From assembly GCF_035440685.1 (NCBI RefSeq), contig NZ_DAORMW010000011.1: a stretch of DNA of 64,000 bases. One strand, 5' to 3'. This document shows, in pieces, positions 1 through 64,000 of the stretch (positions are counted from its first letter, which is position 1; the number at the start of each line of letters is the position of its first letter). A program made the translations under genes and the position numbers. This DNA comes from Accumulibacter sp. (lineage in GTDB: Bacteria > Pseudomonadota > Gammaproteobacteria > Burkholderiales > Rhodocyclaceae). Below the pieces are notes generated by a model, which saw only the letters and a list, made by a program, of their open reading frames with translations, was not told where the DNA came from and made no database searches.

Positions 1-136
1 CGCTTCAGGTAGCAAATCAGCATGAAAATATCCGCTCGAGCGGCAAGACGCCCTTGCGCACAGCAACACCACTTTTTAGCCTGTCCGGCACCGTGTCGGA
101 ACAGAAACCAGCAACTGAAACCGAGGATGTATAGCA

Positions 137-742
137 ATGAATGCTCCGCAGAACCCATCTACCGACATGTTCCGCCTGGACCAGGCTGGCAGCCAGCTGA
201 ACAACCCATTTAAAGCGAGACCTACACGCCGTGCCCCTGGAAACGTCCCTTACGTGGTGGATAACCTTTGGGAGTGGAGTCGCCCTGAAGGCTTTCCCAG
301 CCGGAGGCATTGTGTTTGCGCAAGCCCGAGCGCCGCACTGGCTCAGCAACTTGGCGGTACAGGTGATGGGAGGGTTTTCACGATCAACAATCTCGTAGGG
401 GCGAAAGTTGCCCAGATTCCACATCAGGATGCCCGCTACCATCCCGATGCCACGTCGCTGCACAAGACCCTGCTGAAGCTGCTTGGCTTAGCCTGGGTCG
501 GCGACGATAAAAACCTGAGCGAAATGCACGCCATTGCACCGCTGTGGATGCCCGGTTTGCCGCGCCAGGACGCCGAGGTGCTATTCAAGAATAATCCGCG
601 ACTGGCAGCAATCGAGCCACAGCTTCGAGCAGAGATCAAGTTTTGGGACGACGCACAGTCGGTTTCGTTGCATGGTTCCTGGCCGTTTCCAGACGGCGAG
701 ATTTTCTTCGAGGCCGAGAGTTGGGAACTGACTTTACCTTGA
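137..742 (+). CDS. hypothetical protein (201 aa), no recognisable domain
   Basis: ATG at 137 with AGGA about 9 nt upstream; uninterrupted frame with GC3-rich codon usage; no motif recognised. Confidence 0.45.
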   Translation: MNAPQNPSTDMFRLDQAGSQLNNPFKARPTRRAPGNVPYVVDNLWEWSRPEGFPSRRHCVCASPSAALAQQLGGTGDGRVFTINNLVGAKVAQIPHQDARYHPDATSLHKTLLKLLGLAWVGDDKNLSEMHAIAPLWMPGLPRQDAEVLFKNNPRLAAIEPQLRAEIKFWDDAQSVSLHGSWPFPDGEIFFEAESWELTLP

Positions 743-1059
743 CCTGAACTTCGTCAGACAGTGTCGGGCGGGGTGCAAAAACTATCGATTGCTTCGGCAT
801 TCGGCAATGCGTATGCAGTTGGATGACGCGGGAAGGCGCACAGTACGGGAAAAAAGATGATTAATCTCGTTACTCTAGATTGCCGCGGGATAGGAAAGGC
901 GTCCGTCATGCTCAGCTGCTCCGAAAATGATTTCTTTGTTTCCGGGTGCTTTGCCTTCTGATAGAGTTAAACGCCAAAGCCGATAAAGCTGCTCTAGAGT
1001 ACGTGTTTTCGATGTTTGGTCGAGTTCTTTTATGTCAATTAATAAAAAAGGTGGTGTCC

Positions 1060-2487
1060 ATGGACAAGACGGAGTACGTTCTAACAAGCCTGGCGAAAAC
1101 ACGAAATAAAAAGTGGGAGTTATATGTTGTATCTCGTATTTATCATTTGCTAGATGATCCAGATATTGAATTTGTCTGCCAGCAATTGATTCGCACAGAG
1201 AATTCGTGGTATCTGGTAGATTTGTTTTTCCCCCAGCTTGGTATATTCTTGGAAATAGATGAAAGGCACCATCTTTCACATCAAGAGGCCGATGCTCTCA
1301 GGTCTAAAGAGATATTTTATGGGACAGGCTTAAGTGAGAAAAGAATCGATGTTTGCGATAATGCTCGTCATGACCGCCACATTAATGAGGTTGACAAGCA
1401 GGTTGACAGTTTTGTAGATGTCATTAGGCGCGAGAAGGTAAAAAAAATGGAGAGCGGTAAGTTCAAGGCATGGGATTATGAGAGTAGATTTTCACCGGAT
1501 CCTCATATTAAGCGTGGCCAGATTTGCCTTGGGAATGGCGCCGTGTTTAGAACTCATAAGGACGCGCTTCGGTGCTTTGGCTTCAGCGGGAGCGACCATA
1601 GGAAGGCGGTGTGGGGGGTTGGAGGGAGTAAAGAGGAACGAGCTAGCACCTGTGTCTGGTTTCCAAAACTCTACAGGAATGACGGTTGGGATAATTCGAT
1701 CGACGAAACTCAGACTAACATCTATGAGAAACGAATAGAGGATCCAAAGGGGTATATAAGAGACAACCCGAGAAAATGGAAAAGAAGAATAGTGTTTGCG
1801 CATGAGAGGGATTCATTTGGCAAAACACTTTATAAGTTCAAAGGGGTGTTTGAAAGAGATGATGACAGCAATTCTGATGATAGAGTTGTTTATCAGCGCG
1901 TAGGCGAATGCGTTCACCTGCCAACGGCCGGGGTTCGCGAAATTGGCGCTACGGAGCAGAATCCCCAAGACGAAAGCGATCGCCTTGATGACGGGCTATC
2001 GGGAGTTCTGCAAACACCACAAGCAGAGAAGGCAATAAAGGAAGGGCATATAGATTTCCCGGGATCTGGGGTGTTCAATGATTGGAACACGCTCCCGTTT
2101 GGTCAACCCTGCGGGTGTAAGGAGAAACTTCTTGCGTGTATCACAGATGTAAAGTCGTCCGCGGATGTGATCGCCAAGGCGCTGCTGCATGTCGGTTCCA
2201 GTTGTCGGGAAATAACCACGCTTCTGGTTTTTGCCGTTTATATAAATCGGGACACATGGAATGGTATTTGGAGACTTTTCTACCCTTCCTTTCAAGAGCT
2301 TGAAAATTCAATCAGCATTGAGATAGAAATTGTGTTCGGACAAGAAGTCTCCACGCAGATTTGCACGATCTGTGGAGTCAGGCCTGTAAGCACGCACCGA
2401 GAATGGACTGATACTTGGTCGATGAAAACCATACGGGAGCCTGCTTGCAGAAAGTGCGCATCAACGCCACGAAATATAATGACCTAG
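1060..2487 (+). CDS. PvuRts1I/AbaSI-like modification-dependent (type IV) restriction endonuclease with extra Cys-rich C-terminal region
   Basis: ATG at 1060 after AAAAAGGTGG. N-terminus KTRNKKWELYVVSRIYHLL...YLVDLFFPQLGIFLEIDERHH looks like a Vsr/PD-(D/E)xK nuclease core. Middle part VWFPKLYRNDGWDNS...RIVFAHERDSFGKTLYKFKGVFE looks like the SRA-like reader of this family. Last ~150 aa are additional and end in CTICG...CRKC. Gene lies in a clearly AT-richer islet (~780-2500). Confidence 0.6.
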   Translation: MDKTEYVLTSLAKTRNKKWELYVVSRIYHLLDDPDIEFVCQQLIRTENSWYLVDLFFPQLGIFLEIDERHHLSHQEADALRSKEIFYGTGLSEKRIDVCDNARHDRHINEVDKQVDSFVDVIRREKVKKMESGKFKAWDYESRFSPDPHIKRGQICLGNGAVFRTHKDALRCFGFSGSDHRKAVWGVGGSKEERASTCVWFPKLYRNDGWDNSIDETQTNIYEKRIEDPKGYIRDNPRKWKRRIVFAHERDSFGKTLYKFKGVFERDDDSNSDDRVVYQRVGECVHLPTAGVREIGATEQNPQDESDRLDDGLSGVLQTPQAEKAIKEGHIDFPGSGVFNDWNTLPFGQPCGCKEKLLACITDVKSSADVIAKALLHVGSSCREITTLLVFAVYINRDTWNGIWRLFYPSFQELENSISIEIEIVFGQEVSTQICTICGVRPVSTHREWTDTWSMKTIREPACRKCASTPRNIMT

Positions 2488-2774
2488 TTGAATTGTGCCC
2501 AACGTCACACCCATTAAGGAGTACCCGCAATTGTCGGGGTTGCTTCGTTTCGTCTGGAATGGGCGAGATTGGCGAATTGCGAAAGCGAGCAAAGATGTGG
2601 GCCTTTCACCGATGAGGTGTTCGCCGTAGCGATCTCGGCGACCGCGACCGCGGGCGCACGCGTCGTGAAGGCCTCGCTTCATCGCTTCGACCTGGCCATT
2701 GTGTTTACCTGCGTGGCGCCCGTCGAGGGTGCCACGAAGGTGTTGCGCATTTGGTGGACGGACGCGGAGAGTCA

Positions 2775-3680
2775 ATGTTGACGCATGCATTCACCGACAA
2801 ACTGATCATCGCCATATCGTCCAGAGCGCTGTTCGATCTGGATGAGTGCCATGGGGTCTACGAGCAGGCCGGCGTCGACGCGTATACGCTCTACCAGATT
2901 GAGCACGAAGACACCCCGCTCGAGCCTGGTGTCGCCTTCCCTCTGGTCAGGAAGCTGCTCTTGCTCAACCAGGGAATCCCCAACCGGCAACGCGTCGAGG
3001 TGATCCTGCTTTCGAGAAACAGCGCGGACACCGGGCTGCGGATTTTCAACTCGATTCGCCACCATGGCCTGGACATCACGCGCGCTGCCTTTACCCGCGG
3101 TGAGAGCACCACGCCCTACGTTGGCTCCTTTGGCGCGCATCTGTTTCTCTCCGCAAATTCGGACGACGTGCGCGATGCCCTTGCCAGTGGGCAGGCGGCC
3201 GCATTCCTGCTGCCTTCGGTCGCACCGGAGAGCGCGCGCGATCAGGTGCGCATTGCATTCGACGGCGATGCGGTGATCTTCTCCGATGAGTCGGAGACGA
3301 TCTTCAGGACCAACGGCCTGGAAGCCTTTGTCCGCAACGAAACGGAGTCGGCCCGGACGCCACTCGCGGGCGGCCCGTTTGTCGCCTTCCTTTCTGCGCT
3401 GCAGCGGATTCAGCAGGAGGACAGTGCGCTGATTCGAACCGCACTGGTCACGGCCCGCGGCGCACCCGCACACGAGCGCGTCGTGCGCACCCTGAGAGCC
3501 TGGAATATTCGTATCGATGAGGCCTTTTTTCTGGGGGGATTGGAAAAAGGCCCTTTTCTGAAGGCTTTCGGCGCCGATATATTTTTCGACGACCAGCAAA
3601 CCCATTGCGATTCGGCGCGCCAACACGTCGCCACGGGCCATGTGCCGCACGGCGTAGCCAACGCCAGGTTGACGCCGTAG
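2775..3680 (+). CDS. 5'-nucleotidase family protein (HAD-like, cN-IA/PF06189-type)
   Basis: ATG at 2775 after GGAGAG. Motifs IAISSRALFDLD, IAFDGDAVIFSDESE, FFLGGLEKGPFLKAFGADIFFDDQ are typical of this bacterial 5'-nucleotidase family. Confidence 0.7.
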   Translation: MLTHAFTDKLIIAISSRALFDLDECHGVYEQAGVDAYTLYQIEHEDTPLEPGVAFPLVRKLLLLNQGIPNRQRVEVILLSRNSADTGLRIFNSIRHHGLDITRAAFTRGESTTPYVGSFGAHLFLSANSDDVRDALASGQAAAFLLPSVAPESARDQVRIAFDGDAVIFSDESETIFRTNGLEAFVRNETESARTPLAGGPFVAFLSALQRIQQEDSALIRTALVTARGAPAHERVVRTLRAWNIRIDEAFFLGGLEKGPFLKAFGADIFFDDQQTHCDSARQHVATGHVPHGVANARLTP

Positions 3681-3731
3681 CGTCGATGATCGGGCGGTCG
3701 CGTGGCTCGCCGGGAAGCCCTCCAGCACCTT

Positions 3732-4154
3732 CTACGATCCGCTGACCGAAACGGCCCAGGCGAGAATCGGCCGGAGTCGCGGCCCGAGCAGCGTTGCGGC
3801 TTCCTCGGCGCTCACCCAGCGGTACTCGTCATGCTCTGGCCTGCCGAGTTCCTCGCTGATCGGCAGGCTCAGTTCCTGCCGGGCGACGCGGGCGAGGAAG
3901 TAGGTGGCGACCTTGTCTCCCGAATAGATGGCGGTGTCCTGCGAGACCTCACCCCAGCACAGCTCGCATCGGGCAATGCCGGTTTCTTCGCGCAGCTCGC
4001 GAATCGCCGCCTCAAGCGGCGTCTCGTCGCCATCTGCCGCGCCTTTCGGGAAATCCCAGTTGGCGTAGGCGCGCAGCAGCAGATAGATCCGCTTTCCTTG
4101 CGCATCCGTGGCCGTCGGTACGACGCCGTAGGAGTGTCTTCTTACGGTTGGCAT
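3732..4154 (-). CDS. NUDIX hydrolase (short Ap4A-hydrolase-like form)
   Basis: Nudix box GAADGDETPLEAAIRELREETGI (GX5EX7REUXEEXGU), preceded by WDFPKG; 140 aa. Confidence 0.85.
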   Translation of the reverse strand: MPTVRRHSYGVVPTATDAQGKRIYLLLRAYANWDFPKGAADGDETPLEAAIRELREETGIARCELCWGEVSQDTAIYSGDKVATYFLARVARQELSLPISEELGRPEHDEYRWVSAEEAATLLGPRLRPILAWAVSVSGS

Positions 4155-4279
4155 GGCGTCTCCTCAAAAGCCTTCAGTTTGTGACGAGATGTCGCGAGCG
4201 ATAAGCAGTTGAGCGATCGGCTGCGCAAAGCTCGGGTCGGCGGACTTGCTTCCCTTCCTGCGCCGCGCTCGCGCATTCC

Positions 4280-5005
4280 CTAAGCTTGAAAAGGCTCGTC
4301 GGAATCTGCCATTGATTCTTCTGAAAACTCCGCGTTTTTCAGGGCCTCGAGTAGCTCGCTCTGACGTTCGCCGACACCAAAGAACGACAGTTCATAGGCA
4401 ACGCTATGCAGAACCTGGATGAGGGTCGGCGGGCCGAAATTGATCTCTTCCATGGAGATTGCCTGGCCAGCCGCTTCTTTCGGAGCCCGGTCGTAAACGA
4501 ACACCTTTGAAGTCCGCTCCAGTCGGAGAGGATAGTGCAGGCATGCCTGTACCGGAACGCCGAGCATGCACCACTCTTGTCGGTCGCCCACGCTGCGACC
4601 ATTCGAAGCAGGCTCACCTTGAGGGAACCCGACCCCTGACATGAACAGGCGCGTCATCGGCTCATAGGCCTTGGTACTCATATCAACGCTGCAATTGCGG
4701 GCAAGAAGCAAATATTCCACTTCGTCGGGGTCGTCGACGCCACTGCCGGAATCTGGCTCTTCGGCAAGAGCTTCCTGGATCAACTCCACTGCCCAAAACC
4801 GGCGAAGGACTTGTAGCAGGGGCGGGTTATTTTTCAGGAGCAGCAGAATATCGCGCAGGGTAACGCCATCGTCGAGGACCACCCGCTCGCAGAGGTACTC
4901 GATAGCAAGTTCGGATACGTCCGTCTCGGCGAGGTAGGGGTCCACATAGGACAGCAGGCCACCGACGCTCAGTCGGACGTGGCTGCCTTGCTCGATCATT
5001 TCCAT
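4280..5005 (-). CDS. hypothetical acidic protein (241 aa)
   Basis: ATG at 5005 with strong AAGGAG RBS. Same strand as, and 63 nt downstream of, the WYL regulator gene. No recognisable motif. Confidence 0.6.
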   Translation of the reverse strand: MEMIEQGSHVRLSVGGLLSYVDPYLAETDVSELAIEYLCERVVLDDGVTLRDILLLLKNNPPLLQVLRRFWAVELIQEALAEEPDSGSGVDDPDEVEYLLLARNCSVDMSTKAYEPMTRLFMSGVGFPQGEPASNGRSVGDRQEWCMLGVPVQACLHYPLRLERTSKVFVYDRAPKEAAGQAISMEEINFGPPTLIQVLHSVAYELSFFGVGERQSELLEALKNAEFSEESMADSDEPFQA

Positions 5006-5068
5006 TCATTTCTCCTTGGTGGCCTGTTGGTTATGCACTTGTCGGCATCGATTTCGTTCATCTGGCAG

Positions 5069-6118
5069 TTACTCCGTGAGTGAGGTCGAACCGCTTGTCG
5101 AGCCGCCGCGCTCTTCGTACTGCGCTGCCGCATGTTTGAGTGTCTCCGCGATCAATTCCCTGAGTTCCGGTGGCTCAAGAACTTCCACGTTATCGGCATA
5201 GCTCAGGAGCCACCAGAGGAGATGGCCGGAGAACTTCACCCGGGTTTTCAGGGTCACGCGCCCGTCGTCGCAAGGATGGAGGGTCTGCTGCTCGCCCAGC
5301 GATGTTTCGGCGAGACGTTCCGCGGTCTTCTGGCTGAAGATCGCCACCAGCTCAAGCGTGCTTCCGACCTTGATCGGGTAGGTCCGGCCGAAGCCAAGCT
5401 GCCCGGACTTGATGTAGGCGTCAATATCGAACGCCGCCAGCGGAGGGCGGGCCAGCAAAGAGGGAGCGGCGCTCTGGATACGGTGCATCTGGATGTAGGT
5501 TTGGCTGCCGTCGTCGAGGTTTTTGTAGATCAGGTAAAGCACGACGCCCCGCTGGGTAAGCGCCAGGGGCAGGATCGTGGCCGGGAACGTCTGCTTGCCG
5601 CTTCGATCGCGATAGGTCACGCGTAGGGCTCTGTCATCCAACAGCGCTTCCCGAATCGCCCGGGCCACACCGGGAGACATGCTGGCCGGGTTGAGCATCT
5701 GGGTCGAATCGATGAGGCGGAATTTCTTCTTCCACGACCTCACCCTGGCGGGCGCCGCATCGAGCTTGCTCTCGGCGGCACGGAAAAACGGCGTCAGACT
5801 CTGCAGGGTGGCTTCGGGTAACAGCGACTTGAGATTTTGCTCGATCATGTAGAAGGCCAGTGCCTGTTCCGCCGTCAAGCCAGGCAACCACATGCGGGGG
5901 ACGTCCTGCCATGACCAATAGTAGGTCTTTCCCTCGGCCCGGTAGTGAATATCAAAATCTTCGCTGAGCGCTTGCAGGTCGCGTTCAACGGTTCTCTTGC
6001 CAACAGCCTCGCGCGTCTGTTCGACGAGAATCCGGTGGATTTCTTCGGTTGACTTCGCCTGCCCACGCGCTTGCGGAACAAGCGTCAGGATGATCCACTG
6101 CCGTTTCACCTGGTTCAT
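5069..6118 (-). CDS. WYL-domain transcriptional regulator (wHTH-WYL-WCX architecture, BrxR/CapW/PafBC-like)
   Basis: N-terminal wHTH (STEEIHRILVEQTREAVGKRTVERDLQAL). WYL core LRVTYRDRSGKQTFPATILPLALTQRGVVLYLI...IQMHRIQSA. C-terminal HLLWWLLSYADNVEVLEPPELR. Confidence 0.8.
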   Translation of the reverse strand: MNQVKRQWIILTLVPQARGQAKSTEEIHRILVEQTREAVGKRTVERDLQALSEDFDIHYRAEGKTYYWSWQDVPRMWLPGLTAEQALAFYMIEQNLKSLLPEATLQSLTPFFRAAESKLDAAPARVRSWKKKFRLIDSTQMLNPASMSPGVARAIREALLDDRALRVTYRDRSGKQTFPATILPLALTQRGVVLYLIYKNLDDGSQTYIQMHRIQSAAPSLLARPPLAAFDIDAYIKSGQLGFGRTYPIKVGSTLELVAIFSQKTAERLAETSLGEQQTLHPCDDGRVTLKTRVKFSGHLLWWLLSYADNVEVLEPPELRELIAETLKHAAAQYEERGGSTSGSTSLTE

Positions 6119-6158
6119 AGATTCGAACCTTCATCGACCGACCCGGAAGCCGGACACC

Positions 6159-6737
6159 TCATCGCTCACCTGTCATCGACAAAACCGGCTGGTAGCTCAT
6201 GACGAACCATTCCTGGATCGCTGTCTCAATCGTATCCGGGCGTGCCAGCCGCACCTGCACTATTGCCTCCTCCGCCGACATGCCGGACTCGATCAGCAAG
6301 TAAGCGGCGATGGTTCCCGTTTGGCCCAGACCGCCCTTGCCGTGCAGAAAGACGCGCTGACCCGCCTGTAGCGTGCTCATGATTTCTCGGCCCAGCTCCG
6401 GCCAGCGTTCGTTGAAGGATTTTCCGGGAAGGGAGATGTCAGGGATAGGCAGGTGACGCAATTTCATGCCCAGGCGATCGACATCATCGGGCAGTGTCGC
6501 CACCTGGAGCTCCTCGAATTCATGCGCCTCAACGAGGGAGATTATCATGCGGCTACCCCATTGATGAATGCGGGCCAGGTCGGCGGCAAGGTCGCGCTGC
6601 CAATGTCCTGCTTTGGCATTGCGCTGCTTCTTGCCGGGGCAGAACGACATACCGATCAAGGCGCAGCCGCCGGCAGGCTGAACAGCGTCGATGCGGATCG
6701 GATCGGTGTCACTGGTGCGGTCGAGCGAAGGGTTCAT
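6159..6737 (-). CDS. protein-tyrosine/dual-specificity phosphatase-fold protein (CDKN3-like), predicted catalytically dead
   Basis: ATG at 6737, 5 nt after the stop of the AAA+ gene. IPDISLP loop plus P-loop-like VFLHGKGGLGQTGTIAAYLL, where the canonical HCxxGxxR(S/T) has Gly for Cys and Gln for Arg. Confidence 0.65.
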   Translation of the reverse strand: MNPSLDRTSDTDPIRIDAVQPAGGCALIGMSFCPGKKQRNAKAGHWQRDLAADLARIHQWGSRMIISLVEAHEFEELQVATLPDDVDRLGMKLRHLPIPDISLPGKSFNERWPELGREIMSTLQAGQRVFLHGKGGLGQTGTIAAYLLIESGMSAEEAIVQVRLARPDTIETAIQEWFVMSYQPVLSMTGER

Positions 6738-6742
6738 GCTGC

Positions 6743-9001
6743 CTAGCTCAGAAAGCCGATGGACGTCGTCTTGGCACCTTTTTTCACGGCGCACTCGCGT
6801 TCAAGGCACTGCAAGAAGTTCTCCGCCGTATAGCGCTCACCGAGCAGGCGTTCCTGGCGTTGCACGGTTGCGAAATCGCCGGGAGTCGCGGCAGTCAGTT
6901 TCTGGAGCGCCTGGCGAAGCGGCGGCGTGAGAGGCGCGGTGGGGCTGCCAAAGACGATCTCGGCAAACAAGGCCTCGACCTGCTGCGGCGTCAGCGCATC
7001 AAAGCGCAGCTTGAAGGTGAAGCGGCGCATGGCTGCTTCGTCCACATCGTTCATCAGGTTGGTGGTGCAAATGAAAATGCCGTTGAAGGCTTCCATTTGT
7101 TGCAGGAGCTCGTTGACCTGGGTGACTTCCCACGAGCGCTGAGCCTGTTGCCGGCTGCGAAGAAAGCTGTCGGCCTCGTCGAGCAGAAGGACTGCGCCTT
7201 CCTGACTGGCTTCATGGAACATGCGGGCAATGTTCTTTTCCGCTTCGCCGACGTACTTGCCAAGCAGGTCGGAAGCGCGCTTGATGGCCAGCGGACGACC
7301 AATGGCGTCGGCCAGATGACGGGCCAGAGAAGTCTTGCCGGAGCCCGGAACGCCGTGGAAGCAGAGGGTGGCGGCGGCGTTGCGGCGCAGCGCCTGCTCG
7401 ATTTTTTCGAGCGGCAGGTCGCTATCAAGGTTGAGATAGGCAAAGTTGCAGGGGCTGGCGCTGACCAGCTGGCTGTTGATCGAGAAGCTGCGGCCCATGG
7501 CGGTCTGGCTGGCCTTGATCGCCTGCAGGAAAACCGACTCGTCGATCTCGCCGGAATTCGTGTTGCAAAGCAGGGCGAAGCGGCTGGCCTGGTTGACCTG
7601 TGCGGGCGACAAACTCTCGTCGGTGGCCAGCGCGGTCACCAGACTGTCGCTGACAACGGCACTTTCCAGACAGCGCCTGATGACGCGCTCGCGGACCGCT
7701 TTCGGCGGCGTCCGGAATTCAATGTGAAAGCTGAAGCGACGCAGAAAGGCGTCATCGATGGCGTCGATGGAATTGGTAATCCAGATCGCGGGAACCGGCG
7801 AATGCTCGAGTTGCTGATTGAGCCAGGCCTTCGGCTGATCGGAGCGCGAGCTGGAACGGCCGCGTCCAAACAGAGACGAGAAGCTCGGGCCCAAATCGGG
7901 AAAAACATCTTCGATTTCATCAAAGATGACCAGCGACCGCTCGCGTTCGGATAGAAAGCGTTGCGCGACGGCAAAGCAGTTCAGGCGATTCTTGCCAGCG
8001 ACCGGATCGCCATCGCTGTCGGCGGAGCGGACATCGAAGGCCGCCAGGCCTGCGTGCTCGGCGAGCAAGCGCGCAAACTCGGATTTCCCGGTGCCGGGAG
8101 CACCGTAGAGGAGAACGTTGGCCCCTTGCTTCCGACCATTTGCCACGTTCTTCAGGTAAGTCACCAGCCAGGCGAACTCACGCTCCATATGGGGATAGTC
8201 GTGTGCCGCGAGGCCGGCGGCCGGTGCGGGCTGGAGAACGGCGCGCAGCATGTCTTCCGGGGTCGTAAACTCCTCTACCAGGAAGGTCTGGCCGACGTTA
8301 TCGAGACGCAGAAAGTCTTCGAGATCGTTGGGTGTGCTGTCCAGCGTGACCAGGCCATAGGCGCGCAGGGTGGCGTTCGCCCGCAGCGCCTTCTTGACGG
8401 CTGCGGTGGGCGCGTCAATGGCGGCGGCGACCAGGCCATAGGCCTCGGCGGGAGCAAATCCACTGACCGTGCGCAGAAACCTGCGGAACTGCTCATGGCC
8501 GCGCGTTTCCACGAAGTCGAGCAGCCTGCTCTCGACCGGCTCCAGGTCGAGCAGCTTGACCAGCAGTGGAATGTTGCGGTTGCCGGGAGCTTTGAGCGCA
8601 GTCTTGGGTTTCAGGCGCGCGAGGTTGTCTTCCAGCGCACCGACGATCAGCTTGGGGCTCTTGGCGTACAGCCGAGAAATGGTGTCTTCGTAGGTGCTCC
8701 ACTGCTGACGGCTCTTGAGCAGTGCGCCGATGTTGGCTGCTGCACCACCTTGGTTGGTGACTGCGGGGGCTTCTTCGTCGGTGTTAGCGGTCAGGGCAAG
8801 ATGCAGGGCGTGACTAATCTGCTGTGGCCAAACCACTTGCTTGCCGAGCATCCGCAGCCAGGGCTCGCAGTCATCTACCTGGGAGGCAAGAATTTCCGGA
8901 TGATGCAGCAGGATATGCAGGGCGAAAACCGCACCGCGGCCAGCAAGCCGACCCGCCGCTCCGTTCGCGGGCGTACTCCGGAAATCCGCATAACTATCCA
9001 T
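6743..9001 (-). CDS. tandem AAA+ ATPase (two classical-clade AAA modules) with ~300-aa helical N-terminal region
   Basis: ATG at 9001 after AAGGAG. Module 1: GAPGTGKSE / VIFDEIED / DDAFLRRF. Module 2: GVPGSGKTS / LLLDEADS / TNLMNDVDEAAMRRF. Confidence 0.85.
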   Translation of the reverse strand: MDSYADFRSTPANGAAGRLAGRGAVFALHILLHHPEILASQVDDCEPWLRMLGKQVVWPQQISHALHLALTANTDEEAPAVTNQGGAAANIGALLKSRQQWSTYEDTISRLYAKSPKLIVGALEDNLARLKPKTALKAPGNRNIPLLVKLLDLEPVESRLLDFVETRGHEQFRRFLRTVSGFAPAEAYGLVAAAIDAPTAAVKKALRANATLRAYGLVTLDSTPNDLEDFLRLDNVGQTFLVEEFTTPEDMLRAVLQPAPAAGLAAHDYPHMEREFAWLVTYLKNVANGRKQGANVLLYGAPGTGKSEFARLLAEHAGLAAFDVRSADSDGDPVAGKNRLNCFAVAQRFLSERERSLVIFDEIEDVFPDLGPSFSSLFGRGRSSSRSDQPKAWLNQQLEHSPVPAIWITNSIDAIDDAFLRRFSFHIEFRTPPKAVRERVIRRCLESAVVSDSLVTALATDESLSPAQVNQASRFALLCNTNSGEIDESVFLQAIKASQTAMGRSFSINSQLVSASPCNFAYLNLDSDLPLEKIEQALRRNAAATLCFHGVPGSGKTSLARHLADAIGRPLAIKRASDLLGKYVGEAEKNIARMFHEASQEGAVLLLDEADSFLRSRQQAQRSWEVTQVNELLQQMEAFNGIFICTTNLMNDVDEAAMRRFTFKLRFDALTPQQVEALFAEIVFGSPTAPLTPPLRQALQKLTAATPGDFATVQRQERLLGERYTAENFLQCLERECAVKKGAKTTSIGFLS

Positions 9002-9409
9002 TCCTGGCTCCTTGTTTGGTTGATGGTACCCAGCGTAAAACCACATGCGTCAGCTTATGTCGCATGGAGTCTGGGCCGCTGCAGGTCCAAGAATCCAGCG
9101 GGCAGATGGAGAGGGTTACAGGGGCAAGCGTGACGCTCTGGTGTAGGGATGTGGCGAGGTGGTGTGTGCTTTTTTTCCGGCTGGTGTAGCGTTGCACTCT
9201 TGACGAGCTTTTTTCAGGCGGCGTGAAACCTTGTGAAGGCTGAGGTTCCAGGCTGCGTTTCGCACCACGCCAACATGCTCGTCGTCACCTATTGGCGTGG
9301 TGTGCGAACGAACAGCTTTTATCGCCCGATGAATCGGGCTCCTACATGGGCAGGCGCGTCGTTCTTTGGGTGGGAGTGATTCATTGGGCGATGTCTTACC
9401 AGAGGTGCG

Positions 9410-10018
9410 TCAGCGCTCGCCTCGGTTGCCAGGAGGTGCGCCGAGCAGCAGCGCCAGCGCACTGTCGGCGAGTTCATCCAGCGAAAGCTTGCCGTCGGCA
9501 CGATACCAGTGCTTCGACCAGTTGAGCATGCCGAACAGCAGCAGTCGCACCGGGGGCGTGGCGGAGGCGATCCTGCCGGCCTGCGCCAGTTCGTCGAGCG
9601 TCTCTTGCCACGGCACTTGGTAGCGGTCGAAGGCGGCGGCGATTTCCGCGTGCGCGGCGGCGTCGAGGGCGCGCGTTTCGCCGAGCAGCATCGGCGCCGG
9701 GCACTCGCCTTCGAGCAGGGTGCCGAGGTGGGTGCGGACCAGTATGCGCAGCCGCTGCTCGGGTTCGCCGACGCCGTCGATGGCGGCGAGCAGGCGCGTG
9801 TAGCCGGCGTCGAGGCCCTCGACCATCGCCGTCTTCAACAGCTCCTGTTTGCTGCGAAAGTGATAGAAGGGGCTGCCCGAGCGCATGCCGACGGCGTCGG
9901 CGATGTCGCGCGTGGTGGTGGCGTCGAAGCCCTTTTCGACGAACAGCCGTGCCGCGGCGCGCAGCAACTCGGCGCGGCGATTGGGCTCGAGCCCGGCTTC
10001 TGCCTTTCGTCTCGGCAT
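9410..10018 (-). CDS. TetR/AcrR family transcriptional regulator
   Basis: N-terminal HTH LLRAAARLFVEKGFDATTTRDIADAVGMRSGSPFYHF; 60 nt downstream of fadH on the same strand. Confidence 0.9.
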   Translation of the reverse strand: MPRRKAEAGLEPNRRAELLRAAARLFVEKGFDATTTRDIADAVGMRSGSPFYHFRSKQELLKTAMVEGLDAGYTRLLAAIDGVGEPEQRLRILVRTHLGTLLEGECPAPMLLGETRALDAAAHAEIAAAFDRYQVPWQETLDELAQAGRIASATPPVRLLLFGMLNWSKHWYRADGKLSLDELADSALALLLGAPPGNRGER

Positions 10019-10078
10019 CGGCTCAAGCCGGACCGAGGGCGTACGGCGCGCGCGGCGTGGCGCGCAGGCGGGTGATCG

Positions 10079-12187
<2,109 letters not shown>

Positions 12188-12280
12188 TTATTGTTCCGGA
12201 AGCAGGTATGGATTGCAAGCGCGGGGCTGCGCGACCGTCGTGTCCTGGCCGCGCCAGGGCGAGCAAGGCAATCGCTCCGT

Positions 12281-14380
12281 TCAGGGCTGGTGGCCCTTCG
12301 CCGCTTCCGCCCCGGCGGTATTGTCCAGCAAGCTCCGGGTGGCAATTTGCAGGAAGGCATCCAGCTTCGCTTTCAGTTCCGGGGCGAGGTCGATGGCGAT
12401 GCGTTCGGCTTTCGGATCAGCCCCCAACTGGTAGCTGTAGAGGCGGGGCTCGAAACCCTTGGGCTCGATCAGAATACGTTCGGGGGTGATCAGGGCGACG
12501 GTCTGATCGCCGCCCGAGGGCTTGACCACCCCGATTCCGAGGTCGCCCTCCGGCAGATTGAGCAGGTCGCGTCCCCAGCATTGATGGCGAACCGTGCCGC
12601 CGAGGCGACCCATGATCGTCGGCACCACGTCGACCTGCGTGCCGACGTGGTGATTGCGGCTGCCGAATTTTTCCTGAATTCCCGGAGCAATCAGCAACAG
12701 CGGCACATTGAAGCGGAAGAGGTCCATTTCGGTCAGTTGCTGGTCGCTGCCGAAGCCATGGTCGCCGACCACGACGAACAGGGTGTGCTTGTAATACGCC
12801 GACTTGCGCGCTTTCGCGAAGAACTCGCCGAGTGCCCAGTCGGCATAGCGCATGGCGGTCAGGTGTTCGCCGAAAATGCCGCGATCGGTCACCCGCTCGA
12901 TCGGAAGGACCTTTGGCAGCGCGTACGGGGTGTGGTTGGACAGCGTCTGCAGCAGGGCGTAGAAGGGCTTGTCGGCAGGCAGCTTGTCGAGTTCGGCGGC
13001 GGCGCGGTCGAACATGTCCTGATCGGAAACGCCCCAGGTCGGATCCATGTACACCGGGTCAACGAAATCCTCGCGGCCGATGAAGCGGGTCATTCCCTGG
13101 TTGCTGAAGAAGCCCGACTGGTTGTCCCACTGGAAGTTGCCGTTGTACACGTAGAGGTTGTCGTAGCCGCGCGCACTGAGCAGCTGCGGCAGGCCGGAGA
13201 ACTTGTGCGCGCCTTCGGGGGTGCGCATCAGGTACTCGAAAGCGGGCAGGTTCGGGAAGCAGGCCATCGTCGCGAACATGCCCTGGTGGGTGTGCGTGCC
13301 ATTGGAGAAGAAGCGGTCGAAGAGCAGGCCCTCCCTGGCCAGTGCGTCGAAGTGCGGGGTGATGTCGCCCGTGCCGCCCAGCGCGCCGACGAAATGCCCG
13401 GCGAAGCTTTCCATCAGGATGACCACGACGTTGCGAATCGGCAGGGTACGGTCGGCGGGCGGAGTGAAGTCACGGCGGATCGCCGCATTGTCGGCGTCGA
13501 CCAGGCGGTCGTGCGGCGTGAGCAGCAGCTGCCGTACGATGTCCAGCGCCTGTTCGTCGGGCATGGTCGATTGCCAGCTATTGCTGCGCTGCGAGGACAT
13601 GCTGGCCTCGGCCGCCGAGAGCAGCGTCAGCGAACCGTTGAGGCCCAGCTGATTGGCGAACATCGAATTGGTGGTGTAGGCGTCTCCCCAGCGCAGTGGC
13701 GGTCCCTGCCGCAAGTGGCCGCGGGCGGCGACCACGGCAAGCAGGGCGCAGAGGAGGAAAAGGCCGCTCCGCCAGTACCAGGTCGGCGCCGCGTATGCCG
13801 GTTGTGGCGGCGATTCTTCGTGCAGCGCCGGGATCACCGGTCGGCTGATCCGGTCTAGGCCCTTGAACAGTGTGGCCAGCAGCCAGGTGGCGATCGCCCA
13901 GGCCAGCAGATAGCGGCCAACCGGGAAGCCGTTCCACAACATGCTCCCCACCGTGGCCAGGTCTTCCTCGAAATACTGGAACACCAGGCCGTTCAGGCGC
14001 TGGTGGAATTCGCGATAGAAATCGAGCTCGGTAATGCCGAGCAGCAGGGTGAAACTGGCGAAGGCGGTCAGCCAGCCGCGCTGCAGAGCGCGGGCGGCCA
14101 TGGCGCGGACGCTGAGCAAAGCCAGCAGCAGTGGCGCGAGCGCATAGACCACCAGACGCACATCGAAACGCAGGCCGTTGTAGAAAGCCTCGACGAAGGT
14201 CGTTGCCGGGGTGTCGCCGATCAGCTCGCGGTTGTAGTACAGCAGCGTCATGCGCAACAAGGCGTACAGGGTGAGCAGCGCGGCGCCGCTGAGCAGGGTG
14301 AAGGCGAGGTGACTCTTCAGGGTCGGGCCGTTGATGCGGCGGCTGAGCGGCGGCGTACGCCGCGTGAGGGTGGCTGTCAT
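12281..14380 (-). CDS. LTA synthase / phosphoglycerol-transferase family sulfatase-like membrane protein
   Basis: N-terminal multi-TM region followed by a sulfatase domain (VVVILMESF, FFSNGTHTHQGMF, VVVGDHG). Confidence 0.85.
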   Translation of the reverse strand: MTATLTRRTPPLSRRINGPTLKSHLAFTLLSGAALLTLYALLRMTLLYYNRELIGDTPATTFVEAFYNGLRFDVRLVVYALAPLLLALLSVRAMAARALQRGWLTAFASFTLLLGITELDFYREFHQRLNGLVFQYFEEDLATVGSMLWNGFPVGRYLLAWAIATWLLATLFKGLDRISRPVIPALHEESPPQPAYAAPTWYWRSGLFLLCALLAVVAARGHLRQGPPLRWGDAYTTNSMFANQLGLNGSLTLLSAAEASMSSQRSNSWQSTMPDEQALDIVRQLLLTPHDRLVDADNAAIRRDFTPPADRTLPIRNVVVILMESFAGHFVGALGGTGDITPHFDALAREGLLFDRFFSNGTHTHQGMFATMACFPNLPAFEYLMRTPEGAHKFSGLPQLLSARGYDNLYVYNGNFQWDNQSGFFSNQGMTRFIGREDFVDPVYMDPTWGVSDQDMFDRAAAELDKLPADKPFYALLQTLSNHTPYALPKVLPIERVTDRGIFGEHLTAMRYADWALGEFFAKARKSAYYKHTLFVVVGDHGFGSDQQLTEMDLFRFNVPLLLIAPGIQEKFGSRNHHVGTQVDVVPTIMGRLGGTVRHQCWGRDLLNLPEGDLGIGVVKPSGGDQTVALITPERILIEPKGFEPRLYSYQLGADPKAERIAIDLAPELKAKLDAFLQIATRSLLDNTAGAEAAKGHQP

Positions 14381-14392
14381 GGTTGCGCGGAA

Positions 14393-14424
14393 TTTCAGAG
14401 TGTCAGAGTTTCAGAGTTTCAGAA
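14393..14424. repeat. 4 x 8-bp direct tandem repeat (TTTCAGAG/TGTCAGAG/TTTCAGAG/TTTCAGAA)
   Basis: Read directly; lies 13-44 nt upstream of the ATG (14380, minus strand) of the LTA-synthase-like gene. Confidence 0.8.
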
Positions 14425-14852
14425 TGAGGCGGGGGGCGGTCGATTTTCACAATGCGCTGGCCCCCTGTTGAGCCGGAAGCTAGTTGCCTGCCGACAGCGA
14501 GGGGGAGGATGGTTTTTTTGGAGCGCAGGTGGGTGAGGATGATCTGTAGCGCGCCAGCGGTGTCGAGCCGTCGCGCACGCGCCATGTGCGTTGCGTCTTC
14601 GGTGGGCCACAGGCTGTCGTTCGTGCATTGTACAAAACCGGCTGCGTTTGAGGCCATCGGCGACGATGTTCGGCCCTGTGATCGGGCATTGCTTGACGCA
14701 GCCCCATCGCTTCTCGGTCTGGCCGTTGCGTAGCCAAGGCACTGGCAGCGGGCCAACCTCCTGGCCGGTCACCAGACCGCCACGGAAATTCAGCTGGCCG
14801 GTCCGGTTTGGAGAGCCCACCGCGGAGTGCGCCCAGGCTGCCGTAGCCTTGC

Positions 14853-14895
14853 CGTGAAAGTCGCGTACGCGACTCGCGAAGCTCCCGTCTATTCG
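14853..14895. repeat. partial copy (left arm) of a dispersed hairpin repeat
   Basis: CGTGAAAGTCGCGTACGCGACTCGCGAAGCTCCCGTC matches the left part of the 44359-44442 copy nearly base for base. Confidence 0.6.
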
Positions 14896-15181
14896 GCAGT
14901 TGGCCTGTTTTCCGATGGGCTCTTGCCAGTACCGGGTCAGCGGCCATGCATGGTGTCAGATCAGGCATCGGCAGGGGGGCGAAGCCCGCGTTGAGGGACT
15001 TTCTAAGTTTCAGCTAATTCTTGGTCGCTATCTTCCTCGGCATGGCAAAGGCTCGCGCGCGCATTGCCCAGCTGCCGGGCAGGCCCTCCTTTCGAGCGCG
15101 CGCTTTGGCGGCACAGGATTCCGGCGACCTGAGGCGGCGGCGCGGCGAGTTTGTCGATACCTCTCTTCTGCTAAAGGAAAC

Positions 15182-15859
15182 ATGGAAATGAGCGCACCTA
15201 CGGTATTTCACAAGCACGCTTTCGCGACGCGCCTGCTCCATGCGGGCCTGGCCTTGGCGGTCATTCTGCAGCTCCTGAGCAGTCTGCCCATGGAGCCACC
15301 CGAACCCGATCACGCCGGCAACTGGTATTTCCAGCTTCACCAGTATTCCGGGCTGCTCGCCTTTGCCTTCGTCTTCGCTTTCTGGATGGTCCTGGCCATG
15401 CGCTCGCAAGGAACGGCGCCGGCTGCGTTGTTCCCCTGGTTCTCGGGCGCCCGCCTGCGTGCCTTGCGTACCGACACCAGAACCCATTTTGCCGCCTTGC
15501 TATCGCGCAGGCTGCCAGCCTACGATCCACACGCGGCGCTGCCGTCTGCAGTACATGGTCTCGGGGTATTGCTGATCTCGGCCATGGCGGTCAGCGGGCT
15601 GATCTACTATTTCATCAACAGCGGCGACCCGGATGCTGGTGGCCCTGTCGGCGCCGTGATGTTCGTACACCGAACGCTGGCCAAGCTCGTCTGGGCCTAT
15701 CTGCTCGGCCACGCCGGCCTGGCCCTTGTCCATCACTACGCGCACGACGTTTGCCTCGGAGCAATGTGGTCCCTCGACCGAGACGCGGCCGGGCAGGGAA
15801 ACGCTTCATCGGCGCCGAAGCCACAATCGATACCGACAGCGACTGCGCGGTCGCGCTGA
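15182..15859 (+). CDS. cytochrome b561 family membrane protein
   Basis: ATG at 15182 after AAAGGAAAC. Four TM helices with conserved His (RLLHAGLA, HQYSGLL, HGLGVLL, FVHRTLAKLVWAYLLGHAGLALVHHY). Confidence 0.75.
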   Translation: MEMSAPTVFHKHAFATRLLHAGLALAVILQLLSSLPMEPPEPDHAGNWYFQLHQYSGLLAFAFVFAFWMVLAMRSQGTAPAALFPWFSGARLRALRTDTRTHFAALLSRRLPAYDPHAALPSAVHGLGVLLISAMAVSGLIYYFINSGDPDAGGPVGAVMFVHRTLAKLVWAYLLGHAGLALVHHYAHDVCLGAMWSLDRDAAGQGNASSAPKPQSIPTATARSR

Positions 15860-16195
15860 GCGCGACCGTGCGGGCCTTCCTCCGGGGCTAAGGGTCATGC
15901 CACGAGGGGACACCCCAAGTCATGTAAGTCATGACCGGTGGCGGAGACTTAGAGGGAAAAATGGCGATTGCTGCCCCGGCGGTTACAGGACTTATACGCG
16001 AATGTCGGAGACCGGATAAGATCCGCATTCACCGCCACCAGAGGTTGCCAATGCCCGCTACCTTGCGCTCTCGATCCGCCATCCGGGGGAGCCCCGCACA
16101 CTGCGTCTTCGCTCCCGCAGCGGGAAGATCCGCCGGCCAGCCCGGGCCGTGCGCGAAGCGCACTGCGACCGTGCCGACAGGGCTGTAATCGCGGC

Positions 16196-19100
16196 ATGTC
16201 TCAGTCCTTATCCGGCGATCCGCAGCCAAGGCCAGGCAGCGGCCCGAAAATCGCCGCAGCCGTGTTCTTCGATCCAGCCAACAAGCGCTGGCCACGTCTT
16301 CGCCTGGGGATGGCGCTGATCGCTGTCACCCTGAGCCTGCTGCTCGGCGGACTGCTGCTCAGTATTCTGGCGGCACCGGTCTTGCCGGCGCTGCATCTGC
16401 CGAACGTCAGCTTTCTCCCGCACGGTGCGCACGCGGTCCCGGACCTCCCGGCGCTGGCTCCCGAACGACCCGCGAGTCGTCGTGAACGCGGCTTGCGCAA
16501 CGAGCAGCTCAAGCTCGCTCACGAGCGTGAGCGCAGCCTGCGGCAGCTGCTGCAGCCAGCGCGCGCGAATGCCGCGAACGTCGATCAGCAGCCACTGGCC
16601 ATCGGCTTTTTCGTCAACTGGGACGATGCCAGCATGAGCTCGCTGAAGGAGAACCTCGGCAGCCTGGATACGGTGATCGCCGAGTGGCTACACCTTGCGA
16701 GTGAGGACGGCACGCTGCGCGAGAACGATCCACTGCGCACCGCACACGTCACCGACTACATTCGTGCCCGCCGGCCCGACCTGACGCTGGTGCCACTGGT
16801 CAACAATTGGAACGGCCATGAATGGGAAGGCGCCAAGCTGGGACGCATGCTCGCCGAACCGGCCGCGCGCAAGCGAACGATCGAGCAGATCCTGGCTTTC
16901 GTCGAAAGCCATCGCTATGCCGGAATCAGCATCGATTTCGAGAACATGGCGGCCAGGGCGCAGCCCGATTTTCAGCGCTTCATGGCCGAGCTGTACGCCG
17001 TCATGCATCCGAGGAAGCTGCTGGTGTCGGTCAATGTGCCGGCTGCCGATGCCGCTTTCGACTACCGTCGCCTGGTTCGCAATGCCGACTACCTGATCCT
17101 GATGGCCTACGACGAGCACTGGGCCGATGGCACGCCGGGGCCGATCGCCAGTCTGCCATGGTTCGCACGCGTCCTGCGCGCCAGACAGCGCGATATCCCG
17201 GCCGAGAAAATGATCGTCGCCATCGGCAACTACGCCTACGATTGGGGGCCGCCCGGCCACCCGGCCGAGGAACGTACTTTCGAAGAGGCCGTGCTTACCG
17301 CCAAGGAATCGGAAGCCAGGCTGCAACTTGACCCGGCCTCGCTCAACCCGACCTTCGCCTACGCCGACGACGACGGCCGCCTCCATCACGTGTGGCTGCT
17401 CGACGCGGTGAGCGCCTTCAACCAGCTGCTTGCCCTGCGCTCGCTGCAGCCGCGTGGCGTCGCCCTGTGGCGGCTCGGCAGCGAGGATCCCGCCTTGTGG
17501 AAGATCTTCGGCAGGAAAGGTGCGCTGGACGCCGCGCGCGCCGAGGAACTCGGCGAGATTCGCTTCGCCTACGGCGTCGATTACGAAGGCAAGGGCGAAG
17601 TCCTCGACGTCACGGCGCAGCCGCAGATCGGCAGGCGGATCATCAAGTTCGACACGCAGCGTGGGCTTATCTCGGGCGAGCGCTTCACGGCTTATCCATC
17701 GCCCTACGTCATCACCCGCCACGGCGGCGCCGAACGCAAGATCGTCCTCACCTTCGATGACGGTCCGGATCCCCGGTTTACCCCACTGGTCCTCGACGCG
17801 CTGCGCGACGCCGGCGTGCCGGCGACCTTTTTCATCATCGGCGCCAACGGCCAGAACCATCCGGACTTGCTGCGCCGTGCGGTCAATGAGGGGCACGAGC
17901 TCGGCAACCACACTTTCACCCATCCGAACATTTCAAGCATCTCGCTGAAGCAACTGGAGCTCGAACTGTCGGCGACGCAACACTTGCTGGCCAGTGAGGT
18001 CGGTCGTCACTCCCTGCTGTTCCGCTCGCCCTATGCCGTCGACGCCGAACCGGAAACCATCGACCAGGTACGCCCAGTAGAATTCGCCGCGCAGCAAGGC
18101 TATGTCAACGTCGGCATGCAGATCGACCCGGACGACTGGAAGCGCCCCGGCACCGACGAGATCGTCAAGCGCGTCGTCGACGCGGCCGAGCGAGGCGAGG
18201 GCAACATCGTGCTGCTGCACGATTCGGGCGGCGACCGTACGCAGACGGTTGCGGCGATTCCACGCATCGCCGAAGCGCTACGCAAGCAGGGGTTCGAATT
18301 CGTCACCGTGGCGCAACTTCTCGGCCGCAGCCGCGACGCGATCATGCCGCCAGTGCCTCCCGAAGAGCAGTTGCGCAGCCGCTTGGACGGCGCCGCTTTC
18401 GCGGTCATCAATTGGGCGGGGACAGCGATCGACTGGCTCTTCGTGCTCGGCATCGTCCTCGGTATTGCCCGCCTGCTGTTCGTTGGCGGGCTCGCCATCT
18501 ACCAGCGCTACAGTGAGCGCCATCGCGTCTTTGATCCGGCCTATGCGCCATCGGTCGCGGTCGTCGTGCCGGCCTTCAACGAGGAAAAAGTGATCGTTCA
18601 GACAATCGCCTCGCTGCTCGCCTGTGACTCGCCGGGGGCGTTCGAGATCATCGTTGTCGACGACGGCTCCAGTGATGCCACCTATCGTGTGGCCAGCGAA
18701 GCCTTCGCCAACGACTCGCGCGTGCGCGTGTTCAGCCAGGCGAACGCTGGCAAGCCGGCAGCTCTCAACTTCGGCTTCGCCCAAGCGGGCGCCGAAATCG
18801 TTGTCGCCCTCGACGCCGACACGGTGTTCACCAGGGAGACGATCAGCAAGCTCGTTCGCCACTTCATCGACCCGCAGGTCGGTGCCGTTGCCGGCAACAC
18901 CAAGGTCGGCAATCGCGTCAATTTGCTCACTCGCTGGCAGGCGCTCGAGTACATCACGAGCCAGAATCTTGATCGCCGCGCCTTCGCCGTCCTCAACTGC
19001 ATCACCGTCGTTCCCGGCGCCGTCGGCGCCTGGCGTCGCGAACTCGTCGACCGTGCCGGCGGCTTCAGGCACGACACCCTGGCCGAAGACGCCGACCTCA

Positions 19101-19666
19101 CCCTGGCCATTCGCAAGCTCGGCAAGCGCATTGTCTATGAAGAAGAAGCCATCGCCCTGACGGAAGCGCCGGACACCGTGCGCGGCTTCATAGGCCAGCG
19201 CTACCGCTGGATGTATGGCACCATGCAAGCGGCCTGGAAGCATCGCGATGTCCTGTTCCGTCCGCGTTTCGGCGCGCTCGGCTTTGTCGCCCTGCCCAAT
19301 GTGGTCATTTTTCAGGTGCTCTTCCCGCTGCTCTCACCGATCATGGACCTGTTACTGATCGGCTCGCTGGGGTCGGCCGCCTTCAACTACTCGCATCACC
19401 CGGAGGAGTATTCCGCCGACAACCTATGGCGGGTCCTTTTCTACTACGCGCTCTTCGTCAGCGTCGATTACCTGGCCGCCATCCTCGCCTTCGCCCTCGA
19501 ACGCAAGGAAAGCTGGGGCCTGTTGGTCTGGCTGTTCTGGCAGCGCTTCTTCTATCGCCAGTTGATGTACTACGTCGCCATCAAGAGCACCGTGACCTCG
19601 CTGAAAGGCGTACTCGTTGGCTGGGGCAAGCTGGAACGTAAGGCGACGGTTCAGGCGCAGGCTTGA
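16196..19666 (+). CDS. multidomain exopolysaccharide synthase: N-terminal TM + GH18-like domain + NodB polysaccharide deacetylase + family-2 glycosyltransferase
   Basis: ATG at 16196. NodB motifs LTFDDGPD and HELGNHTFTHP. GT2 motifs VVVPAFNEE, VVDDGSSD, LDADT, QRYRWMYG. C-terminal TM helices. Confidence 0.85.
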   Translation: MSQSLSGDPQPRPGSGPKIAAAVFFDPANKRWPRLRLGMALIAVTLSLLLGGLLLSILAAPVLPALHLPNVSFLPHGAHAVPDLPALAPERPASRRERGLRNEQLKLAHERERSLRQLLQPARANAANVDQQPLAIGFFVNWDDASMSSLKENLGSLDTVIAEWLHLASEDGTLRENDPLRTAHVTDYIRARRPDLTLVPLVNNWNGHEWEGAKLGRMLAEPAARKRTIEQILAFVESHRYAGISIDFENMAARAQPDFQRFMAELYAVMHPRKLLVSVNVPAADAAFDYRRLVRNADYLILMAYDEHWADGTPGPIASLPWFARVLRARQRDIPAEKMIVAIGNYAYDWGPPGHPAEERTFEEAVLTAKESEARLQLDPASLNPTFAYADDDGRLHHVWLLDAVSAFNQLLALRSLQPRGVALWRLGSEDPALWKIFGRKGALDAARAEELGEIRFAYGVDYEGKGEVLDVTAQPQIGRRIIKFDTQRGLISGERFTAYPSPYVITRHGGAERKIVLTFDDGPDPRFTPLVLDALRDAGVPATFFIIGANGQNHPDLLRRAVNEGHELGNHTFTHPNISSISLKQLELELSATQHLLASEVGRHSLLFRSPYAVDAEPETIDQVRPVEFAAQQGYVNVGMQIDPDDWKRPGTDEIVKRVVDAAERGEGNIVLLHDSGGDRTQTVAAIPRIAEALRKQGFEFVTVAQLLGRSRDAIMPPVPPEEQLRSRLDGAAFAVINWAGTAIDWLFVLGIVLGIARLLFVGGLAIYQRYSERHRVFDPAYAPSVAVVVPAFNEEKVIVQTIASLLACDSPGAFEIIVVDDGSSDATYRVASEAFANDSRVRVFSQANAGKPAALNFGFAQAGAEIVVALDADTVFTRETISKLVRHFIDPQVGAVAGNTKVGNRVNLLTRWQALEYITSQNLDRRAFAVLNCITVVPGAVGAWRRELVDRAGGFRHDTLAEDADLTLAIRKLGKRIVYEEEAIALTEAPDTVRGFIGQRYRWMYGTMQAAWKHRDVLFRPRFGALGFVALPNVVIFQVLFPLLSPIMDLLLIGSLGSAAFNYSHHPEEYSADNLWRVLFYYALFVSVDYLAAILAFALERKESWGLLVWLFWQRFFYRQLMYYVAIKSTVTSLKGVLVGWGKLERKATVQAQA

Positions 19667-19840
19667 CTGTGTCATCAGCCCTTGATGAACCACGGCACTG
19701 GCAGCCGATCAGTCTGTGACGACAGTCATCTGGCGAACCAGTCTCCAGCCTGCCACCGTTCATCGACAATCCGGGCTCGCCGGGCTGCGGCGGCAGGCGA
19801 TCGGCGCCACGCCGCAGTCGCCGGGAGGCGCGAACGAGAT

Positions 19841-19960
19841 CTACAGCGCCGTCGCAGCGTGCCGCCGGCGCATCTGGCCCGCCAGCACCAAGGCGAGCGC
19901 AGCGAGGCCGAGCGCTCCCGGTTCGGGCACCGCGTTCGTGCGAACGTAGGTCCGGAATCT
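19841..19960 (-). pseudogene. PEP-CTERM sorting-signal remnant (frame-disrupted)
   Basis: Minus-strand frame reads ...TYVRTNAVPEPGALGLAALALVLAGQMRRRHAATAL-stop, a textbook PEP-CTERM tail. That frame opens just after a TAG and has no usable start. The upstream coding-like stretch is in another frame. Confidence 0.4.
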
Positions 19961-20119
19961 CGGCGGTACCCAGCGTGATGCTCGTGAAAGGGACGTTAAA
20001 AATGTCTAGCGCGGGGACGGTGATCGGAATGACGCTCAGAGTCGACAATACGAATAATCCGGGTGGCCAAGGGAAAGCGCTGTAATAATTTTCGACAGGC
20101 AAGACAACTGCGGAGTGAC

Positions 20120-21970
20120 TTAGCCGAGGCGGGCCAGCAAGCCGAGGAATTCGTCGGCGCTCATGAAGCCGACGACGCGTACGCCGTCGATCTCCTGGCC
20201 CTGGCCGTCAAAGAAGATGATTCCTGGCGGGCCATAGAGATTGAAGGCTTGCAGAAGTTCCTTGTCTTCGTCCGAGTTGGCGGTGACGTCGGCTTGCAGC
20301 AGCGTCCAGCCGGCCAGCTGGGCACGCACGCGCGCATCGGAAAAGGTGAAACGTTCCATCTCCTTGCAGGACACGCACCAGTCGGCGTAGAAGTCGAGCA
20401 TCACCGGCTGGCCAGCGCTCTTGATGCGGCTTTTGAGTTCGGCCAGTGTCCTGACGCGGGTGAAGGGCAATGGCCGGACTTCGACTTCTGCCGCGCTGCT
20501 GCGCAGCACCGACAGCGGCTGCAGTGGGTCGCGCGAGCCGGCCAGCGCACCGAGCAGCATGGCCGCGCCGCCGATGAGCATGAAAATCCCGATGCCTTTC
20601 CAGAAGCGCTGCCAGCCCTTGGCGTGCGGCGGCAGCGGATCGAGCGCGTGCAGGTAGATCGCCGGGATGATCAGCAGCAAGGCCCAGGCAATCATTTGCG
20701 CGACGACCGGGATGACCGGCGCAAGCAGCCACACGGCAGTGGCCAGCAGGAGCACGCCAAAGGACTTCTTGACCGCCTCCATCCATGGGCCCGAGCGTGG
20801 CAGCAGGGTGCCGGCCGAGAGCCCGACGGCGAGCAGCGGGGCACCCATGCCGAGCCCCATGGCGAACAGCGCTGCCCCGCCGAGGACGGCGTCGCCGCTG
20901 CGTCCGATGTAGAGCAGGGCGCCGGCCAGCGGCGCGGCGACGCAGGGGCCGACAATGATCGCCGAGAGCACGCCCATCGCCGCCACCCCGGGCAGCGAGC
21001 CGCCGCGCAGGTGGCTGGCTTCCTCCGAGACCTTGCTTTGCAGGAAAGTCGGCATCTGCAGTTCGTAGAAACCGAACATCGATAAGGACAGGGCGACGAA
21101 GATCAGGGCGAAGGCGCCGAGGACCCAGGCATTCTGCAGGGCGGCGGTGAGCAGCGTGCCGGTCAGTCCGGCAGCGACGCCGGCCGCGGCGTAGGTGATG
21201 GCCATGCCGAGGACGTAGGCCAGGGACAGCGAGAAGCCGCGTGCGTGCGAAACGCCGTGACCCTCGCGGCCGGAGCCGACGATGATGCTCGAGAGGATCG
21301 GAATCATCGGAAAGCAGCATGGCGTCAAGGACAGCAACAGCCCGAAGCCGAAGAAGCTGGCGACCAGCAACCAGAAGCTGGCGTTCTTGAACAGCTGGGC
21401 GATACGTCCGGATTCGTCATTGCTGAAGTCCTGGCTCGGCGTGGCGGCGACAGCGGCTGGCGTCGTCGCCGGATCCGGCAATTCAAGGCGCAGCGTCTGC
21501 CTTTGCGGCGGATAGCAGATGCCGGCGTCGGCGCAACCCTGGGAGGTCACTTTCAGGGTCAGCGGCAGCGGCCCGGAGCTGTTGCGTTCGACCGGAATAC
21601 GGATCAGCGCCTGCTGGTAATAGACTTCGACGTTGCCGAAATTGGGATCCTCCTTGACCTTGCCCGGTGGCAGGATTGGCGTGCCGAGTTGCACGCTTTC
21701 CGGTTCGGCGGCGAAGCGGAATTTGTCGCGGTAGAGGTAATAGCCCTTGGCGATCTCGAAGCGCACTTGGATGGTCTGTCCGTCGATGGCCTGTGCAGTC
21801 GGCTTGAAGGCGATGGCCGGATCGAGGAATTCCTCGGCCCGTGCGCCCCAGGGGAACAGCATCAGCAGCGAAAGCAGCAGTGGCAGTAGCCATGAATGGT
21901 GGAAGAAGCGCCGCGAGGGGCGCTGGCAAGAGAACGGCCGGGTCATTGCGCTAGAGGTCTTCAGGGTCAT
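20120..21970 (-). CDS. dsbD: thiol:disulfide interchange protein DsbD
   Basis: Periplasmic N-domain, central multi-TM domain, C-terminal thioredoxin motif FYADWCVSCKEME. Alternative ATG at 21946. Confidence 0.9.
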   Translation of the reverse strand: MTLKTSSAMTRPFSCQRPSRRFFHHSWLLPLLLSLLMLFPWGARAEEFLDPAIAFKPTAQAIDGQTIQVRFEIAKGYYLYRDKFRFAAEPESVQLGTPILPPGKVKEDPNFGNVEVYYQQALIRIPVERNSSGPLPLTLKVTSQGCADAGICYPPQRQTLRLELPDPATTPAAVAATPSQDFSNDESGRIAQLFKNASFWLLVASFFGFGLLLSLTPCCFPMIPILSSIIVGSGREGHGVSHARGFSLSLAYVLGMAITYAAAGVAAGLTGTLLTAALQNAWVLGAFALIFVALSLSMFGFYELQMPTFLQSKVSEEASHLRGGSLPGVAAMGVLSAIIVGPCVAAPLAGALLYIGRSGDAVLGGAALFAMGLGMGAPLLAVGLSAGTLLPRSGPWMEAVKKSFGVLLLATAVWLLAPVIPVVAQMIAWALLLIIPAIYLHALDPLPPHAKGWQRFWKGIGIFMLIGGAAMLLGALAGSRDPLQPLSVLRSSAAEVEVRPLPFTRVRTLAELKSRIKSAGQPVMLDFYADWCVSCKEMERFTFSDARVRAQLAGWTLLQADVTANSDEDKELLQAFNLYGPPGIIFFDGQGQEIDGVRVVGFMSADEFLGLLARLG

Positions 21971-22298
21971 CGGGGTGGCGCGTTTCAGCGGCTACCCAGG
22001 CGAGATAGCCGGGTAGGCCGGCGGTCACCGGCAGGGCAATGATTTCCGGTAGCTCATAGGGATGGCGTGCGCGGATTGCTGCTTCGAGCGCCGCGTAGCA
22101 TTCGCTGCGGGTCTTGATCAGTAGCGGGACTTCGCTGGCAGTTTCGAGTGCGCCCTGCCAGCGGTAGATCGAGTGGCAAGGTGCCAGCACATTGATGCAG
22201 GCCGCCAGACGCGCCTCGACCAGTTCGCTGGCCAGCGCTTCGGCAGACGGTCGATCGGGGAGGTTGGTCAGGACGAGCAGGGTGGCCACAGGGCGCAT
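21951..22298 (-). CDS. cutA: divalent-cation tolerance protein CutA
   Basis: 115 aa, AACINVLAPCHSIYRWQG...PYELPEII; classic cutA-dsbD adjacency. Confidence 0.9.
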   Translation of the reverse strand: MRPVATLLVLTNLPDRPSAEALASELVEARLAACINVLAPCHSIYRWQGALETASEVPLLIKTRSECYAALEAAIRARHPYELPEIIALPVTAGLPGYLAWVAAETRHPDDPEDL

Positions 22299-22422
22299 TG
22301 TACTCCTCTACGCCTCTACACCTCGCTCCGTGCGTCTCCGCAGCGCGCTGCGGAGGCGCGCGTGGCGGTTGGCGGAGGCTACTACTGCACGCCCCGTCGG
22401 CTCGGAGTGGCCTTGTCAGCGC

Positions 22423-23061
22423 TCAGTGCCGCCAGGCGCGGCTGACGATTTCGCGAATGACATGCAGGCGGCGGTGGAAGAAGTGATCGGCACCGGGGAC
22501 GACGATCACCGGCAACTCCAGCGGCTTGGCCCATTCGATGACGTTGGCCAGTGGCACGGTGGTGTCTTCGGAGCCGTGGATGACGATGGTGTCGCCGGGG
22601 ACGGCCTTGGTGTGGTATTGGCGCGCGCCCTCTACGAAGCCCGAGGCCGTGCCAACCAGTACCAGGCGCTGTGCCGGATGACCGGCTTCGAGCAAGGCCT
22701 CGGCGACGCGCGTCTGCACGTAGGCGCCGAAGGAGAAGCCGGCCAGTGCCACCGGCAGATTGCCGTAGCGGCACTTGGCTTCGGCGAGCACCGCCAGCAG
22801 GTCTTCGGTTTCGCCGCGGCCGTCGTCGTGTGTGCCCTCGGTCTGCCCGATGCCGCGAAAGTTGGGGCGCAGCGCGACGTAGTCGAGATGGTTGAAGGTA
22901 CGGGCCAGGGTCTGTACCACCTTGTTGGTATTGCCGCCGCCGAACAAGGGGTGGGGGTGGCCGATCATGGCGATGCCACGCGGCGCGCCGGGGTTTTCGA
23001 CGGTGATCTCGATCTTGCCGACCGGTCCGTCGATCAGCAGGTGTTCGGGCTGTATCTTCAT
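22423..23061 (-). CDS. alpha/beta hydrolase (COG2945-like)
   Basis: ATG at 23061. GHPHPLFGG, nucleophile elbow AGFSFGA, C-terminal ADHFF. Confidence 0.8.
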   Translation of the reverse strand: MKIQPEHLLIDGPVGKIEITVENPGAPRGIAMIGHPHPLFGGGNTNKVVQTLARTFNHLDYVALRPNFRGIGQTEGTHDDGRGETEDLLAVLAEAKCRYGNLPVALAGFSFGAYVQTRVAEALLEAGHPAQRLVLVGTASGFVEGARQYHTKAVPGDTIVIHGSEDTTVPLANVIEWAKPLELPVIVVPGADHFFHRRLHVIREIVSRAWRH

Positions 23062-23089
23062 GGCCTGGGTTTCCCTTCGCTGCCGTGTT

Positions 23090-23398
23090 TCAGATGCGTA
23101 GCCGATCGACGACCCGCCCATTCACCAGGTGTTCCTGGATGATTTCCTCGATGTCTTCGTTGTCGACGTAGCTGTACCAGACATCCTCCGGATAGACCAC
23201 CAGCACCGGCCCGTTGTCGCAACGGTCGAGGCAGCCGGCGCGGTTGATGCGCACCTTGCCCGCTCCCTTCATCTTCAGTTCGCCGATGCGATCCTTGGCG
23301 TAGGTCTGGGCGGCAGTTGCGCCGACGTTGTTGCAGCAGGTCTCACCCTCGCCGCGCTGGTTGCAGCAGAAAAAGACGTGATGCTTGAAGTAACTCAT
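23090..23398 (-). CDS. thioredoxin-like [2Fe-2S] ferredoxin
   Basis: HVFFCCNQR...CCNN...GCLDRCDNGPVLVVYPE pattern. Confidence 0.85.
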   Translation of the reverse strand: MSYFKHHVFFCCNQRGEGETCCNNVGATAAQTYAKDRIGELKMKGAGKVRINRAGCLDRCDNGPVLVVYPEDVWYSYVDNEDIEEIIQEHLVNGRVVDRLRI

Positions 23399-23606
23399 GC
23401 GAGCGGGCTCCTGACGGCTGTTGGCTGATTGCGGCGGTCGATTCTAACCCCGATTCGCCTGCCGCAAGCGTACCGCCGAGCGATGGCCTTGGGTCGAAGA
23501 CGGGAGGAGCGGTCTTCGATCGCGTAAAATTCGCCTGCTGTCGTGGTGTCGGCTGGTATGCCCTCTGTCTCGGCAGCTATCCGAGGTTGCCGGAACTGTC
23601 CACTTG

Positions 23607-24722
23607 ATGACTACCTGTGAAGATCCCTTTGCCGTCCTCGGCGTCAGCCCGGAGGCTTCTGCGGCCGACGTCAAGCGCGCCTATCGCCGGCTGGCCATGC
23701 ACTGGCATCCGGATCGGAACCCGGCAGCGGTGGCCGAGGCCGAGTTCAAGCGTGTAAACGCGGCCTACGAGCTGTTTCTCGATCCGCAGCGGCTGGCCGA
23801 GTGGCGACAGGCGCAGGCTGCCAGCGGACGCAGTCGCAGCGAAAGCAAAGCCAGCGCCAGCAATGCGCGCGCGAGCAGCGGCGAGGCAAGCCGTTCTGGC
23901 GCCGGCAAGGCTGCTGGCAAGCAGCGTGCCGGCAAAGACGTCACCGAGTCCTTGACCCTGAGCCTCGAGGAGGCGGCCCTTGGCTGCCGGAAAACGGTTG
24001 TCCTGACGCACGGTCTGCACTGTGGCGCCTGTCGCGGCAGTGGCCGCGTGCAACACCGCAATTCGGTGCCCTGCAAGCGCTGCAGCGGTTGCGGTAGGGT
24101 CAGCCGAGGCGGCGGCGGGACCAGCGTCTGCGAAGGTTGCGCCGGACGTGGCTTCCTGCGCGAAACCGAGTGTCCCCCTTGCAGCGGCAGTGGCTGGTTG
24201 CAGCAGGCACGGACGCTGTCGGTGGCCGTGCCACCCGGCCTGTTCGCCGGTGAGCGCCTGCGCCTGGCCGGCCAGGCGCCGCTGCCCGCGGGCAGTGGCG
24301 CGGCAGGAGGTGACGAAGCGGGCAAGGCCGGCGATCTTTACTTCGAGATCCTGCTGGCAGAGCATCCGCTGTTTGTCCTGCACGGGCGCGACCTGCATTG
24401 CCGGGTACCGGTGAGCGCCTATCGCCTGCTTTGCGGCGGGCCGATCGAAGTGCCGAAGCTGGCGGGGACGACAACGCTGGAACTGTCCACGGACGCGCAG
24501 CACCCCTTGGAGTATCGTCTGCCCGGGCTGGGCTTTCCGGCAAAGGGACGACGTGCAGCCGGCGACCTGGTGTTGCAGTTGGAGCGCATTCATCCGCAGA
24601 GCATCACCGCCAAAGACAGGCAGCTGCTCGAGCGCCTGGCGGGCGAACTCGAACGCCGGACGCCGCAACTTGCGGCCTGGGAAGCGCAGCTGCGGGCGCG
24701 CCGCGAGTCGGCGCGCGCCTGA
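23607..24722 (+). CDS. DnaJ-family J-domain protein with four CxxCxGxG zinc-finger repeats
   Basis: DPFAVLGVSPEASAADVKRAYRRLAMHWHPDRN. CGACRGSG, CKRCSGCG, CEGCAGRG, CPPCSGSG. Track start 23604 is TTG; ATG at 23607. Confidence 0.85.
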   Translation: MTTCEDPFAVLGVSPEASAADVKRAYRRLAMHWHPDRNPAAVAEAEFKRVNAAYELFLDPQRLAEWRQAQAASGRSRSESKASASNARASSGEASRSGAGKAAGKQRAGKDVTESLTLSLEEAALGCRKTVVLTHGLHCGACRGSGRVQHRNSVPCKRCSGCGRVSRGGGGTSVCEGCAGRGFLRETECPPCSGSGWLQQARTLSVAVPPGLFAGERLRLAGQAPLPAGSGAAGGDEAGKAGDLYFEILLAEHPLFVLHGRDLHCRVPVSAYRLLCGGPIEVPKLAGTTTLELSTDAQHPLEYRLPGLGFPAKGRRAAGDLVLQLERIHPQSITAKDRQLLERLAGELERRTPQLAAWEAQLRARRESARA

Positions 24723-24737
24723 GGGCGACAGGCTTAC

Positions 24738-24800
24738 CGTGAAAGTCGCGCGTGCTCCCTGCCCGTCGAACGATTCCGGCGTGCAAGCCGGAATGCGCGC
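24738..24800. repeat. dispersed hairpin repeat, copy A
   Basis: CGTGAAAGTCGCG...CTCCCTGCCCGTCGAACGATTCCGGCGTGCAAGCCGGAATGCGCGC. The 46-nt right arm differs at one base from 44397-44442. Internal hairpin TCCGGC-GTGCAA-GCCGGA. Confidence 0.75.
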
Positions 24801-24824
24801 ATCGCTGCGGGTTCGCGAATCGCC

Positions 24825-25931
24825 CTACAGGCGTCGACCGAGGGCGGTCAGATAGGGCAGGGCGAGGAAAGGCCAGAGGCTGGCGATCCAGCGGGTGAGA
24901 CCGTTGAAATTGAGGAAGTGACCTTGCCGCCAGGTGGCCAGCGCCGCTTCCGAATAGGGGTTGGGTGGCGTCAGATTGACCAGCGCCGTTCCGGCCATCA
25001 AGGCGACGCCGGCGAAGCCGATGCGCAAGGCCGCCGGCAGCATCAGCAGCAGTGAGAGCAGCACGCCGCCGATCAGCAGGCCGAGCCGGGCTCCCGGGGT
25101 CAGCCAGACCAGGGCGTCGTGCGGCGCGACCAGCACCGCCGCGGCCAGCGTCCTGATCGCCAGCGCCAGTGCGAAAAAGGCGAGCAGCACCAGGTGTGGC
25201 GCGTTCTGCTCGGCAAGCAGGGTGCGCGCGAACAGTCCGATGACAATCGTATTGCAGACGATGACCCCGGTTTCGAGCATGAAGAAGGCGGGCGCGGCAT
25301 AGGGTACGGCCGGCGTCAGCCCAAGCACCTGGCGCAGGTCGCCGACGCCAAAGAGCAGCGTTTCGGGTGAGAGCTGGGTCAGCAGCCACATGCCGATCAG
25401 TACCAGCCCGAGTTCGGCGTGCGGGATCGGCGCCAGCAGCTTCTGCTGCAGCTGTGTGATGTGCCGAAAGATGGCCTTGCCCTTCCAGACCGCGATCACC
25501 GCACCGATGGCGCTTCCGGCGCTGTTGCACGCCAGGTCGAGATTCGAGGGCACGCGCGTCGGTAGCCAGTTCTGCAGACATTCGACGGTGAAGCTGAGCA
25601 AGGCGCCGATGCACAGCGCGGCGAGCGCCGCCGGCCAGCGGCCGGGCAGCCGGCGCAGGCTCAGCGCCAGCAGGAAGCCAAGCGGCACATAGGCCATGAC
25701 ATTGACCGCCAGGTCGAATCCCGTCCAGTAACGCGGCCAGGCGGCGCCGAGAAAGGCCAGCGGCGAGAGGCCCAGGTCGCGCCAGTTGGCGAAGGGGTAG
25801 AGGCTGGCGTAGCTGATCAGCACCAGGTAGGCGAGGGCCAGGTACACGGGCAGGCGCGTCGGTCGCGGCAGCGGCTGCTGCGCAGGCGTTTCCTCGGTTG
25901 GGGCAATGATCGGCGGCTGGGCTTGTTCCAT
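24825..25931 (-). CDS. VanZ-like family membrane protein
   Basis: ATG at 25931. VanZ-type core NVMAYVPLGFLL...ECLQNWLPTRVPSNLDLACNSAGSAIG followed by further TM helices. Confidence 0.7.
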   Translation of the reverse strand: MEQAQPPIIAPTEETPAQQPLPRPTRLPVYLALAYLVLISYASLYPFANWRDLGLSPLAFLGAAWPRYWTGFDLAVNVMAYVPLGFLLALSLRRLPGRWPAALAALCIGALLSFTVECLQNWLPTRVPSNLDLACNSAGSAIGAVIAVWKGKAIFRHITQLQQKLLAPIPHAELGLVLIGMWLLTQLSPETLLFGVGDLRQVLGLTPAVPYAAPAFFMLETGVIVCNTIVIGLFARTLLAEQNAPHLVLLAFFALALAIRTLAAAVLVAPHDALVWLTPGARLGLLIGGVLLSLLLMLPAALRIGFAGVALMAGTALVNLTPPNPYSEAALATWRQGHFLNFNGLTRWIASLWPFLALPYLTALGRRL

Positions 25932-26077
25932 GCGGATGGTGTGCCGAGCGTTATGAAGCCGCCATTCTAGCGCCTGCGAGCGTTGGCGCGGCCGCAGCAG
26001 GCGGCTCGCTAGCCCCAAGGTACGCACCCGTGCCGCGCGGCAGGCGCTCGTTTCGGCCGGGGTGCTCGGGTGGCCAA

Positions 26078-29000
26078 TCAGTTCTTGCCCGGCTGCGCGT
26101 CGGGTATGCTGAAGTGCTTTCTTTCCTTTTCGTCGAGCTCGCGCCCGACGCGCCCGAGTACTTCGGTGGCGGTCTCTTCGATCGGGCGGCACGAGTCGCA
26201 GTGCCACCGTTGCACCGTCCCTTTCCTGCTGGTGGTGAGCACGCTGTTGCCGTCGGCAGAGAACTGCGCGCTCAGGAGCGCTCCGTCATCGCCGCGCAGG
26301 ACTTCCAACTGACGGCCGCTGGCCACATCCCACAGTCGCGCGGTCCCGTCCTCGCTGGCGGTGACCGCGGTCTTGGCATCGGGAGAGAACTGCGCACTCA
26401 CGACCCACTGCTCATGGCCGCGCAGCACATGCAGCTCCCGGCCGCTGACCACATCCCACAATCGCGCGGTCTTGTCGTCGCTGGCGGTGATGACCCTGAG
26501 CGGGGGCTTGCCATCGGGAGAGAACTGCGCGTTTTCGACCCAATCATCATGGCCCTGCAGGACGTCCCACAATTTGCCGTCTTCAACCGTCCACACTCGC
26601 GCGGTGCCGTCCTGGCTAGTGGTGATCACGTAATTGCCATTGGGGGAGAACCGTGCGCTCTGAACCGGGCCCGTGTGCTCGTTCAAGGTGTGCAACAGTT
26701 TGCCGGTGTTCCCCTCCCACAGGCGGGCGGTCTCGTCGTCCTTGCTGGTGGTGATCACGAACCTGCCATCGGGGGAGAACTGTGCGCTCTGAACCGGGCC
26801 CGGGTGGCCTTTCAGGGTGTGCAACAGTTCGCCACTGTCCACGTTCCACAGGTGCGCGGTATTGTCGTCGTCGCTGGTGGCGGTAATCACGAACTTGCCA
26901 TCGCAGGAGAACTGTGCGCTCAGAACCGGGCCCGCGTGGTCTTTCAGAGTGTGCAACAGCTCGCCGGTGTTCACCTCCCACACTCGCGCGGTGCCGTCCT
27001 TGCTAGTGGTGATCACGGACTTGCCATCGCAGGAGAACTGTGCGCTCAGAACCGGGCCCGGGTGGTCTTTCAGGGTGTGCATCAGTTCGCCGGTGTTCAC
27101 CTCCCACAGGCGGGCCGTCTCGTCGTCCTTGCTGGTGGTGATCGCGGTCTTGCCATCGGGAGAGAGCAGGGTAGTCCCGACCAAGCCTCCAGGAGGCTGG
27201 CGCAGCACTACCGGCTCGTGGTTGCCGTCCAGCATCCACAGTCGCGCCGTTTTGTCGTTGCTGGCGGTAAGTATGGTCGTGCCGTCGACAGAGAATTGCG
27301 CGCTTCGGACCCAACTCCCATGGCCGCGCAGGATGTGCAACAGTTCGCCGGTGTTCACCTTCCACAGTCGCACGGTCCTGTCGTCGCTAGCGGTGAGCAC
27401 GGTTTTGCCGTCGGGGGAAAACTGCGCGTCCAGGACAGAACCCTCATGGCCTTGCAGGATGTGCAACAGTTCGCCGCTGTTCACGTCCCACAGTCGCACG
27501 GTCTTGTCGTCGCTAGCGGTGAGCACGGTCTTGCGGTCGGGAGAGAATTGCGCGCTCAGGACCCAATCCTGATGGCCTTTCAGTTCGTGCCGTAGATGAC
27601 CGCTGTCGACGTTCCACAGTCGTGCGGTCTGGTCCTTGCTGGTGGTGATTGCGGTCTTGCCATCGGGAGAGATCTGCGCGCTCAGAACCGAGCGCTTATG
27701 CCCTTGCAGCGTGTGCAATAGTTGACCGTTGTCCACGTTCCAGAGTCGTGCGGTATCGTTCTTGTTGATGGTGATTGCGGTCTTGCCATCGGGGGAGAAG
27801 TGTGCGCTCAGAACCGGGCTTTCATGGCCGCGCAGTACGTGCGACGGGTTGCCGCTGTCCACCTCCCAAAGTCGGGCGGTGTTGTCGTCGCTGGCGGTGA
27901 TCGCGGTCTTGCCATCGGGAGAGAACCGAGCGCTTCGGACGGGTGCCGTATGGCCTGTCAACACGTGCAACGGTTGGCTGCTGGCCACGTTCCACAGTCG
28001 CGCAGTTTTGTCGTCGCTGGCGGTGATCGCGGTCTTGCCATCGGGAGAAAACCGAGCGCTACGGATGGGCGCCGTATGGCCTTTCAGCTCGTGCAACTTT
28101 TGGCCGCCGGCCACGCTCCACAGTCGCGCGGTGTCGTCGTTGCCGGCGGTAATCGCGGTCTTGCCATCGGGCGAGAACTGCGCGTTCCACACGTGGCCCT
28201 TATGGCCGCGCAGGACATGCGAGTACGCATAGTCGGCGTTCGCCGATCTGAGGATCCCGTCGGCCTTGGCGTTGGCCTCGGGCTTGTCGAGCTGGTGCAC
28301 TGCCAGCGCCAGCCGCAGGCTCTGGTCGGGATTGTACCTGCCGAGTTCTTCGGCCTTGATCGCCAGCTCACTGACGCGATTCTCAAGGGCCCGCTTTTGG
28401 GCTTCTTCTTTTGCGGCGATGGCCTGGATTTTCGACTGTTTGGCGTGGTAGCTTGCGTAGTTTGCGTCGTTTTTCGACTGCTCGGCTTCTTCTTTTGCGG
28501 CGTTTGCCTGCCATCCCAACCAGGCTGCGATCAGAGCCGCGACCACCGCGATTGCGCAACCGCCGATGGCGATATGGCTGCGCCGGGAAATGCGCTGCGC
28601 ATAGTCTTCCGCCTGTTGGCGGTCCTTCACTGCGCGCGCGCGTTCCCCTTCAGCGCGCTCCGCAGCCGCGTGCTGCAATTCGGCCTCCGCCTCAAGCCTC
28701 GCCGTGCGTGCCTCCTCGGCCTGGCGCTGCAGGGCCTGCGCGCGCTCGGCTGCTTTTATGTGCCATTCCAGGCTGCCCTGGATGTAGGCGTCGACCAGCG
28801 CGTAGGCGCCAGGCCCTTCGTAACGTGTGGCCCAGGTCTCGGGATGGGCGCGGCTTTGTACCCGCGTACGCCAGCGCTCCGCGCGCCGGCGGTCGTTGTC
28901 GTCCAGCAGGTCGCCGCCTTCCTTCTCCCAGCGGGTCGCACGCCGCTGCCACTCGCGGAGTTCGCTGACGTCGAGGTCCTCTTCGTCGAGCCAGTCGCGG

Positions 29001-30244
29001 AACAGTTGCCATTGCCGAAACAGGCTCTCGTGGCTGATGTCGATCAGGTCGTCGTCGCCGATCGCCCGGCCGGCACGCGGCAGCACGAAACCGGCGCTCT
29101 CCGCACGAAAGGCGTCGAGCACCGCGTGCAGGTCGTCGTGCTCGCTCCCGGGCAGTAGCTGCCGCAGCTCGTGCAGCGTCTGCGGTCGGCGTACGTCGCG
29201 GCCTTCGTGTCGTTCGACCAGCGACAGCAGCACCTGGCGTGCGATGCGGCGCCGCGCGGCGCTCAGCGATGCATGGATCGCCGAGGCATGGTTGTCGATG
29301 GCGTTCGAGAGCGATGGCCCGGTGCCGCCCTCGGCGGTGCCGAGGCTGTCCTGGCGCGGCGCACAGATGGCATTGAAATCATCGGCGTCGATCTCGCTCC
29401 GCCCCTGTGAGCTGGCGCGTTGCCACATGCAGAGCAGGGCATGTTGGAGGATCGGCAGTTCGTCGTCGCCGCTTAGTGCGTTGAGCATGCGGTTGGCGAG
29501 TACCGGGTCGATACTGCCGCCGGCCAGAGTAAGCGGCGAGACGATGACCGATTTGATCTGCTCGACAGCGAGGCGCGGCGTCAGGTAGATGCCACTGTTG
29601 ATGGCTTCGGGAAAGCCATGGAAGGTGACGCAATTGCCAAGGAAGTCCGAGCGCATGGTGATTACCACGTAGATCGGCAGGGCTTCGCTCGCCGAACGCA
29701 GGAGCAAGGCGACGAAACTGTCGGCCTCGTCGGGGTTCCGCTGCCGGTAGCGGAAGATTTCCTCGAACTGGTCTACCACCAGCAACAGGGACTGGCCTTC
29801 GAAAGCATCGGCTTTCTGGCGGTACAGCTCGGCCAGGGCCAGCGGGCTGGTGCCGAGCATTGCCGCCAGCGACGAGAGCGCAGCGGCGTGCTCCCTGTTG
29901 TCAGCCCAGCGGGGGTCTTCGCTCAGTGCGTTCGCCAGATTGGCCAGTGGAGCGTCGCCGGGCTGGAAGGTGCAGATGTTCCAGCGACAAGGCGGACTGG
30001 CGTCGCTGCCGGCCGGGGCATGCAGTGCGCCCCGGTGCAGCGCCGGAATCAGTCCGGCGCGTACCAGCGACGATTTGCCGCTGCCCGAGGCACCGAGCAC
30101 GGCGGTGAAGCGCTGCCGGCGTTCGAGCTTGGCGAGCAGTTCACGGACCTGCGGCTCGCGGCCGAAAAAGAGCAGCGACTCGTTTTCGGTGAACGGGCGC
30201 AGGCCGACGTAGGGTGCCGGCAGGCTGAGCTTGATGCGCTTCAT
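26078..30244 (-). CDS. STAND-class P-loop NTPase with coiled coil, hydrophobic helix and 16 WD40 repeats (1388 aa)
   Basis: ATG at 30244 overlaps the stop of the upstream TIR gene (ATGA). FFGREPQVRELL, Walker A GASGSGKSSLVRAG, Walker B LLLVVDQFEE, ITMRSDF. Helix IAIGGCAIAVVAALIAAWLGW. 16 units of the type L+GH..+V.SA.FSPDGKT.+TAS.D.TARLW. Confidence 0.9.
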   Translation of the reverse strand: MKRIKLSLPAPYVGLRPFTENESLLFFGREPQVRELLAKLERRQRFTAVLGASGSGKSSLVRAGLIPALHRGALHAPAGSDASPPCRWNICTFQPGDAPLANLANALSEDPRWADNREHAAALSSLAAMLGTSPLALAELYRQKADAFEGQSLLLVVDQFEEIFRYRQRNPDEADSFVALLLRSASEALPIYVVITMRSDFLGNCVTFHGFPEAINSGIYLTPRLAVEQIKSVIVSPLTLAGGSIDPVLANRMLNALSGDDELPILQHALLCMWQRASSQGRSEIDADDFNAICAPRQDSLGTAEGGTGPSLSNAIDNHASAIHASLSAARRRIARQVLLSLVERHEGRDVRRPQTLHELRQLLPGSEHDDLHAVLDAFRAESAGFVLPRAGRAIGDDDLIDISHESLFRQWQLFRDWLDEEDLDVSELREWQRRATRWEKEGGDLLDDNDRRRAERWRTRVQSRAHPETWATRYEGPGAYALVDAYIQGSLEWHIKAAERAQALQRQAEEARTARLEAEAELQHAAAERAEGERARAVKDRQQAEDYAQRISRRSHIAIGGCAIAVVAALIAAWLGWQANAAKEEAEQSKNDANYASYHAKQSKIQAIAAKEEAQKRALENRVSELAIKAEELGRYNPDQSLRLALAVHQLDKPEANAKADGILRSANADYAYSHVLRGHKGHVWNAQFSPDGKTAITAGNDDTARLWSVAGGQKLHELKGHTAPIRSARFSPDGKTAITASDDKTARLWNVASSQPLHVLTGHTAPVRSARFSPDGKTAITASDDNTARLWEVDSGNPSHVLRGHESPVLSAHFSPDGKTAITINKNDTARLWNVDNGQLLHTLQGHKRSVLSAQISPDGKTAITTSKDQTARLWNVDSGHLRHELKGHQDWVLSAQFSPDRKTVLTASDDKTVRLWDVNSGELLHILQGHEGSVLDAQFSPDGKTVLTASDDRTVRLWKVNTGELLHILRGHGSWVRSAQFSVDGTTILTASNDKTARLWMLDGNHEPVVLRQPPGGLVGTTLLSPDGKTAITTSKDDETARLWEVNTGELMHTLKDHPGPVLSAQFSCDGKSVITTSKDGTARVWEVNTGELLHTLKDHAGPVLSAQFSCDGKFVITATSDDDNTAHLWNVDSGELLHTLKGHPGPVQSAQFSPDGRFVITTSKDDETARLWEGNTGKLLHTLNEHTGPVQSARFSPNGNYVITTSQDGTARVWTVEDGKLWDVLQGHDDWVENAQFSPDGKPPLRVITASDDKTARLWDVVSGRELHVLRGHEQWVVSAQFSPDAKTAVTASEDGTARLWDVASGRQLEVLRGDDGALLSAQFSADGNSVLTTSRKGTVQRWHCDSCRPIEETATEVLGRVGRELDEKERKHFSIPDAQPGKN
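26200..28225 (-). repeat. ~126-bp periodic coding repeats (WD40 blades) inside the STAND gene
   Basis: 16 consecutive ~42-codon units; several share long near-identical DNA stretches (e.g. GCCATCGGGAGAGAACTGCGCGCTCAG variants). Confidence 0.85.
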
Positions 30245-31785
30245 GCTGGCGACAGTCCGCGCAGGAAATCGGCGAGGTCCTGCTCGTTGATCGCGACCAC
30301 GTCGTCCGACTCGATGCGGAACTCGCTGGCAACGGTCCCGTTTTCGAGGTACACCCCCCAACGTTCGAGCGGCAGGCCGCTCTCGGCGAGCTGGTTGAGA
30401 AAGTAGAGCAGGCGGTTGTAGACCGCGAAACGCTTGCTGGGGTCGGCAAAAATGGTGATGCCGGCGCGACAGGGCCGCAGGAGTTCCGTGACGTCGACGC
30501 CATTGTTGCCCAGTGGTGCGTTCGGCGGCAGGCCGCGCTGGTCGAAATTCTGGCCGCGAATGATCGCGCTGAGCCGGCCGGTCAAGGCCGGCACGCTGGC
30601 CAGGTCGTCGACGAAGACCAGCGGCTTGCGCACCCTGGCGAGCGCTGGCGCCGTTGGCGTGACAGCCGCGCGTTCGCGACGCGTGCGTTCGGCGTGCAGA
30701 CGTTCGATGACTTCGCGCTGGAAAGCGGTACGATTGGTAACCCGCAGGGATTCGGTCTGGAACAGCGCGGCGTGTCCGGGATCTGCGATCTCGTCGGGGG
30801 CTGGGAGACTCTCGCACCATTGCATGATCGGCATGCTCGCCCGGCGCGCGTCGCGGGCGCGCTGGAATTGCAGCTGTGGCAGCGGCGCCGCGAAGCCTCT
30901 GAACTTGCGCCCGGCGCTGGCCGAGAGCAGTTGCACGAAGAGGTCGCTGCGTTCGAGGTCGGCGCTGATCGTGGTGTCGAATTCCTGTGGCGTCAAGCCG
31001 ACGTAGTCGCCCTCAGGCAGGACGGTGATGCCCTCGGCTGCCAGCGCCGCCCTGATGGCGCCGTGCTGCAGTTCGAGGTCGTCGGTGGCGTCGGCGAGTA
31101 CGACCGTTCCGAGGGGCGCGAGGCCGACAGCTGCTTTGCCGTTCGTCCTTGCCGATTCAGGGCGGGTGTTGCCGGCGGCGATGTCTGCTTGGGTTGTTGC
31201 GGACGTCATTGCCGTGACCGTGCGCGCGGCGCGTATGCGGGCATCGATGGGCACGCGCAGCTCGTTCAGGATCCGCCAGTAGTAGCGGGTGCCTTCCTCG
31301 TCGCAGTCTTTCGGGCTGGGGTAACCGGCGAGTACCGGCGATGCGGCGTTGACCGGCTTGTACCAGAACTTGGCGTGAATCGTGCCCTTGCGCAGCGCCT
31401 GAATAATCGGCGGCACGCCGGTGAGGTCCTCGAAAGGCCAGATCTCGACGACCAGGACGTCACTCGGCTTCTCCGCGCTGCCACCATGGCTGCGGACGAA
31501 GTGTTCGAGCTCCTTGCCACACCACTGCGAATCGACGTAGTTCTGGGACAGCAAGAGGACCAGCAAACGGCTGCGCCGGACCTTGTCCAGCAACTCGTCG
31601 TTGAATTCGTCGCCGGGCCGGAGCTGGTGGTCGATGAAGATGTTCTTCGGGAGTGCGCTCGGTCCTTCGTTGAGGTTGGCCGCCAGCGCAGTCACCCAGC
31701 CGACCGAAGTGGACGCCCCCAGGGCAAGGCCATTGTCAGCATGCGCGTAGCTGACGAAGATATCGTACGTTTCAGAAGGGTCCAT
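30241..31785 (-). CDS. TIR-domain protein with two further TIR-like/DUF4062-like modules (514 aa)
   Basis: ATG at 31785 after GGGAGG. TIR motifs YDIFVSYAHAD, RLLVLLLSQNYVDSQWCGKELEHF (Glu92 sits at the catalytic-Glu position). The track ORF extends to 32016 but without RBS or domain support. Confidence 0.85.
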   Translation of the reverse strand: MDPSETYDIFVSYAHADNGLALGASTSVGWVTALAANLNEGPSALPKNIFIDHQLRPGDEFNDELLDKVRRSRLLVLLLSQNYVDSQWCGKELEHFVRSHGGSAEKPSDVLVVEIWPFEDLTGVPPIIQALRKGTIHAKFWYKPVNAASPVLAGYPSPKDCDEEGTRYYWRILNELRVPIDARIRAARTVTAMTSATTQADIAAGNTRPESARTNGKAAVGLAPLGTVVLADATDDLELQHGAIRAALAAEGITVLPEGDYVGLTPQEFDTTISADLERSDLFVQLLSASAGRKFRGFAAPLPQLQFQRARDARRASMPIMQWCESLPAPDEIADPGHAALFQTESLRVTNRTAFQREVIERLHAERTRRERAAVTPTAPALARVRKPLVFVDDLASVPALTGRLSAIIRGQNFDQRGLPPNAPLGNNGVDVTELLRPCRAGITIFADPSKRFAVYNRLLYFLNQLAESGLPLERWGVYLENGTVASEFRIESDDVVAINEQDLADFLRGLSPA

Positions 31786-32138
31786 GGCGGCCTCCCAAAC
31801 ATTTTCATCGCGGTGGTGGGGATGCGCATCTGCACCGTAAATACTAGCAGCCGCGAGGGATGGCTGCCGAGTTTTGCGCCACCCGATCGACATGTCGGCA
31901 GAGGACTTGGTGCCGGCTGCCAGGATCTCTGCCAGGAGATGGAATGTCGGGCGCCTGAGGGCAGATGCTGTCGCACGAGTGCCTCGAATGAGCGTGTCGC
32001 CTGTGGTGTGTGGCAATCGCTCGCGCGACTCGCATTGCTGCCTATCGCCACATCGGGCGCCGCTACTGGCCGGATTTGTGCGACACTGCCCGCTTTTTAC
32101 TTCGTCAAGCCGCTCGCGCGGCTATTGGGGGACTCGCC

Positions 32139-32321
32139 TTGGCAAAACCAAATTATCAGTTCGAGAAGCGCCAGAGAGAACTTGAGAAGAAACGCAAGAA
32201 GGAAGAGAAGCGCCAGGTCGCTCTTGCTGCCAAGGGTGCAGCGGCTGGCGACGATACAGAGGCTGCGCAGCAGCCTGCAGCGGTGGACAGCGATGCCCCG
32301 GAGACCACTACCGGCGGTTGA
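32139..32321 (+). CDS. small Lys/Arg/Glu-rich protein (60 aa), TTG start
   Basis: TTG at 32139 with GGGGGA 7 nt upstream. AKPNYQFEKRQRELEKKRKKEEKRQ resembles a small conserved proteobacterial protein family recalled from memory. Confidence 0.45.
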   Translation: MAKPNYQFEKRQRELEKKRKKEEKRQVALAAKGAAAGDDTEAAQQPAAVDSDAPETTTGG

Positions 32322-32485
32322 GCGAAGTGATCGCTGTCGGCTTCGTGTCGTAGGTGAGACGTGCTGAGGGCCCGGGGCCGGCGCCGTACTTGTGCACGCA
32401 TCGCAAACATGCCGCTCGTCGCTGCTGCCTGGTGCTTCGTTGCCGGTAGCGGCGCGGGCGACGGCGGCAAGGGGTGACGGGCGAC

Positions 32486-33679
32486 ATGTCTCTGACGCTG
32501 ATCGTTCTATGCGTGCCCGCTTTCCTGGTTGCTGCGGCAGGCCTGCTGGCGGGACTCGTCTTCATGTCTGCTCTGTCCATGCCCAGGGTGCAGCGTAGCG
32601 GTACGGTGACCATGATCCTGCCGCTGACCGGTGAAGCGGTCGGACTGGCCGCCCTGCTACGCGCGCTCGAGGTGCAAACGCTGCCGGCACGGCGCCTGTT
32701 GATCTGCGTCGAGGGCAGGCATGATCCGGCCTATGCCCGTGCGCTGCAACTGGCGAGCACGACCAGCCTGCCGATCGAGATTCTGATCGCCGGCGAGGCA
32801 AGCGATTGTGCCCAGAAGTGCTGCAATCAGATCGCTGGACTGGCGCGGATCGATGCGCGCGACGAGGTCGTCGTCCTGTTCGACGCGGACATCGCGCCGC
32901 CGCCGTGGTGGCTGTCGGCTCTGGCGACGCCACTGCTCGACGGCAGTGCCGATATCGTCACCGGCTACCGCTGGCCGCTGTTCGCCGGACAGCGTTTTGG
33001 CGCCATGCCGGGTGTCTTGCTTTCCTCCCAACTCGCAGCCGCAATCGACCGGGGAATTGCCCTGTTGCCGCGGCTCGCAGCCTTTCCGGTCACCTGGGGC
33101 GGGTCGCTGGCGCTGTCGCCGCGCGCGCTCGAAAAACTCGATGCGGCGCGTCTTCTCGGCAGCACCTTGTCGGACGATTGCAGCCTCGGCGCACAAGCCG
33201 CCGCCCTGGGCCTGCGCGTGCTGACCCGGCGCGCGCTACTGGTGCCGACACCGGCGAGCGGCGGTCTGGTCGCGCTGTGGCGTTTCGGGCGCCGGCAGTA
33301 CCAGATCATCCGCGTTTATCGACCGTCGCTGTGGTGGCTGGCCTTGCTGGCGCTGAGCAGTCGCGTCACGGCCTGGGGGGTGCTTATGGCCAATTTCGAG
33401 CAGGGGTGGGCGCGCCTGGCGACCCTGGCTTTGCTCATCTTCGCGCTGCTGGCCGTGCTCATTCAGGCGCTGGTCGGGCGCCGGCTGGGCATGGCCGATC
33501 CGCTCGCCATGACGGTGCTGCAGGGCTTGCTCGCGCTGTGCAAGCCGCTGCTTGATGTCTTCCACTGGAGTCTGGTGCTGGCGGCCGTGGACACACGCAT
33601 CATTCGTTGGGGCCATCTCGCTTATCGTGTTGCCGGGCCGGCGCAGATCGCCGTCATGAGTCGTCGCCGATGGGGCTGA
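32486..33679 (+). CDS. membrane glycosyltransferase (GT2/GT21-like)
   Basis: N-terminal TM helix, ILPLTGEA, DxD-type VVLFDADIAPPPWW, C-terminal TM helices. ATG at 32486 (track start 32474 is GTG). Confidence 0.8.
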   Translation: MSLTLIVLCVPAFLVAAAGLLAGLVFMSALSMPRVQRSGTVTMILPLTGEAVGLAALLRALEVQTLPARRLLICVEGRHDPAYARALQLASTTSLPIEILIAGEASDCAQKCCNQIAGLARIDARDEVVVLFDADIAPPPWWLSALATPLLDGSADIVTGYRWPLFAGQRFGAMPGVLLSSQLAAAIDRGIALLPRLAAFPVTWGGSLALSPRALEKLDAARLLGSTLSDDCSLGAQAAALGLRVLTRRALLVPTPASGGLVALWRFGRRQYQIIRVYRPSLWWLALLALSSRVTAWGVLMANFEQGWARLATLALLIFALLAVLIQALVGRRLGMADPLAMTVLQGLLALCKPLLDVFHWSLVLAAVDTRIIRWGHLAYRVAGPAQIAVMSRRRWG

Positions 33680-35112
33680 TGCTGTCCCTTGCCGGTCGTC
33701 TGGCCGGTCGCTCGGCGGTCCTGACGCGGCTGGCGGGGCGTCTGGTTGCGCACGAGCTGCGGCACCTCAAAGGCAAACCGGTCGAGCGTCAGTTGCTGGT
33801 CTACGAGCTGCCTGAGACGCAACTGGCGCTGGCCAACGATCTGCGCGTCGTCGACACCCTGCTCAGTGATCGGGCGGGAACTTTCCCCAAGGCGGCGGCG
33901 CTCGAGCGCCTGCTGCGGCCCTTGGTCGGCGGCGGGGTTTTCGGCCAGCCTGGCGGCGACGCTGTCAAGCAGGCGCGGCGCGTTTTTCTGCGCGCGCTGG
34001 CGCGCGTCCCCGAGCAGCGGGTGACGGGCGTGGCGCGCGAGCTGACGCGCACCTATCTGGCCGACTGGCAGCGGCGAGGCCAGCCGGTGGCCATTCCCAG
34101 CGAGCTGTCGCGGCTGACCATCGACATCGTCAGCGAAGCGACCCTGGGCGGGCGTTTCACCGCCGCGGAGGGGCAGCGCTTCGTCGAGCTGTTCTTTGCC
34201 TACCACCAGCGCGCCAATCCGGTGCTGCTGCTGCTCGGCGGTCAGGCTCCGGCCGTGCAGCAGGCACTGGTCGAAGGCATGGGCCTGGCGGCGATTGGCG
34301 CCGAGATGCGCGCGCTGATCCGCCAGCGCTTCCTGCTGCCATTACTGGAAGAGCGGCCGTCGGCCGAGGGTGCGCCGTTCGCTGCCGCTTTGCTCGAAGC
34401 CGCAGCGGTCGGGTTGGGCGCAGAGTGCTCGCTGGCCAAAGATGAGGCGCGCCAGACGGCGATGCTCGACGAGATTGCAGTGATGCTTCTCGCCGGTCAC
34501 GAGACGACCGCCTCGGTGCTCAGCTGGCTGCTCTGGGAACTGGCCGACGCGCCGCAGGAACAGGATGCCGCCGCGCGAGTGATCGCCGCGGCAAGCGGCG
34601 GCGAGGAACTGCAAGCCGACGCCGATATCGACAGGCAGCAGGCCGCTGCTGGCGCCGATAAAGCCGTTGCCAGGCAGTTGGGCGCGCTGACCCATGAAGC
34701 ATTGCGGCTTTATCCGCCGATTGCCTTCCTGTTGCGCGAAACGACCGAGGCGGTGAGCTTTCGCGAACGACCGATCTGCGCCGGCGGCTTCGTGGTCGTT
34801 TCGCCGTGGACCATCCAACGCCATCGTGCGCTGTGGCCCGAGCCCGATCGCTTCGATCCGGGGCGCTGGCTGGCCAGCGAGCCGCCGGCGGCGAGTGCCG
34901 AGCGCCTGGCGATGATTCCTTTCGGTTACGGCCCGCGCGTCTGTCCGGGCAAACGTTTTGCCGAGCTTGAGATGCAGGCCATCCTCTCGGAGCTGCTCGG
35001 CAGCCGTCAACTCGCACGCAGTCGCGGGCGGGCGCCCAATCCGCTCGGCACGCTGACTTCGCGGCCGGACTACGATTTCCGGCTGCAGATCACGCCGCGC
35101 GGCGTCGGCTGA
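33670..35112 (+). CDS. cytochrome P450
   Basis: I-helix AGHETTAS, ExxR (EALRLYPP), heme-binding loop FGYGPRVCPGKRFA. ATG at 33670 overlaps the GT stop by 10 nt. Confidence 0.9.
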   Translation: MGLMLSLAGRLAGRSAVLTRLAGRLVAHELRHLKGKPVERQLLVYELPETQLALANDLRVVDTLLSDRAGTFPKAAALERLLRPLVGGGVFGQPGGDAVKQARRVFLRALARVPEQRVTGVARELTRTYLADWQRRGQPVAIPSELSRLTIDIVSEATLGGRFTAAEGQRFVELFFAYHQRANPVLLLLGGQAPAVQQALVEGMGLAAIGAEMRALIRQRFLLPLLEERPSAEGAPFAAALLEAAAVGLGAECSLAKDEARQTAMLDEIAVMLLAGHETTASVLSWLLWELADAPQEQDAAARVIAAASGGEELQADADIDRQQAAAGADKAVARQLGALTHEALRLYPPIAFLLRETTEAVSFRERPICAGGFVVVSPWTIQRHRALWPEPDRFDPGRWLASEPPAASAERLAMIPFGYGPRVCPGKRFAELEMQAILSELLGSRQLARSRGRAPNPLGTLTSRPDYDFRLQITPRGVG

Positions 35113-35121
35113 GCTGCGCGC

Positions 35122-36078
35122 ATGCCGCTTTCGTCGACACTTCCCCCTTGTCCGATTACCGGGCGGCCTGCGCGCCGTCGCGTGCATGGCGTGTCGACGC
35201 GGGTGCTGTTGGCCATGTGGCGTGCGGCCGGCGCTGGTGACCTGAGCCACCTTTTTCCCGAGGCACCGCAGGTGGTGCTCTACGAGTCGGATACCGGGCT
35301 GTACTTCTTTGCACCCGTGCTTGCCGGCGACGCGGATTTCTACCGGCGTTTCTACGCCAGTCACGCCGCACATGCGGCGCTCAGCGCACATTCCGAGGTG
35401 CGGCGCGAGTTCGTCCATGCAGCCCGCCACATTGCCGCCGGGTCGCGGGTGCTCGACGTCGGTTGTGGCAGTGGCGCTTTCCGCGAACACCTGCCGCAGG
35501 GCACGTATCGCGGACTCGATCCCTTTGCCGAAGCCGGGGCGGCAGGCGACGTGATCCGCCAGAGCTTGCCCGAGCATGTCGAAGAAGCGCGTGGGCGCTA
35601 CGACGTGGTGACCGCTTTTCAGGTCATCGAACACGTCGTCGATCCGCTCGGCTTTGCTCGCCAGCTGCTCTCCCTGCTGCGTCCAGGCGGCACGCTTATC
35701 GTCTGCGCGCCGCTGCACCCCTCGCCACTGACCGAGATTCCCAATTTCCTGATCAACGCGCCGCCGCACCATCTCAGTTGGTGGACGGCAGGCGCTTGCC
35801 AGGCCCTCGCCGAGGCCATTGGGGTGGAGCCGGTCGAGATCGTCGAGATTCCGGCGTCGTCCCATGACTCCGAGGCCATGGTGTACTGGATGCACCGTTT
35901 TTCTCTACTGCGCGCGCGTCCCGGCCTGGGCGAACGCTATTTCGCGCATCGCTGGCGGTGGCACCTGAATCTGGTCGTCAGCTATCTGCTTGCCCGTCTG
36001 GCGACGCCTTTGCTGCCCTTACCAAAGGGTGGACGGCCGTGCTCCGTGATGTTGGTGGCGCGTTCGCGGCGGGCCTAG
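35122..36078 (+). CDS. class I SAM-dependent methyltransferase
   Basis: Motif I VLDVGCGSGAF; YDVVTAFQVIEHVVDP; LLRPGGTLIV. Starts 9 nt after the P450 stop. Confidence 0.85.
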   Translation: MPLSSTLPPCPITGRPARRRVHGVSTRVLLAMWRAAGAGDLSHLFPEAPQVVLYESDTGLYFFAPVLAGDADFYRRFYASHAAHAALSAHSEVRREFVHAARHIAAGSRVLDVGCGSGAFREHLPQGTYRGLDPFAEAGAAGDVIRQSLPEHVEEARGRYDVVTAFQVIEHVVDPLGFARQLLSLLRPGGTLIVCAPLHPSPLTEIPNFLINAPPHHLSWWTAGACQALAEAIGVEPVEIVEIPASSHDSEAMVYWMHRFSLLRARPGLGERYFAHRWRWHLNLVVSYLLARLATPLLPLPKGGRPCSVMLVARSRRA

Positions 36079-36183
36079 CCGCGCGCCAGCCGCAGTCTCC
36101 CCCGCACGCCGCGGCATTGGCTCGGTTGAGGACGTGCAGGCGCCCTGGCCCTCGTGAGCAGGAGGCGATTTCATGGTGCCTGT

Positions 36184-37122
36184 TCACCGGTTTTCTATAT
36201 TCGCGGCGACAGTCCGAGTTGACCCCTTCGCGCATGGTACTTCCTGAGCCAGTTGTAACCAGGCGATGCTGATTGGCCTAGAATCTTCGAGGGCGAATCT
36301 TATTTTAAGCAGCGCAAGACGCTTTTCGAAATCGGCAGAGGAATACCCATTTACAACGGTCTCGGCAATGAGGAAGAATATTTCCCGAAACCGGGAAACA
36401 TTATCAGCTGAAAGAACGCTTTCCAGTTCGTCGAAGTGTCCCCAGTTCTCTCCAAAATCTTCGGCATAGATCAGATGCACTTTTGGACTGTCGCGGATGC
36501 CCTCCCGGAGTCCTTCTATGTTCGGTCGCAGGAGAGAGTATTCCGCAGAGAGAACGATAAACATCTGCCCGAGATGAGGCGCATCCAGTTCGAGCAGTGT
36601 GTTGGCTTGCTCTATGTCAAAAGGATCAACGAGGACAGGATAGTAGACCAGACCCTTGCCACTCTTCTGTCTGGCCTGCGCTACAGTGGACAGGGTGCTG
36701 GCGATGAGCTGTGGGCGACCTCCCAGGCTGTAGTGCAGGCCAATGAAGCGGGTTCCTGCTTCCTCCTGCATGCGTGTACCGATCCTCTCCGGATTGCGGT
36801 CACACAGCTCCTGGTAATCTTTCGCGTATCCATGCTCTACCAGTATCTTGGCGCTCTCGGCGGTGACGTTGTTGCCGCAGTTGAAATCAAGCCACAGCAT
36901 GCCTGGGTGGACAAAAACAGTATTGATATTTAGCTGTTCCAACTCCTGGTGTGGCGTCTTACAGGATGCTGAAATCTCGCGCGCGAGAGCGCTGTCTTTC
37001 CCCGATGTGTGCAGGCGGGATTCTCGATGTTCTTGTTGTGCCTTGTAGTATCGACCGGCCGAGCACCCATTCAGCAGGATGAGCAGCAGCAGGTAAGCAG
37101 TGATTTTCAAGGGTTGCTCCAT
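36184..37122 (-). CDS. probable lipoprotein, possible alpha/beta-hydrolase (lipase-like) fold
   Basis: Signal peptide plus LLNGC lipobox. LHYSLGG resembles a nucleophile elbow. Gene is markedly AT-richer than its flanks. Confidence 0.7.
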   Translation of the reverse strand: MEQPLKITAYLLLLILLNGCSAGRYYKAQQEHRESRLHTSGKDSALAREISASCKTPHQELEQLNINTVFVHPGMLWLDFNCGNNVTAESAKILVEHGYAKDYQELCDRNPERIGTRMQEEAGTRFIGLHYSLGGRPQLIASTLSTVAQARQKSGKGLVYYPVLVDPFDIEQANTLLELDAPHLGQMFIVLSAEYSLLRPNIEGLREGIRDSPKVHLIYAEDFGENWGHFDELESVLSADNVSRFREIFFLIAETVVNGYSSADFEKRLALLKIRFALEDSRPISIAWLQLAQEVPCAKGSTRTVAANIENR

Positions 37123-37306
37123 CGTGGCTGGATTTGGTGGTCATCGCGCCGCCAGTGAAGCTGCGAGCGCCAGTGCTGCGATCGAGCTGATATGTTGCCA
37201 CAGAGGTAGGCGTCGGCGCAGCCGATCTGGCAAAGCCAGGTCGTCGGTCAACAGGCGCGGCCGTCGGGCAGGCGGGAACATTCGCAGCCGTCGTCTTTTG
37301 CTGCTG

Positions 37307-37472
37307 CGCGAGCGACCTGATACGGACGCGCGCTATTCCGCGCACCGATGGAGCGGGCATTTGAATCTCCTTGCCAGCTACCGGCTCGCTGGCGTGGCGA
37401 CGGAAGTGTTGCCGTCCCCCCTCGCCGGCCGTCCGTGCAAGCTGCTGCTGATCGCTCGCCGCAGGCATAGCC
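37307..37472 (+). pseudogene. 3' fragment of a paralogous SAM-methyltransferase gene
   Basis: Translation LLLRERPDTDARYSAHRWSGHLNLLASYRLAGVATEVLPSPLAGRPCKLLLIARRR aligns with the C-terminus of the 35122-36078 product (LLRARPGLGERYFAHRWRWHLNLVVSYLLARLATPLLPLPKGGRPCSVMLVARSR). No corresponding N-terminal part is present. Confidence 0.55.
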
Positions 37473-37671
37473 AGTCTGGTAGACTTTGGCGCCCAAGCGT
37501 GATCGCCGCAACCATTGGAGAGCTTTGCATGTGTGACGACCCGGCCGTGCCCGGCAGTCCTCGGCTCGATGCCGAAACCAGAACCTGCGCCAGGGATGAG
37601 CGGCGGCCCGTGCCTTACTTCGCGAAGTGGGCGGTGTGCGTCAGCCGCCGGTCAAGCGTGCGTGCCTGCCG

Positions 37672-38343
37672 ATGAGTGAGCACCGTTACCCGGCGGCGGA
37701 TGTGGCCGCCATCGAGCGGGTTATCCGCGAGCGTCGCGATATCCGGCAGTTTGCCGAGGGGACGCTCCCCGAAGGTTTGCTTGGTCGCCTGATCGAGGCC
37801 GCTCATCGCGCGCCGTCGGTGGGTTATATGCAGCCTTGGCGCTTCGTGCGTATCGCCAGCGCCCCGACCCGCGAGGCGCTGTGGCGCATCGTCGACGCTG
37901 AACGCCTGGCGACCGCTGCAAGCCTGCCGACGCGCGCTGCCGAGTTCCTGAAGTTGAAGATCGAGGGTATTCGCGAGTGCGCCGAAGTGCTGGTGGTGGC
38001 GCTGATGCCGGATCGCGAGGCACATATCTTTGGCCGCCGCACCTTGCCGGAAATGGACCTCGCGTCGACGGCCTGCGCCATCCAGAACATGTGGCTGCTG
38101 GCGCGGGCCGAGGGTGTCGGCCTGGGCTGGGTTTCGTTTTTCGACCCTGAAGCAGTTGCCGACTTGCTCGAGATGCCAGCTGGCAGCCGTCCGATCGCCA
38201 TTCTTTGCCTTGGTCCGGTGACCGAGTTTCCATTGCAGCCGGTGCTTGAATCAAAAGCTTGGGGCAGCCGCCTGCCGCTCGACGAAGTGCTCTTTGAAGA
38301 CCGTTGGCGAGCCGGTGCCGGCGGTACACCGACAGCGTATTGA
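37672..38343 (+). CDS. bluB: 5,6-dimethylbenzimidazole synthase (nitroreductase fold)
   Basis: RRDIRQF, APSVGYMQPWRFV, GLGWVSF, typical BluB length and motifs. Confidence 0.8.
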   Translation: MSEHRYPAADVAAIERVIRERRDIRQFAEGTLPEGLLGRLIEAAHRAPSVGYMQPWRFVRIASAPTREALWRIVDAERLATAASLPTRAAEFLKLKIEGIRECAEVLVVALMPDREAHIFGRRTLPEMDLASTACAIQNMWLLARAEGVGLGWVSFFDPEAVADLLEMPAGSRPIAILCLGPVTEFPLQPVLESKAWGSRLPLDEVLFEDRWRAGAGGTPTAY

Positions 38344-38431
38344 TTGCCATCGCCCAAGCCCGCTTGCCCGGCGAGTGCTGCCGCGTACGCCGGCCTGATC
38401 AAGCGCTGCGGGTCGAACCTGGACTCGCCCG

Positions 38432-38929
38432 GTGACCGACCCGAGCAGCCGTCGCAATTTCCTCCGTGGCCGATTTTCGCGCCGCCCGGCCGCGCTGAGG
38501 CCGCCGTGGGCGCTTGCCGAAGCCGCTTTTCTGCAGGCCTGCACGCGCTGTACTGATTGCCAGCCGGTGTGTCCAACGGGCATCATCAGCAACAGCGATA
38601 GCGGCTATCCGGTGCTTGATTTCAGGCGTGGCGAATGCTCGTTCTGTGCGGCTTGCGTAGATGCCTGCCGCACCGGCGCCTTGCAGCGGGTACCGGCGCA
38701 GCCGCCGTGGTCGCTGCGCGCTTCGATTGGCGAGCGCTGCCTGGCGGCCAAGCAGATCGAGTGCCGAGTTTGCGGCGACCAGTGCCTGGCCGGCGCTATT
38801 CGCTTCGTGCCGCGGCTGGGCGGCGTATCGCTGCCGGTGGTGGACACTTCGCGCTGCACCGGTTGTGCCGCCTGCTTCGCGCCGTGTCCAACCGAGGCCA
38901 TTCGTATCGGTGAAATTGATGACAGATAG
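38432..38929 (+). CDS. napF: ferredoxin-type protein NapF
   Basis: SRRNFLRGRF...LRPPWA N-terminus and Fe-S cysteine clusters (CTRCTDCQPVCP, CSFCAACVDAC, CRVCGDQC, CTGCAACFAPCP) collinear with E. coli NapF. GTG start. Confidence 0.85.
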   Translation: MTDPSSRRNFLRGRFSRRPAALRPPWALAEAAFLQACTRCTDCQPVCPTGIISNSDSGYPVLDFRRGECSFCAACVDACRTGALQRVPAQPPWSLRASIGERCLAAKQIECRVCGDQCLAGAIRFVPRLGGVSLPVVDTSRCTGCAACFAPCPTEAIRIGEIDDR

Positions 38930-39013
38930 TAAACACCGGCAGGGAAGTAGGTCCTGCATCGCCGCTTGGCAATTGCTGTGCGCTGGAACTGGCGCGGGCC
39001 GGGAGCCAAGACC

Positions 39014-41854
39014 GTGAGCGCAGCGCAGTCGCAGGAAGCGCAGCCGCAAGCATCGCCGATGACCTCGGAGCGTCTGCTGGGCGTGCTCACTGCCCTGGTC
39101 GCCGAGACACGCCCGGGACGGGTCGCACGCGTAGGCCTCGGCAGTCACCTCGAGCGCGACCTTGGCCTGGACAGCCTGGCGCGCGTCGAGCTCCTGTTGC
39201 GGGTCGGCATTGAGTTCGGCTGCTCCTTGCCGGAAGCGGCGCTGGCCGAAGCCGAAACGGCGCAGGACTTGCTGCGCTTCATTGCCACCGCCAGCGGCGA
39301 AGAGCATTCGCCGACGGTGGCCGATGCCTCGACAGCCAGTGGCCCGATCAGCGTTCCGACGCAGGCGATGACGCTGGTCGACGTCTTCGAATGGCATGTG
39401 CAACACCATCCGCAGCGCACACACGTGCTGCTCTACGGAAGTGGCGGCGAGGGGGGTGAGTTCCGTCCCGAGGCGATCTCCTACGCCGATCTGTTCGAGC
39501 AGTCGCGCCGCATCGCCACGGGCCTGGTGACGCGCGGGCTGCTGCCGCGACAAACGGTGGCCCTGATGTTGCCCACCAGCCGCGATTATCTGAGCAGCTT
39601 TTTCGGAGTGCTGCTCGCTGGCGGAATTCCGGTGCCCATCTATCCGCCGGCGCGGCTGGCGCAGATCGAGGATCACCTGTGCCGGCACGCGCGTATTCTC
39701 GCCAACGCCGAAGCGGTGTTCATCATTACCGTACCGCAGGCGAAAGGCGTTGCCGCGCTGCTGCGCCGTGAGGCGCCGAGTCTGAGTGAAGTGCTCACGC
39801 CAGCGGAGCTCGATAGCGAACCGATCGAACTGCTGTATCGCGCGCAAGCCGACGACATTGCGTTCCTGCAGTACACTTCGGGCAGCACCGGCGACCCCAA
39901 GGGCGTCGTGCTCAGCCACGCCAACCTGTTGGCCAACGTGCGTGCGATGGGGGCGGCCTGCGAGGCCAGCAGTGACGATGTCTTCATCTCATGGCTGCCG
40001 CTTTATCACGACATGGGGCTGATCGGCGCGTGGTTCTGCCCACTCTATTTCGGCATGCCGCTGGTGTTGATGTCGCCGCTGGCCTTCCTGTCGCGCCCGG
40101 TGCGCTGGCTGCGGGCGATCTCCGATCACCGCGGAACGATTTCCCCGGCGCCCAATTTCGCGTACGAACTCTGCGCGCGAAAGATTGCCGACGCCGATTT
40201 GCAGGGAATTGATCTCTCATCCTGGCGCCTGGCCCTGAACGGTGCCGAGCCGGTGAGCCCGGCAACCCTGCAGGCATTCGGCGAACGTTTCGCTCCTTAC
40301 GGTCTTCTCGGTGAGGCGATTACGCCAGTTTATGGCCTCGCCGAATGCTCGGTCGGGCTGGCTTTCCCGGCACTGGAGCGCGGTCCCTTGATCGATCGAA
40401 TCGAGCGCGAAGAACTGGTCAATCGGAAATGCGCAGTTCCGGTCTCCGGAAGTGATGGCCAGGCGATGTGCGTTCCCGCCTGTGGACGGGCTCTGCCCGG
40501 GCATGAAATCCGCATCGTCGATGCGGAAGGCTGCGAGCTCCCCGATCGCTGCGTCGGACGACTGCAGTTCCACGGCCCGTCGGCGACACGCGGCTACTAT
40601 CGCAACCCGCAGGCGACGCAGGCGCTGATTAGCGACGGCTGGCTCGACTCCGGCGACTTCGCATACACCGTCGCTGGCGAGATCTATCTGACCGGTCGGG
40701 TGAAGGACTTGATCATCCGCGGCGGAAGAAACCTCTACCCTTACGAGCTCGAACAGGCGGTGGGCAATATTCCGGGTGTGCGCAAGGGCTGTGTGGCCGT
40801 TTTTGCCAGCAAGGATGCGCGCACTGCCAGCGAACGGCTGGTGATTCTGGCCGAAACGCGTGAGCAAGAGGCAAGCGTGCTCGATGACCTGCGGCAGAAG
40901 ATCAGCGACGCTGCACTTGATGAAATCGGCATGCCTGCTGACGAAATTGTCCTGGCGCCAGCGAACTCGGTGCTCAAGACCTCTAGTGGCAAGATTCGTC
41001 GCAACGCTTCGCGCGACGCCTACGAGAATGGCTTGATCGGTGCGCCCACCGTGCCAGCCCGGCAACAGATGTTGCGCCTCGGTGTGGCCTCGCTGCGTGC
41101 GCGTCTGGGGGAGGCGGCGCGGCGCTTTGGCCGACGCGTCTATGGCGTCTGGTGCTGGAGCGTTTTTCTCGTCCTCGGCGTGCCGACTGCAGCGGCGGTG
41201 GTGCTCCTCGGCAAGCTGCTGCGCTCACCGGCGAGCGGACGCCGCCTGGTGCACCGGGCGGCGCGGCTGTTTTTCGCGCTGGCCGGGATTCGCTTGCAGA
41301 TCAGCGCCGTCGCAGACCTGCCGACAGTGCCGCATTTGTTGCTGGTCAATCATTGCAGTTATCTCGATGCGCTGGCTCTTTGCGCGGCCTTGCCGCCGAG
41401 CCGGGCCTACGCCTTTGTCGCCAAACGGGAGTTGGTCGAACAGCCGGCGATACATGCTTTCCTGAGCGCGCTCGGGACGCTGTTCGTCGAGCGCTTCGCG
41501 GCCTCCAGGAGTGCCGAGGATGTCGACGAGATCGCCGCGGCGCTCCGGCGGGGGCAGAATCTGGTCATTTTTCCGGAAGGAACCTTTTCTCGAGAAGCCG
41601 GGCTGAAGCCCTTCCGAATGGGGGCCTTCGTTGCCGCTGCGCGGGCCGGGACGCCAGTAGTGGTGGCCGGCCTATGTGGTTCGCGAGCGATTCTGCGCGA
41701 TCAGACCTGGATGCCACGGCGTGGTCGCCTGGCACTAACCGTCGGATCGCTGCTGGCGCCGGCGGCTGACGACTGGTCGGCTGCTGTGGGTCTGCGTGAC
41801 GCGGCGCGCAAGGAGATGCTCGGCCTTTGTGGTGAGCACGATCTGGAACGTTGA
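39014..41854 (+). CDS. tri-domain fusion: acyl carrier domain + fatty acyl-AMP ligase-like adenylation domain + lysophospholipid acyltransferase (PlsC-like)
   Basis: ACP motif LGLDSLARVELL. Adenylation motifs YTSGSTGDPKGV, GRVKDLIIRGGRNLYPYELE, SSGKIRR. Acyltransferase motifs NHCSYLD (HX4D) and FPEGTFS. GTG at 39014 has a GGGAG RBS; alternative ATG at 39059. Confidence 0.85.
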   Translation: MSAAQSQEAQPQASPMTSERLLGVLTALVAETRPGRVARVGLGSHLERDLGLDSLARVELLLRVGIEFGCSLPEAALAEAETAQDLLRFIATASGEEHSPTVADASTASGPISVPTQAMTLVDVFEWHVQHHPQRTHVLLYGSGGEGGEFRPEAISYADLFEQSRRIATGLVTRGLLPRQTVALMLPTSRDYLSSFFGVLLAGGIPVPIYPPARLAQIEDHLCRHARILANAEAVFIITVPQAKGVAALLRREAPSLSEVLTPAELDSEPIELLYRAQADDIAFLQYTSGSTGDPKGVVLSHANLLANVRAMGAACEASSDDVFISWLPLYHDMGLIGAWFCPLYFGMPLVLMSPLAFLSRPVRWLRAISDHRGTISPAPNFAYELCARKIADADLQGIDLSSWRLALNGAEPVSPATLQAFGERFAPYGLLGEAITPVYGLAECSVGLAFPALERGPLIDRIEREELVNRKCAVPVSGSDGQAMCVPACGRALPGHEIRIVDAEGCELPDRCVGRLQFHGPSATRGYYRNPQATQALISDGWLDSGDFAYTVAGEIYLTGRVKDLIIRGGRNLYPYELEQAVGNIPGVRKGCVAVFASKDARTASERLVILAETREQEASVLDDLRQKISDAALDEIGMPADEIVLAPANSVLKTSSGKIRRNASRDAYENGLIGAPTVPARQQMLRLGVASLRARLGEAARRFGRRVYGVWCWSVFLVLGVPTAAAVVLLGKLLRSPASGRRLVHRAARLFFALAGIRLQISAVADLPTVPHLLLVNHCSYLDALALCAALPPSRAYAFVAKRELVEQPAIHAFLSALGTLFVERFAASRSAEDVDEIAAALRRGQNLVIFPEGTFSREAGLKPFRMGAFVAAARAGTPVVVAGLCGSRAILRDQTWMPRRGRLALTVGSLLAPAADDWSAAVGLRDAARKEMLGLCGEHDLER

Positions 41855-41963
41855 CCCGCGCGAGTGACGCTGGGGGCAGCAGCAGCAAGGCGGCTTGCTG
41901 GTTTTGCACAGCTGAGTGCCGGCGGCGGCTTCTTGCCGGCGACTCCCCGCCTCAGCCCCTGCC

Positions 41964-42431
41964 TCAGTTCTTCTGGACCGGTTTCTTGACGGCATCGCCC
42001 TTGAAAGTGTTGTCGACCAGTGGCGGCGCGTCGACCTGGGGCACGTGGCACTGCACGCAGCTGTAGCGACCACCGGTCGCTTCGGCGTGTTTCTTGCCGT
42101 CACGGTCGATGAAATGGCTATCGCCCATCTTCGGCGCCTTTTTCTTCTGATAGGTTGCTGCCGAGTGGCAGTCCATGCACTGGTTTTCTTCGAGGTTTAT
42201 TTCGTCGAAGTTCTCCACCGCGTGCGGGATGACCGGTGGCTGCGTGCTGAAGGTACGTGCGACCGGCGCTTCGGTGCCCGGGCGTTTGCCGGCGTAGTCC
42301 TTGACCGCGGGTGCGTGGCTGGGGGCGGCGACGTCGCTACCGCGCATCGAGGTCGTGGCGTCGGCGGCAAACACCAGCGAAGTCAGGCAACTGGCGACGA
42401 TGGCGATGCTAAGTTTCAGTGAGTGCTTCAT
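41964..42431 (-). CDS. napB: periplasmic nitrate reductase diheme cytochrome c subunit NapB
   Basis: Signal peptide plus two CxxCH (CMDCH, CVQCH). ATG at 42431 after AGGGAA. Confidence 0.9.
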   Translation of the reverse strand: MKHSLKLSIAIVASCLTSLVFAADATTSMRGSDVAAPSHAPAVKDYAGKRPGTEAPVARTFSTQPPVIPHAVENFDEINLEENQCMDCHSAATYQKKKAPKMGDSHFIDRDGKKHAEATGGRYSCVQCHVPQVDAPPLVDNTFKGDAVKKPVQKN

Positions 42432-42469
42432 GATTGGCGTTCCCTCCACATCAAAAAAATTTGTGCTGT

Positions 42470-43384
42470 TTATCGAGTACTTCGGTGGCTGCTGTTCGCT
42501 GCGTGCGGGGTGTTTTGCGTGCCGTTTTCCGGCGGGTTGTCGAAGCGCAGGCCGAATGTGAACACGTCCTTGGAGCAGACATCAATGCAGCGCCCGCAGT
42601 TGGTACAGTTGCTGGCCAGGATGACCGGGCCGACACCCTTGCCGGCACCCTTAAGCGCGGGGCGAATGACCTGTGGCTCCGGGCAGACTTCGAAGCAGTC
42701 CATGCAGTCGTTGCACGCCGCCCGCTTGCTGGCCGTGACACGCAGCGGACTGCCCTTGGCGAGCAGGCTGTAGAAGGCGCCGACCGGGCAGAGGTGGCCG
42801 CACCAGCCGCGACTCATCACGAACAGGTCGAAAAGAAAAACCGCCAGCACGACCATCCACGCCGCACCGAGTCCGAAAATCAGTCCGCGATGCAGCATCG
42901 ATACCGGGTTGACCAGTTCCCAGGCGATGCTGCCGGTGAGTGCGGCGAGCAGCAAGGTCATCGCCAGGATCCAGTAGCGGCTGCTGCGCGCAACGTGCGC
43001 GCTGCCCTTGATTCCGAGTCGACGGCGCAGCCAGCTGGCGAGGTCGGTGAGCGGATTTATCGGGCAGACCCAGGCACAATAGACACGCCCACCCACCAGA
43101 AAATAGAAGGCCACAACGATCACTACGCCGATCAGCGCCAGTCGCTCGGGCCAGTTGCCGGCCAGCAGCGATTGCAGCAGCACATAAGGATCGGTCAGCG
43201 GCAGGGTGTCGAGGGTCAGGCTATAGGCCAGATTCCCTTTGACGATCCACACGGCTGCCAGCGGACCGAGCAGGAACAGGGCCATAAGCGCCAACTGGCA
43301 CAGGCGGCGGGCCAACAGCCAGCGGTGGGCGGCAATCCAGCCTTTGCTGGCAAGCGCATCGGCTCCTGGGCGCTTGTTGTTCAT
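42470..43384 (-). CDS. napH: quinol dehydrogenase membrane ferredoxin subunit NapH
   Basis: Four TM helices, CxxCP motifs and C-terminal 4Fe-4S clusters (CNDCMDCFEVCP, CTNCGRCIDVC). ATGA overlap with the napG stop. Confidence 0.9.
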   Translation of the reverse strand: MNNKRPGADALASKGWIAAHRWLLARRLCQLALMALFLLGPLAAVWIVKGNLAYSLTLDTLPLTDPYVLLQSLLAGNWPERLALIGVVIVVAFYFLVGGRVYCAWVCPINPLTDLASWLRRRLGIKGSAHVARSSRYWILAMTLLLAALTGSIAWELVNPVSMLHRGLIFGLGAAWMVVLAVFLFDLFVMSRGWCGHLCPVGAFYSLLAKGSPLRVTASKRAACNDCMDCFEVCPEPQVIRPALKGAGKGVGPVILASNCTNCGRCIDVCSKDVFTFGLRFDNPPENGTQNTPHAANSSHRSTR

Positions 43385-44325
43385 CGTGGGGCCTCGGCAG
43401 GCAAGGCATTGACGCCGCTGCCCGGCGCAGCGGGGCCGCCCAGGCCGGGCGGCAGGCTGGGAAGCGCCGGGCTGCTCGCCGGTTTTCGTGCCGGCAGCTT
43501 GTCGCTACCCGGATCGAAGTGGCCTTCGAGGTGCATGCCGTCAGGCATGCGGTCTGGCAAATCAACGATGCCCCTGTCCTCGACCAGCGAATGCCCACCG
43601 GCCTTGCTTTTCTCGTCCCAGCCGAGGCGGTAGTGCTCGCCGAGTGAGCCTTTTACCAGCTTGGCGGGCAGCACCCGGATCGACGCTTCTTCGGTGACGC
43701 AGGCGCTCTCGCACTTGCCGCAGCCGGTGCAATGCTCGGAGTGCACGGTCGGAATGAACATCGCGTGCCGGCCGGTACGGGTGTTCGGCCGCACTTCGAG
43801 GGTAATCGCCTTGTCGATCACCGGGCAGACGCGGTAGCAGACGTCGCAACGCAGCCCGAGGAAGTTGAGGCAGGTTTCCTGGTCCGAGAGAACCGCGAGG
43901 CCCATCCTTGACTGGTTGATGTCGGTCAGGCCGTGGTCAAGGGCGCCTGTCGGACAGGCCTTGACGCAGGGAATGTCTTCGCACATCTCGCAGGGCCCGC
44001 TACGCGCCGTAAAGTACGGTGTGCCTGTGGCAATCGGCGACTCTGGCCGGGCCAGTTCGAGAATGTGGTAGGGGCAGTCGCGCACGCACATGCCGCAGCG
44101 AATGCAGGCGCCGAGAAAGTCGTCTTCGGCGCCCGCGCCGGGTGGGCGCACGGCCAGTGGTGGCTTGGCCTTGGCCTGTTTCGTGTAGGTCGCCAAAGCG
44201 AGCCCGAATATCCCGATACCGCAACACAGCCGTGCTGAATCAAACACGAACTGACGGCGCGTCAATGACTGCGTGTTTGCCGCGCGCGGAGGCTGGGGGC
44301 TGCTCTTCTTGTTTGCCGTGGGCAT
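43381..44325 (-). CDS. napG: ferredoxin-type subunit NapG with Pro/Gly/Ala-rich C-terminal extension
   Basis: Tat-like TRRQFV, four Fe-S clusters (CIRCGMCVRDCP, CEMCEDIPCVKACP, CDVCYRVCP, CTGCGKCESAC). About 70 extra C-terminal residues relative to E. coli NapG (231 aa). Confidence 0.85.
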   Translation of the reverse strand: MPTANKKSSPQPPRAANTQSLTRRQFVFDSARLCCGIGIFGLALATYTKQAKAKPPLAVRPPGAGAEDDFLGACIRCGMCVRDCPYHILELARPESPIATGTPYFTARSGPCEMCEDIPCVKACPTGALDHGLTDINQSRMGLAVLSDQETCLNFLGLRCDVCYRVCPVIDKAITLEVRPNTRTGRHAMFIPTVHSEHCTGCGKCESACVTEEASIRVLPAKLVKGSLGEHYRLGWDEKSKAGGHSLVEDRGIVDLPDRMPDGMHLEGHFDPGSDKLPARKPASSPALPSLPPGLGGPAAPGSGVNALPAEAPR

Positions 44326-44358
44326 TTTTGCGTAGCCAGAAACCGGGCCGGTGCCAAA

Positions 44359-44442
44359 TGTGAAAGTTGCGTCCGCGACTCGCGGATCTCCCTTCTCTCC
44401 CTGCCCGTCGAACGACTCCGGCGTGCAAGCCGGAATGCGCGC
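44359..44442. repeat. dispersed hairpin repeat, full-length copy B, inside the napA-napG spacer
   Basis: TGTGAAAGTTGCGTCCGCGACTCGCGGATCTCCC...CTCCCTGCCCGTCGAACGACTCCGGCGTGCAAGCCGGAATGCGCGC. Two hairpins (TTGCG/CGCGAC region and TCCGGC/GCCGGA). Confidence 0.75.
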
Positions 44443-44524
44443 TGCAAGGGGAGGGGGCGGCCATTAGGCGGGCGATGTTCTGCCCGCCCTGGCTCTCCCT
44501 GATTGTCCTGCGTTCGCGTGTCTA

Positions 44525-47050
44525 TCAGGCTTTGACCACCTTGCACGCGCACTTCTTGAAGTCGGTTTCCTTGGAGATCGGACAAGTGGCGTCAAGTGTC
44601 AGCTTGTTGACCAGGCGATGCTCATCGAAGAAGGGCACGAACACCAGGCCAGCCGGTGGCTTGTTACGGCCACGCGTTTCGACGCGCAACGCGATCTCGC
44701 CGCGCCGGGTAACCGTCTTGACGACGTCACCGCGTTGCAGGCCGCGCTTCTTGGCGTCGTCCGGATGCATGTAGATCCAGGCGTCGGGCATGGCCTTGTA
44801 CAACTCCGGGACGCGCCGCGTCATCGAACCGGTATGCCAGTGTTCGAGAACGCGCCCGGTGCATAGCCAGAGGTCGTACTCCTGGTCGGGCATTTCGGCG
44901 GCCGGCTGGTACGGCAGCGCAAAAATGACCGCCTTGCCGTCGGGCTTGCCGTAGAACTTCACGCCTTCGCCCGCCTTGACGTAAGGGTCGTAGCCTTCGC
45001 GGAAGCGCCACAGCGTTTCCTTGCCGTCAACCACCGGCCAGCGCAGGCCGCGCGCCTTGTGATAGGTGTCGAACTCTGCCAGGTCGTGGGCGTGGCCGCG
45101 ACCAAAGGCGGCGTACTCCTCGAACAGGCCTTTTTGCAGATAGAAGCCGCAGGCCTTTGCTTCGTCGTTGTCGAAGCCCTTGTAGGTCTGGCTGGTCGGG
45201 AACTTGTCGACCTGGCCGTTGGCGAAGAGCACCTCGTAGAGCGTCTTGCCCTTGTACTCGGGGTTCTTGGCGAGCAGGTCGGCCGGCCACACCTCGTCGG
45301 TCGTGAAACGCTTCGAGAACTCGATGTACTGCAGAAGATCCGAGCGCGCCTCTCCCGGCGCCTTGACCTGCTGGCGCCAGAATTGCGTGCGCCGCTCGGC
45401 GTTGCCGAAAGCGCCTTCCTTCTCCATCCACATCGCCGAGGGCAGGATCAGGTCGCCGGACATCGCCGAAACGGTGGGGTAGCAGTCGGAGACGACGATG
45501 AAATTGTCGGGGTTGCGCCAGCCCGGGAAGATTTCATCATTGATGTTCGGCCCGGCCTGCATGTTGTTGGTCGTCGTCGTCCAGTAGAAATTGATCTTGC
45601 CGTCCTTGAGCAGGCGGCTCTGCAATACGGCGTGCGCGCCGTTCCAGTCGGGGATCGTCCCGGCCGGCAGCTTCCATAGTTTCTCGCTCAGTTCCCGGTG
45701 TTTGGGATTGGTAACCACCATGTCGGCCGGCAGCCGGTGCGCGAAGGTGCCGACCTCACGAGCGGTGCCGCAGGCCGAGGGCTGGCCGGTCAGCGAGAAC
45801 GGGCTGTTGCCGGGCTCGGAGATCTTGCCGACCAGCAGATGCACGTTGTAGACCATGTTGTTGGCCCAGGTACCACGCGTGTGCTGGTTGAAGCCCATGG
45901 TCCAGAACGACGTCACCTTGGTGTTCGGATCGGCGTAGGCCTTGGCAAGCGCTTCGAGGTTTTCTTTCGGTACACCGGAGATCTCGTGCGCCTTGTCGAG
46001 CGTGTACTCGGAGACAAAGACCTTGAATTCGTCGAAGCTCATGTCGCTGGCGCCGCCCGGGTTGCCCTTGGGTTTGCCGTCTTCGCCTGGGTAGCCGTTG
46101 TTCATGGCCACCTTCTCGAGCGGATGATTCGGCCGTAGGCCGTAACCGATGTCGGTGACGCCCTTCTTGAAGTTGACATTGCGGGCGACGAATTCCTCGT
46201 TCACCGCGTTGTTCTGGATGATGTAGTTGCAGATGTAGTTGAGGATTGCCAGGTCACTCTGCGGTTTGAAGATCAACTCGTTGTCGGCCAACTCGGTTGA
46301 GCGATGGCCGAAAGTGGAAAGGACGTGAACCTTGACGTTCTTGCCGGTCAGCCGGCGATCGGTGAGCCGCGACCACAGAATCGGGTGCATCTCGGCCATG
46401 TTCGAACCCCAGAGCACGAAAGTGTCGGCGTGTTCGAGGTCGTCGTAGCAGCCCATTGGTTCGTCAATGCCGAAAGTGCGCATGAAACCGGCGACCGCGG
46501 AGGCCATGCAGTGACGGGCATTCGGGTCGATGTTGTTGCTCAGCAAGCCGGCCTTCATCAGCTTGGCCGCAGCATAGCCTTCCCAGACCGTCCATTGCCC
46601 CGAGCCGAACATGGCGACGTTGCGCGGACCGCCTTTCTTGAGCGCGGCCTTGCATTTCTCGGCCATGATGTCGTAAGCCTGATCCCAGGAAATCGGCGTG
46701 AACTCGCCGTTCTTGTCGAACTTTCCATCCTTCATGCGCAGCAGGGGAGTGGTCAGGCGATCCTTGCCGTACTGGACCTTGGAGAGGAAGTAGCCTTTGA
46801 TGCAGTTGAGACCTCTGTTGACCGGTGCGTCCGGGTCACCCTGGGTGGCGACGATGCGGCCTCCCTTGGTTCCGACCAGCACGCCGCAACCAGTTCCGCA
46901 GTAGCGGCAGGCGCCTTTGTCCCAGCGCACGCCATCGGACTTCGCGGGGGCTGCCTGGGCGATGCCAGGAATGCTGATTCCAGCCACGCTGGCGGCGGCG
47001 GCAACGGCATTGCTCTTGATAAAGTCACGGCGAGTCAACGTCAATTTCAT
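44525..47050 (-). CDS. napA: periplasmic nitrate reductase catalytic subunit NapA
   Basis: Tat signal [20 protein letters not shown], 4Fe-4S motif [10 protein letters not shown], molybdopterin oxidoreductase body. ATG at 47050, 1 nt after the napD stop. Confidence 0.95.
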
Positions 47051-47051
47051 C

Positions 47052-47300
47052 TCATACTTCCTCATCGGGATCGGGTTCAAACTGGCTATAGACCAATGAC
47101 GCGGAGAGTACGCCCGGTTGTCGACTGATGGTGCTGAACAAATCTGCCGCAGCACGGTCGCTGTCGGCTTCGATGGTCACTATCAGTTGGCCATTCGCGG
47201 TCGCTGCGTGGACTTCGACGCCACCGAGAAGCAGCAGGCTGTCGCGCACCTGCTGTTGAACTTCGGGGCGGGCATTGACCAGCAGGCTGGAAATATTCAT
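47052..47300 (-). CDS. napD: NapA chaperone NapD
   Basis: 82 aa, [13 protein letters not shown]...[20 protein letters not shown]...GVLSASLVY, immediately upstream of napA. Confidence 0.85.
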
Positions 47301-47420
47301 CAGATCGAGGCTCTCCTGTTGGCAAGCTGAGTGAGTGAGCGCGTCGCCAATGCAGCCGAACACGGAACCAAGCAGTCTTGCGTCAGGCGATTACTCTAAG
47401 CGCCCGGTGAGGTCTTTTGC

Positions 47421-47434
47421 TTGATGCAAGTCAA
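47421..47434. promoter_or_regulatory. FNR/CRP-family binding site candidate upstream of napD
   Basis: TTGATGCAAGTCAA matches TTGAT-N4-ATCAA at 9 of 10 positions; centre lies about 127 nt upstream of the napD ATG. Confidence 0.5.
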
Positions 47435-47565
47435 GCGAAAGACATCCAGCTTGCCGCCGGCAGCGATGGTCAACGCCAGGCGGGTGGTGGGGCGATCCTG
47501 CGCGCGGGGGATGAGATCGCTGCTCGGCGGTCGCGAGTGTGGCGCAGGTCTATCGAAGGAGGTAA

Positions 47566-47608
47566 CGCAAAAAAGCGCGGGACCAAAGGTTCCGCGCTTT
47601 TAAATTTT
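47566..47608. terminator. bidirectional intrinsic terminator (ends the 6S RNA transcript)
   Basis: A-run, 10-bp stem GCGCGGGACC / GGTTCCGCGC with AAA loop, then T-run. Confidence 0.8.
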
Positions 47609-47792
47609 GTCCCCGCAAGTGCCGTCAGGCCGGCATCCTGAACCTGGGTTCAGATAGGTCACATCCCTTCCGCATCAGGTATGCCCGACTTGAGGGGCAT
47701 ACACAACAGCGGTTTCTATGGTCTGCAACCAATGCCAATTAGCATTGGTTCAAGGAATCTATGACCTTAACAAACACCGCAGGGAACTCTCT
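47607..47792 (-). ncRNA. ssrS: 6S RNA
   Basis: Directly downstream of zapA, as in E. coli. 5' UUCCCUGCGGUGUU can pair with 3' CACUUGCGGGGA (closing stem). Conserved 3' hairpin CUGAACCCAGGUUCAGG parallels E. coli CUUGAACCAAGGGUUCAAGG. About 185 nt, followed by a terminator. Confidence 0.75.
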
Positions 47793-47830
47793 CGGAGTTT
47801 TCGGAACCGGTGGTCTGCGCGACCTGGACT

Positions 47831-48166
47831 TCAGCCAGCCGGCTTCAGTACCGCTTCCAGTTCCGTCTCCATGTGGCAAATTCTACGCCTAACGGCGTCG
47901 ATGTCCAGCCCTATTTCCGATTCAATTTTCTGATCTTCTGCCGGTACGTACTGATTCCCGGAGAGGTGCTCGTGGGCGATGTTCAGCGCGGCCATTACCG
48001 CGATGCGCTCGGCGTGATTGCTCTTGGTTTTCTCGGCGATGTCGCGCATCTTGCCATCGACGTAGGCCGCAGCGTTGAGCAGTGCGGCACGTTCGTCTGG
48101 CGGGCAGGCGACGCGGTACTCCTTGCCAAGGAGGGTGATATCCAGAAAATTCGCTTCGTTGGGCAT
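47831..48166 (-). CDS. zapA: cell division protein ZapA
   Basis: ATG at 48166. ITLLGKEYRVACPPDERAALLNAAAYVDGKMRDI...RIAVMAALNIAHE. Confidence 0.85.
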   Translation of the reverse strand: MPNEANFLDITLLGKEYRVACPPDERAALLNAAAYVDGKMRDIAEKTKSNHAERIAVMAALNIAHEHLSGNQYVPAEDQKIESEIGLDIDAVRRRICHMETELEAVLKPAG

Positions 48167-48179
48167 CGGACAGGAACTC

Positions 48180-48380
48180 TCAGGCAGAGGCTTCGGGGAG
48201 TTGCTGGGCGAGCTGCTCAAGGCGGGCCGAGGCCTCTCCCATGCGCTCGGCGAGGCGCTGCTTGTCCACTTCGGCGACGGCGAGTTGCTCGCGTAGCTGG
48301 TCATTTTCTGCGCGCAGGTTGTGACAGAGGGTCACCACCTGGCCAATCTTGTTCTCGAGCGTGTCTAGTTCATTCAGCAT
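48180..48380 (-). CDS. zapB: ZapB-like coiled-coil cell division protein
   Basis: 66-aa heptad-rich protein (LDTLENKIGQVVTLCHNLRAENDQLREQL) immediately upstream of zapA. Confidence 0.65.
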   Translation of the reverse strand: MLNELDTLENKIGQVVTLCHNLRAENDQLREQLAVAEVDKQRLAERMGEASARLEQLAQQLPEASA

Positions 48381-48539
48381 GGCCAGACTATAGATTCAAG
48401 ATGCATCCCCGGTCAAGGCGTGCGCGGCGCTTCCAGGGTGCTCCTGTTGCTTGGCAGTTGCGGCTTTCGGCGATGAGGCTGGGCCGCCGGAGGCTGGGCG
48501 CGCTATAATCCGCGCTTTCGTCGACTGCGGTCAGCGAAA

Positions 48540-48735
48540 AACATCGTGCAAGGTGCCGCAGCGCAGATTCTCTGCCGCGGTTAAACGGGAAGCAGGTGCG
48601 TGTTCTTCGGAGCACCATGCCTGAGCTGCCCCCGCAACGGTAAGCGAGTGCGGGTGTGTCGACATGCCACTGGGCGCCAGCCTGGGAAGGTGACACACCA
48701 AGACTTGCGAGCCCGGATACCGGCCTTCGCACACA
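48540..48735 (+). promoter_or_regulatory. cobalamin (B12) riboswitch
   Basis: GGTTAAACGGGAAGCAGGTGCG, GCTGCCCCCGCAACGGTAAGC, GCCACTGGG...CTGGGAAGGTG and B12-box-like GAGCCCGGATACCGGCC. TATAAT at 48504-48509 upstream. Precedes a TonB-dependent receptor gene. Confidence 0.85.
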
Positions 48736-48873
48736 TTTGACGCAAGTGCCGCGGGGAAGCGGACACGAAACGCTCGGCCGTGCCGCTCGCCTCGTTGCCT
48801 TCTCCCTCGTGTTCTTGATTTTTTGTTTGCTTGCCGGCTTGCGGGGACGCTTGCCGGACCCAGGGAGAAACCC

Positions 48874-50748
48874 ATGAGGCATCAGAGGACGCCACGCGCA
48901 GGTTCCGCCGTGGCATTGGTCACGTTTTGCGGGACCTTGTTTCCGGCGGCTGGCAACGCTGCCGATCAGCTGCTCGACCCGATCGTTGTCACCGCGACGC
49001 GGCAGGCAACACGCGCCAACGAGTTGACCAGCGACGTGTCGGTCATCACCCGTGAAGAAATCAACGAGGCCGGGCAGTCAACGCTGGAGCAAGTGTTGTC
49101 GCGCCAAGCTGGCATTCAGTACACGGCCAATGGCGGTCCAGGCACCAACAGCGGCGTGATGATCCGCGGTGCCAGCAGTAATCAGTCGATCGTGCTTATC
49201 GACGGCCAGCGCATCGGTTCGGCGACCACCGGCAGCGCGGCCCTGGCGCGCATTCCGCTGGACCAGATCGAGCGTATTGAAATCCTGCGCGGTCCGGCTT
49301 CGTCGCTATACGGCGCCGACGCCATTGGCGGGGTGATCCAGATCTTCACTCGCAAGGGCGAGGGGCCGACGCGACTGAATGCGAGTACGGGCTATGGCAC
49401 CTACGGGACCACCGACACCACGGTTGGTGTCTCCGGCGGGACCGACCTGGTTTCCTACAGTCTTCAGGCAGGTTATCTGGATACTGGCGGTTTCAACGCC
49501 ATTCACAACAAGTCGGACATCTACTACAACCCGGACGATGACGGCTATCGCAACAGCAACGGGAGCGCAAGCTTCGCTCTGCGGCCGGCAGCCGGTCAGG
49601 AAATCGGCGTCAATCTGCTGGCCAGCGATGGTAGCAACCAATACGACTCGAACGACTTCAGCGCCGTCGGCGCCAACAAGAACTACACCAACGATCAGCT
49701 CCTGGAGTCCTATTCGATCTACTCGCGCAACCGCTTGAACCAGGTGTGGACGAGCACTCTGCGTCTCGGTACCAGCACCGACGCCTCCAAGGGCTATGCC
49801 GGCAATGTCCGCGAGTACACCATACGCACCGACATGGAGCAGGCCTCGTGGCAGAACGATATCGTCCTGCCCGTCGGCGAAGCGCTGCTGGCGGTGGAAT
49901 ACACCAAGCAGAAAGTCTCCGGCAGCACCGACTACACGGTGACCGAACGAACGATTCGTTCGCTGTTGGGTGGCTGGAACGCCAATATCGAGAAGCACCG
50001 CTTGCAGTTCAACCTGCGCCGTGACGACAACTCCCAGTTTGGCGATGAAACGACGGGTTCCGCTTCGTACGGCTATCAGTTCTCCCCGGACTGGCGAGGA
50101 CATGTGTCGTATGGGACGGCGTTTCGCGCACCGACTTTCAACGAGCTGTACTTCCCTTCCAGCGCCTTCTTCTCCGGTGGCAATCCGGACCTGCAGCCGG
50201 AACAGTCGAAGAACACCGAACTGGGCGCCAATTGGGAGCGCGGCAATCATCGTGCTTCGCTGGTCTTGTACAACAACAATGTCAGCGACCTGATCGAGTT
50301 CCGGCCACCGACCTATGCCCCGGTCAACGTCAGCAAGGCCGTGCTGCGTGGCGCTACGCTGACCTACGACGGGCGCTTCTCGGAATGGCGGGCAGGCGTC
50401 GCCATCGACTTCCTCGATGCGAAAAACGAGGAAGACGGGCCGAACAAGGGCAATCGACTGGCCCGCCGCTCCGCACAACAAATGAGCAGTTACATCAGCC
50501 GTACGCTTGGCGACTGGGATTTGCGCGGCGAGTGGCAGCTGGTCGGCAATCGCTACGATGACCCGGCCAACACGAAGCTTCTCGGTGGCTACGGGCTGGT
50601 CAATCTGTATGCCGACTACCGCCTGCAACGCGACTGGACCTTGTTCGCACGTGCCAACAACATCTTCGACAAGTACTACGAGACGATTGACAACTATGCC
50701 ACTGCGGGAGCGAACGTCTTTGTCGGTGTCCGCTACGCACCCAAGTAG
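48874..50748 (+). CDS. btuB: TonB-dependent receptor, probable vitamin B12 transporter
   Basis: ATG at 48874 after GGGAGAAA. Signal peptide, TonB box DPIVVTATR, plug and barrel, C-terminal VGVRYAPK. Cobalamin riboswitch in the leader. Confidence 0.8.
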   Translation: MRHQRTPRAGSAVALVTFCGTLFPAAGNAADQLLDPIVVTATRQATRANELTSDVSVITREEINEAGQSTLEQVLSRQAGIQYTANGGPGTNSGVMIRGASSNQSIVLIDGQRIGSATTGSAALARIPLDQIERIEILRGPASSLYGADAIGGVIQIFTRKGEGPTRLNASTGYGTYGTTDTTVGVSGGTDLVSYSLQAGYLDTGGFNAIHNKSDIYYNPDDDGYRNSNGSASFALRPAAGQEIGVNLLASDGSNQYDSNDFSAVGANKNYTNDQLLESYSIYSRNRLNQVWTSTLRLGTSTDASKGYAGNVREYTIRTDMEQASWQNDIVLPVGEALLAVEYTKQKVSGSTDYTVTERTIRSLLGGWNANIEKHRLQFNLRRDDNSQFGDETTGSASYGYQFSPDWRGHVSYGTAFRAPTFNELYFPSSAFFSGGNPDLQPEQSKNTELGANWERGNHRASLVLYNNNVSDLIEFRPPTYAPVNVSKAVLRGATLTYDGRFSEWRAGVAIDFLDAKNEEDGPNKGNRLARRSAQQMSSYISRTLGDWDLRGEWQLVGNRYDDPANTKLLGGYGLVNLYADYRLQRDWTLFARANNIFDKYYETIDNYATAGANVFVGVRYAPK

Positions 50749-50756
50749 GCGGCTGG

Positions 50757-51743
50757 ATGCCCACCCGTCGCCGCGCCTTGCTGATTCTCGCAGCCCTCGC
50801 CGGGCTGGCGCAGTTGAGCATAGCGCTGGCGCTGATGGTGGGCAGTATCCCGATCACTCCGCTTGAGGTTCTGGCGGCTCTGGTCGACAACGGCGGCACC
50901 TCCGGCGAGGTTGTGCGCAGCCTGCGCCTGCCGCGCGCCTTGACCGGTTTCGCCTGTGGCGGCTTGTTGGCCCTGGCCGGGGCCTTGCTGCAGGTATTGT
51001 TGCGCAATCCGCTCGCTGATCCCTACGTGCTTGGCATTTCGGGGGGGGCCGGTATTGGCGCGCTGCTGGCCATCGTCCTCGGGTTCGGCGCTGCCGGGAT
51101 CAACGGGCTGGCTTTCGTGGGCGCACTCGGCGCCATGCTGCTGGTTTTCGGCCTGGCGCATGGGGAAGGCGGCTGGACGCATTCGCGCCTGCTGTTGACC
51201 GGGGTGATCGTGGCCGCCGGCTGCGGCGCTGTGGTCACCCTGATGTTGGCCATGGCTCCCGACGATCGGCTGCGCGGCATGCTTTTCTGGCTGATGGGCG
51301 ACCTCTCGCAGACCGGTGACCCGACATTGGTGCTGATCCTGCTCACCGCGGTGCTGCTGGTGTCGCTGCCCTTCGCCCGCGAACTCAACCTCTTGGCGCG
51401 CGGTGCCGACGTCGCGCAGGCGCTCGGTGTCGCGGTCCGCCCCTTGCGCCGCGGCGTTTATTTGGTCGCCTCGCTGGCCACGGCCGCGGCGGTCACCCAT
51501 GCCGGTGCGATCGGTTTTATCGGCCTGATCGTGCCGCACCTCGTTCGCCTGGCGACCGGCAACGACCAGCGCCTTCTGCTACCGGCCTCGGTACTCGCCG
51601 GCGGTAGCCTGCTGGTGATCGCCGACACCCTGGCACGAACTGTCCTGGCGCCGCAGCAATTGCCGGTTGGTGTCCTGACCGCGCTGATCGGCGTGCCGGT
51701 TTTTCTGTTCCTGCTGACGCGTGGCGCAGCTGGGCGGGGATGA
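50757..51743 (+). CDS. FecCD/BtuC-family ABC transporter permease
   Basis: Multi-TM protein with LRLPRALTGFACGGLLALAGALLQ and PVGVLTALIGVPVFLFLL signatures. Confidence 0.85.
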   Translation: MPTRRRALLILAALAGLAQLSIALALMVGSIPITPLEVLAALVDNGGTSGEVVRSLRLPRALTGFACGGLLALAGALLQVLLRNPLADPYVLGISGGAGIGALLAIVLGFGAAGINGLAFVGALGAMLLVFGLAHGEGGWTHSRLLLTGVIVAAGCGAVVTLMLAMAPDDRLRGMLFWLMGDLSQTGDPTLVLILLTAVLLVSLPFARELNLLARGADVAQALGVAVRPLRRGVYLVASLATAAAVTHAGAIGFIGLIVPHLVRLATGNDQRLLLPASVLAGGSLLVIADTLARTVLAPQQLPVGVLTALIGVPVFLFLLTRGAAGRG

Positions 51744-51744
51744 T

Positions 51745-52536
51745 ATGGATCAGACGGATCTGACTGCGCCTCTGCTGACGACCCGGATGCTCGATGTCGG
51801 CATCGCTGGCCGGGTTTTTTGCCGCGCGCTGGAATTGAGTCTGCCGCCGGGCGAGTCGCTGGCCATTCTCGGTCGCAACGGCGCCGGCAAGTCGACCCTG
51901 CTCTCGGTCCTGGCGGGCCTGCGCGAGCCGGATGCCGGCGAGGTGCGCATCGCCGGGGTAGGTTACACGCAACTCGGTGCGCGTCGCAGCGCTCGCATTC
52001 GTGGCTGGTTGCCGCAGAGCCGCAGTGAGGCTTTTTCCTCGACGGTCCTGGAAACGGCGCTGGTTGGACGCCATCCCCATCTCGATCGCTGGGACTGGGA
52101 GTCCGAGGCGGATGCCAGCAAAGCACGCCAGGCGCTGGCTGCCGTCGGTCTTGCCGAACTGGCGCAGCGCGACGTGCAGACGCTTTCCGGCGGCGAGCGG
52201 CAGAGGCTGGCCATCGCCACCCTGCTGACGCAGGCGCCGCAGCTCTACCTGCTCGACGAACCGCTTGCGCACCTGGATCTGAATCACCAGATCGCCACCC
52301 TCGAGCTGTTTTCCACGCTCAATCGCAGCGAGCAGAGGGCGGCCAGCGTGATGGTCCTGCATGAACCCGGTCTGGCGGCGCGCTTCTGCTCGCGAGCCCT
52401 GCTGCTCTTCGACGATGGCACGACGCTGCAGGGAAGCAGTGATGAGGTCATCGGCAGTGAGTCCCTGAGCCGGCTCTACGGCTATCCCCTGCGTGAAGTG
52501 GGTGCCGGCAAGCTGCGCTGGTTCATGCCGGCCTAG
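51745..52536 (+). CDS. ABC transporter ATP-binding protein (BtuD/FecE-like)
   Basis: Walker A GRNGAGKST, signature LSGGERQR, Walker B LYLLDEP. ATG 1 nt after the permease stop. Confidence 0.85.
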   Translation: MDQTDLTAPLLTTRMLDVGIAGRVFCRALELSLPPGESLAILGRNGAGKSTLLSVLAGLREPDAGEVRIAGVGYTQLGARRSARIRGWLPQSRSEAFSSTVLETALVGRHPHLDRWDWESEADASKARQALAAVGLAELAQRDVQTLSGGERQRLAIATLLTQAPQLYLLDEPLAHLDLNHQIATLELFSTLNRSEQRAASVMVLHEPGLAARFCSRALLLFDDGTTLQGSSDEVIGSESLSRLYGYPLREVGAGKLRWFMPA

Positions 52537-54311
52537 CGACTGCCGGGGTGATCCGCTCCGGCACTTGCTGTTGCCGGGCCGCGGCGAGCGCCCTGCATGG
52601 CCTGCTTGCGCCGGTACATGTCGGCATCGGAACACTGCACCAGCGATTCGACATCCTGGCCATCTTCGGGGTACATGGCCAGGCCGATCGAGGCGCCGGT
52701 GTTGGCATCCAGCGCCGCCGCATCGATCGAAAGCAGCGGTGCGCCAAGCAGCTGCTCGATGTTGCTGCGCGCGCTTTCGGCGTCCTGGCGGTTGTTGACC
52801 GCATCGAGCATGACCACGAACTCGTCGCCAGCGTAGCGCGCCACCAGGTCGCGGCTGCGCAGACCGGTGAGCATGCGCTGTGCGATTTCCTGCAGTACCT
52901 TGTCGCCGACGTCGTGGCCGAAGCTGTCGTTGATGTTCTTGAAATCGTTGAGGTCGATGAAAAGAATGGCGAAAGGGCGCGGGTCAGAGAGTTCGCGTTG
53001 CTGCGCCAGGCGCTCATCGACGCGGCGCAGGAAGGCTTCGCGGTTGGCCAGCCCGGTCAAGCGGTCGCTGAGAAGCTTGCTCTGCATGCTCCTGAAGCTT
53101 TTCGCCAGGTCGCCGATCTCGTCGCTGCGCGTGACGTCGAAGGCCGCGTTCAGGTCACCGTTGCCGACCTTGCGGGCGGCCACGGCGAGCTGCTTGAGGT
53201 CGCGGGCGACGACCGAGAGGACCATGAAGCCGATCAAGATCGTCATCAGCGAGGCCAGCAGGGCCAGAGCCACCGTGCGCTTGAAGTTCTCGGTCACCCC
53301 AAACAGGAAATCGCTGCGTGGTACCGCGACGACGATGATCCAGTCCAGTCCGGCGGCGTCCTGGATGCGCGCATAGGCGGCCTCGACTGCCTCGCCGTCG
53401 GCGCTTTCAAACACCGCCGTTTGCGGGTGCGGGGCTCCCGCGGAAGGGTGCAGCAGCTTGCGGATCTCGCGATAACTGGCGGCGACCAGTGAATCGTCGC
53501 TATCCTGCACCTTGAGTCGCACCTTGTCTCCGGCGGCGTCCTTGCGCAGGTGCGGGCCGCGTGAGGTACCGATCAGCTGGCCGTCGGTTTCGACAACGTA
53601 AGCGATGCCGTTGGCGCTCAGGCGCAACGAGTGCAGAAAATCGTTGACTCCCTGCAGCGACAGGTCGGTAGCGACGACGCCCTGAAACTCCCCCTGAGCG
53701 TTGTTGACTCGCCTGGCGCGGGTGGCGACCAGTTCCTCGGTCTTGAAGTCAATGTACACCGAGGTCCAGGTATGTGCCGTCGAACTCTCGCCGGACTTGA
53801 ACCACGGGCGTTCGCGGGGCTCGAAGATGCGCGTTTCGCGAACGGGATCGGTCAGTTCGCCAGCAATCCCGGAAAAGCGATAGATCGTCCGCGGGCCGTC
53901 GCCGACGGTTCGCAGGCGCAACTCGGCGTCGTTTTCCGAATGCCGCCAGAGTCCGAAAAAGCGCCCGCTACGATCGCCGTAGTAGGCGTAATTGTTGGGG
54001 TCGCGATGCACCGAGGTCGCCAGCCAGAAGCGAGTGCGCAGGTTGTCGAGGTCGTCGTTGATGTCTTCCGGCGCGGCCACGCCGGCGGGAAACGCCGTTT
54101 CGAGCACCGCGCTGGCACCGAAGACGTGCCGCTCGGCGGCCTGGGCGATGCGGTACACCATCTCCGACAGCAGCTGATTGGACAGGGTGTCTACGGCGAC
54201 CCGCCCTGCAGAGTACGACAGGCCGCCGATGGCGGCAGCCAGCACCAGCACCAGCACCACGTACGGCAGGGTGAGCATCTGCCGCAGGGAAAGGATTTGC
54301 AGGAACTTCAT
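52533..54311 (-). CDS. Cache-HAMP-GGDEF diguanylate cyclase
   Basis: N-terminal TM, periplasmic Cache-like region, HAMP, RYAGDEFVVML (GGDEF variant AGDEF). Confidence 0.85.
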   Translation of the reverse strand: MKFLQILSLRQMLTLPYVVLVLVLAAAIGGLSYSAGRVAVDTLSNQLLSEMVYRIAQAAERHVFGASAVLETAFPAGVAAPEDINDDLDNLRTRFWLATSVHRDPNNYAYYGDRSGRFFGLWRHSENDAELRLRTVGDGPRTIYRFSGIAGELTDPVRETRIFEPRERPWFKSGESSTAHTWTSVYIDFKTEELVATRARRVNNAQGEFQGVVATDLSLQGVNDFLHSLRLSANGIAYVVETDGQLIGTSRGPHLRKDAAGDKVRLKVQDSDDSLVAASYREIRKLLHPSAGAPHPQTAVFESADGEAVEAAYARIQDAAGLDWIIVVAVPRSDFLFGVTENFKRTVALALLASLMTILIGFMVLSVVARDLKQLAVAARKVGNGDLNAAFDVTRSDEIGDLAKSFRSMQSKLLSDRLTGLANREAFLRRVDERLAQQRELSDPRPFAILFIDLNDFKNINDSFGHDVGDKVLQEIAQRMLTGLRSRDLVARYAGDEFVVMLDAVNNRQDAESARSNIEQLLGAPLLSIDAAALDANTGASIGLAMYPEDGQDVESLVQCSDADMYRRKQAMQGARRGPATASAGADHPGSR

Positions 54312-54548
54312 GGACTCTCGCGCTGAGCGACTCGGTGAAAAGCGCGCCAGAAAAGCCGTTGCGCTGCGCCGCGCTTCATCGTTAACAGTGGCTCCGGCTG
54401 TAAGGGGCTGCGCGCCTGAGCACTGGCTAGAGCGAATGCTAGGCGATGGCCGCGCGGACCCGCGTGACGGATGTCACGGCGGTTGGCAGCGCCGGTCGTC
54501 AAGCGCTTTCCTGGCGGCGCGAGGGAAACCCGTAGCGAGCGCTCGTCG

Positions 54549-54983
54549 TCAAGAGGTTGGCATTGGCCTTGGCGTGGCAGCCGCTTTGACGCTCGGCACG
54601 TAGTCGAAGTCGGCGACCAGGATGTGGTTGTAGAACCAGCCGTTGATGAGGAATTTGACCTCGTCGGCAATCTCGTCGAGGGTCATCTGCTTGGCGTTCT
54701 CGAGGAGCTTGAACAGCATGCGCCGGAATTCCGTGTGCAGCTGCCGATGCGCCTCGAGGCCCGGGTATTGGCAAGCGGCCATCATTTGCTCTTCTTCGCG
54801 CAAATGGACCTTGACGTACTCGGTGAGCATGGCCAGCGATTTCAGCACGCGGATCTGGTCACCATCGCCACTGAAGGTTGCTGCAAGGTCGAACAATTGC
54901 CGATGCTGCGCATCGATGTTGGGCAAGCCGACCAGAATCTTCGGCGACCACTCCACCAACTCATAGTTCATTTGCCGCTCCAT
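54549..54983 (-). CDS. bacteriohemerythrin
   Basis: VEWSPKILVGLPNIDAQHRQLF, HLREEEQMM, HRQLHTEF, WFYNHILVAD iron-ligand pattern. Confidence 0.85.
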   Translation of the reverse strand: MERQMNYELVEWSPKILVGLPNIDAQHRQLFDLAATFSGDGDQIRVLKSLAMLTEYVKVHLREEEQMMAACQYPGLEAHRQLHTEFRRMLFKLLENAKQMTLDEIADEVKFLINGWFYNHILVADFDYVPSVKAAATPRPMPTS

Positions 54984-55010
54984 TTGCTCCGTAGGGGTGG
55001 GCCAGGCGTG

Positions 55011-56963
55011 TCACGAAATTGCCGTCTGGCGGGCCGAATCGATTTGCTCGGAGAGCGTCAGCCAGCGCTCTTCGAGTTTTGCCAGTTCCTCGGCGATCTC
55101 GCTCATTCGTCCTCCCAGGGTCGCCAGATCAGCGGCGGCCAGCGGGTTCGACAAGCGGCTCTCCAGAGAGTGCTGTTCTTTTTGCAGATCGAGTAGCGCC
55201 TGTTCGACCCGACCCTGGTCGCGAGCCAGTCCCTTCAGCTTGCCGGGGGCTTTCCGGGCGGCCGCGGCGACGACCGATTCTGCCGGTTTGAGCGGTTCTT
55301 TGGCGCTCTTCAGTGACGCCTTGAGACTGTCCCGGTTGCGCTTGGCCTCGTCGAGAAGGTAGCGCTGGTAGTCATCGAGATCGCCGGTAAAGTCGGCCAC
55401 CCCACCGCGGCTGACCAGCCAGAACTCGTCACAAACGGAGCGCAGGAGCGAGCGGTCGTGACTGACCAGCATCACCGTTCCCTCGAATTCGTTGAGCGCA
55501 ATCGACAGGGCTTCGCGGGTGGCGAGGTCGAGGTGGTTGGTCGGTTCGTCGAGCAGCAGCAGGTTGGGGCGTTGCCAGACGATCATGCACAGCACCAGGC
55601 GAGCTTTCTCGCCGCCGCTCATGGTGCCGACCGCCTGCTTGACCATGTCGCCACTGAAATTGAAGGTGCCGAGGAAGCTGCGCAGGTCCTGCTCGCGGCC
55701 GCTCTGCCCGTTGGCCAGACCTTCCTTGGCCATGCGGACCATGTGTTCCAGCGGCGTTTCGTCCGGACGCAGGACGTCCAGTTCCTGCTGCGCGAAGTAG
55801 CCGATGTGCAGGCCTTTTCCTTCGCTGATCGTGCCGCTGATACATCCGAGGACGCGGGCAATGGTTTTCACCAGCGTCGACTTTCCCTGTCCGTTGGCGC
55901 CGAGGATGCCGATGCGCTGGCCGGCCAATACCGAACGCGTGACCTGGCGGACGATCACCGTCGCCGGCGTGCCGGCGGCGGCCTCGGCCGGCGCCGGGTA
56001 GCCGAAGCTGGCATTGTCCATGATCAGCATCGGGTTGGGCAGGTTGGCGGCTTCCTTGAACTCGAAGCTGAACTCGGCGTTGGCCAGCACCGGCGCCAGA
56101 CGTTCGATTCTTTCCAGCGCCTTGACCCGGCTCTGCGCCTGCTTGGCCTTGGTGGCCTTGGCTTTGAAGCGGCTGATGAAGCTCTGCAGATGGGCAATCC
56201 TGTCCTGTTGCTTGGCGTAGGCGTTCTGCTGCAGTTCGAGTTGCTGGGCGCGGGTTTCCTCGAAGACGCTGTAATTGCCGCCGTAACGTGTCAACTGCTC
56301 GTTGTCCAGATGCAGGGTGACGGTCGAGATCGCGTCGAGGAACTCGCGGTCGTGACTGATCACCAGCATCGTGCCTTCGTAGCGCTTGAGCCAGGTTTCC
56401 AGCCACACCAGCGCATCGAGGTCGAGGTGGTTGGTCGGTTCGTCGAGCAGCAGAAGGTCGGACGGACACATCAGCGCCCGCGCCAGCTGCAGCCGCATCC
56501 GCCAGCCCCCGGAAAAGCTGTCGACCGGATTGTTCAGTTCGGTGGTCTTGAAGCCGAGACCAAGAATCAGCGACTGCGCGCGCGCCTGCGCATCGTGTGC
56601 GCCGGCGTCGTGCAGCGCCATGTAGGCGTGCGCCAGCTCTTCGCCGTCGCCGCTCGCTTCGGCCAGGCGGACTTCCTCCTCGGCGGCGAGCAGGGCCGTG
56701 TCGCCGCTGATGACGAAGTCGGTTGCACTCTGCGAGGTTTCCGGCATTTCCTGCAGGACCTGCGCGAGGCGCCACTGTGCCGGCCGGAAGAACTCGCCGG
56801 CGTCTTCGTGCAGGCTGCCGTCGAGCAGCGCGAAGAGCGTCGATTTGCCGGCGCCGTTGCGGCCGATCAGGCCGACTCTCTCGCCGGTGTTGATGGTTAC
56901 CGAGGTGTTATCAAGCAACACCCTGGCGCCGCGGCGCAGGGTTACGCCCTTGAGGGTGATCAT
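55011..56963 (-). CDS. yheS: ABC-F family ATPase (YheS-like)
   Basis: Two ABC cassettes ([20 protein letters not shown]; [20 protein letters not shown]), inter-domain linker and C-terminal coiled coil. Collinear with E. coli YheS as recalled. Confidence 0.8.
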   Translation of the reverse strand: MITLKGVTLRRGARVLLDNTSVTINTGERVGLIGRNGAGKSTLFALLDGSLHEDAGEFFRPAQWRLAQVLQEMPETSQSATDFVISGDTALLAAEEEVRLAEASGDGEELAHAYMALHDAGAHDAQARAQSLILGLGFKTTELNNPVDSFSGGWRMRLQLARALMCPSDLLLLDEPTNHLDLDALVWLETWLKRYEGTMLVISHDREFLDAISTVTLHLDNEQLTRYGGNYSVFEETRAQQLELQQNAYAKQQDRIAHLQSFISRFKAKATKAKQAQSRVKALERIERLAPVLANAEFSFEFKEAANLPNPMLIMDNASFGYPAPAEAAAGTPATVIVRQVTRSVLAGQRIGILGANGQGKSTLVKTIARVLGCISGTISEGKGLHIGYFAQQELDVLRPDETPLEHMVRMAKEGLANGQSGREQDLRSFLGTFNFSGDMVKQAVGTMSGGEKARLVLCMIVWQRPNLLLLDEPTNHLDLATREALSIALNEFEGTVMLVSHDRSLLRSVCDEFWLVSRGGVADFTGDLDDYQRYLLDEAKRNRDSLKASLKSAKEPLKPAESVVAAAARKAPGKLKGLARDQGRVEQALLDLQKEQHSLESRLSNPLAAADLATLGGRMSEIAEELAKLEERWLTLSEQIDSARQTAIS

Positions 56964-57054
56964 GCGGCAGGAAACTCCAAGTGGTTGTCCGGCAGCCTTG
57001 GTCGTGCCGAGACTGCGGGGCGGTCGGGATGGTCGGGATGTGAGCGGGCAGCGG

Positions 57055-57927
57055 TCAGCGGAATATCACCGTCTTGTTGGCGTGCAGGAGCACGCGATCC
57101 TCGAGGTGATAGCGCAGCCCGCGTGCCAGTACCGCCTTTTCGATATCCTTGCCGTAGCGCACCATGTCTTCGACGGAGTCCGAATGATCGATGCGGATCA
57201 CGTCCTGCTCGATGATCGGTCCCTGGTCGAGTTCGCGGGTGACGTAATGGCAGGTCGCGCCGATCAGCTTGACGCCGCGCTGGAAAGCCTGATGGTAGGG
57301 CCGGGCGCCGACGAAACTGGGCAGAAATGAATGGTGGATGTTGATCATCTGTCCCGGGTAACGGGCGCACATCTCCGGCGGAAGAATTTGCATGTAACGG
57401 GCCAGGACCATGGTGTCGCCCCTGACCTCGTCGTAGATGCGACAGATTTCGGCGTGCGCGCCAATCTTGTTGTCGGCGCTGATCGGCACGTGGTGGAAAG
57501 GGATGCCGTGCCACTCGACGAAGGCCTTGAAGGTATCGTGATTCGAGATCACGCACGGGATCTCGATATCGAGCTCTTTCGACTGCCAGCGTGCCAGCAG
57601 GTCGTAAAGGCAGTGCTCCTGTTTGCTGACCATCAGCACGACGCGTCGCTTGACGGCCGAGTCACTGATCTTCCACTCCATCGACAGCTCTGCCGCCAGT
57701 GGCGCGAAGCGTTCGCGGAACTCGGCCAGATGAAAGGGCAGCGAATCGGCCTTTACCTGCATGCGCATGAAGTAGCGACTGCCATGGCCATCGTTGCCGT
57801 CGTCGGCGTGATAGCTCGATTCGAGAATCCAGCCGTTGTGCTGGGCGATGAAGCCCGAGATGCGGGAAATGATGCCGACCTGGTCGGGGCAGGATCCGGA
57901 AAGCGTGTAGAAACGTCTTGTCTGCAT
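57055..57927 (-). CDS. purU: formyltetrahydrofolate deformylase
   Basis: ACT domain LSGSCPDQVGIISRISGFI plus formyl-transferase core (INIHHSFLPSFVGARPYHQA, GVKLIGATCHYVT). Confidence 0.9.
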   Translation of the reverse strand: MQTRRFYTLSGSCPDQVGIISRISGFIAQHNGWILESSYHADDGNDGHGSRYFMRMQVKADSLPFHLAEFRERFAPLAAELSMEWKISDSAVKRRVVLMVSKQEHCLYDLLARWQSKELDIEIPCVISNHDTFKAFVEWHGIPFHHVPISADNKIGAHAEICRIYDEVRGDTMVLARYMQILPPEMCARYPGQMINIHHSFLPSFVGARPYHQAFQRGVKLIGATCHYVTRELDQGPIIEQDVIRIDHSDSVEDMVRYGKDIEKAVLARGLRYHLEDRVLLHANKTVIFR

Positions 57928-57939
57928 GCGGTGGCGATC

Positions 57940-58587
57940 CTAGGCTGCCGCGCGCGCGGCGAAGGCCTTGTCGATTTCGGCGCGCAGATCTGCGAAGGTC
58001 CGGGTGACCGGATACTGCGGGAATTCCTCGATCACTTTCTCGGGCGGGCGAAAGAGAATTCCGGCGTGCGCCTCTCCGAGCATCGCCGTGTCGTTGTACG
58101 AATCGCCGGCGGCGACGACCGAGAACCTGAGTTCCTTCAGGCGTTGCACGGCCTCGCGTTTCTGGTCGGGCATGCGCAGGCGGTAGTGCACCAGCTTGCC
58201 ATCGGCGTCGGCCTCCAGGCTGTGGCAGAACAGCGTCGGCCAGCCGAGCTGGCGCATCAGCGGGTGCGCAAATTCGTAGAAGGTATCCGAGAGGATGATC
58301 AGCTGGTAGGTCTCGCGCAGCCCGTCTACGAAAGCACGCGCCCCCTCGAGCGGTCCCATCTCGGCGATGACTTTCTGGATATCCGGCAGGCCGAGCTTGT
58401 TCTCGGCCAGGATGGCCAGTCGATAGCTCATCAGTTTGTCATAGTTGGGCTCGTCGCGCGTGGTGCGGCGCAGCTCTGGAATACCGGTGCGAGCGGCGAA
58501 TTCGATCCAGATTTCGGGGACGAGTACGCCTTCGAGGTCAAGGCAGACGATTTGCACGGCAGGCTCCCGGTGGGTGAGGTTTGGCAA
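57940..58587 (-). CDS. thrH: phosphoserine phosphatase / homoserine phosphotransferase ThrH
   Basis: VCLDLEGVLVPEIWIEFA, ILSDTFYEFA, AAGDSYNDTAML HAD motifs typical of ThrH. Confidence 0.8.
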   Translation of the reverse strand: MPNLTHREPAVQIVCLDLEGVLVPEIWIEFAARTGIPELRRTTRDEPNYDKLMSYRLAILAENKLGLPDIQKVIAEMGPLEGARAFVDGLRETYQLIILSDTFYEFAHPLMRQLGWPTLFCHSLEADADGKLVHYRLRMPDQKREAVQRLKELRFSVVAAGDSYNDTAMLGEAHAGILFRPPEKVIEEFPQYPVTRTFADLRAEIDKAFAARAAA

Positions 58588-58664
58588 AAGAGCGAGATTC
58601 TACCAAATCCGCCCTGCCAGGTCCGCAGAGCGACAGCGCGCGGGCGATCGCGTCGCTCGAGCGC

Positions 58665-60563
58665 TCACTCTCCCGTGCTGGGCTGCTCCTTCACTGCTTC
58701 GCTGACCGTCGACGCCAGTTGGCAGTGGCCGCGGCCGCTCTCCTTAGCCAGGTACATGGCGCGGTCGGCGGCCAGCAACAGGCGGTCGCTGTCGTCGGCG
58801 TCCTGCGGCCACAAGGCGACGCCGATGCTGGCGCCGACCTGGACCGCATGCCTGGCGATGGTCGCCGGGCGGCTCAGGGTGGCGATGATTTTGGCGCCGA
58901 CAGCCAGCGCTTGTGCTTCGTCGAGGACCCCCTCGACGACGACCACGAACTCGTCGCCACCGAGGCGAGCGACGGTATCGGAGACGCGCACGCATTCCTG
59001 CAGGCGGGTGGCGATGATCTCGAGCAACTGGTCGCCGATGGCGTGCCCGTGCGTGTCGTTGACCCATTTGAAGCCGTCAAGATCGATCATCAGCAGCGCA
59101 AAAATGTCGCCGCTGCGTGTGCTGCGGGCAATGATTCGCCGCAATTCGTCGTAAAGCAGGGCACGATTGGCCAGGCCGGTCAGCGGGTCGTGGTGCGCCA
59201 GCTTGCGCAGTTCCGCTTCGCTTTGGCGCAGGCGTTCATTGCTTTCGGCCAGTTCGAGGGTGCGCTGCATGACGCGTTGTTCGAGCGTTTTTTCCGACTG
59301 TCGCAAGGTTTCTACGGCGGCCTCTCTGGTGCGCAGTGTTTCCGCTTGCGCCGCCGCCATCTCGCGGCGCGCGCTGTTGATGCGATCGGCCAGGGCGAAG
59401 GAAAGCAAGAGAACTTCAAGCGCCGAACCGAACTGCAGGGCGAAGACGGTGAGCAGATTGGTCGGCAACCAGTTCAGCGCGCGTAGCGCAGAGACAGCCG
59501 CACCGAGCAGCAGCAGGCTCCAGGCGGCCAGGAACAGGCGTGCGCCCGCCTGGCGACGAAAGGCGCAAAGCGCGGCGGTCACGACCGCCACCACCGCGAA
59601 CGCTGCGCCGAGCAGCGCGGTGGCCATTCCCGCCGGGCGGTAGGCGTAAAAAACGGCCGTCGCGCCGGCGAGCACGAAGCTGGCCTGGAGGATGGCCAGC
59701 AAGCGGTCGCAGCGTGGGGTGGTCTTGGCCGTTTCGAGAAAGAGGCGCGTGAATAGCGCACTAAAGTAGCCGGTCGAGCAGAAACCGAGCGGAATGGCAA
59801 GATTCCCCCACGCCGGCCAATTGGGCCACAGGAACTGATTGCCCAGTCCAAGCATCGACAACTGTGCGATGCTCATCGAGAAAACGACACCCACGTAGGC
59901 CAGGTAGGCCCCTTCGCGGAGCGAGAAGTAGAGCAGCAGATTGTATAGACCGAGCGCCAGCAACATTCCAAAGTAGGTGGCCATCAGGCTATAGACGCCC
60001 TGGTCGTTGGCGTGCAAGGCGGCCGGCGACCATAGCGTCAAAGGAATGGTGAGGCTGCCGCTGGAGGCGACGCGCAGGTAGAGCTGCTGTTCGACGCCGG
60101 CGATCACTTCGAGCGGGAAGACGAGGTTGCGGTGCGCGAATGGCCGGCTGGCAAAAGGCGCCTGGTCGCCGGCATGTTGGCGTACCACGGTGTCGCCTCG
60201 GCGAACAAAGAGCGTCACGGAGTCGAGCGAGGGATAGCTGACCTCGAGTAGCCAGCGCGTCGCGGCCCCGAGTTCGGGAGTCAGCGTCAGACGCAGCCAG
60301 TAAGTCGTTGGCGAATAGCCGAAGTTGAGATCGCCGTCGCCGGCCTGCAGCTGGAACTGCCGCGCCGTCTCGGGGCGCTCGACGTCGGCCAGGGTGAGCT
60401 TTCCGCCGGGATCCTCGAGGATTTCGATGAACGGGCGCAAGGACAGCGAAGTGCTGTCGGCGGCGAGGCGCAGAGGAGGCTGAAGCGGCGCGTCTGCACC
60501 AGCCGGCAGCAGAACGGCGGCAATGGTCAGCAATAGCAGAACGATCGCCTGCAGAGTGCGCAT
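58665..60563 (-). CDS. 7TMR-DISM sensor diguanylate cyclase (GGDEF)
   Basis: ATG at 60563. Periplasmic DISMED2-like region, 7 TM helices, coiled coil, RLGGDEFVVVV. Confidence 0.85.
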   Translation of the reverse strand: MRTLQAIVLLLLTIAAVLLPAGADAPLQPPLRLAADSTSLSLRPFIEILEDPGGKLTLADVERPETARQFQLQAGDGDLNFGYSPTTYWLRLTLTPELGAATRWLLEVSYPSLDSVTLFVRRGDTVVRQHAGDQAPFASRPFAHRNLVFPLEVIAGVEQQLYLRVASSGSLTIPLTLWSPAALHANDQGVYSLMATYFGMLLALGLYNLLLYFSLREGAYLAYVGVVFSMSIAQLSMLGLGNQFLWPNWPAWGNLAIPLGFCSTGYFSALFTRLFLETAKTTPRCDRLLAILQASFVLAGATAVFYAYRPAGMATALLGAAFAVVAVVTAALCAFRRQAGARLFLAAWSLLLLGAAVSALRALNWLPTNLLTVFALQFGSALEVLLLSFALADRINSARREMAAAQAETLRTREAAVETLRQSEKTLEQRVMQRTLELAESNERLRQSEAELRKLAHHDPLTGLANRALLYDELRRIIARSTRSGDIFALLMIDLDGFKWVNDTHGHAIGDQLLEIIATRLQECVRVSDTVARLGGDEFVVVVEGVLDEAQALAVGAKIIATLSRPATIARHAVQVGASIGVALWPQDADDSDRLLLAADRAMYLAKESGRGHCQLASTVSEAVKEQPSTGE

Positions 60564-60700
60564 GCATTGGCTCCGATTACGCCTGGTCACAAGGCTCGTC
60601 TATAGTATACGCGGCTAGCGGGCGCTTCAGTCTGCGTGCCGGTGGCTGCGATGCGCCGGCGGGCCACCACGACCCGATGAGCTTATTGAAGGAGGAAGGC

Positions 60701-61279
60701 ATGCGTATTGCGGGCGGTTTGCTGGCCGTATGGATGTTGATCAGTGGCGCGGCGTCTGCCGACGAACTCGCGCCGGTTCCCGTACCGCAGACGCTCGAGC
60801 AGGCCGCGGCCCAACGCGAGCGCGCCGAGGCGCTGCGCGAGCAGGCCGAGGAGCGCTATCAGGCCGAACAGAATGGCTGCTACGAGAAGTTTCTGATGAG
60901 CGATTGCCTGGTGGCCGCCAAGAAGCGCTACAGTGCCTCGATGGTCGCGGCGCGCAAGCTTGATCAGCCGGCGATCGATTTTGAGCGTGCGGCGCGGCGG
61001 CAGGAACTCGAGGCCAAGGAAGCACAGCGCGCTGCCGACAATCTGGCGCGCCAGGCCGGGGAACAGGAGAGTGCTCAGCGCTACCGCGCCGAGCAATCGG
61101 CAAAGCGTGCCGAGCGCGAGGAAAAGCTGGCCGAGAAGGCGAGGAAAGCCGCCGAGGGGCGCCAGAAGACGGCCGCTGAGCAGGCCAAGCGGCAAGCCAA
61201 GCTCGATAAGCGGGCTCGGCAGGACGCCGAGCGAGAAGCCCGGAAAGCGGCGGAAGCTGCTGCCGCCGCCGGCAAGTAG
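60701..61279 (+). CDS. secreted Ala/Glu/Lys/Arg-rich coiled-coil protein
   Basis: ATG at 60701 after GAAGGAGGAAGG. Signal peptide MRIAGGLLAVWMLISGAASA; highly charged repetitive sequence. Confidence 0.65.
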   Translation: MRIAGGLLAVWMLISGAASADELAPVPVPQTLEQAAAQRERAEALREQAEERYQAEQNGCYEKFLMSDCLVAAKKRYSASMVAARKLDQPAIDFERAARRQELEAKEAQRAADNLARQAGEQESAQRYRAEQSAKRAEREEKLAEKARKAAEGRQKTAAEQAKRQAKLDKRARQDAEREARKAAEAAAAAGK

Positions 61280-61407
61280 GAAAGCAGGGCGGTCGCCCGC
61301 CCGGTCAACTGATCCTGCTGGCACTTCTTTGCCGGGGGGAAGGTGGCGCGCGCGTCTGCGCGTTTTACCGCGCTGGCCGACGCGCGGCCAGCATCGCTGT
61401 TGCTGCC

Positions 61408-63030
61408 TCAGGCGAGGCCCTGGCTGTCGAGGTACTCTTCGTAGGTGCCCAGGTAATTGACCAGCGTGCCGTCGAGGCGGATCTCCAGGATGCGCGTCGC
61501 CAGCGACGACACGAATTCGCGGTCGTGCGAGACGAAGGCCAGGGTTCCCTTGAACTTTTCCAGTGCCGTGTTGAGCGACTCGATGGACTCCATGTCGAGG
61601 TGGTTGGTCGGTTCGTCCATGACCAGCACGTTCGGCTTCATGAGCATCAGCTTGCCGAAAATCATCCGTCCCTGCTCGCCCCCGGAGATGACCTTTACCG
61701 GCTTGCCGACTTCGTTTCCCGAGAACAGCAGGCGTCCGAGGGTGCCGCGGATCAGCGTTTCGAGGTCGTCGCCCTCGGACGCGTTGGCGCGTGCGTAGCC
61801 GGCGATCCAGTCGGTCAGGTTGACGTCGCTTTCGAAATCCTTGGCATGGTCCTGGGCGTAGTAGCCCAGGCGTGCTTTCTCGGCCCACTTGATGCTGCCG
61901 CGTTGTGGCTGCAGCTCGCCCATCAGCAGCTTCAGCAGGGTCGTCTTGCCGACGCCGTTTTCGCCAATGATTGCCAGCCGATCGCCGCCGTTGAGGGTCA
62001 GGGTCAGTTTGTCGAAGATCTTTTGCTCGCTTCCCGGATAGGCGAAGCTCAGGTTTTCGATTTCGACGGCCTGCCGGTGCAGCTTCTCGCGCTCGTCGTA
62101 TTCGAAGCGGATCCAGGGGTACTGTCGCGATGACGGTTTGACGTCTTCCGGCTTGAGCTTTTCGATCAACTTGACGCGCGAGGTTGCCTGCTTGGCTTTG
62201 GAGGCATTGGCCGAAAAGCGGCGCACGAAATTCTGCAGGTCGGCGATGCGCTCCTTGGCCTTGGCATTGGCGTTCTGCTGGCGTTCACGGGCCTGCGCCG
62301 AGGCTTCCATGAAGTCATCGTAATTGCCCGGATAGACGGTGATCTTGCCGTAATCCAGGTCGGCCATGTGGGTGCACACCTGGTTGAGGAAGTGGCGATC
62401 GTGGGAAATGATGATCATCGTGCTGTTGCGCTCGTTGATCACGTTTTCCAGCCAGCGGATGGTGGCAATGTCGAGGTTGTTGGTCGGTTCGTCGAGCAGC
62501 AGGATCTCGGGGTTGGCGAACAGCGCTTGAATCAACAGTACGCGCAGCTTCCAGCCGGGTGCGACGTCGCTCATCGGGCCAAAATGCTGTTCGGCCGGGA
62601 TGCCGACGCCAAGCAGCAGTTCGCCGGCGCGCGCCTCGGCGGTGTAGCCGTCGTACTCGGCAAAGCGGCCTTCCAGTTCCGCCGCGTGCAGGTAGTCCTC
62701 TTCGCTCGCTTCCGGATTGGCGTAGATGGTGTCTTTCTCAACCATGCAGGCCCACATTTCCGCATGCCCCATCATCACCACGTCGATGACGCGTTGCTCT
62801 TCAAAGGCGAACTGATCCTGACGCAGGTACGCCATGCGCTCGTGCGCGTCCTTCGAGACGTTGCCGGCGGTCGCTTCCAGCTCGCCGTCGAGTATCTTCA
62901 TGAAAGTCGACTTGCCGGAGCCGTTAGCACCGATCAGGCCATAGCGGTAGCCTTCGCCGAACTTGACGGAGACATTTTCAAAAAGGGGCTTGACCCCGAA
63001 CTGCATGGTGATGTTGTTGGCAACGAGCAC
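61408..63030 (-). CDS. ybiT: ABC-F family ATPase YbiT-like
   Basis: GTG start. [46 protein letters not shown] is nearly collinear with E. coli YbiT as recalled; two ABC cassettes. Confidence 0.85.
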
Positions 63031-63198
63031 TAAGAAACCTCGGTAAAATCATTGAGTTGCAAATGGGGCGATATTGTACCTCAGGGTTTGGCGGCGTGCT
63101 TGCCTGGTAGCCGCGATGGCCTGCTTGCGCGGTGGTTTGGGCAGCGGCGTGCAGAGCGCCGCTTTTGAGACATCGGGTCGGCAGGTCCGGCTTCGGCG

Positions 63199-63822
63199 TC
63201 AGCGATTGTCCAATGCCAGCTTGACGCCGAAGGCGAGCAAGGCGACTCCGGCCAGTCGCGTCGCCAGCCGGCGTGCGCCGGGCAGGGTGGACAGCTTGCG
63301 TGCCACGGCGTTGCCCAGCAGTACCAGCCCGGCCTGGTAGAACAGGCTGATCAGGGTGACGTGCAGGACCATCGCGCCGAGGGTCAGTGGCGTGGCGTCG
63401 GCCTGCAGGAACAGCGGGAAGAAGGCCACGAAGAAGAGCATCACCTTGGGGTTGGTCAAACTGACTGCGAAGGCCTGGCGAAAAAACCGCCAGCCGCTCT
63501 GACGCGGTACGGATTCGGGGCCGCCAGCCGTTATCGGTTTTCGCAAGAGCTGGATACCCATCCAGCCGAGATATGCGGCTCCGAACCACTGCAAGCCCTG
63601 GAACAGCAGCGGCTGGGCGTTCATCACCGTAGCCAGGCCGGCAAGCGCGGCGAGCATGTACAGCAGGTCACCGAGCAGCGTGCCGACGACGGCTCCCAGT
63701 CCGGCGCCGACACCATTGCGCGCGGTGGCGTTGAGGATGGCCAGCGTGCCCGGGCCAGGAATCAGCTGGAAAACGACAATCGCGGCGATAAAGCTCGTGT
63801 AGTTCTGAATCTCGAACACCAA
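63199..63822 (-). CDS. LysE/RhtB family amino-acid exporter
   Basis: 207 aa, six TM helices, N-terminal QLIPGPGTLAILN and NPKVMLFF motifs. Confidence 0.85.
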   Translation of the reverse strand: MVFEIQNYTSFIAAIVVFQLIPGPGTLAILNATARNGVGAGLGAVVGTLLGDLLYMLAALAGLATVMNAQPLLFQGLQWFGAAYLGWMGIQLLRKPITAGGPESVPRQSGWRFFRQAFAVSLTNPKVMLFFVAFFPLFLQADATPLTLGAMVLHVTLISLFYQAGLVLLGNAVARKLSTLPGARRLATRLAGVALLAFGVKLALDNR

Positions 63823-63855
63823 TTTTTCCCAGGCTGTCTGGCACCTAGCCCCGGC

Positions 63856-64000
63856 TCAGGCGTGATCGACAGCGACGCGGTTCACCGCCAGCAAGGTATC
63901 GAGCTCCAGCCACAAAGGGTCGCAGAGGCCTTCGCGGTAAGCCGAGCGTTTAAAGCTCGCATGTTCGTTGCGATAGACGGCCATCAGGCCGCGCCGGTCA
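63856..64000 (-). CDS. 3' end of an unidentified CDS running off the window
   Basis: Open minus-strand frame ...DRRGLMAVYRNEHASFKRSAYREGLCDPLWLELDTLLAVNRVAVDHA-stop (TGA at 63856-63858); no domain recognised. Confidence 0.3.
   Translation of the reverse strand, partial: DRRGLMAVYRNEHASFKRSAYREGLCDPLWLELDTLLAVNRVAVDHA

Follow-up and report, generated by a model that had tools for sequence, protein, structure and literature searches.

A horizontally acquired Accumulibacter islet may carry a reduced, partly inactivated copy of a mobile WYL/AAA+ module

We analysed a 64-kb (64,000-nucleotide) stretch of Accumulibacter sp. DNA, hereafter the window, and, with a probability of about 0.5, read its positions 137-9063 as a horizontally acquired islet bearing a reduced and partly inactivated version of a widespread mobile WYL/AAA+ module that resembles the ARG-centric systems. 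Comparison of related loci showed the invariant core of this module to be a putative WYL transcription switch and a putative IetA-like tandem AAA+ unfoldase, and indicated that the 241-aa, Nudix, 5'-nucleotidase and PvuRts1I-like genes are probably local additions to the islet. Its features are the following:

137..742, plus strand: 201-aa protein of an uncharacterised family (motif NVPYxVDNxWEWxRP...PSRR...ASP)
1060..2487, plus strand: PvuRts1I-like nuclease with SRA domain, type IV, modification-dependent (Pfam PvuRts1I-like_N 2.3e-23, SRA 1.3e-23; PADLOC mREase_II 4.3e-87)
2751..3680, plus strand: HAD-type 5'-nucleotidase (PF06189; Pfam 2.9e-129; PADLOC PDC-S08 8e-134)
3732..4154, minus strand: Nudix hydrolase, 140 aa (Pfam NUDIX 3.6e-18; weak PADLOC PDC-S07 match, 6e-8)
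4280..5005, minus strand: acidic 241-aa protein (pI 4.3; no family match)
5069..6118, minus strand: wHTH-WYL-WCX regulator, 349 aa (Pfam WCX 2.2e-18, WYL 1.8e-7; PADLOC WYL 1.4e-25)
6159..6737, minus strand: KAP/CDKN3-like Cys-phosphatase, 192 aa, dead allele (Pfam Tc-R-P 2.6e-8, CDKN3, PTP-SAK)
6743..9001, minus strand: tandem AAA+ ATPase, 752 aa (Pfam AAA twice, 1.6e-42)
9047..9063, no strand: candidate operator palindrome GCGTCAGCTTATGTCGC, of the type GCGAC-N7-GTCGC

Open reading frames and gene calls agreed on the five minus-strand genes originally described, the Nudix gene included. The first four are co-directional and as tightly packed as had been claimed, with gaps of 5, 40 and 63 nt; the phosphatase gene starts 5 nt past the AAA+ stop, and the Nudix gene starts 125 nt beyond the 241-aa gene. 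Strong ribosome-binding sites, also part of the original prediction, were found for the other cassette genes (AAGGAG lies 7 nt 5' of the AAA+ ATG) but not for the phosphatase gene, whose weak site suggests translational coupling. The neighbouring PvuRts1I-like gene is indeed low in GC (0.46 vs 0.63 for the window), but it does not directly adjoin the cassette, the 5'-nucleotidase and Nudix genes lying in between; it is a low-GC insertion, independent of the cassette that it neighbours. The 5'-nucleotidase gene, absent from the earlier account, is convergent with the Nudix gene and starts at 2775 according to the gene caller (its ORF opens at 2751); a 51%-identical copy directly adjoins a PTP gene in another locus, L126. 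In none of the other loci examined was a Nudix gene found beside the AAA+ gene. GC3 of the island genes is 0.63-0.77, against 0.84-0.87 in the flanking core genes. Assemblies that differ by 8-14% in their TetR/FadH flanks share positions 1-9500 at 100% identity, and anti-restriction genes, IS elements, RecT and DruA occur near close relatives.

A WYL gene flanks the AAA+ gene in 15 of 21 non-Burkholderiales (deep, long-branch) lineages and in 9 of the 13 plasmid loci inspected, a small sample with neighbourhoods taken from annotations. The pairing extends over Alpha-, Beta- and Gammaproteobacteria and Desulfobacterota with shuffled gene orders, and the loci lie on plasmids or islands near BREX-2, toxin-antitoxin, Tiamat-like, SIR2, HEPN, PLD and SNF2 genes, so that both the co-conservation and the defence-island setting that had been proposed hold for these two genes. 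Judged from such neighbourhoods, AAA+ plus WYL is in all probability a robust conserved mobile unit. A predominance of core-genome contexts, which had been named as evidence against a conflict system, was found in one part of the family but not in the rest: about 70 Burkholderiales orthologues (36-41% identity) sit partner-less in core synteny with PEPCK, threonine dehydratase, RecQ and MetH, none of them beside a WYL gene (0 of ~70), whereas the other lineages carry the gene on plasmids and islands.

The phosphatase repeatedly joins the pair as a third partner, in 7 of 21 lineages, and the trio recurs in shuffled order in the window, L179, L016/L181, L101, L014, Sphaerotilus (WYL-AAA-SIR2-MavL-PTP, beside BREX-2) and Fuscovulum/Leisingera (AAA-WYL-[PTP-ARH]-HEPN-AddB-AddA-~420 aa-PLD-like-SNF2). 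The remaining cargo is variable: the Cys-phosphatase usually comes fused with an ADP-ribosylglycohydrolase or next to one, and in some cases with SIR2 or macro domains, and RecB-family nuclease/helicases (AddAB-like, DUF2779, RecBCD), PLD-like and SNF2 genes and the 201-aa family also occur. An AddB-like (892 aa) and AddA-like (1098 aa) pair ends just left of the window, co-directional with the 201-aa gene; neither this pair nor the 201-aa protein figured in the original prediction. Homologues of the 201-aa protein are encoded directly upstream of AAA+ in L181 (58% identity) and P. luteola (33%, 8e-25). L118 has one beside a PTP-ARH gene, and a Salinibacter plasmid has one beside WYL and an AddAB-like pair.

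Both AAA+ rings have intact Walker A/B motifs and arginine fingers, invariant in the family alignment. The N-domain (~285 aa) comprises a helical bundle and a MarR-like winged helix; its AF2 model (pLDDT 81) gave no significant Foldseek match, the best, MarR/MepR, falling below significance. Ring D1 has no pore loop, whereas the IetA-like D2 carries a KYVG pore loop. Sequence matches in the PDB were Cdc48/VAT/p97/spastin. The best named HMM was IetA/IteA, for D2 only, at 132 bits (cut-off 510), with the next-best model reaching 65 bits on D2. IetA keeps a toxic partner in check and likewise gains SNF2 helicases, a resemblance that also favours the islet reading. Relative to a 92%-identical sister allele, dN/dS was 0.05 for AAA+ and 0.14 for WYL, which indicates strong purifying selection on both.

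The WYL protein has the architecture of BrxR/CapW/DriD, and single-stranded DNA is a ligand with precedent in CapW, DriD and PafBC. The palindrome GCGTCAGCTTATGTCGC, 46-62 nt upstream of the AAA+ ATG, is the single GCGAC-N7-GTCGC match in the window. It recurs in the same position, with at most 1 mismatch, in 13 non-redundant loci of three proteobacterial classes (~50-115 nt upstream of the ATPase operon across loci), against a background of ~1e-4 per nt, or ~1.5% expected per site. We regard it as a candidate operator of the WYL regulator. One locus with a 59%-identical ATPase (L019) keeps the palindrome with no WYL or PTP gene within 10 kb, so we can only infer that WYL is its regulator.

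The phosphatase P-loop reads HGKGGLGQTG and lacks the catalytic Cys and Arg (C133G, R139Q), so the enzyme was correctly called dead at this locus. A dead phosphatase as a design of the system did not withstand comparison: HCxxGxxR is kept in 60 of 60 homologues, and both substitutions are unique to the strain-specific allele in the window, which departs from the columns conserved at 90% or more at these two residues only. The protein belongs to the rhodanese-phosphatase superfamily, its profile matching solved DSPs and KAP, and in 80 metagenome loci most family members are fused with an ADP-ribosylglycohydrolase or lie next to one, others being solitary. In the sister-allele comparison its dN/dS was 0.29, and 11 of 16 changes cluster round the active site. 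On this evidence the family is predicted to be active and only the Accumulibacter-locus allele knocked out; with exactly both catalytic residues hit, the protein could keep no more than a binding or scaffold function.

The 241-aa protein matched nothing in Pfam, NCBIfam, PHROG, PADLOC or the PDB, and its AF2 model is unusable (pLDDT 33). The protein does have relatives: 285 distant homologues were recovered by a full profile search, none with a Pfam, PHROG or PDB match. Close homologues are confined to Accumulibacter, alone in a conjugative element, and the homologue on a Polaromonas plasmid stands alone amid toxin-antitoxin and IS genes. The gene is absent from 21 of 21 related AAA+ loci, and in other clade members its slot holds proteins of 106 and 229 aa, an FGE-sulfatase plus DUF2779, or a membrane protein. 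By this distribution it is most probably a local operon add-on rather than a conserved partner.

That distribution bears directly on the proposal that the four genes form a defence system of their own, in which the small proteins act as sensor or effector. Although close co-directional packing and 100% conservation of the cassette on more than 15 contigs of the Accumulibacter population speak for such a unit, the solitary homologues and different slot genes of the 241-aa protein, together with a dead active site restricted to one allele, already contradict it at the level of comparative sequence data, and we consider it extremely improbable. A decaying remnant without a current role would account for the dead phosphatase with its raised dN/dS and clustered changes, for the absent glycohydrolase and effector, and for a low-GC restriction gene and 5'-nucleotidase that part the cassette from its usual nuclease/helicase partners; yet AAA+ and WYL are under purifying selection with intact motifs, there are no frameshifts, the candidate operator is kept and the phosphatase retains every other conserved residue, which makes this reading very unlikely. 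An IetAS-like stabilisation unit, in which the AAA+ protein continuously neutralises a toxic nuclease, SIR2 or phosphatase, and a toxic phosphatase selected to be inactive has left an inert cassette, strikes us as a rather poor candidate. IetA is the antitoxin ATPase of a plasmid-stabilising pair whose variants recruit SNF2 helicases, D2 is nearest to IetA, SNF2 genes lie near both, the module travels on plasmids and islands, Pfam places the phosphatase family among polymorphic-toxin DSPs, and its conserved-column changes are exactly the catalytic ones; but there is no IetS-type protease, the IetA cut-off is far off, and the phosphatase, found in only a third of lineages and mostly solitary or glycohydrolase-fused, resembles an eraser more than a toxin.

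A module for DNA-damage repair or tolerance instead of immunity is rather unlikely, though the likeliest of the alternatives: an ssDNA-activated WYL regulator like DriD/PafBC would control an AAA+ protein that, with AddAB/RecBCD/SbcCD and the phosphatase/glycohydrolase, clears blocked, ADP-ribosylated or protein-linked DNA ends. Repair genes recur near the ATPase: the present locus, Novosphingobium, Fuscovulum and Leisingera have an AddAB-like pair, L014, L024 and L026 have RecBCD, L101 and Croceicoccus have SbcCD, the Burkholderiales clade has RecQ, Diaphorobacter has Pol II and Desulfosarcina has a Y-family polymerase. The palindrome stands before recC as well in L014, a ~650-aa partner has weak PLD/Tdp1-like matches, and the core-genome clade is consistent with a housekeeping role. 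WYL regulators are known ssDNA sensors (PMC11662680, PMC10853764). The link to repair genes is nevertheless a post hoc observation without a null comparison, several neighbourhoods are those of typical defence islands (with BREX-2, a TmtA-like gene, HEPN, SIR2, toxin-antitoxin pairs), and the combination of PLD, SNF2 and an unknown gene is likewise characteristic of defence, with weak matches to ZacB/ZacC and DrmD. The repair genes fit a repair role and the islet reading equally well, and the two overlap, as CapW-type defence operons are induced by DNA damage.

As to named systems, the claim that the cassette matches none stood in that no PADLOC system model matched, but similar neighbourhoods had already been predicted: WYL, rhodanese-phosphatase (PTP), HAD 5'-nucleotidase and nuclease/helicase genes form predicted anti-ADP-ribosylation conflict systems (PMC9503650). 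Section 3.8 of that paper lists a WYL/Nudix transcription factor, R-P phosphatase, HAD 5'-nucleotidase, macro, and REase plus helicase, with the 5'-nucleotidase as an alternative phosphatase of ARG-centric systems. These "ARG-centric" systems, predicted in silico (Iyer et al. 2022), appear to be the closest description, although the text of PMC9503650 does not name an AAA+ ATPase and the window lacks the defining ARG domain, SIR2 and ART. No ADP-ribosylglycohydrolase thus accompanies this copy of the module, and no obvious effector is encoded inside its operon.

Under the islet reading, a WYL dimer would bind the palindrome and hold the operon off until DNA damage or infection yields a nucleic-acid or ADP-ribose-type ligand that releases it. 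The ATPase hexamer could then recognise its target through the helical/winged-helix N-domain and thread it through the D2 pore, while accessory enzymes, a glycohydrolase or macro protein followed by phosphatase, Nudix and 5'-nucleotidase, would remove ADP-ribose remnants or, alternatively, attack nucleic acid. The AAA+ protein may thus fill the chaperone slot of an ARG-centric-type system; as the family is also a stable, partner-less core gene in Burkholderiales, the motor itself need not serve defence.

Independent database gene calls, ORF listing and the translations agreed on the five minus-strand genes of the cassette and its Nudix neighbour, at the positions originally predicted. Ribosome-binding sites were strong before four of the five, the phosphatase gene having a weak RBS. 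The original account of the neighbourhood was incomplete in that it left unmentioned a 5'-nucleotidase gene on the other strand.

Genes of the cassette and its surroundings
9001-6743, minus strand: tandem AAA+ ATPase, 752 aa, two Pfam AAA modules
6737-6159, minus strand: phosphatase-fold (PTP) protein, 192 aa, Tc-R-P/CDKN3/PTP-SAK, starting 5 nt past the ATPase stop
6118-5069, minus strand: WYL regulator, 349 aa, WYL and WCX domains
5005-4280, minus strand: acidic protein, 241 aa, pI 4.3, without Pfam, NCBIfam or PADLOC match
4154-3732, minus strand: Nudix hydrolase, preceded by a 125-nt gap
2751-3680, plus strand: HAD-type 5'-nucleotidase (PF06189), PADLOC candidate PDC-S08
1060-2487, plus strand: PvuRts1I-like/SRA nuclease, low GC (0.46)
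137-742, plus strand: 201-aa protein, family not known, left of the nuclease gene
Adjoining the window on the left, same direction as the 201-aa gene: AddB-like (892 aa) and AddA-like (1098 aa) proteins
Right flank, core metabolism: TetR, 2,4-dienoyl-CoA reductase-like oxidoreductase and sulfatase

The 5'-nucleotidase matched the PDC-S08 HMM of PADLOC at 8.1e-134 over positions 14-317 of 323. The nuclease combined the two Pfam domains expected of the type IV family, a PvuRts1I-like N-terminal nuclease (PF21598, 2.3e-23) and a C-terminal SRA domain (PF18491, 1.3e-23), and also matched PADLOC mREase_II (4.3e-87). The cassette comes from a Candidatus Accumulibacter-type population of sludge bioreactors. 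A PF06189 5'-nucleotidase recurs at 7774-8664 of L126, an unrelated activated-sludge contig, as the immediate neighbour of a PTP-family gene, which suggests a functional link of both phosphatases. Elsewhere in the window, an imperfect GC-rich hairpin (~9259-9308; 11-bp perfect stem plus extension, without a T-run) separates the TetR stop from the AAA+ promoter and may be a TetR terminator or a REP-like element. The product of a minus-strand gene 17 kb from the cassette (26078-30820; 1580 aa) joins an nSTAND1 NTPase domain to long WD40 arrays, an architecture of the conflict-system type.

The cassette had been proposed to be a novel, self-contained four-gene defence system, and the distribution of its genes contradicts this: the data support a mobile WYL-AAA+ core instead. 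The ATPase family was surveyed in 80 reference-genome loci and by a neighbour-joining tree, and 13 plasmid loci were inspected in addition; genes on high-GC loci were called by GC3, a procedure verified on L001, an assembly of the same region, by comparison with its gene calls in the database. The 80 loci were dominated by a Burkholderiales clade of 36-41% identity, N-domain included, which forms one short-branched group in the tree, the other lineages being deep and long-branched. This clade has a conserved core-genome synteny (PEP carboxykinase, threonine dehydratase, thioesterase, RecQ, MetH and a GGDEF-EAL protein) with neither WYL nor phosphatase at the locus; across L020-L098 the ATPase is vertically inherited and partner-less, convergent with recQ and near metH. 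Among the 21 other lineages, a WYL gene was found at the same locus in 15 and the phosphatase in 7. Co-occurrence was therefore borne out for the AAA+ with the WYL regulator, and less often with the phosphatase, but not for the 241-aa protein, which was absent from every other ATPase locus. A core-genome context was found for the Burkholderiales ATPase clade, and plasmid or mobile surroundings for members of the other lineages.

Gene arrangements at other ATPase loci (those with a percentage, which is ATPase identity, belong to the variable clade of the window; the rest, one MAG included, come from the plasmid survey)
L179, 78%: AAA-PTP-106 aa-WYL-229 aa
L016 and L181, 60-66%: AAA-PTP-WYL-FGE-sulfatase-domain protein-DUF2779 nuclease-second WYL
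L019 (Azospira), 59%: AAA-membrane protein-STAND/TPR, without WYL or PTP
L182, 59%: AAA, small ORFs, WYL, helicase
L101, 51%: WYL-DUF2779-membrane protein-AAA, divergent from PTP-SbcD-SbcC
Sphaerotilus plasmid: BREX-2, then WYL-AAA-SIR2-MavL macrodomain-PTP
Fuscovulum and Leisingera: AAA-WYL-[PTP-ARH fusion]-(HEPN)-AddB-like-AddA-like-~420 aa-PLD-like-SNF2 helicase (ARH, ADP-ribosylglycohydrolase)
Pantoea and Desulfosarcina: AAA, WYL, ~400 aa, ~650 aa PLD-like, SNF2
Novosphingobium, 35-kb plasmid: AddA-AddB-WYL, divergent from AAA
Thiodictyon: WYL divergent from 141 aa-AAA-TmtA-like
Methylomonas and a Trichlorobacter MAG (L064): RtcB (plus PrfH, SIR2, metallophosphatase)

Loci of the window clade were surrounded by anti-restriction genes, IS elements, RecT and DruA, and in the plasmid loci a WYL gene lay beside or near the ATPase in 9 of 13 and a RecB-family nuclease in 8 of 13. 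Several partnerships outside this core were also observed. An RtcB RNA ligase gene follows the ATPase immediately in two distant lineages (L064:2105-5424; L189:6930-8126), that of Trichlorobacter being accompanied by PrfH, SIR2 and a metallophosphatase. The ATPase is paired with SIR2 and a MavL-type macrodomain on the Sphaerotilus plasmid, beside BREX-2 (L186:5704-10431), and with SIR2 and an FtsZ/tubulin-like protein at L014:4155-8813, a curious juxtaposition of a spastin/Vps4-like ring and a tubulin homologue.

The ATPase has the features of a classical-clade tandem AAA+ protein: two modules (D1 and D2), each with Walker A, Walker B and the paired arginines of the SRH, the GPPGTGK/DE and RR motifs being invariant in the family alignment, and an aromatic pore loop (KYVG) in D2 only, D1 having none. 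Its best PDB sequence matches were Cdc48, VAT, p97, Rix7 and spastin. It shares with Cdc48/p97/VAT the two rings, the D2 aromatic pore loop and the SRH arginines, whereas the double-psi-barrel N-domain of those proteins is replaced here by a helical bundle and a MarR-like winged helix. The AF2 model of this 285-aa N-domain (pLDDT 81) is an all-helical bundle followed by the winged helix; Foldseek searches with it against PDB and BFVD returned no match at E <= 0.001, the best being MarR-family proteins at E > 0.3, and the N-domain profile gave only a weak FadR winged-helix match in the PDB. A PHROG family annotated 'ATPase' has the N-domain region in common with it. A single homologue of the ATPase, partial, was found in the phage collection, and megablast of the cassette against plasmids gave no match.

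Among named ATPases, IetA is the nearest. The IetAS / IteA pair of Gao et al. 2020 and Yamamoto et al. 2009 is reportedly an anti-phage and plasmid-stabilisation pair. D2 best matched the IetA HMMs (3.7e-40 in PADLOC, 2.4e-38 in NCBIfam), its IetA/IteA score of 132 bits being about double that of the next best model (65 bits). Those 132 bits compare with a cut-off of 510 for full-length IteA (NF042959) and come from profile positions 123-268 of 367, that is from D2 only; the PADLOC IetA matches were likewise partial. IetA has a single AAA ring in ~370 aa, whereas the window protein has two rings and its large N-domain. No peptidase domain, and hence no IetS subtilisin-like protease, was found in the window genes or the inspected sister loci. 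With the ATPase below threshold and no adjacent IetS, IetAS membership was ruled out, and IetA is, as judged from these profiles, the closest named relative of an ATPase that nevertheless falls outside the system. The two are also alike in being borne on mobile elements and in having relatives associated with SNF2 helicases; IetA is a plasmid-stabilising antitoxin ATPase whose variants gain SNF2 helicases (ietHAS; PMC13069673).

The second component of the core, the regulator, has the wHTH-WYL-WCX architecture of the BrxR/CapW type (Pfam WYL at residues 152-217 and WCX at 255-331; the PADLOC WYL model spans residues 38-319, and the N-terminal HTH aligns with its relatives). Like BrxR, CapW, DriD and PafBC, it combines these three domains with a location beside conflict or DNA-damage operons and a promoter-region palindrome, a candidate one here. 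It differs from them in that its similarity to the solved members is weak (E about 0.05, WCX region only) and in that its gene is third in the operon and not upstream. No BREX, CBASS, Pup or proteasome genes were found in the window; as for a PafBC-Mpa locus, PafA, Pup, proteasome subunits and the Mpa coiled-coil/OB N-domain were absent from the window genes, and the pup_AAA model scored 38.8 bits against a cut-off of 504.75. Regulators of this architecture are described as sensing ssDNA (PMC11662680, PMC10853764).

A GCGAC-N7-GTCGC-type palindrome, GCGTCAGCTTATGTCGC, occurs once in the window, at 9047-9063, 46-62 nt upstream of the ATPase start. Allowing at most one mismatch, we found it in 13 non-redundant loci, placed either no more than ~115 nt ahead of the ATPase operon or between divergent WYL and ATPase genes (among others at L019:9924, L181:7938, L186:5644, L188:4281, L191:4371, L101:9896 and L182:6726). 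These loci span three proteobacterial classes and include Sphaerotilus, Rhodoferax, Thiodictyon, Methylomonas, Novosphingobium and Fuscovulum. The expected background is ~1e-4 per nt, roughly 1.5% per site, and the relaxed palindrome showed no genome-wide enrichment in overall count, being informative by position only. From this positioning we infer that the palindrome is a candidate WYL operator. An alignment of WYL recognition helices did not separate loci with the palindrome from those without it, and L019 retains the palindrome with no WYL gene nearby. At L014, from a subsurface metagenome, further copies precede recC, ADP-ribosylglycohydrolase and phosphatase genes and two unknown genes (11783, 3501, 9938, 10584, 640), which hints at a small regulon including RecBCD.

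The phosphatase had been called dead, and this is correct for the window allele but not for the family. The protein has the PTP fold by homology, including the general-acid loop PIPD with an invariant D100, and its family profile matches DSPs and KAP with E-values of up to 4e-24. It resembles KAP/CDKN3 and the small dual-specificity phosphatases (1FPZ, 5Z59, SsoPTP) in full-length profile match and in the general-acid Asp loop, whereas the catalytic Cys and Arg of those enzymes are both replaced here. The window P-loop reads HGKGGLGQTG, which departs from the HCX5R(S/T) catalytic loop of Cys-based PTP/DSP enzymes, against HCxGGLGR(T/A)G in 60/60 homologues covering the motif region; of the columns conserved at 90% or more, the protein deviates in two only, Cys133 and Arg139. 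The dead allele was found on many contigs and is therefore no sequencing error. The site is lost only here and the fold is preserved, indicating that the predicted loss of catalysis is recent and specific to this lineage. In comparison with L185, where the sister allele is 92% identical and keeps the site intact, the phosphatase had a dN/dS of 0.29, the ATPase C-terminus one of 0.05 and the WYL gene one of 0.14, and 11 of the 16 replacements surround the pocket, in residues 93-146. The changes in the window lineage include W93L, R99P, M101I, C107S and C146Y in addition to C133G and R139Q, with three cysteines lost. Selection and early decay are equally compatible with this pattern. In 80 metagenome loci the phosphatase family was mostly fused or adjacent to an ADP-ribosylglycohydrolase, without the ATPase, and from these genomic partners we infer that its substrates are ADP-ribose-linked rather than phosphoproteins.

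The 241-aa protein, originally counted as part of a conserved system, turned out to be an addition: its close relatives sit alone. A word-indexed search gave nine relatives, all from Accumulibacter, of which those with 68% identity lie in a conjugative element (TraI, TraU, TrbC, TraN) beside an FHA-PP2C-kinase-ClpB-like operon, with no ATPase, phosphatase or WYL gene near them. A full profile search extended the family to 285 distant homologues of 220-340 aa (95 at 1e-10 or better), among which no Pfam, PHROG or PDB match was found, and the profile retrieved nothing from the PDB sequences; on a Polaromonas plasmid, one homologue stands by itself amid toxin-antitoxin and IS genes. The AF2 model from an 8-sequence alignment (pLDDT 33) was unusable. 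In an Accumulibacter conjugative element, homologues of the 241-aa protein (L008-L012, gene 10001-10795) and an AAA-PTP-WYL cassette (L179:7835-10877) flank one operon (Fer4_12 / GYF-kinase-DnaJ / PP2C / FHA / ClpB-like) on opposite sides. The small proteins beside the ATPase (241, 249, 266, 236 and 159 aa) were also considered as one family, which was rejected: only the 266-aa protein of L019 and the 249-aa protein of L101 are related (55% identity), and these are hydrophobic, predicted membrane proteins. None of the set resembles the 241-aa protein. The genes of the related L019 and L101 proteins (L019:12222-13022, L101:6875-7624), encoding ~250-aa multi-pass-like proteins, directly follow the ATPase, in the phosphatase's place. 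In L181 (58% identity) and P. luteola (33%, 8e-25), a homologue of the 201-aa protein is encoded immediately upstream of the ATPase; further homologues neighbour a PTP-ARH gene (L118) and, on a Salinibacter plasmid, a WYL gene with an AddAB-like pair. Assignment of the 201-aa protein to the 'ARPP' family of PMC9503650 was ruled out, as it has no invariant Cys.

The statement that the combination matches no named system was upheld in part. No PADLOC system model covers the cassette, and the combination is not described in Picton 2022, the BREX-diversity paper (2026), DefensePredictor or the domain-centric discovery paper; an origin of the architecture in the ternary conflict systems of Kaur et al. 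2020 found no support. It comes closest to the ADP-ribosylglycohydrolase (ARG)-centric systems predicted in silico by Iyer, Burroughs, Anand, de Souza and Aravind (2022, Viruses 14:1977, section 3.8; PMC9503650), which combine WYL/Nudix repressors, rhodanese-phosphatase, HAD 5'-nucleotidases, macro domains, chaperones and restriction-fold nucleases with helicases, and which those authors propose to reverse phage ADP-ribosylation. The window shares with them a WYL regulator (wHTH-WYL-WCX, 5069-6118, with a predicted repressor role), the phosphatase family, though with the catalytic Cys and Arg substituted, and, among the accessory genes, a HAD 5'-nucleotidase and (adjoining the window) an AddAB-like nuclease/helicase pair. 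The chaperones of the ARG-centric systems are vWA, SseB and TY-Chap, and the paper's text names no AAA+ (PMC9503650); in the window this slot is held by the AAA+ ATPase. The core enzyme is lacking here, with no PF03747 or macro match in any window gene, whereas sister loci encode an ADP-ribosylglycohydrolase as a PTP-ARH fusion or a neighbour (L099, L162, Fuscovulum, Leisingera), and the hallmark fusion stands beside AAA+ and WYL genes in Fuscovulum, Leisingera and L099. Both groups of loci have a conserved core with variable cargo, and macro domains. The ARG-centric search template excluded sirtuins (PMC9503650), whereas L014, Sphaerotilus and L064 carry one.

Composition sets the islet apart from its flanks, GC3 being 0.63-0.77 in the AddB-to-ATPase genes and 0.84-0.87 in the flanking core genes. 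Window 1-9500 matches other assemblies (L001, L201) at 100% identity, whereas the adjoining TetR/FadH region (9501-11500) differs from them by 8-14% and the pattern is mosaic again further on. Part of the sulfatase gene (12501-14000) is also divergent, the adjoining differences being 7-14% overall. The mosaic reflects either an exchange of the islet among strains, through transfer or recombination, or a chimeric metagenome assembly.

Taken together, the comparisons support as the unit a mobile WYL-AAA+ core with a conserved candidate operator and an exchangeable cargo predicted to process ADP-ribose and nucleic acids. Most likely, going by gene content and kinship with the predicted ARG-centric systems, such a module would be of the conflict or damage-response type, the copy in this genome probably being trimmed and partly disabled, with a dead phosphatase and unrelated add-ons. 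A serious rival is a DNA-repair module instead of a conflict system: genes for AddAB, RecBCD, SbcCD, RecQ and a translesion polymerase are repeatedly found next to the ATPase, of which a large clade belongs to the core genome. A more specific proposal, bold and in our estimate improbable, would make the WYL-AAA+ pair and its operator an unrecognised, phylum-spanning inducible family, in which a Cdc48-like unfoldase would work with AddAB/RecBCD/SbcCD-type machines and ADP-ribose erasers (PTP-ARH, macro, Nudix) to clear ADP-ribosylated or protein-blocked nucleic-acid ends, as a bacterial counterpart of p97-dependent adduct repair directed against phage or toxin ADP-ribosyltransferases; C133G/R139Q would then be a selected substrate-trapping pseudo-phosphatase and not decay.

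Annotating the cassette in this genome as a four-gene defence system is inadvisable. If the WYL-AAA+ core is confirmed, a protein-unfolding motor would be added to a little-explored class of systems predicted to undo ADP-ribosylation by invaders. The conserved candidate operator would then offer a direct handle on regulation, and the natural pair of alleles, a 92%-identical sister with an intact site and the dead version here, a ready control for the role of the phosphatase. With its mobile lineages linked to WYL and a presumably domesticated core clade in Burkholderiales, the ATPase family would make a clean case for co-option of a conflict-system motor, in either direction.

Follow-up and report, generated by a model that had tools for sequence, protein, structure and literature searches.

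Two genes lie on the minus strand of the window, the 64,000-nucleotide stretch of Accumulibacter sp. DNA (GCF_035440685.1 NZ_DAORMW010000011.1) that was analysed; their features are collected in Table 1. At the junction the minus strand reads ...CTG TCG CCA GCA TGA AGC GC..., gene 1 ending in LSPA* and gene 2 starting with MKRIK, which bears out the translational coupling through a TGA/ATG overlap put forward in a preliminary description of this DNA. The motifs quoted in that description (YDIFVSYAHAD, SQWCGKELEHF, FFGREPQ, GASGSGKSSLVRAG and LLLVVDQFEE) are all found in the translations, and the composition it proposed, TIR, STAND and WD40, agrees with the Pfam matches to TIR_2, nSTAND1 and WD40, the last at E=5e-146 in 14 stretches of gene 2. 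The start of gene 1 coincides with the N-termini of 24 aligned homologues, and the third-position GC of both ORFs (0.75-0.78) is like that of other real genes of the window. With homologue E-values reaching down to 0, chance is ruled out for the gene pair at the sequence level.

Table 1. Features of the gene pair, with positions counted from the first letter of the window.
Feature	Position	Strand	Details
Gene 1	30241..31785	-	514 aa from ATG at 31785; TIR and two TIR-like domains, predicted cytoplasmic
TIR domain	31216..31785	-	residues 1-190; PF13676 (TIR_2) E=2.6e-14, PF01582 E=2.9e-10
Glu92 codon	31510..31512	-	predicted catalytic glutamate of a TIR NADase; aligned to RUN1 E100
Middle domain	30652..31113	-	residues 225-378; TIR-like, DUF4062/NIR-like alpha/beta
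C-terminal domain	30244..30630	-	residues 386-514; shorter alpha/beta, homologous to the middle domain
ATGA stop/start overlap, gene 1/gene 2	30241..30244	-	read from the sequence
Gene 2	26078..30244	-	1388 aa from ATG at 30244; nSTAND1 NTPase, transmembrane helix (predicted), WD40 array
nSTAND1 STAND NTPase domain	28916..30214	-	residues 11-443; PF20703 E=7.4e-85, profile positions 1-375 of 379
Walker A motif	30071..30094	-	G51-A-S-G-S-G-K57-S58; conservation in 59 homologues
Walker B motif	29759..29773	-	D158-Q-F-E-E162; at least 90% conserved in 59 homologues
Charged Ala/Glu/Arg/Gln-rich stretch	28574..28837	-	residues 470-557; ends in a basic RISRRSH anchor
Transmembrane helix (predicted)	28517..28573	-	residues 558-576, IAIGGCAIAVVAALIAAWL; mean Kyte-Doolittle 2.49
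Sixteen WD40 repeats	26204..28216	-	residues 677-1347; predicted extracytoplasmic sensor
C-terminal tail	26081..26203	-	residues 1348-1388; CDSC motif

By profile, the TIR domain of gene 1 matches the plant TIR NADases RUN1, RPP1 and ROQ1, and plant TIRs are also its matches in the fold search. Glu92 aligns with Glu100 of RUN1 (WCGKEL against WCLDEL; the E100A mutant in crystal structure 7s2z reads WCLDAL), is invariant in 25 orthologues and keeps a conservation of at least 90% across 89 divergent representatives. This alignment and conservation confirm the earlier placement of Glu92 at the NADase catalytic position; as in catalytic TIR NADases, E92 is the conserved glutamate of the WxxxE region that follows strand beta-C. 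With E92 kept, the TIR domain of gene 1 looks enzymatically active. The homologue search returned 170 proteins with E<=1e-3, the best 120 of which are mostly full length at 50-95% identity. Gene 1 has no transmembrane segment, and a TM-like segment occurs in only 2 of 204 family members, some of which carry extra CHAT, EAD1-trypsin, PNP, kinase or TCAD9 domains.

The effector had been described as a separate and much larger polypeptide. It is indeed encoded by a separate gene, and the extra length, 330 residues beyond the TIR domain, consists of two degenerate TIR-like (DUF4062/NIR-like) domains, neither of which has a Pfam match. A model of residues 222-514 (pLDDT 87) matches the RPS4/RRS1 TIR with a TM score of 0.6 and a probability of 1.0, the RPS4/RRS1 TIR heterodimer being the best single-domain structural match of the middle domain. 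The middle domain of the window's gene 1 has no Pfam match even at E<=10, PF13271 (DUF4062) included; PF13271 is matched by 32 of the 89 family members and covers the middle domain in the two homologues in which its position on the protein was checked. The middle and C-terminal domains align with each other in hhalign (probability 87%, E=3.6e-6), and the homologue P0242 scores as TIR_2 over the region of the C-terminal domain, which is a candidate docking module for the NTPase. Within the middle domain, D236, P257, Q285 and Q306 are invariant. No conserved Glu stands near the start of helix alpha-C, as judged from conservation in the family. Because no Glu is conserved there and the Gln residues Q285 and Q306 are invariant, the middle domain is probably non-catalytic, and the likely enzyme of gene 1 is the canonical TIR upstream of it.

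In Avs and NLR-like proteins, DUF4062/NIR domains serve as NADase effectors (bioRxiv 10.64898/2026.09.04.749371). The pair resembles the NIR-NACHT-WD40 proteins (human TEP1 and NWD1) and the bacterial Swarozyc, Vulcan, Vesta and Evangelion systems (2026 preprints) in having a TIR-like, DUF4062-type domain beside a STAND NTPase and WD40 repeats. In the NIR systems, NAD+ hydrolysis depends on a catalytic Glu (E108 in PsAvs2, E1008 in TEP1). The middle domain here differs in lying below Pfam DUF4062 detection and has the sequence features given above. The closest likeness of the TIR domain itself is to plant TIR NADases, as in the TNL resistosomes (RPP1, ROQ1), with which it shares the catalytic Glu and in which STAND oligomerisation brings TIR domains together and activates them. 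Plant TNLs differ from the pair in that each is one cytosolic chain carrying NB-ARC and LRR domains. If an active and an inactive TIR domain do pair here, they would, in contrast to RPS4/RRS1, do so within the one chain of gene 1.

In gene 2, the Walker A residues G51, S53, G54, G56, K57 and S58 are at least 90% conserved (59 homologues), and R198 is conserved alongside Walker A and Walker B. The STAND NTPase is predicted to be active; no solved structure is related by sequence to the nSTAND1 domain. The precomputed domains of gene 2 homologues are PF20703 and PF13191 only. The stretch of residues 470-557, called a coiled coil in the preliminary description, is presumed helical from its composition. 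Sixteen WD40 units of 42-45 aa each were counted, as the preliminary description had it, and Tandem Repeats Finder puts the copy number of a 126-bp unit at 15.3. The array had also been called unusually long; among STAND proteins it is not, and the arrays of orthologues are similar. A Paraburkholderia orthologue has 16 near-identical WD40 repeats and a tail like that of gene 2, with CDVC in place of CDSC.

The hydrophobic helix between the NTPase and the WD40 array, first described as 21 residues long, is probably a conserved transmembrane segment that places the two on opposite sides of the membrane, a reading that changes the likely site of sensing. An equivalent helix follows the NTPase in 49 of the 62 locus-encoded homologues, in which the flanks of the helix hold 244 Lys/Arg on the N-side and 118 on the C-side, and exactly one such helix is present in 73 of the 84 database homologues. 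The modules that follow the helix vary (WD40, FGE-sulfatase, Cys-rich PAN, Endonuclease_1, Sel1, RHS); the PAN/Apple module has 8 Cys in about 200 residues, Sel1 occurs as 18 copies, and TPR is also among the C-terminal modules of relatives. In a single Nitrospira variant the C-terminus is an ATP-requiring PAS-GAF-HisKA-HATPase, and there two adjacent helices are found, not one. Because the single helix is conserved with a basic N-side, the modules after it vary, and the histidine kinase variant has two helices, the sensor of gene 2 is probably extracytoplasmic, as far as hydropathy, charge bias and domain types can tell. Since ATP and NAD+ are needed, the NTPase and the TIR protein should be cytoplasmic; the WD40 array would therefore face the periplasm or the outside.

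On the other hand, the helix may be only a tether, or be buried, in a cytosolic NLR-like sensor whose WD40 array, in the manner of Avs or Apaf-1-like STANDs, detects a phage protein in the cytoplasm and whose TIR partner depletes NAD+. The characterised bacterial STAND sensors are all cytosolic, WD40 sensors have been described in the Apaf-1-like bacterial STANDs (PMC13581612), and the sequence of gene 2 has no N-terminal signal peptide. It is worth adding that sending a double propeller of 730 residues across the membrane with no cleavable signal peptide would be unusual, which also counts against an extracytoplasmic WD40 array. However, the two flanks of a single membrane-spanning helix cannot both stay cytoplasmic, and the helix is strongly hydrophobic (Kyte-Doolittle 2.0-3.1), is kept in about 80-87% of homologues and has a basic N-side. 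The Cys-rich PAN and Endonuclease_1 modules and the two helices of the histidine kinase variant argue in the same direction, and we consider a cytosolic sensor unlikely. The Endonuclease_1 variant suggests that the module after the helix is not always a sensor.

Conservation of the gene neighbourhood had been set beforehand as a test of the pair, and synteny held. The 64 related loci come from Pseudomonadota, Nitrospirota, Acidobacteriota, Bacteroidota and Bacillota, and in 60 of them the TIR gene is followed immediately, on the same strand, by an nSTAND1 gene, mostly with a gap of -8 to +3 nt. Some relatives are fused, such as P0145 (TIR, middle domain, nSTAND1) and P0139 (middle domain, nSTAND1, TM, WD40), and Caballeronia has a split pair with a fused TIR-nSTAND1-TM-WD40 paralogue 6 kb away. 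By these sequence comparisons, the two genes are one co-inherited, translationally coupled module across phyla, and the fused TIR-nSTAND1 relatives put the TIR in the effector position of an NLR-like protein.

The preliminary description had proposed a PADLOC search and knew of no experimentally characterised system of this composition. With PADLOC v2 (2023) the pair gave no system-level match and matched no named defence system, and a literature search found no experimental paper on such a composition. Gene 2 has only P-loop-level matches in PADLOC-DB v2 (mad3, E=3e-4). Membership in Avs/AVAST was rejected, as the pair is made of two polypeptides and matched no PADLOC Avs or NLR model, and so was membership in bNACHT, since NACHT (PF05729) is not among 25 of the 57 matching Pfam families of gene 2, where nSTAND1 is the sole NTPase family. 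The pair shares with both (Gao et al. 2022; Kibby et al. 2023; Lee et al. Nature 2026, PMC13581612) the order of effector, STAND NTPase and C-terminal repeat sensor, as well as TIR or NIR NADase effectors with abortive infection as the expected outcome. Avs and bNACHT, however, each consist of one cytosolic polypeptide, with NTPases of other clades and mostly TPR-like sensors, whereas the pair has two polypeptides, a probable transmembrane helix and an nSTAND1 NTPase.

The nearest relatives are the predicted nSTAND1 conflict systems. Kaur, Burroughs, Iyer and Aravind (eLife 2021, PMC8195603) had already predicted by computation that the nSTAND1 clade, together with its TIR fusions and with sensors of repeat or lectin type, makes up conflict systems, with nSTAND1 as a counter-invader NTPase; in the passages of that paper that were searched, no mention was found of a transmembrane helix or an extracytoplasmic sensor of nSTAND1 proteins. 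With these systems the pair shares the NTPase clade (PF20703), the TIR effector class, a C-terminal FGE-sulfatase or repeat sensor (here 16 WD40) and, in related proteins, EAD1, CHAT, trypsin and PNP domains, but there an effector or adaptor (EAD, bDLD3) is fused N-terminally, whereas here the NTPase begins at residue 11. The pair also differs in carrying its TIR on a protein of its own, which has two further TIR-like domains and in which no adaptor is recognised; neither gene has an EAD or bDLD match in Pfam. The kind is thus already predicted (nSTAND1 and STAND-TIR conflict systems), and by its sequence the pair is an uncharacterised new variant of it.

The TIR domain has weak ThsB-type matches (PADLOC E about 1e-3; NCBIfam ThcB4 E=5e-6), and TIR genes in multigene operons are often signal generators (bioRxiv 10.64898/2025.12.03.692087). 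Both observations are in keeping with a Thoeris-like system with the roles reversed, in which the TIR protein would be the sensor making a cADPR-type signal and the STAND protein the downstream responder. Yet no recognisable effector or signal-binding domain (SLOG, Macro, SAVED) was found in gene 2 with Pfam, the variable, repeat-rich end of gene 2 is sensor-like, and the TIR stands N-terminal to the NTPase in the fused relatives, as an NLR effector does; such a reversal appears highly improbable. Thoeris membership itself was rejected on the weakness of the ThsB matches and on the partner, a STAND NTPase that lacks any known domain for binding a signal or acting as effector.

Based on the results presented above, we somewhat favour the reading that the pair is a membrane-spanning NLR-like receptor with a separate TIR effector, forming an immune or cell-death module. 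A ligand would be bound by the extracytoplasmic WD40 array, candidate triggers being envelope-crossing parts of phages or extracytoplasmic threats of another kind, and the signal would be relayed through the helix. The NTPase domains may then oligomerise in an NTP-dependent manner at the inner face of the membrane, and the oligomer could recruit the gene 1 protein by the two TIR-like domains of the latter, middle and C-terminal, and so cluster it. Once clustered, the TIR domains would form active sites that hydrolyse NAD+ or make an ADP-ribose-derived signal, and growth arrest or cell death would follow as an abortive-infection or regulated cell-death response.

More tentatively, and we hold this as a possibility short of a preferred view, the pair may belong to a first family of bacterial transmembrane NLR-like receptors, in which a STAND NTPase reads an extracytoplasmic sensor (WD40, lectin-like, PAN, Sel1 and others) across the membrane and switches on a separate cytoplasmic TIR NADase, the two dead TIR-like domains being a built-in scaffold or inhibitor of TIR assembly. 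If true, this would be an innate immune receptor that signals from the outside in, assembled from NLR parts and laid out like a Toll-like receptor. The comparison with animal Toll-like receptors is an analogy only: an extracytoplasmic repeat sensor, a single transmembrane helix and TIR signalling inside the cell would be common to both, but the parts besides TIR are non-homologous, and here a STAND NTPase makes up the cytoplasmic module while a second protein carries the TIR.

The genomic context bears on whether such a receptor serves immunity, and we infer a bacterial immune or cell-death role for the pair. Sensors are swapped among close orthologues (a gene 1 orthologue of 59% identity is paired with an nSTAND1-FGE-sulfatase), which together with the near-identical repeat arrays suggests an arms race. 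Paralogous copies occur in one genome (loci L026 and L041; also L084), three genomes have toxin-antitoxin, IS and SLATT genes next to the pair, and caspase-like, trypsin and PNP effector domains are common to the homologues and the predicted conflict systems. These points argue against non-immune outside-in signalling, in which an environmental or cell-cell cue would act on NAD+ metabolism, dormancy or regulated cell death in flocs or biofilms, for instance in kin recognition or development, and which we regard as rather unlikely, if less so than a cytosolic sensor. Non-immune signalling would nevertheless fit the location of the pair, which is not that of a typical mobile defence island: housekeeping genes adjoin it in the window and in Methyloterricola, it occupies the same chromosomal site in two Accumulibacter genomes, and no PLSDB plasmid carries it, while phage records are almost free of it. 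The PAS-GAF histidine kinase end of the one Nitrospira variant is also in line with it, as are the hosts, largely sludge, soil and biofilm bacteria, including Accumulibacter, Nitrospira, Nitrosomonas and Methylococcaceae; a multicellular habit has been linked to such systems (Kaur et al., PMC7159879).

The 514-aa TIR gene (gene 1) and the 1388-aa nSTAND1-TM-WD40 gene (gene 2) adjoin, and an ATGA is common to the stop codon of the first and the start codon of the second (minus strand, GCC AGC ATG AAG). The preliminary description had read two minus-strand genes with such a stop/start overlap, which is borne out by the minus-strand sequence, and every motif that it quoted is found in the two translations. 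The third-position GC of both genes (0.75-0.78) matches that of the other real genes of the window, whose overall GC is 64%.

Coordinates of the gene pair and of other features of the window
Feature	Position	Strand	Remark
Gene 1, 514 aa	ATG at 31785, TGA 30243-30241	-	ORF reading
Gene 2, 1388 aa	ATG at 30244, stop at 26078	-	ORF reading
Gene 2 C-terminal tail, 41 residues, CDSC motif	26081-26203	-	After last WD40 blade
6S RNA gene, 58.2 bits	47606-47788	-	Strand opposite to cobalamin riboswitch
Cobalamin riboswitch, 96.6 bits	48537-48742	+	Spans the start of a 685-aa ORF (48694-50748) and the bases immediately before it

The neighbourhood survey agrees with the earlier view of the two genes as one unit. 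With one genome per species, 79 loci with gene 1 relatives were obtained, and pairs were counted in the 64 whose downstream DNA extended for 3 kb or more; a same-strand nSTAND1 gene lies directly 3' of the gene 1 relative in 60 of the 64. The intergenic gap is mostly between -8 and +3 nt, the 4-nt overlap seen in the window being frequent, and the pairing is kept down to approximately 25-30% identity of the TIR protein, across Pseudomonadota, Nitrospirota, Acidobacteriota, Bacteroidota and Bacillota. Judged by sequence, gene 1 and gene 2 are a conserved module. Fusions also occur: P0145 joins TIR, middle domain and nSTAND1, and P0139 joins the middle domain, nSTAND1, TM helix and WD40. In Caballeronia novacaledonica, a fused TIR-nSTAND1-TM-WD40 gene (locus L084:17889-21521) lies 6 kb 3' of a pair that is split into TIR and nSTAND1-TM-WD40 genes. 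The module made up of the middle and C-terminal domains of gene 1 has matches in 1128 of the 50%-identity clusters (E<=1e-3), and of the candidates scored for the NTPase, 4483 are relatives with E<=1e-20. Many of the genomes with the pair come from wastewater and soil bacteria. One Methylococcaceae MAG (bin-150) has two separate TIR and nSTAND1 pairs (loci L026 and L041), which are paralogous copies, as expected of diversifying receptors.

In gene 1, the TIR domain described earlier as canonical is recovered as a TIR_2 match in Pfam (residues 9-105, E=2.6e-14). The placing of Glu92 at the catalytic position also holds: in a profile of 25 orthologues, the gene 1 segment SQNYVDSKWCGKEL is aligned with SENYARSRWCLDEL of the plant TIR protein RUN1, so that Glu92 meets the RUN1 catalytic Glu, and it can be taken as the catalytic-position glutamate because the RUN1 E100A structure reads WCLDAL there. 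Glu92 is invariant among the orthologues and at least 90% conserved among 89 representatives with 17-49% identity to the window protein. For the other 330 residues, which comprise the middle and C-terminal domains, Pfam gave no hit with a cut-off as loose as E<=10. In AlphaFold models (pLDDT 82 for the full-length protein, 87 for the part from 222 to 514), two more beta-alpha domains are seen, at approximately residues 225-378 and 386-514. A fold search with the full-length model returned mostly generic multi-domain alpha/beta folds, e.g., PleD; the model without the canonical TIR matches the TIR domains of plant RPS4/RRS1 with a TM score of 0.6 and a probability of 1.0. DUF4062 (PF13271) is matched in 32 of 89 family members, on the middle domain in both homologues checked for position, and the C-terminal domain scores as TIR_2 in one homologue. 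With the diverse alignment A3, hhalign identifies the middle and C-terminal domains as homologues of one another (probability 87%, E=3.6e-6); the relationship between the TIR, middle and C-terminal domains was not significant with profiles from close orthologues (A1) and emerged only with A3.

In the middle domain, D236, P257, Q285 and Q306 are invariant, and a conserved Glu was not found at the start of its helix alpha-C. DUF4062 (NIR) is a TIR-like NADase that requires a glutamate, and its E-to-Q mutants are dead (bioRxiv 10.64898/2026.09.04.749371; 10.64898/2026.05.01.722283). Because NIR NADases need this residue and the middle domain lacks a conserved one, gene 1 is predicted to consist of one catalytic TIR domain and two TIR-like domains that are probably non-catalytic. 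The protein is a naturally occurring example in which the recruitment and restraint of TIR NADases could be studied. In some relatives of gene 1, CHAT, EAD1-trypsin, PNP, kinase or TCAD9 domains are added, which are part of the effector repertoire in the predicted conflict systems of Kaur et al. (PMC7159879; PMC8195603).

A candidate stand-alone adaptor was also considered. At locus L088, a 136-aa gene upstream of an nSTAND1-TM-Endonuclease_1 gene matches the C-terminal domain of gene 1 (E=2e-49). TIR and middle domains are, however, encoded upstream in a different frame, on the other side of a poly-Pro linker; the small gene is a frameshift or gene-calling artefact, and the adaptor was therefore rejected. 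The TIR-middle-C gene at L088:4528-6004 is split by a frameshift inside this linker, so that it is a genuine pseudogene unless the shift is an error of sequencing.

Gene 2 is matched by nSTAND1 (PF20703) over residues 11-443 (E=7.4e-85), in accordance with its earlier assignment as a STAND-type P-loop NTPase. Among 59 homologues, conservation is 90% or more at Walker A (G51xSGxGKS58), at Walker B (D158QFEE162) and at R198, and the NTPase is thus predicted to be active. A PDB sequence search gave no sequence-related solved structure for the NTPase region, the single match, to superoxide dismutase, being spurious. An Ala/Glu/Arg/Gln-rich stretch follows, and then, after RISRRSH, a hydrophobic segment (residues 558-576; Kyte-Doolittle mean 2.49) that corresponds to the hydrophobic helix already described. 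C-terminal to it, the 16 blades claimed are counted as 16 WD40 units of 42-45 aa each (Pfam WD40, E=5e-146), and Tandem Repeats Finder reports a 126-bp unit in 15.3 copies with 73% matches. In Paraburkholderia aromaticivorans (CP051514.1), the gene 2 orthologue at L080:11521-15501 carries 16 WD40 repeats of 42 aa that are nearly identical, a pattern that suggests recent homogenisation or expansion. Comparable, highly internally conserved repeats occur in fungal NLRs. The CxxC tails of the two proteins are also alike (HCDSCRPIEE... in the window and SCDVCLPITGE... in Paraburkholderia); a disulfide would be possible there if the tail is periplasmic.

The position of the helix bears on where the sensor lies. 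A hydrophobic helix is found at a comparable position in 49 of 62 locus-encoded homologues (the window's own protein counted), and 73 of 84 database homologues, each of at least 560 aa, have exactly one hydrophobic segment after the NTPase, so the predicted helix is a family feature and no local oddity. Lys and Arg in the 15-residue flanks of the locus-encoded homologues number 244 on the N-side versus 118 on the C-side. A TM-like segment is present in only 2 of 204 gene 1 proteins. The modules C-terminal to the helix vary, and besides WD40 they include an FGE-sulfatase (in Methyloterricola), 18 Sel1 repeats, TPR, RHS, PAN/Apple (8 Cys in approximately 200 residues) and Endonuclease_1, the last after the TM helix of the L088 partner protein. 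Several of these modules are typical of extracytoplasmic proteins. Both enzymes should be cytoplasmic, given the requirement of the NTPase for ATP and of the TIR domain for NAD+; with a single helix, the C-terminal module should therefore be exposed outside the cytoplasm. In a Nitrospira sp. orthologue (L086:11509-14934), PAS-GAF-HisKA-HATPase replaces the WD40 array, and two adjacent helices are present (506-524 and 531-549). As its HisKA-HATPase end needs cytoplasmic ATP, this predicted two-helix form is a natural control, with n=1.

The rival to this topology is a cytosolic sensor, as in the bacterial STAND/NLR-like immune receptors characterised to date, all of which sense cytoplasmic targets (PMC13581612). 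The gene 2 family, judging from its helix and variable C-terminal modules, appears instead to carry exchangeable sensors that lie outside the cytoplasm. Extracytoplasmic STAND sensing has a precedent in a PNAS 2024 paper, where one NACHT-type diversity-generating-retroelement target was predicted to have periplasmic sensor domains. With an extracytoplasmic sensor, it is most likely that a ligand would bind the exposed module of gene 2, upon which the NTPase would oligomerise at the inner face of the membrane and the oligomer would recruit the gene 1 protein via its TIR-like domains. Once clustered, the TIR domains would either hydrolyse NAD+ or generate a signal, bringing growth to a stop. A Thoeris-like role reversal is a rival arrangement of the same two proteins. 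If extracytoplasmic sensing is true, bacteria could sense a threat before it crosses the envelope or while it does so, and the passage of a STAND signal across the membrane becomes testable; the pair is worth experimental follow-up.

The preliminary description knew of no characterised system with this composition, and the comparison with known systems agrees: PADLOC v2 gave no system-level match for the pair, and NCBIfam gave only sub-threshold TIR matches, to the FxsC N-terminal domain and ThcB4. In the literature, no experimental work was found on such a two-gene composition or on family members. Kaur et al. 2021 gave the nSTAND1 clade its name and reported it with N-terminal adaptors or effectors, TIR among them, and with FGS sensors (PMC8195603); the passages searched of that account mention neither a TM helix nor an extracytoplasmic sensor for nSTAND1 proteins. 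In Lee et al. (Nature 2026), nSTAND is among 589 STAND clades, and WD40 and FGE sensors are noted (PMC13581612).

The biological role of the pair we infer, with non-immune signalling as the rival to an immune one. Its surroundings in the window are no defence island. For NIR genes, defence-island enrichment relative to background is reported (20% versus 3.9%). The flanking genes are common to two Accumulibacter assemblies (59-93% identity) with the pair at the same site, VanZ-like, DnaJ-like, ferredoxin-like, hydrolase and DsbD genes lying on one side and glycosyltransferase, P450 and methyltransferase genes on the other. The VanZ-like gene (24825-26207, downstream) was considered as a third component and rejected, as it is a neighbour only in Accumulibacter loci and does not adjoin the pair in the other genomes compared. 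Elsewhere, the Paraburkholderia L080 pair lies among IS elements, a group II intron, a SLATT-domain gene and ParE/PaaA2, the last two just downstream of the gene 2 orthologue; the Variovorax pair lies among toxin-antitoxin modules, and the Nitrospira L086 locus is surrounded by PIN/Phd/MazE toxin-antitoxin genes. The pair had no match in PLSDB plasmids and two weak matches only in phage records.

No tRNA genes were found within the window. Positions 1-2000 have a GC of 0.50 versus approximately 0.64 elsewhere in the window and may be foreign or non-coding DNA. At 15953-19666 (+), one ORF of 1237 aa encodes glycosyl hydrolase 18, polysaccharide deacetylase and family 2 glycosyltransferase (chitin-synthase-like) domains together, and by these predicted domains it is an unusual make-modify-cleave polysaccharide fusion.
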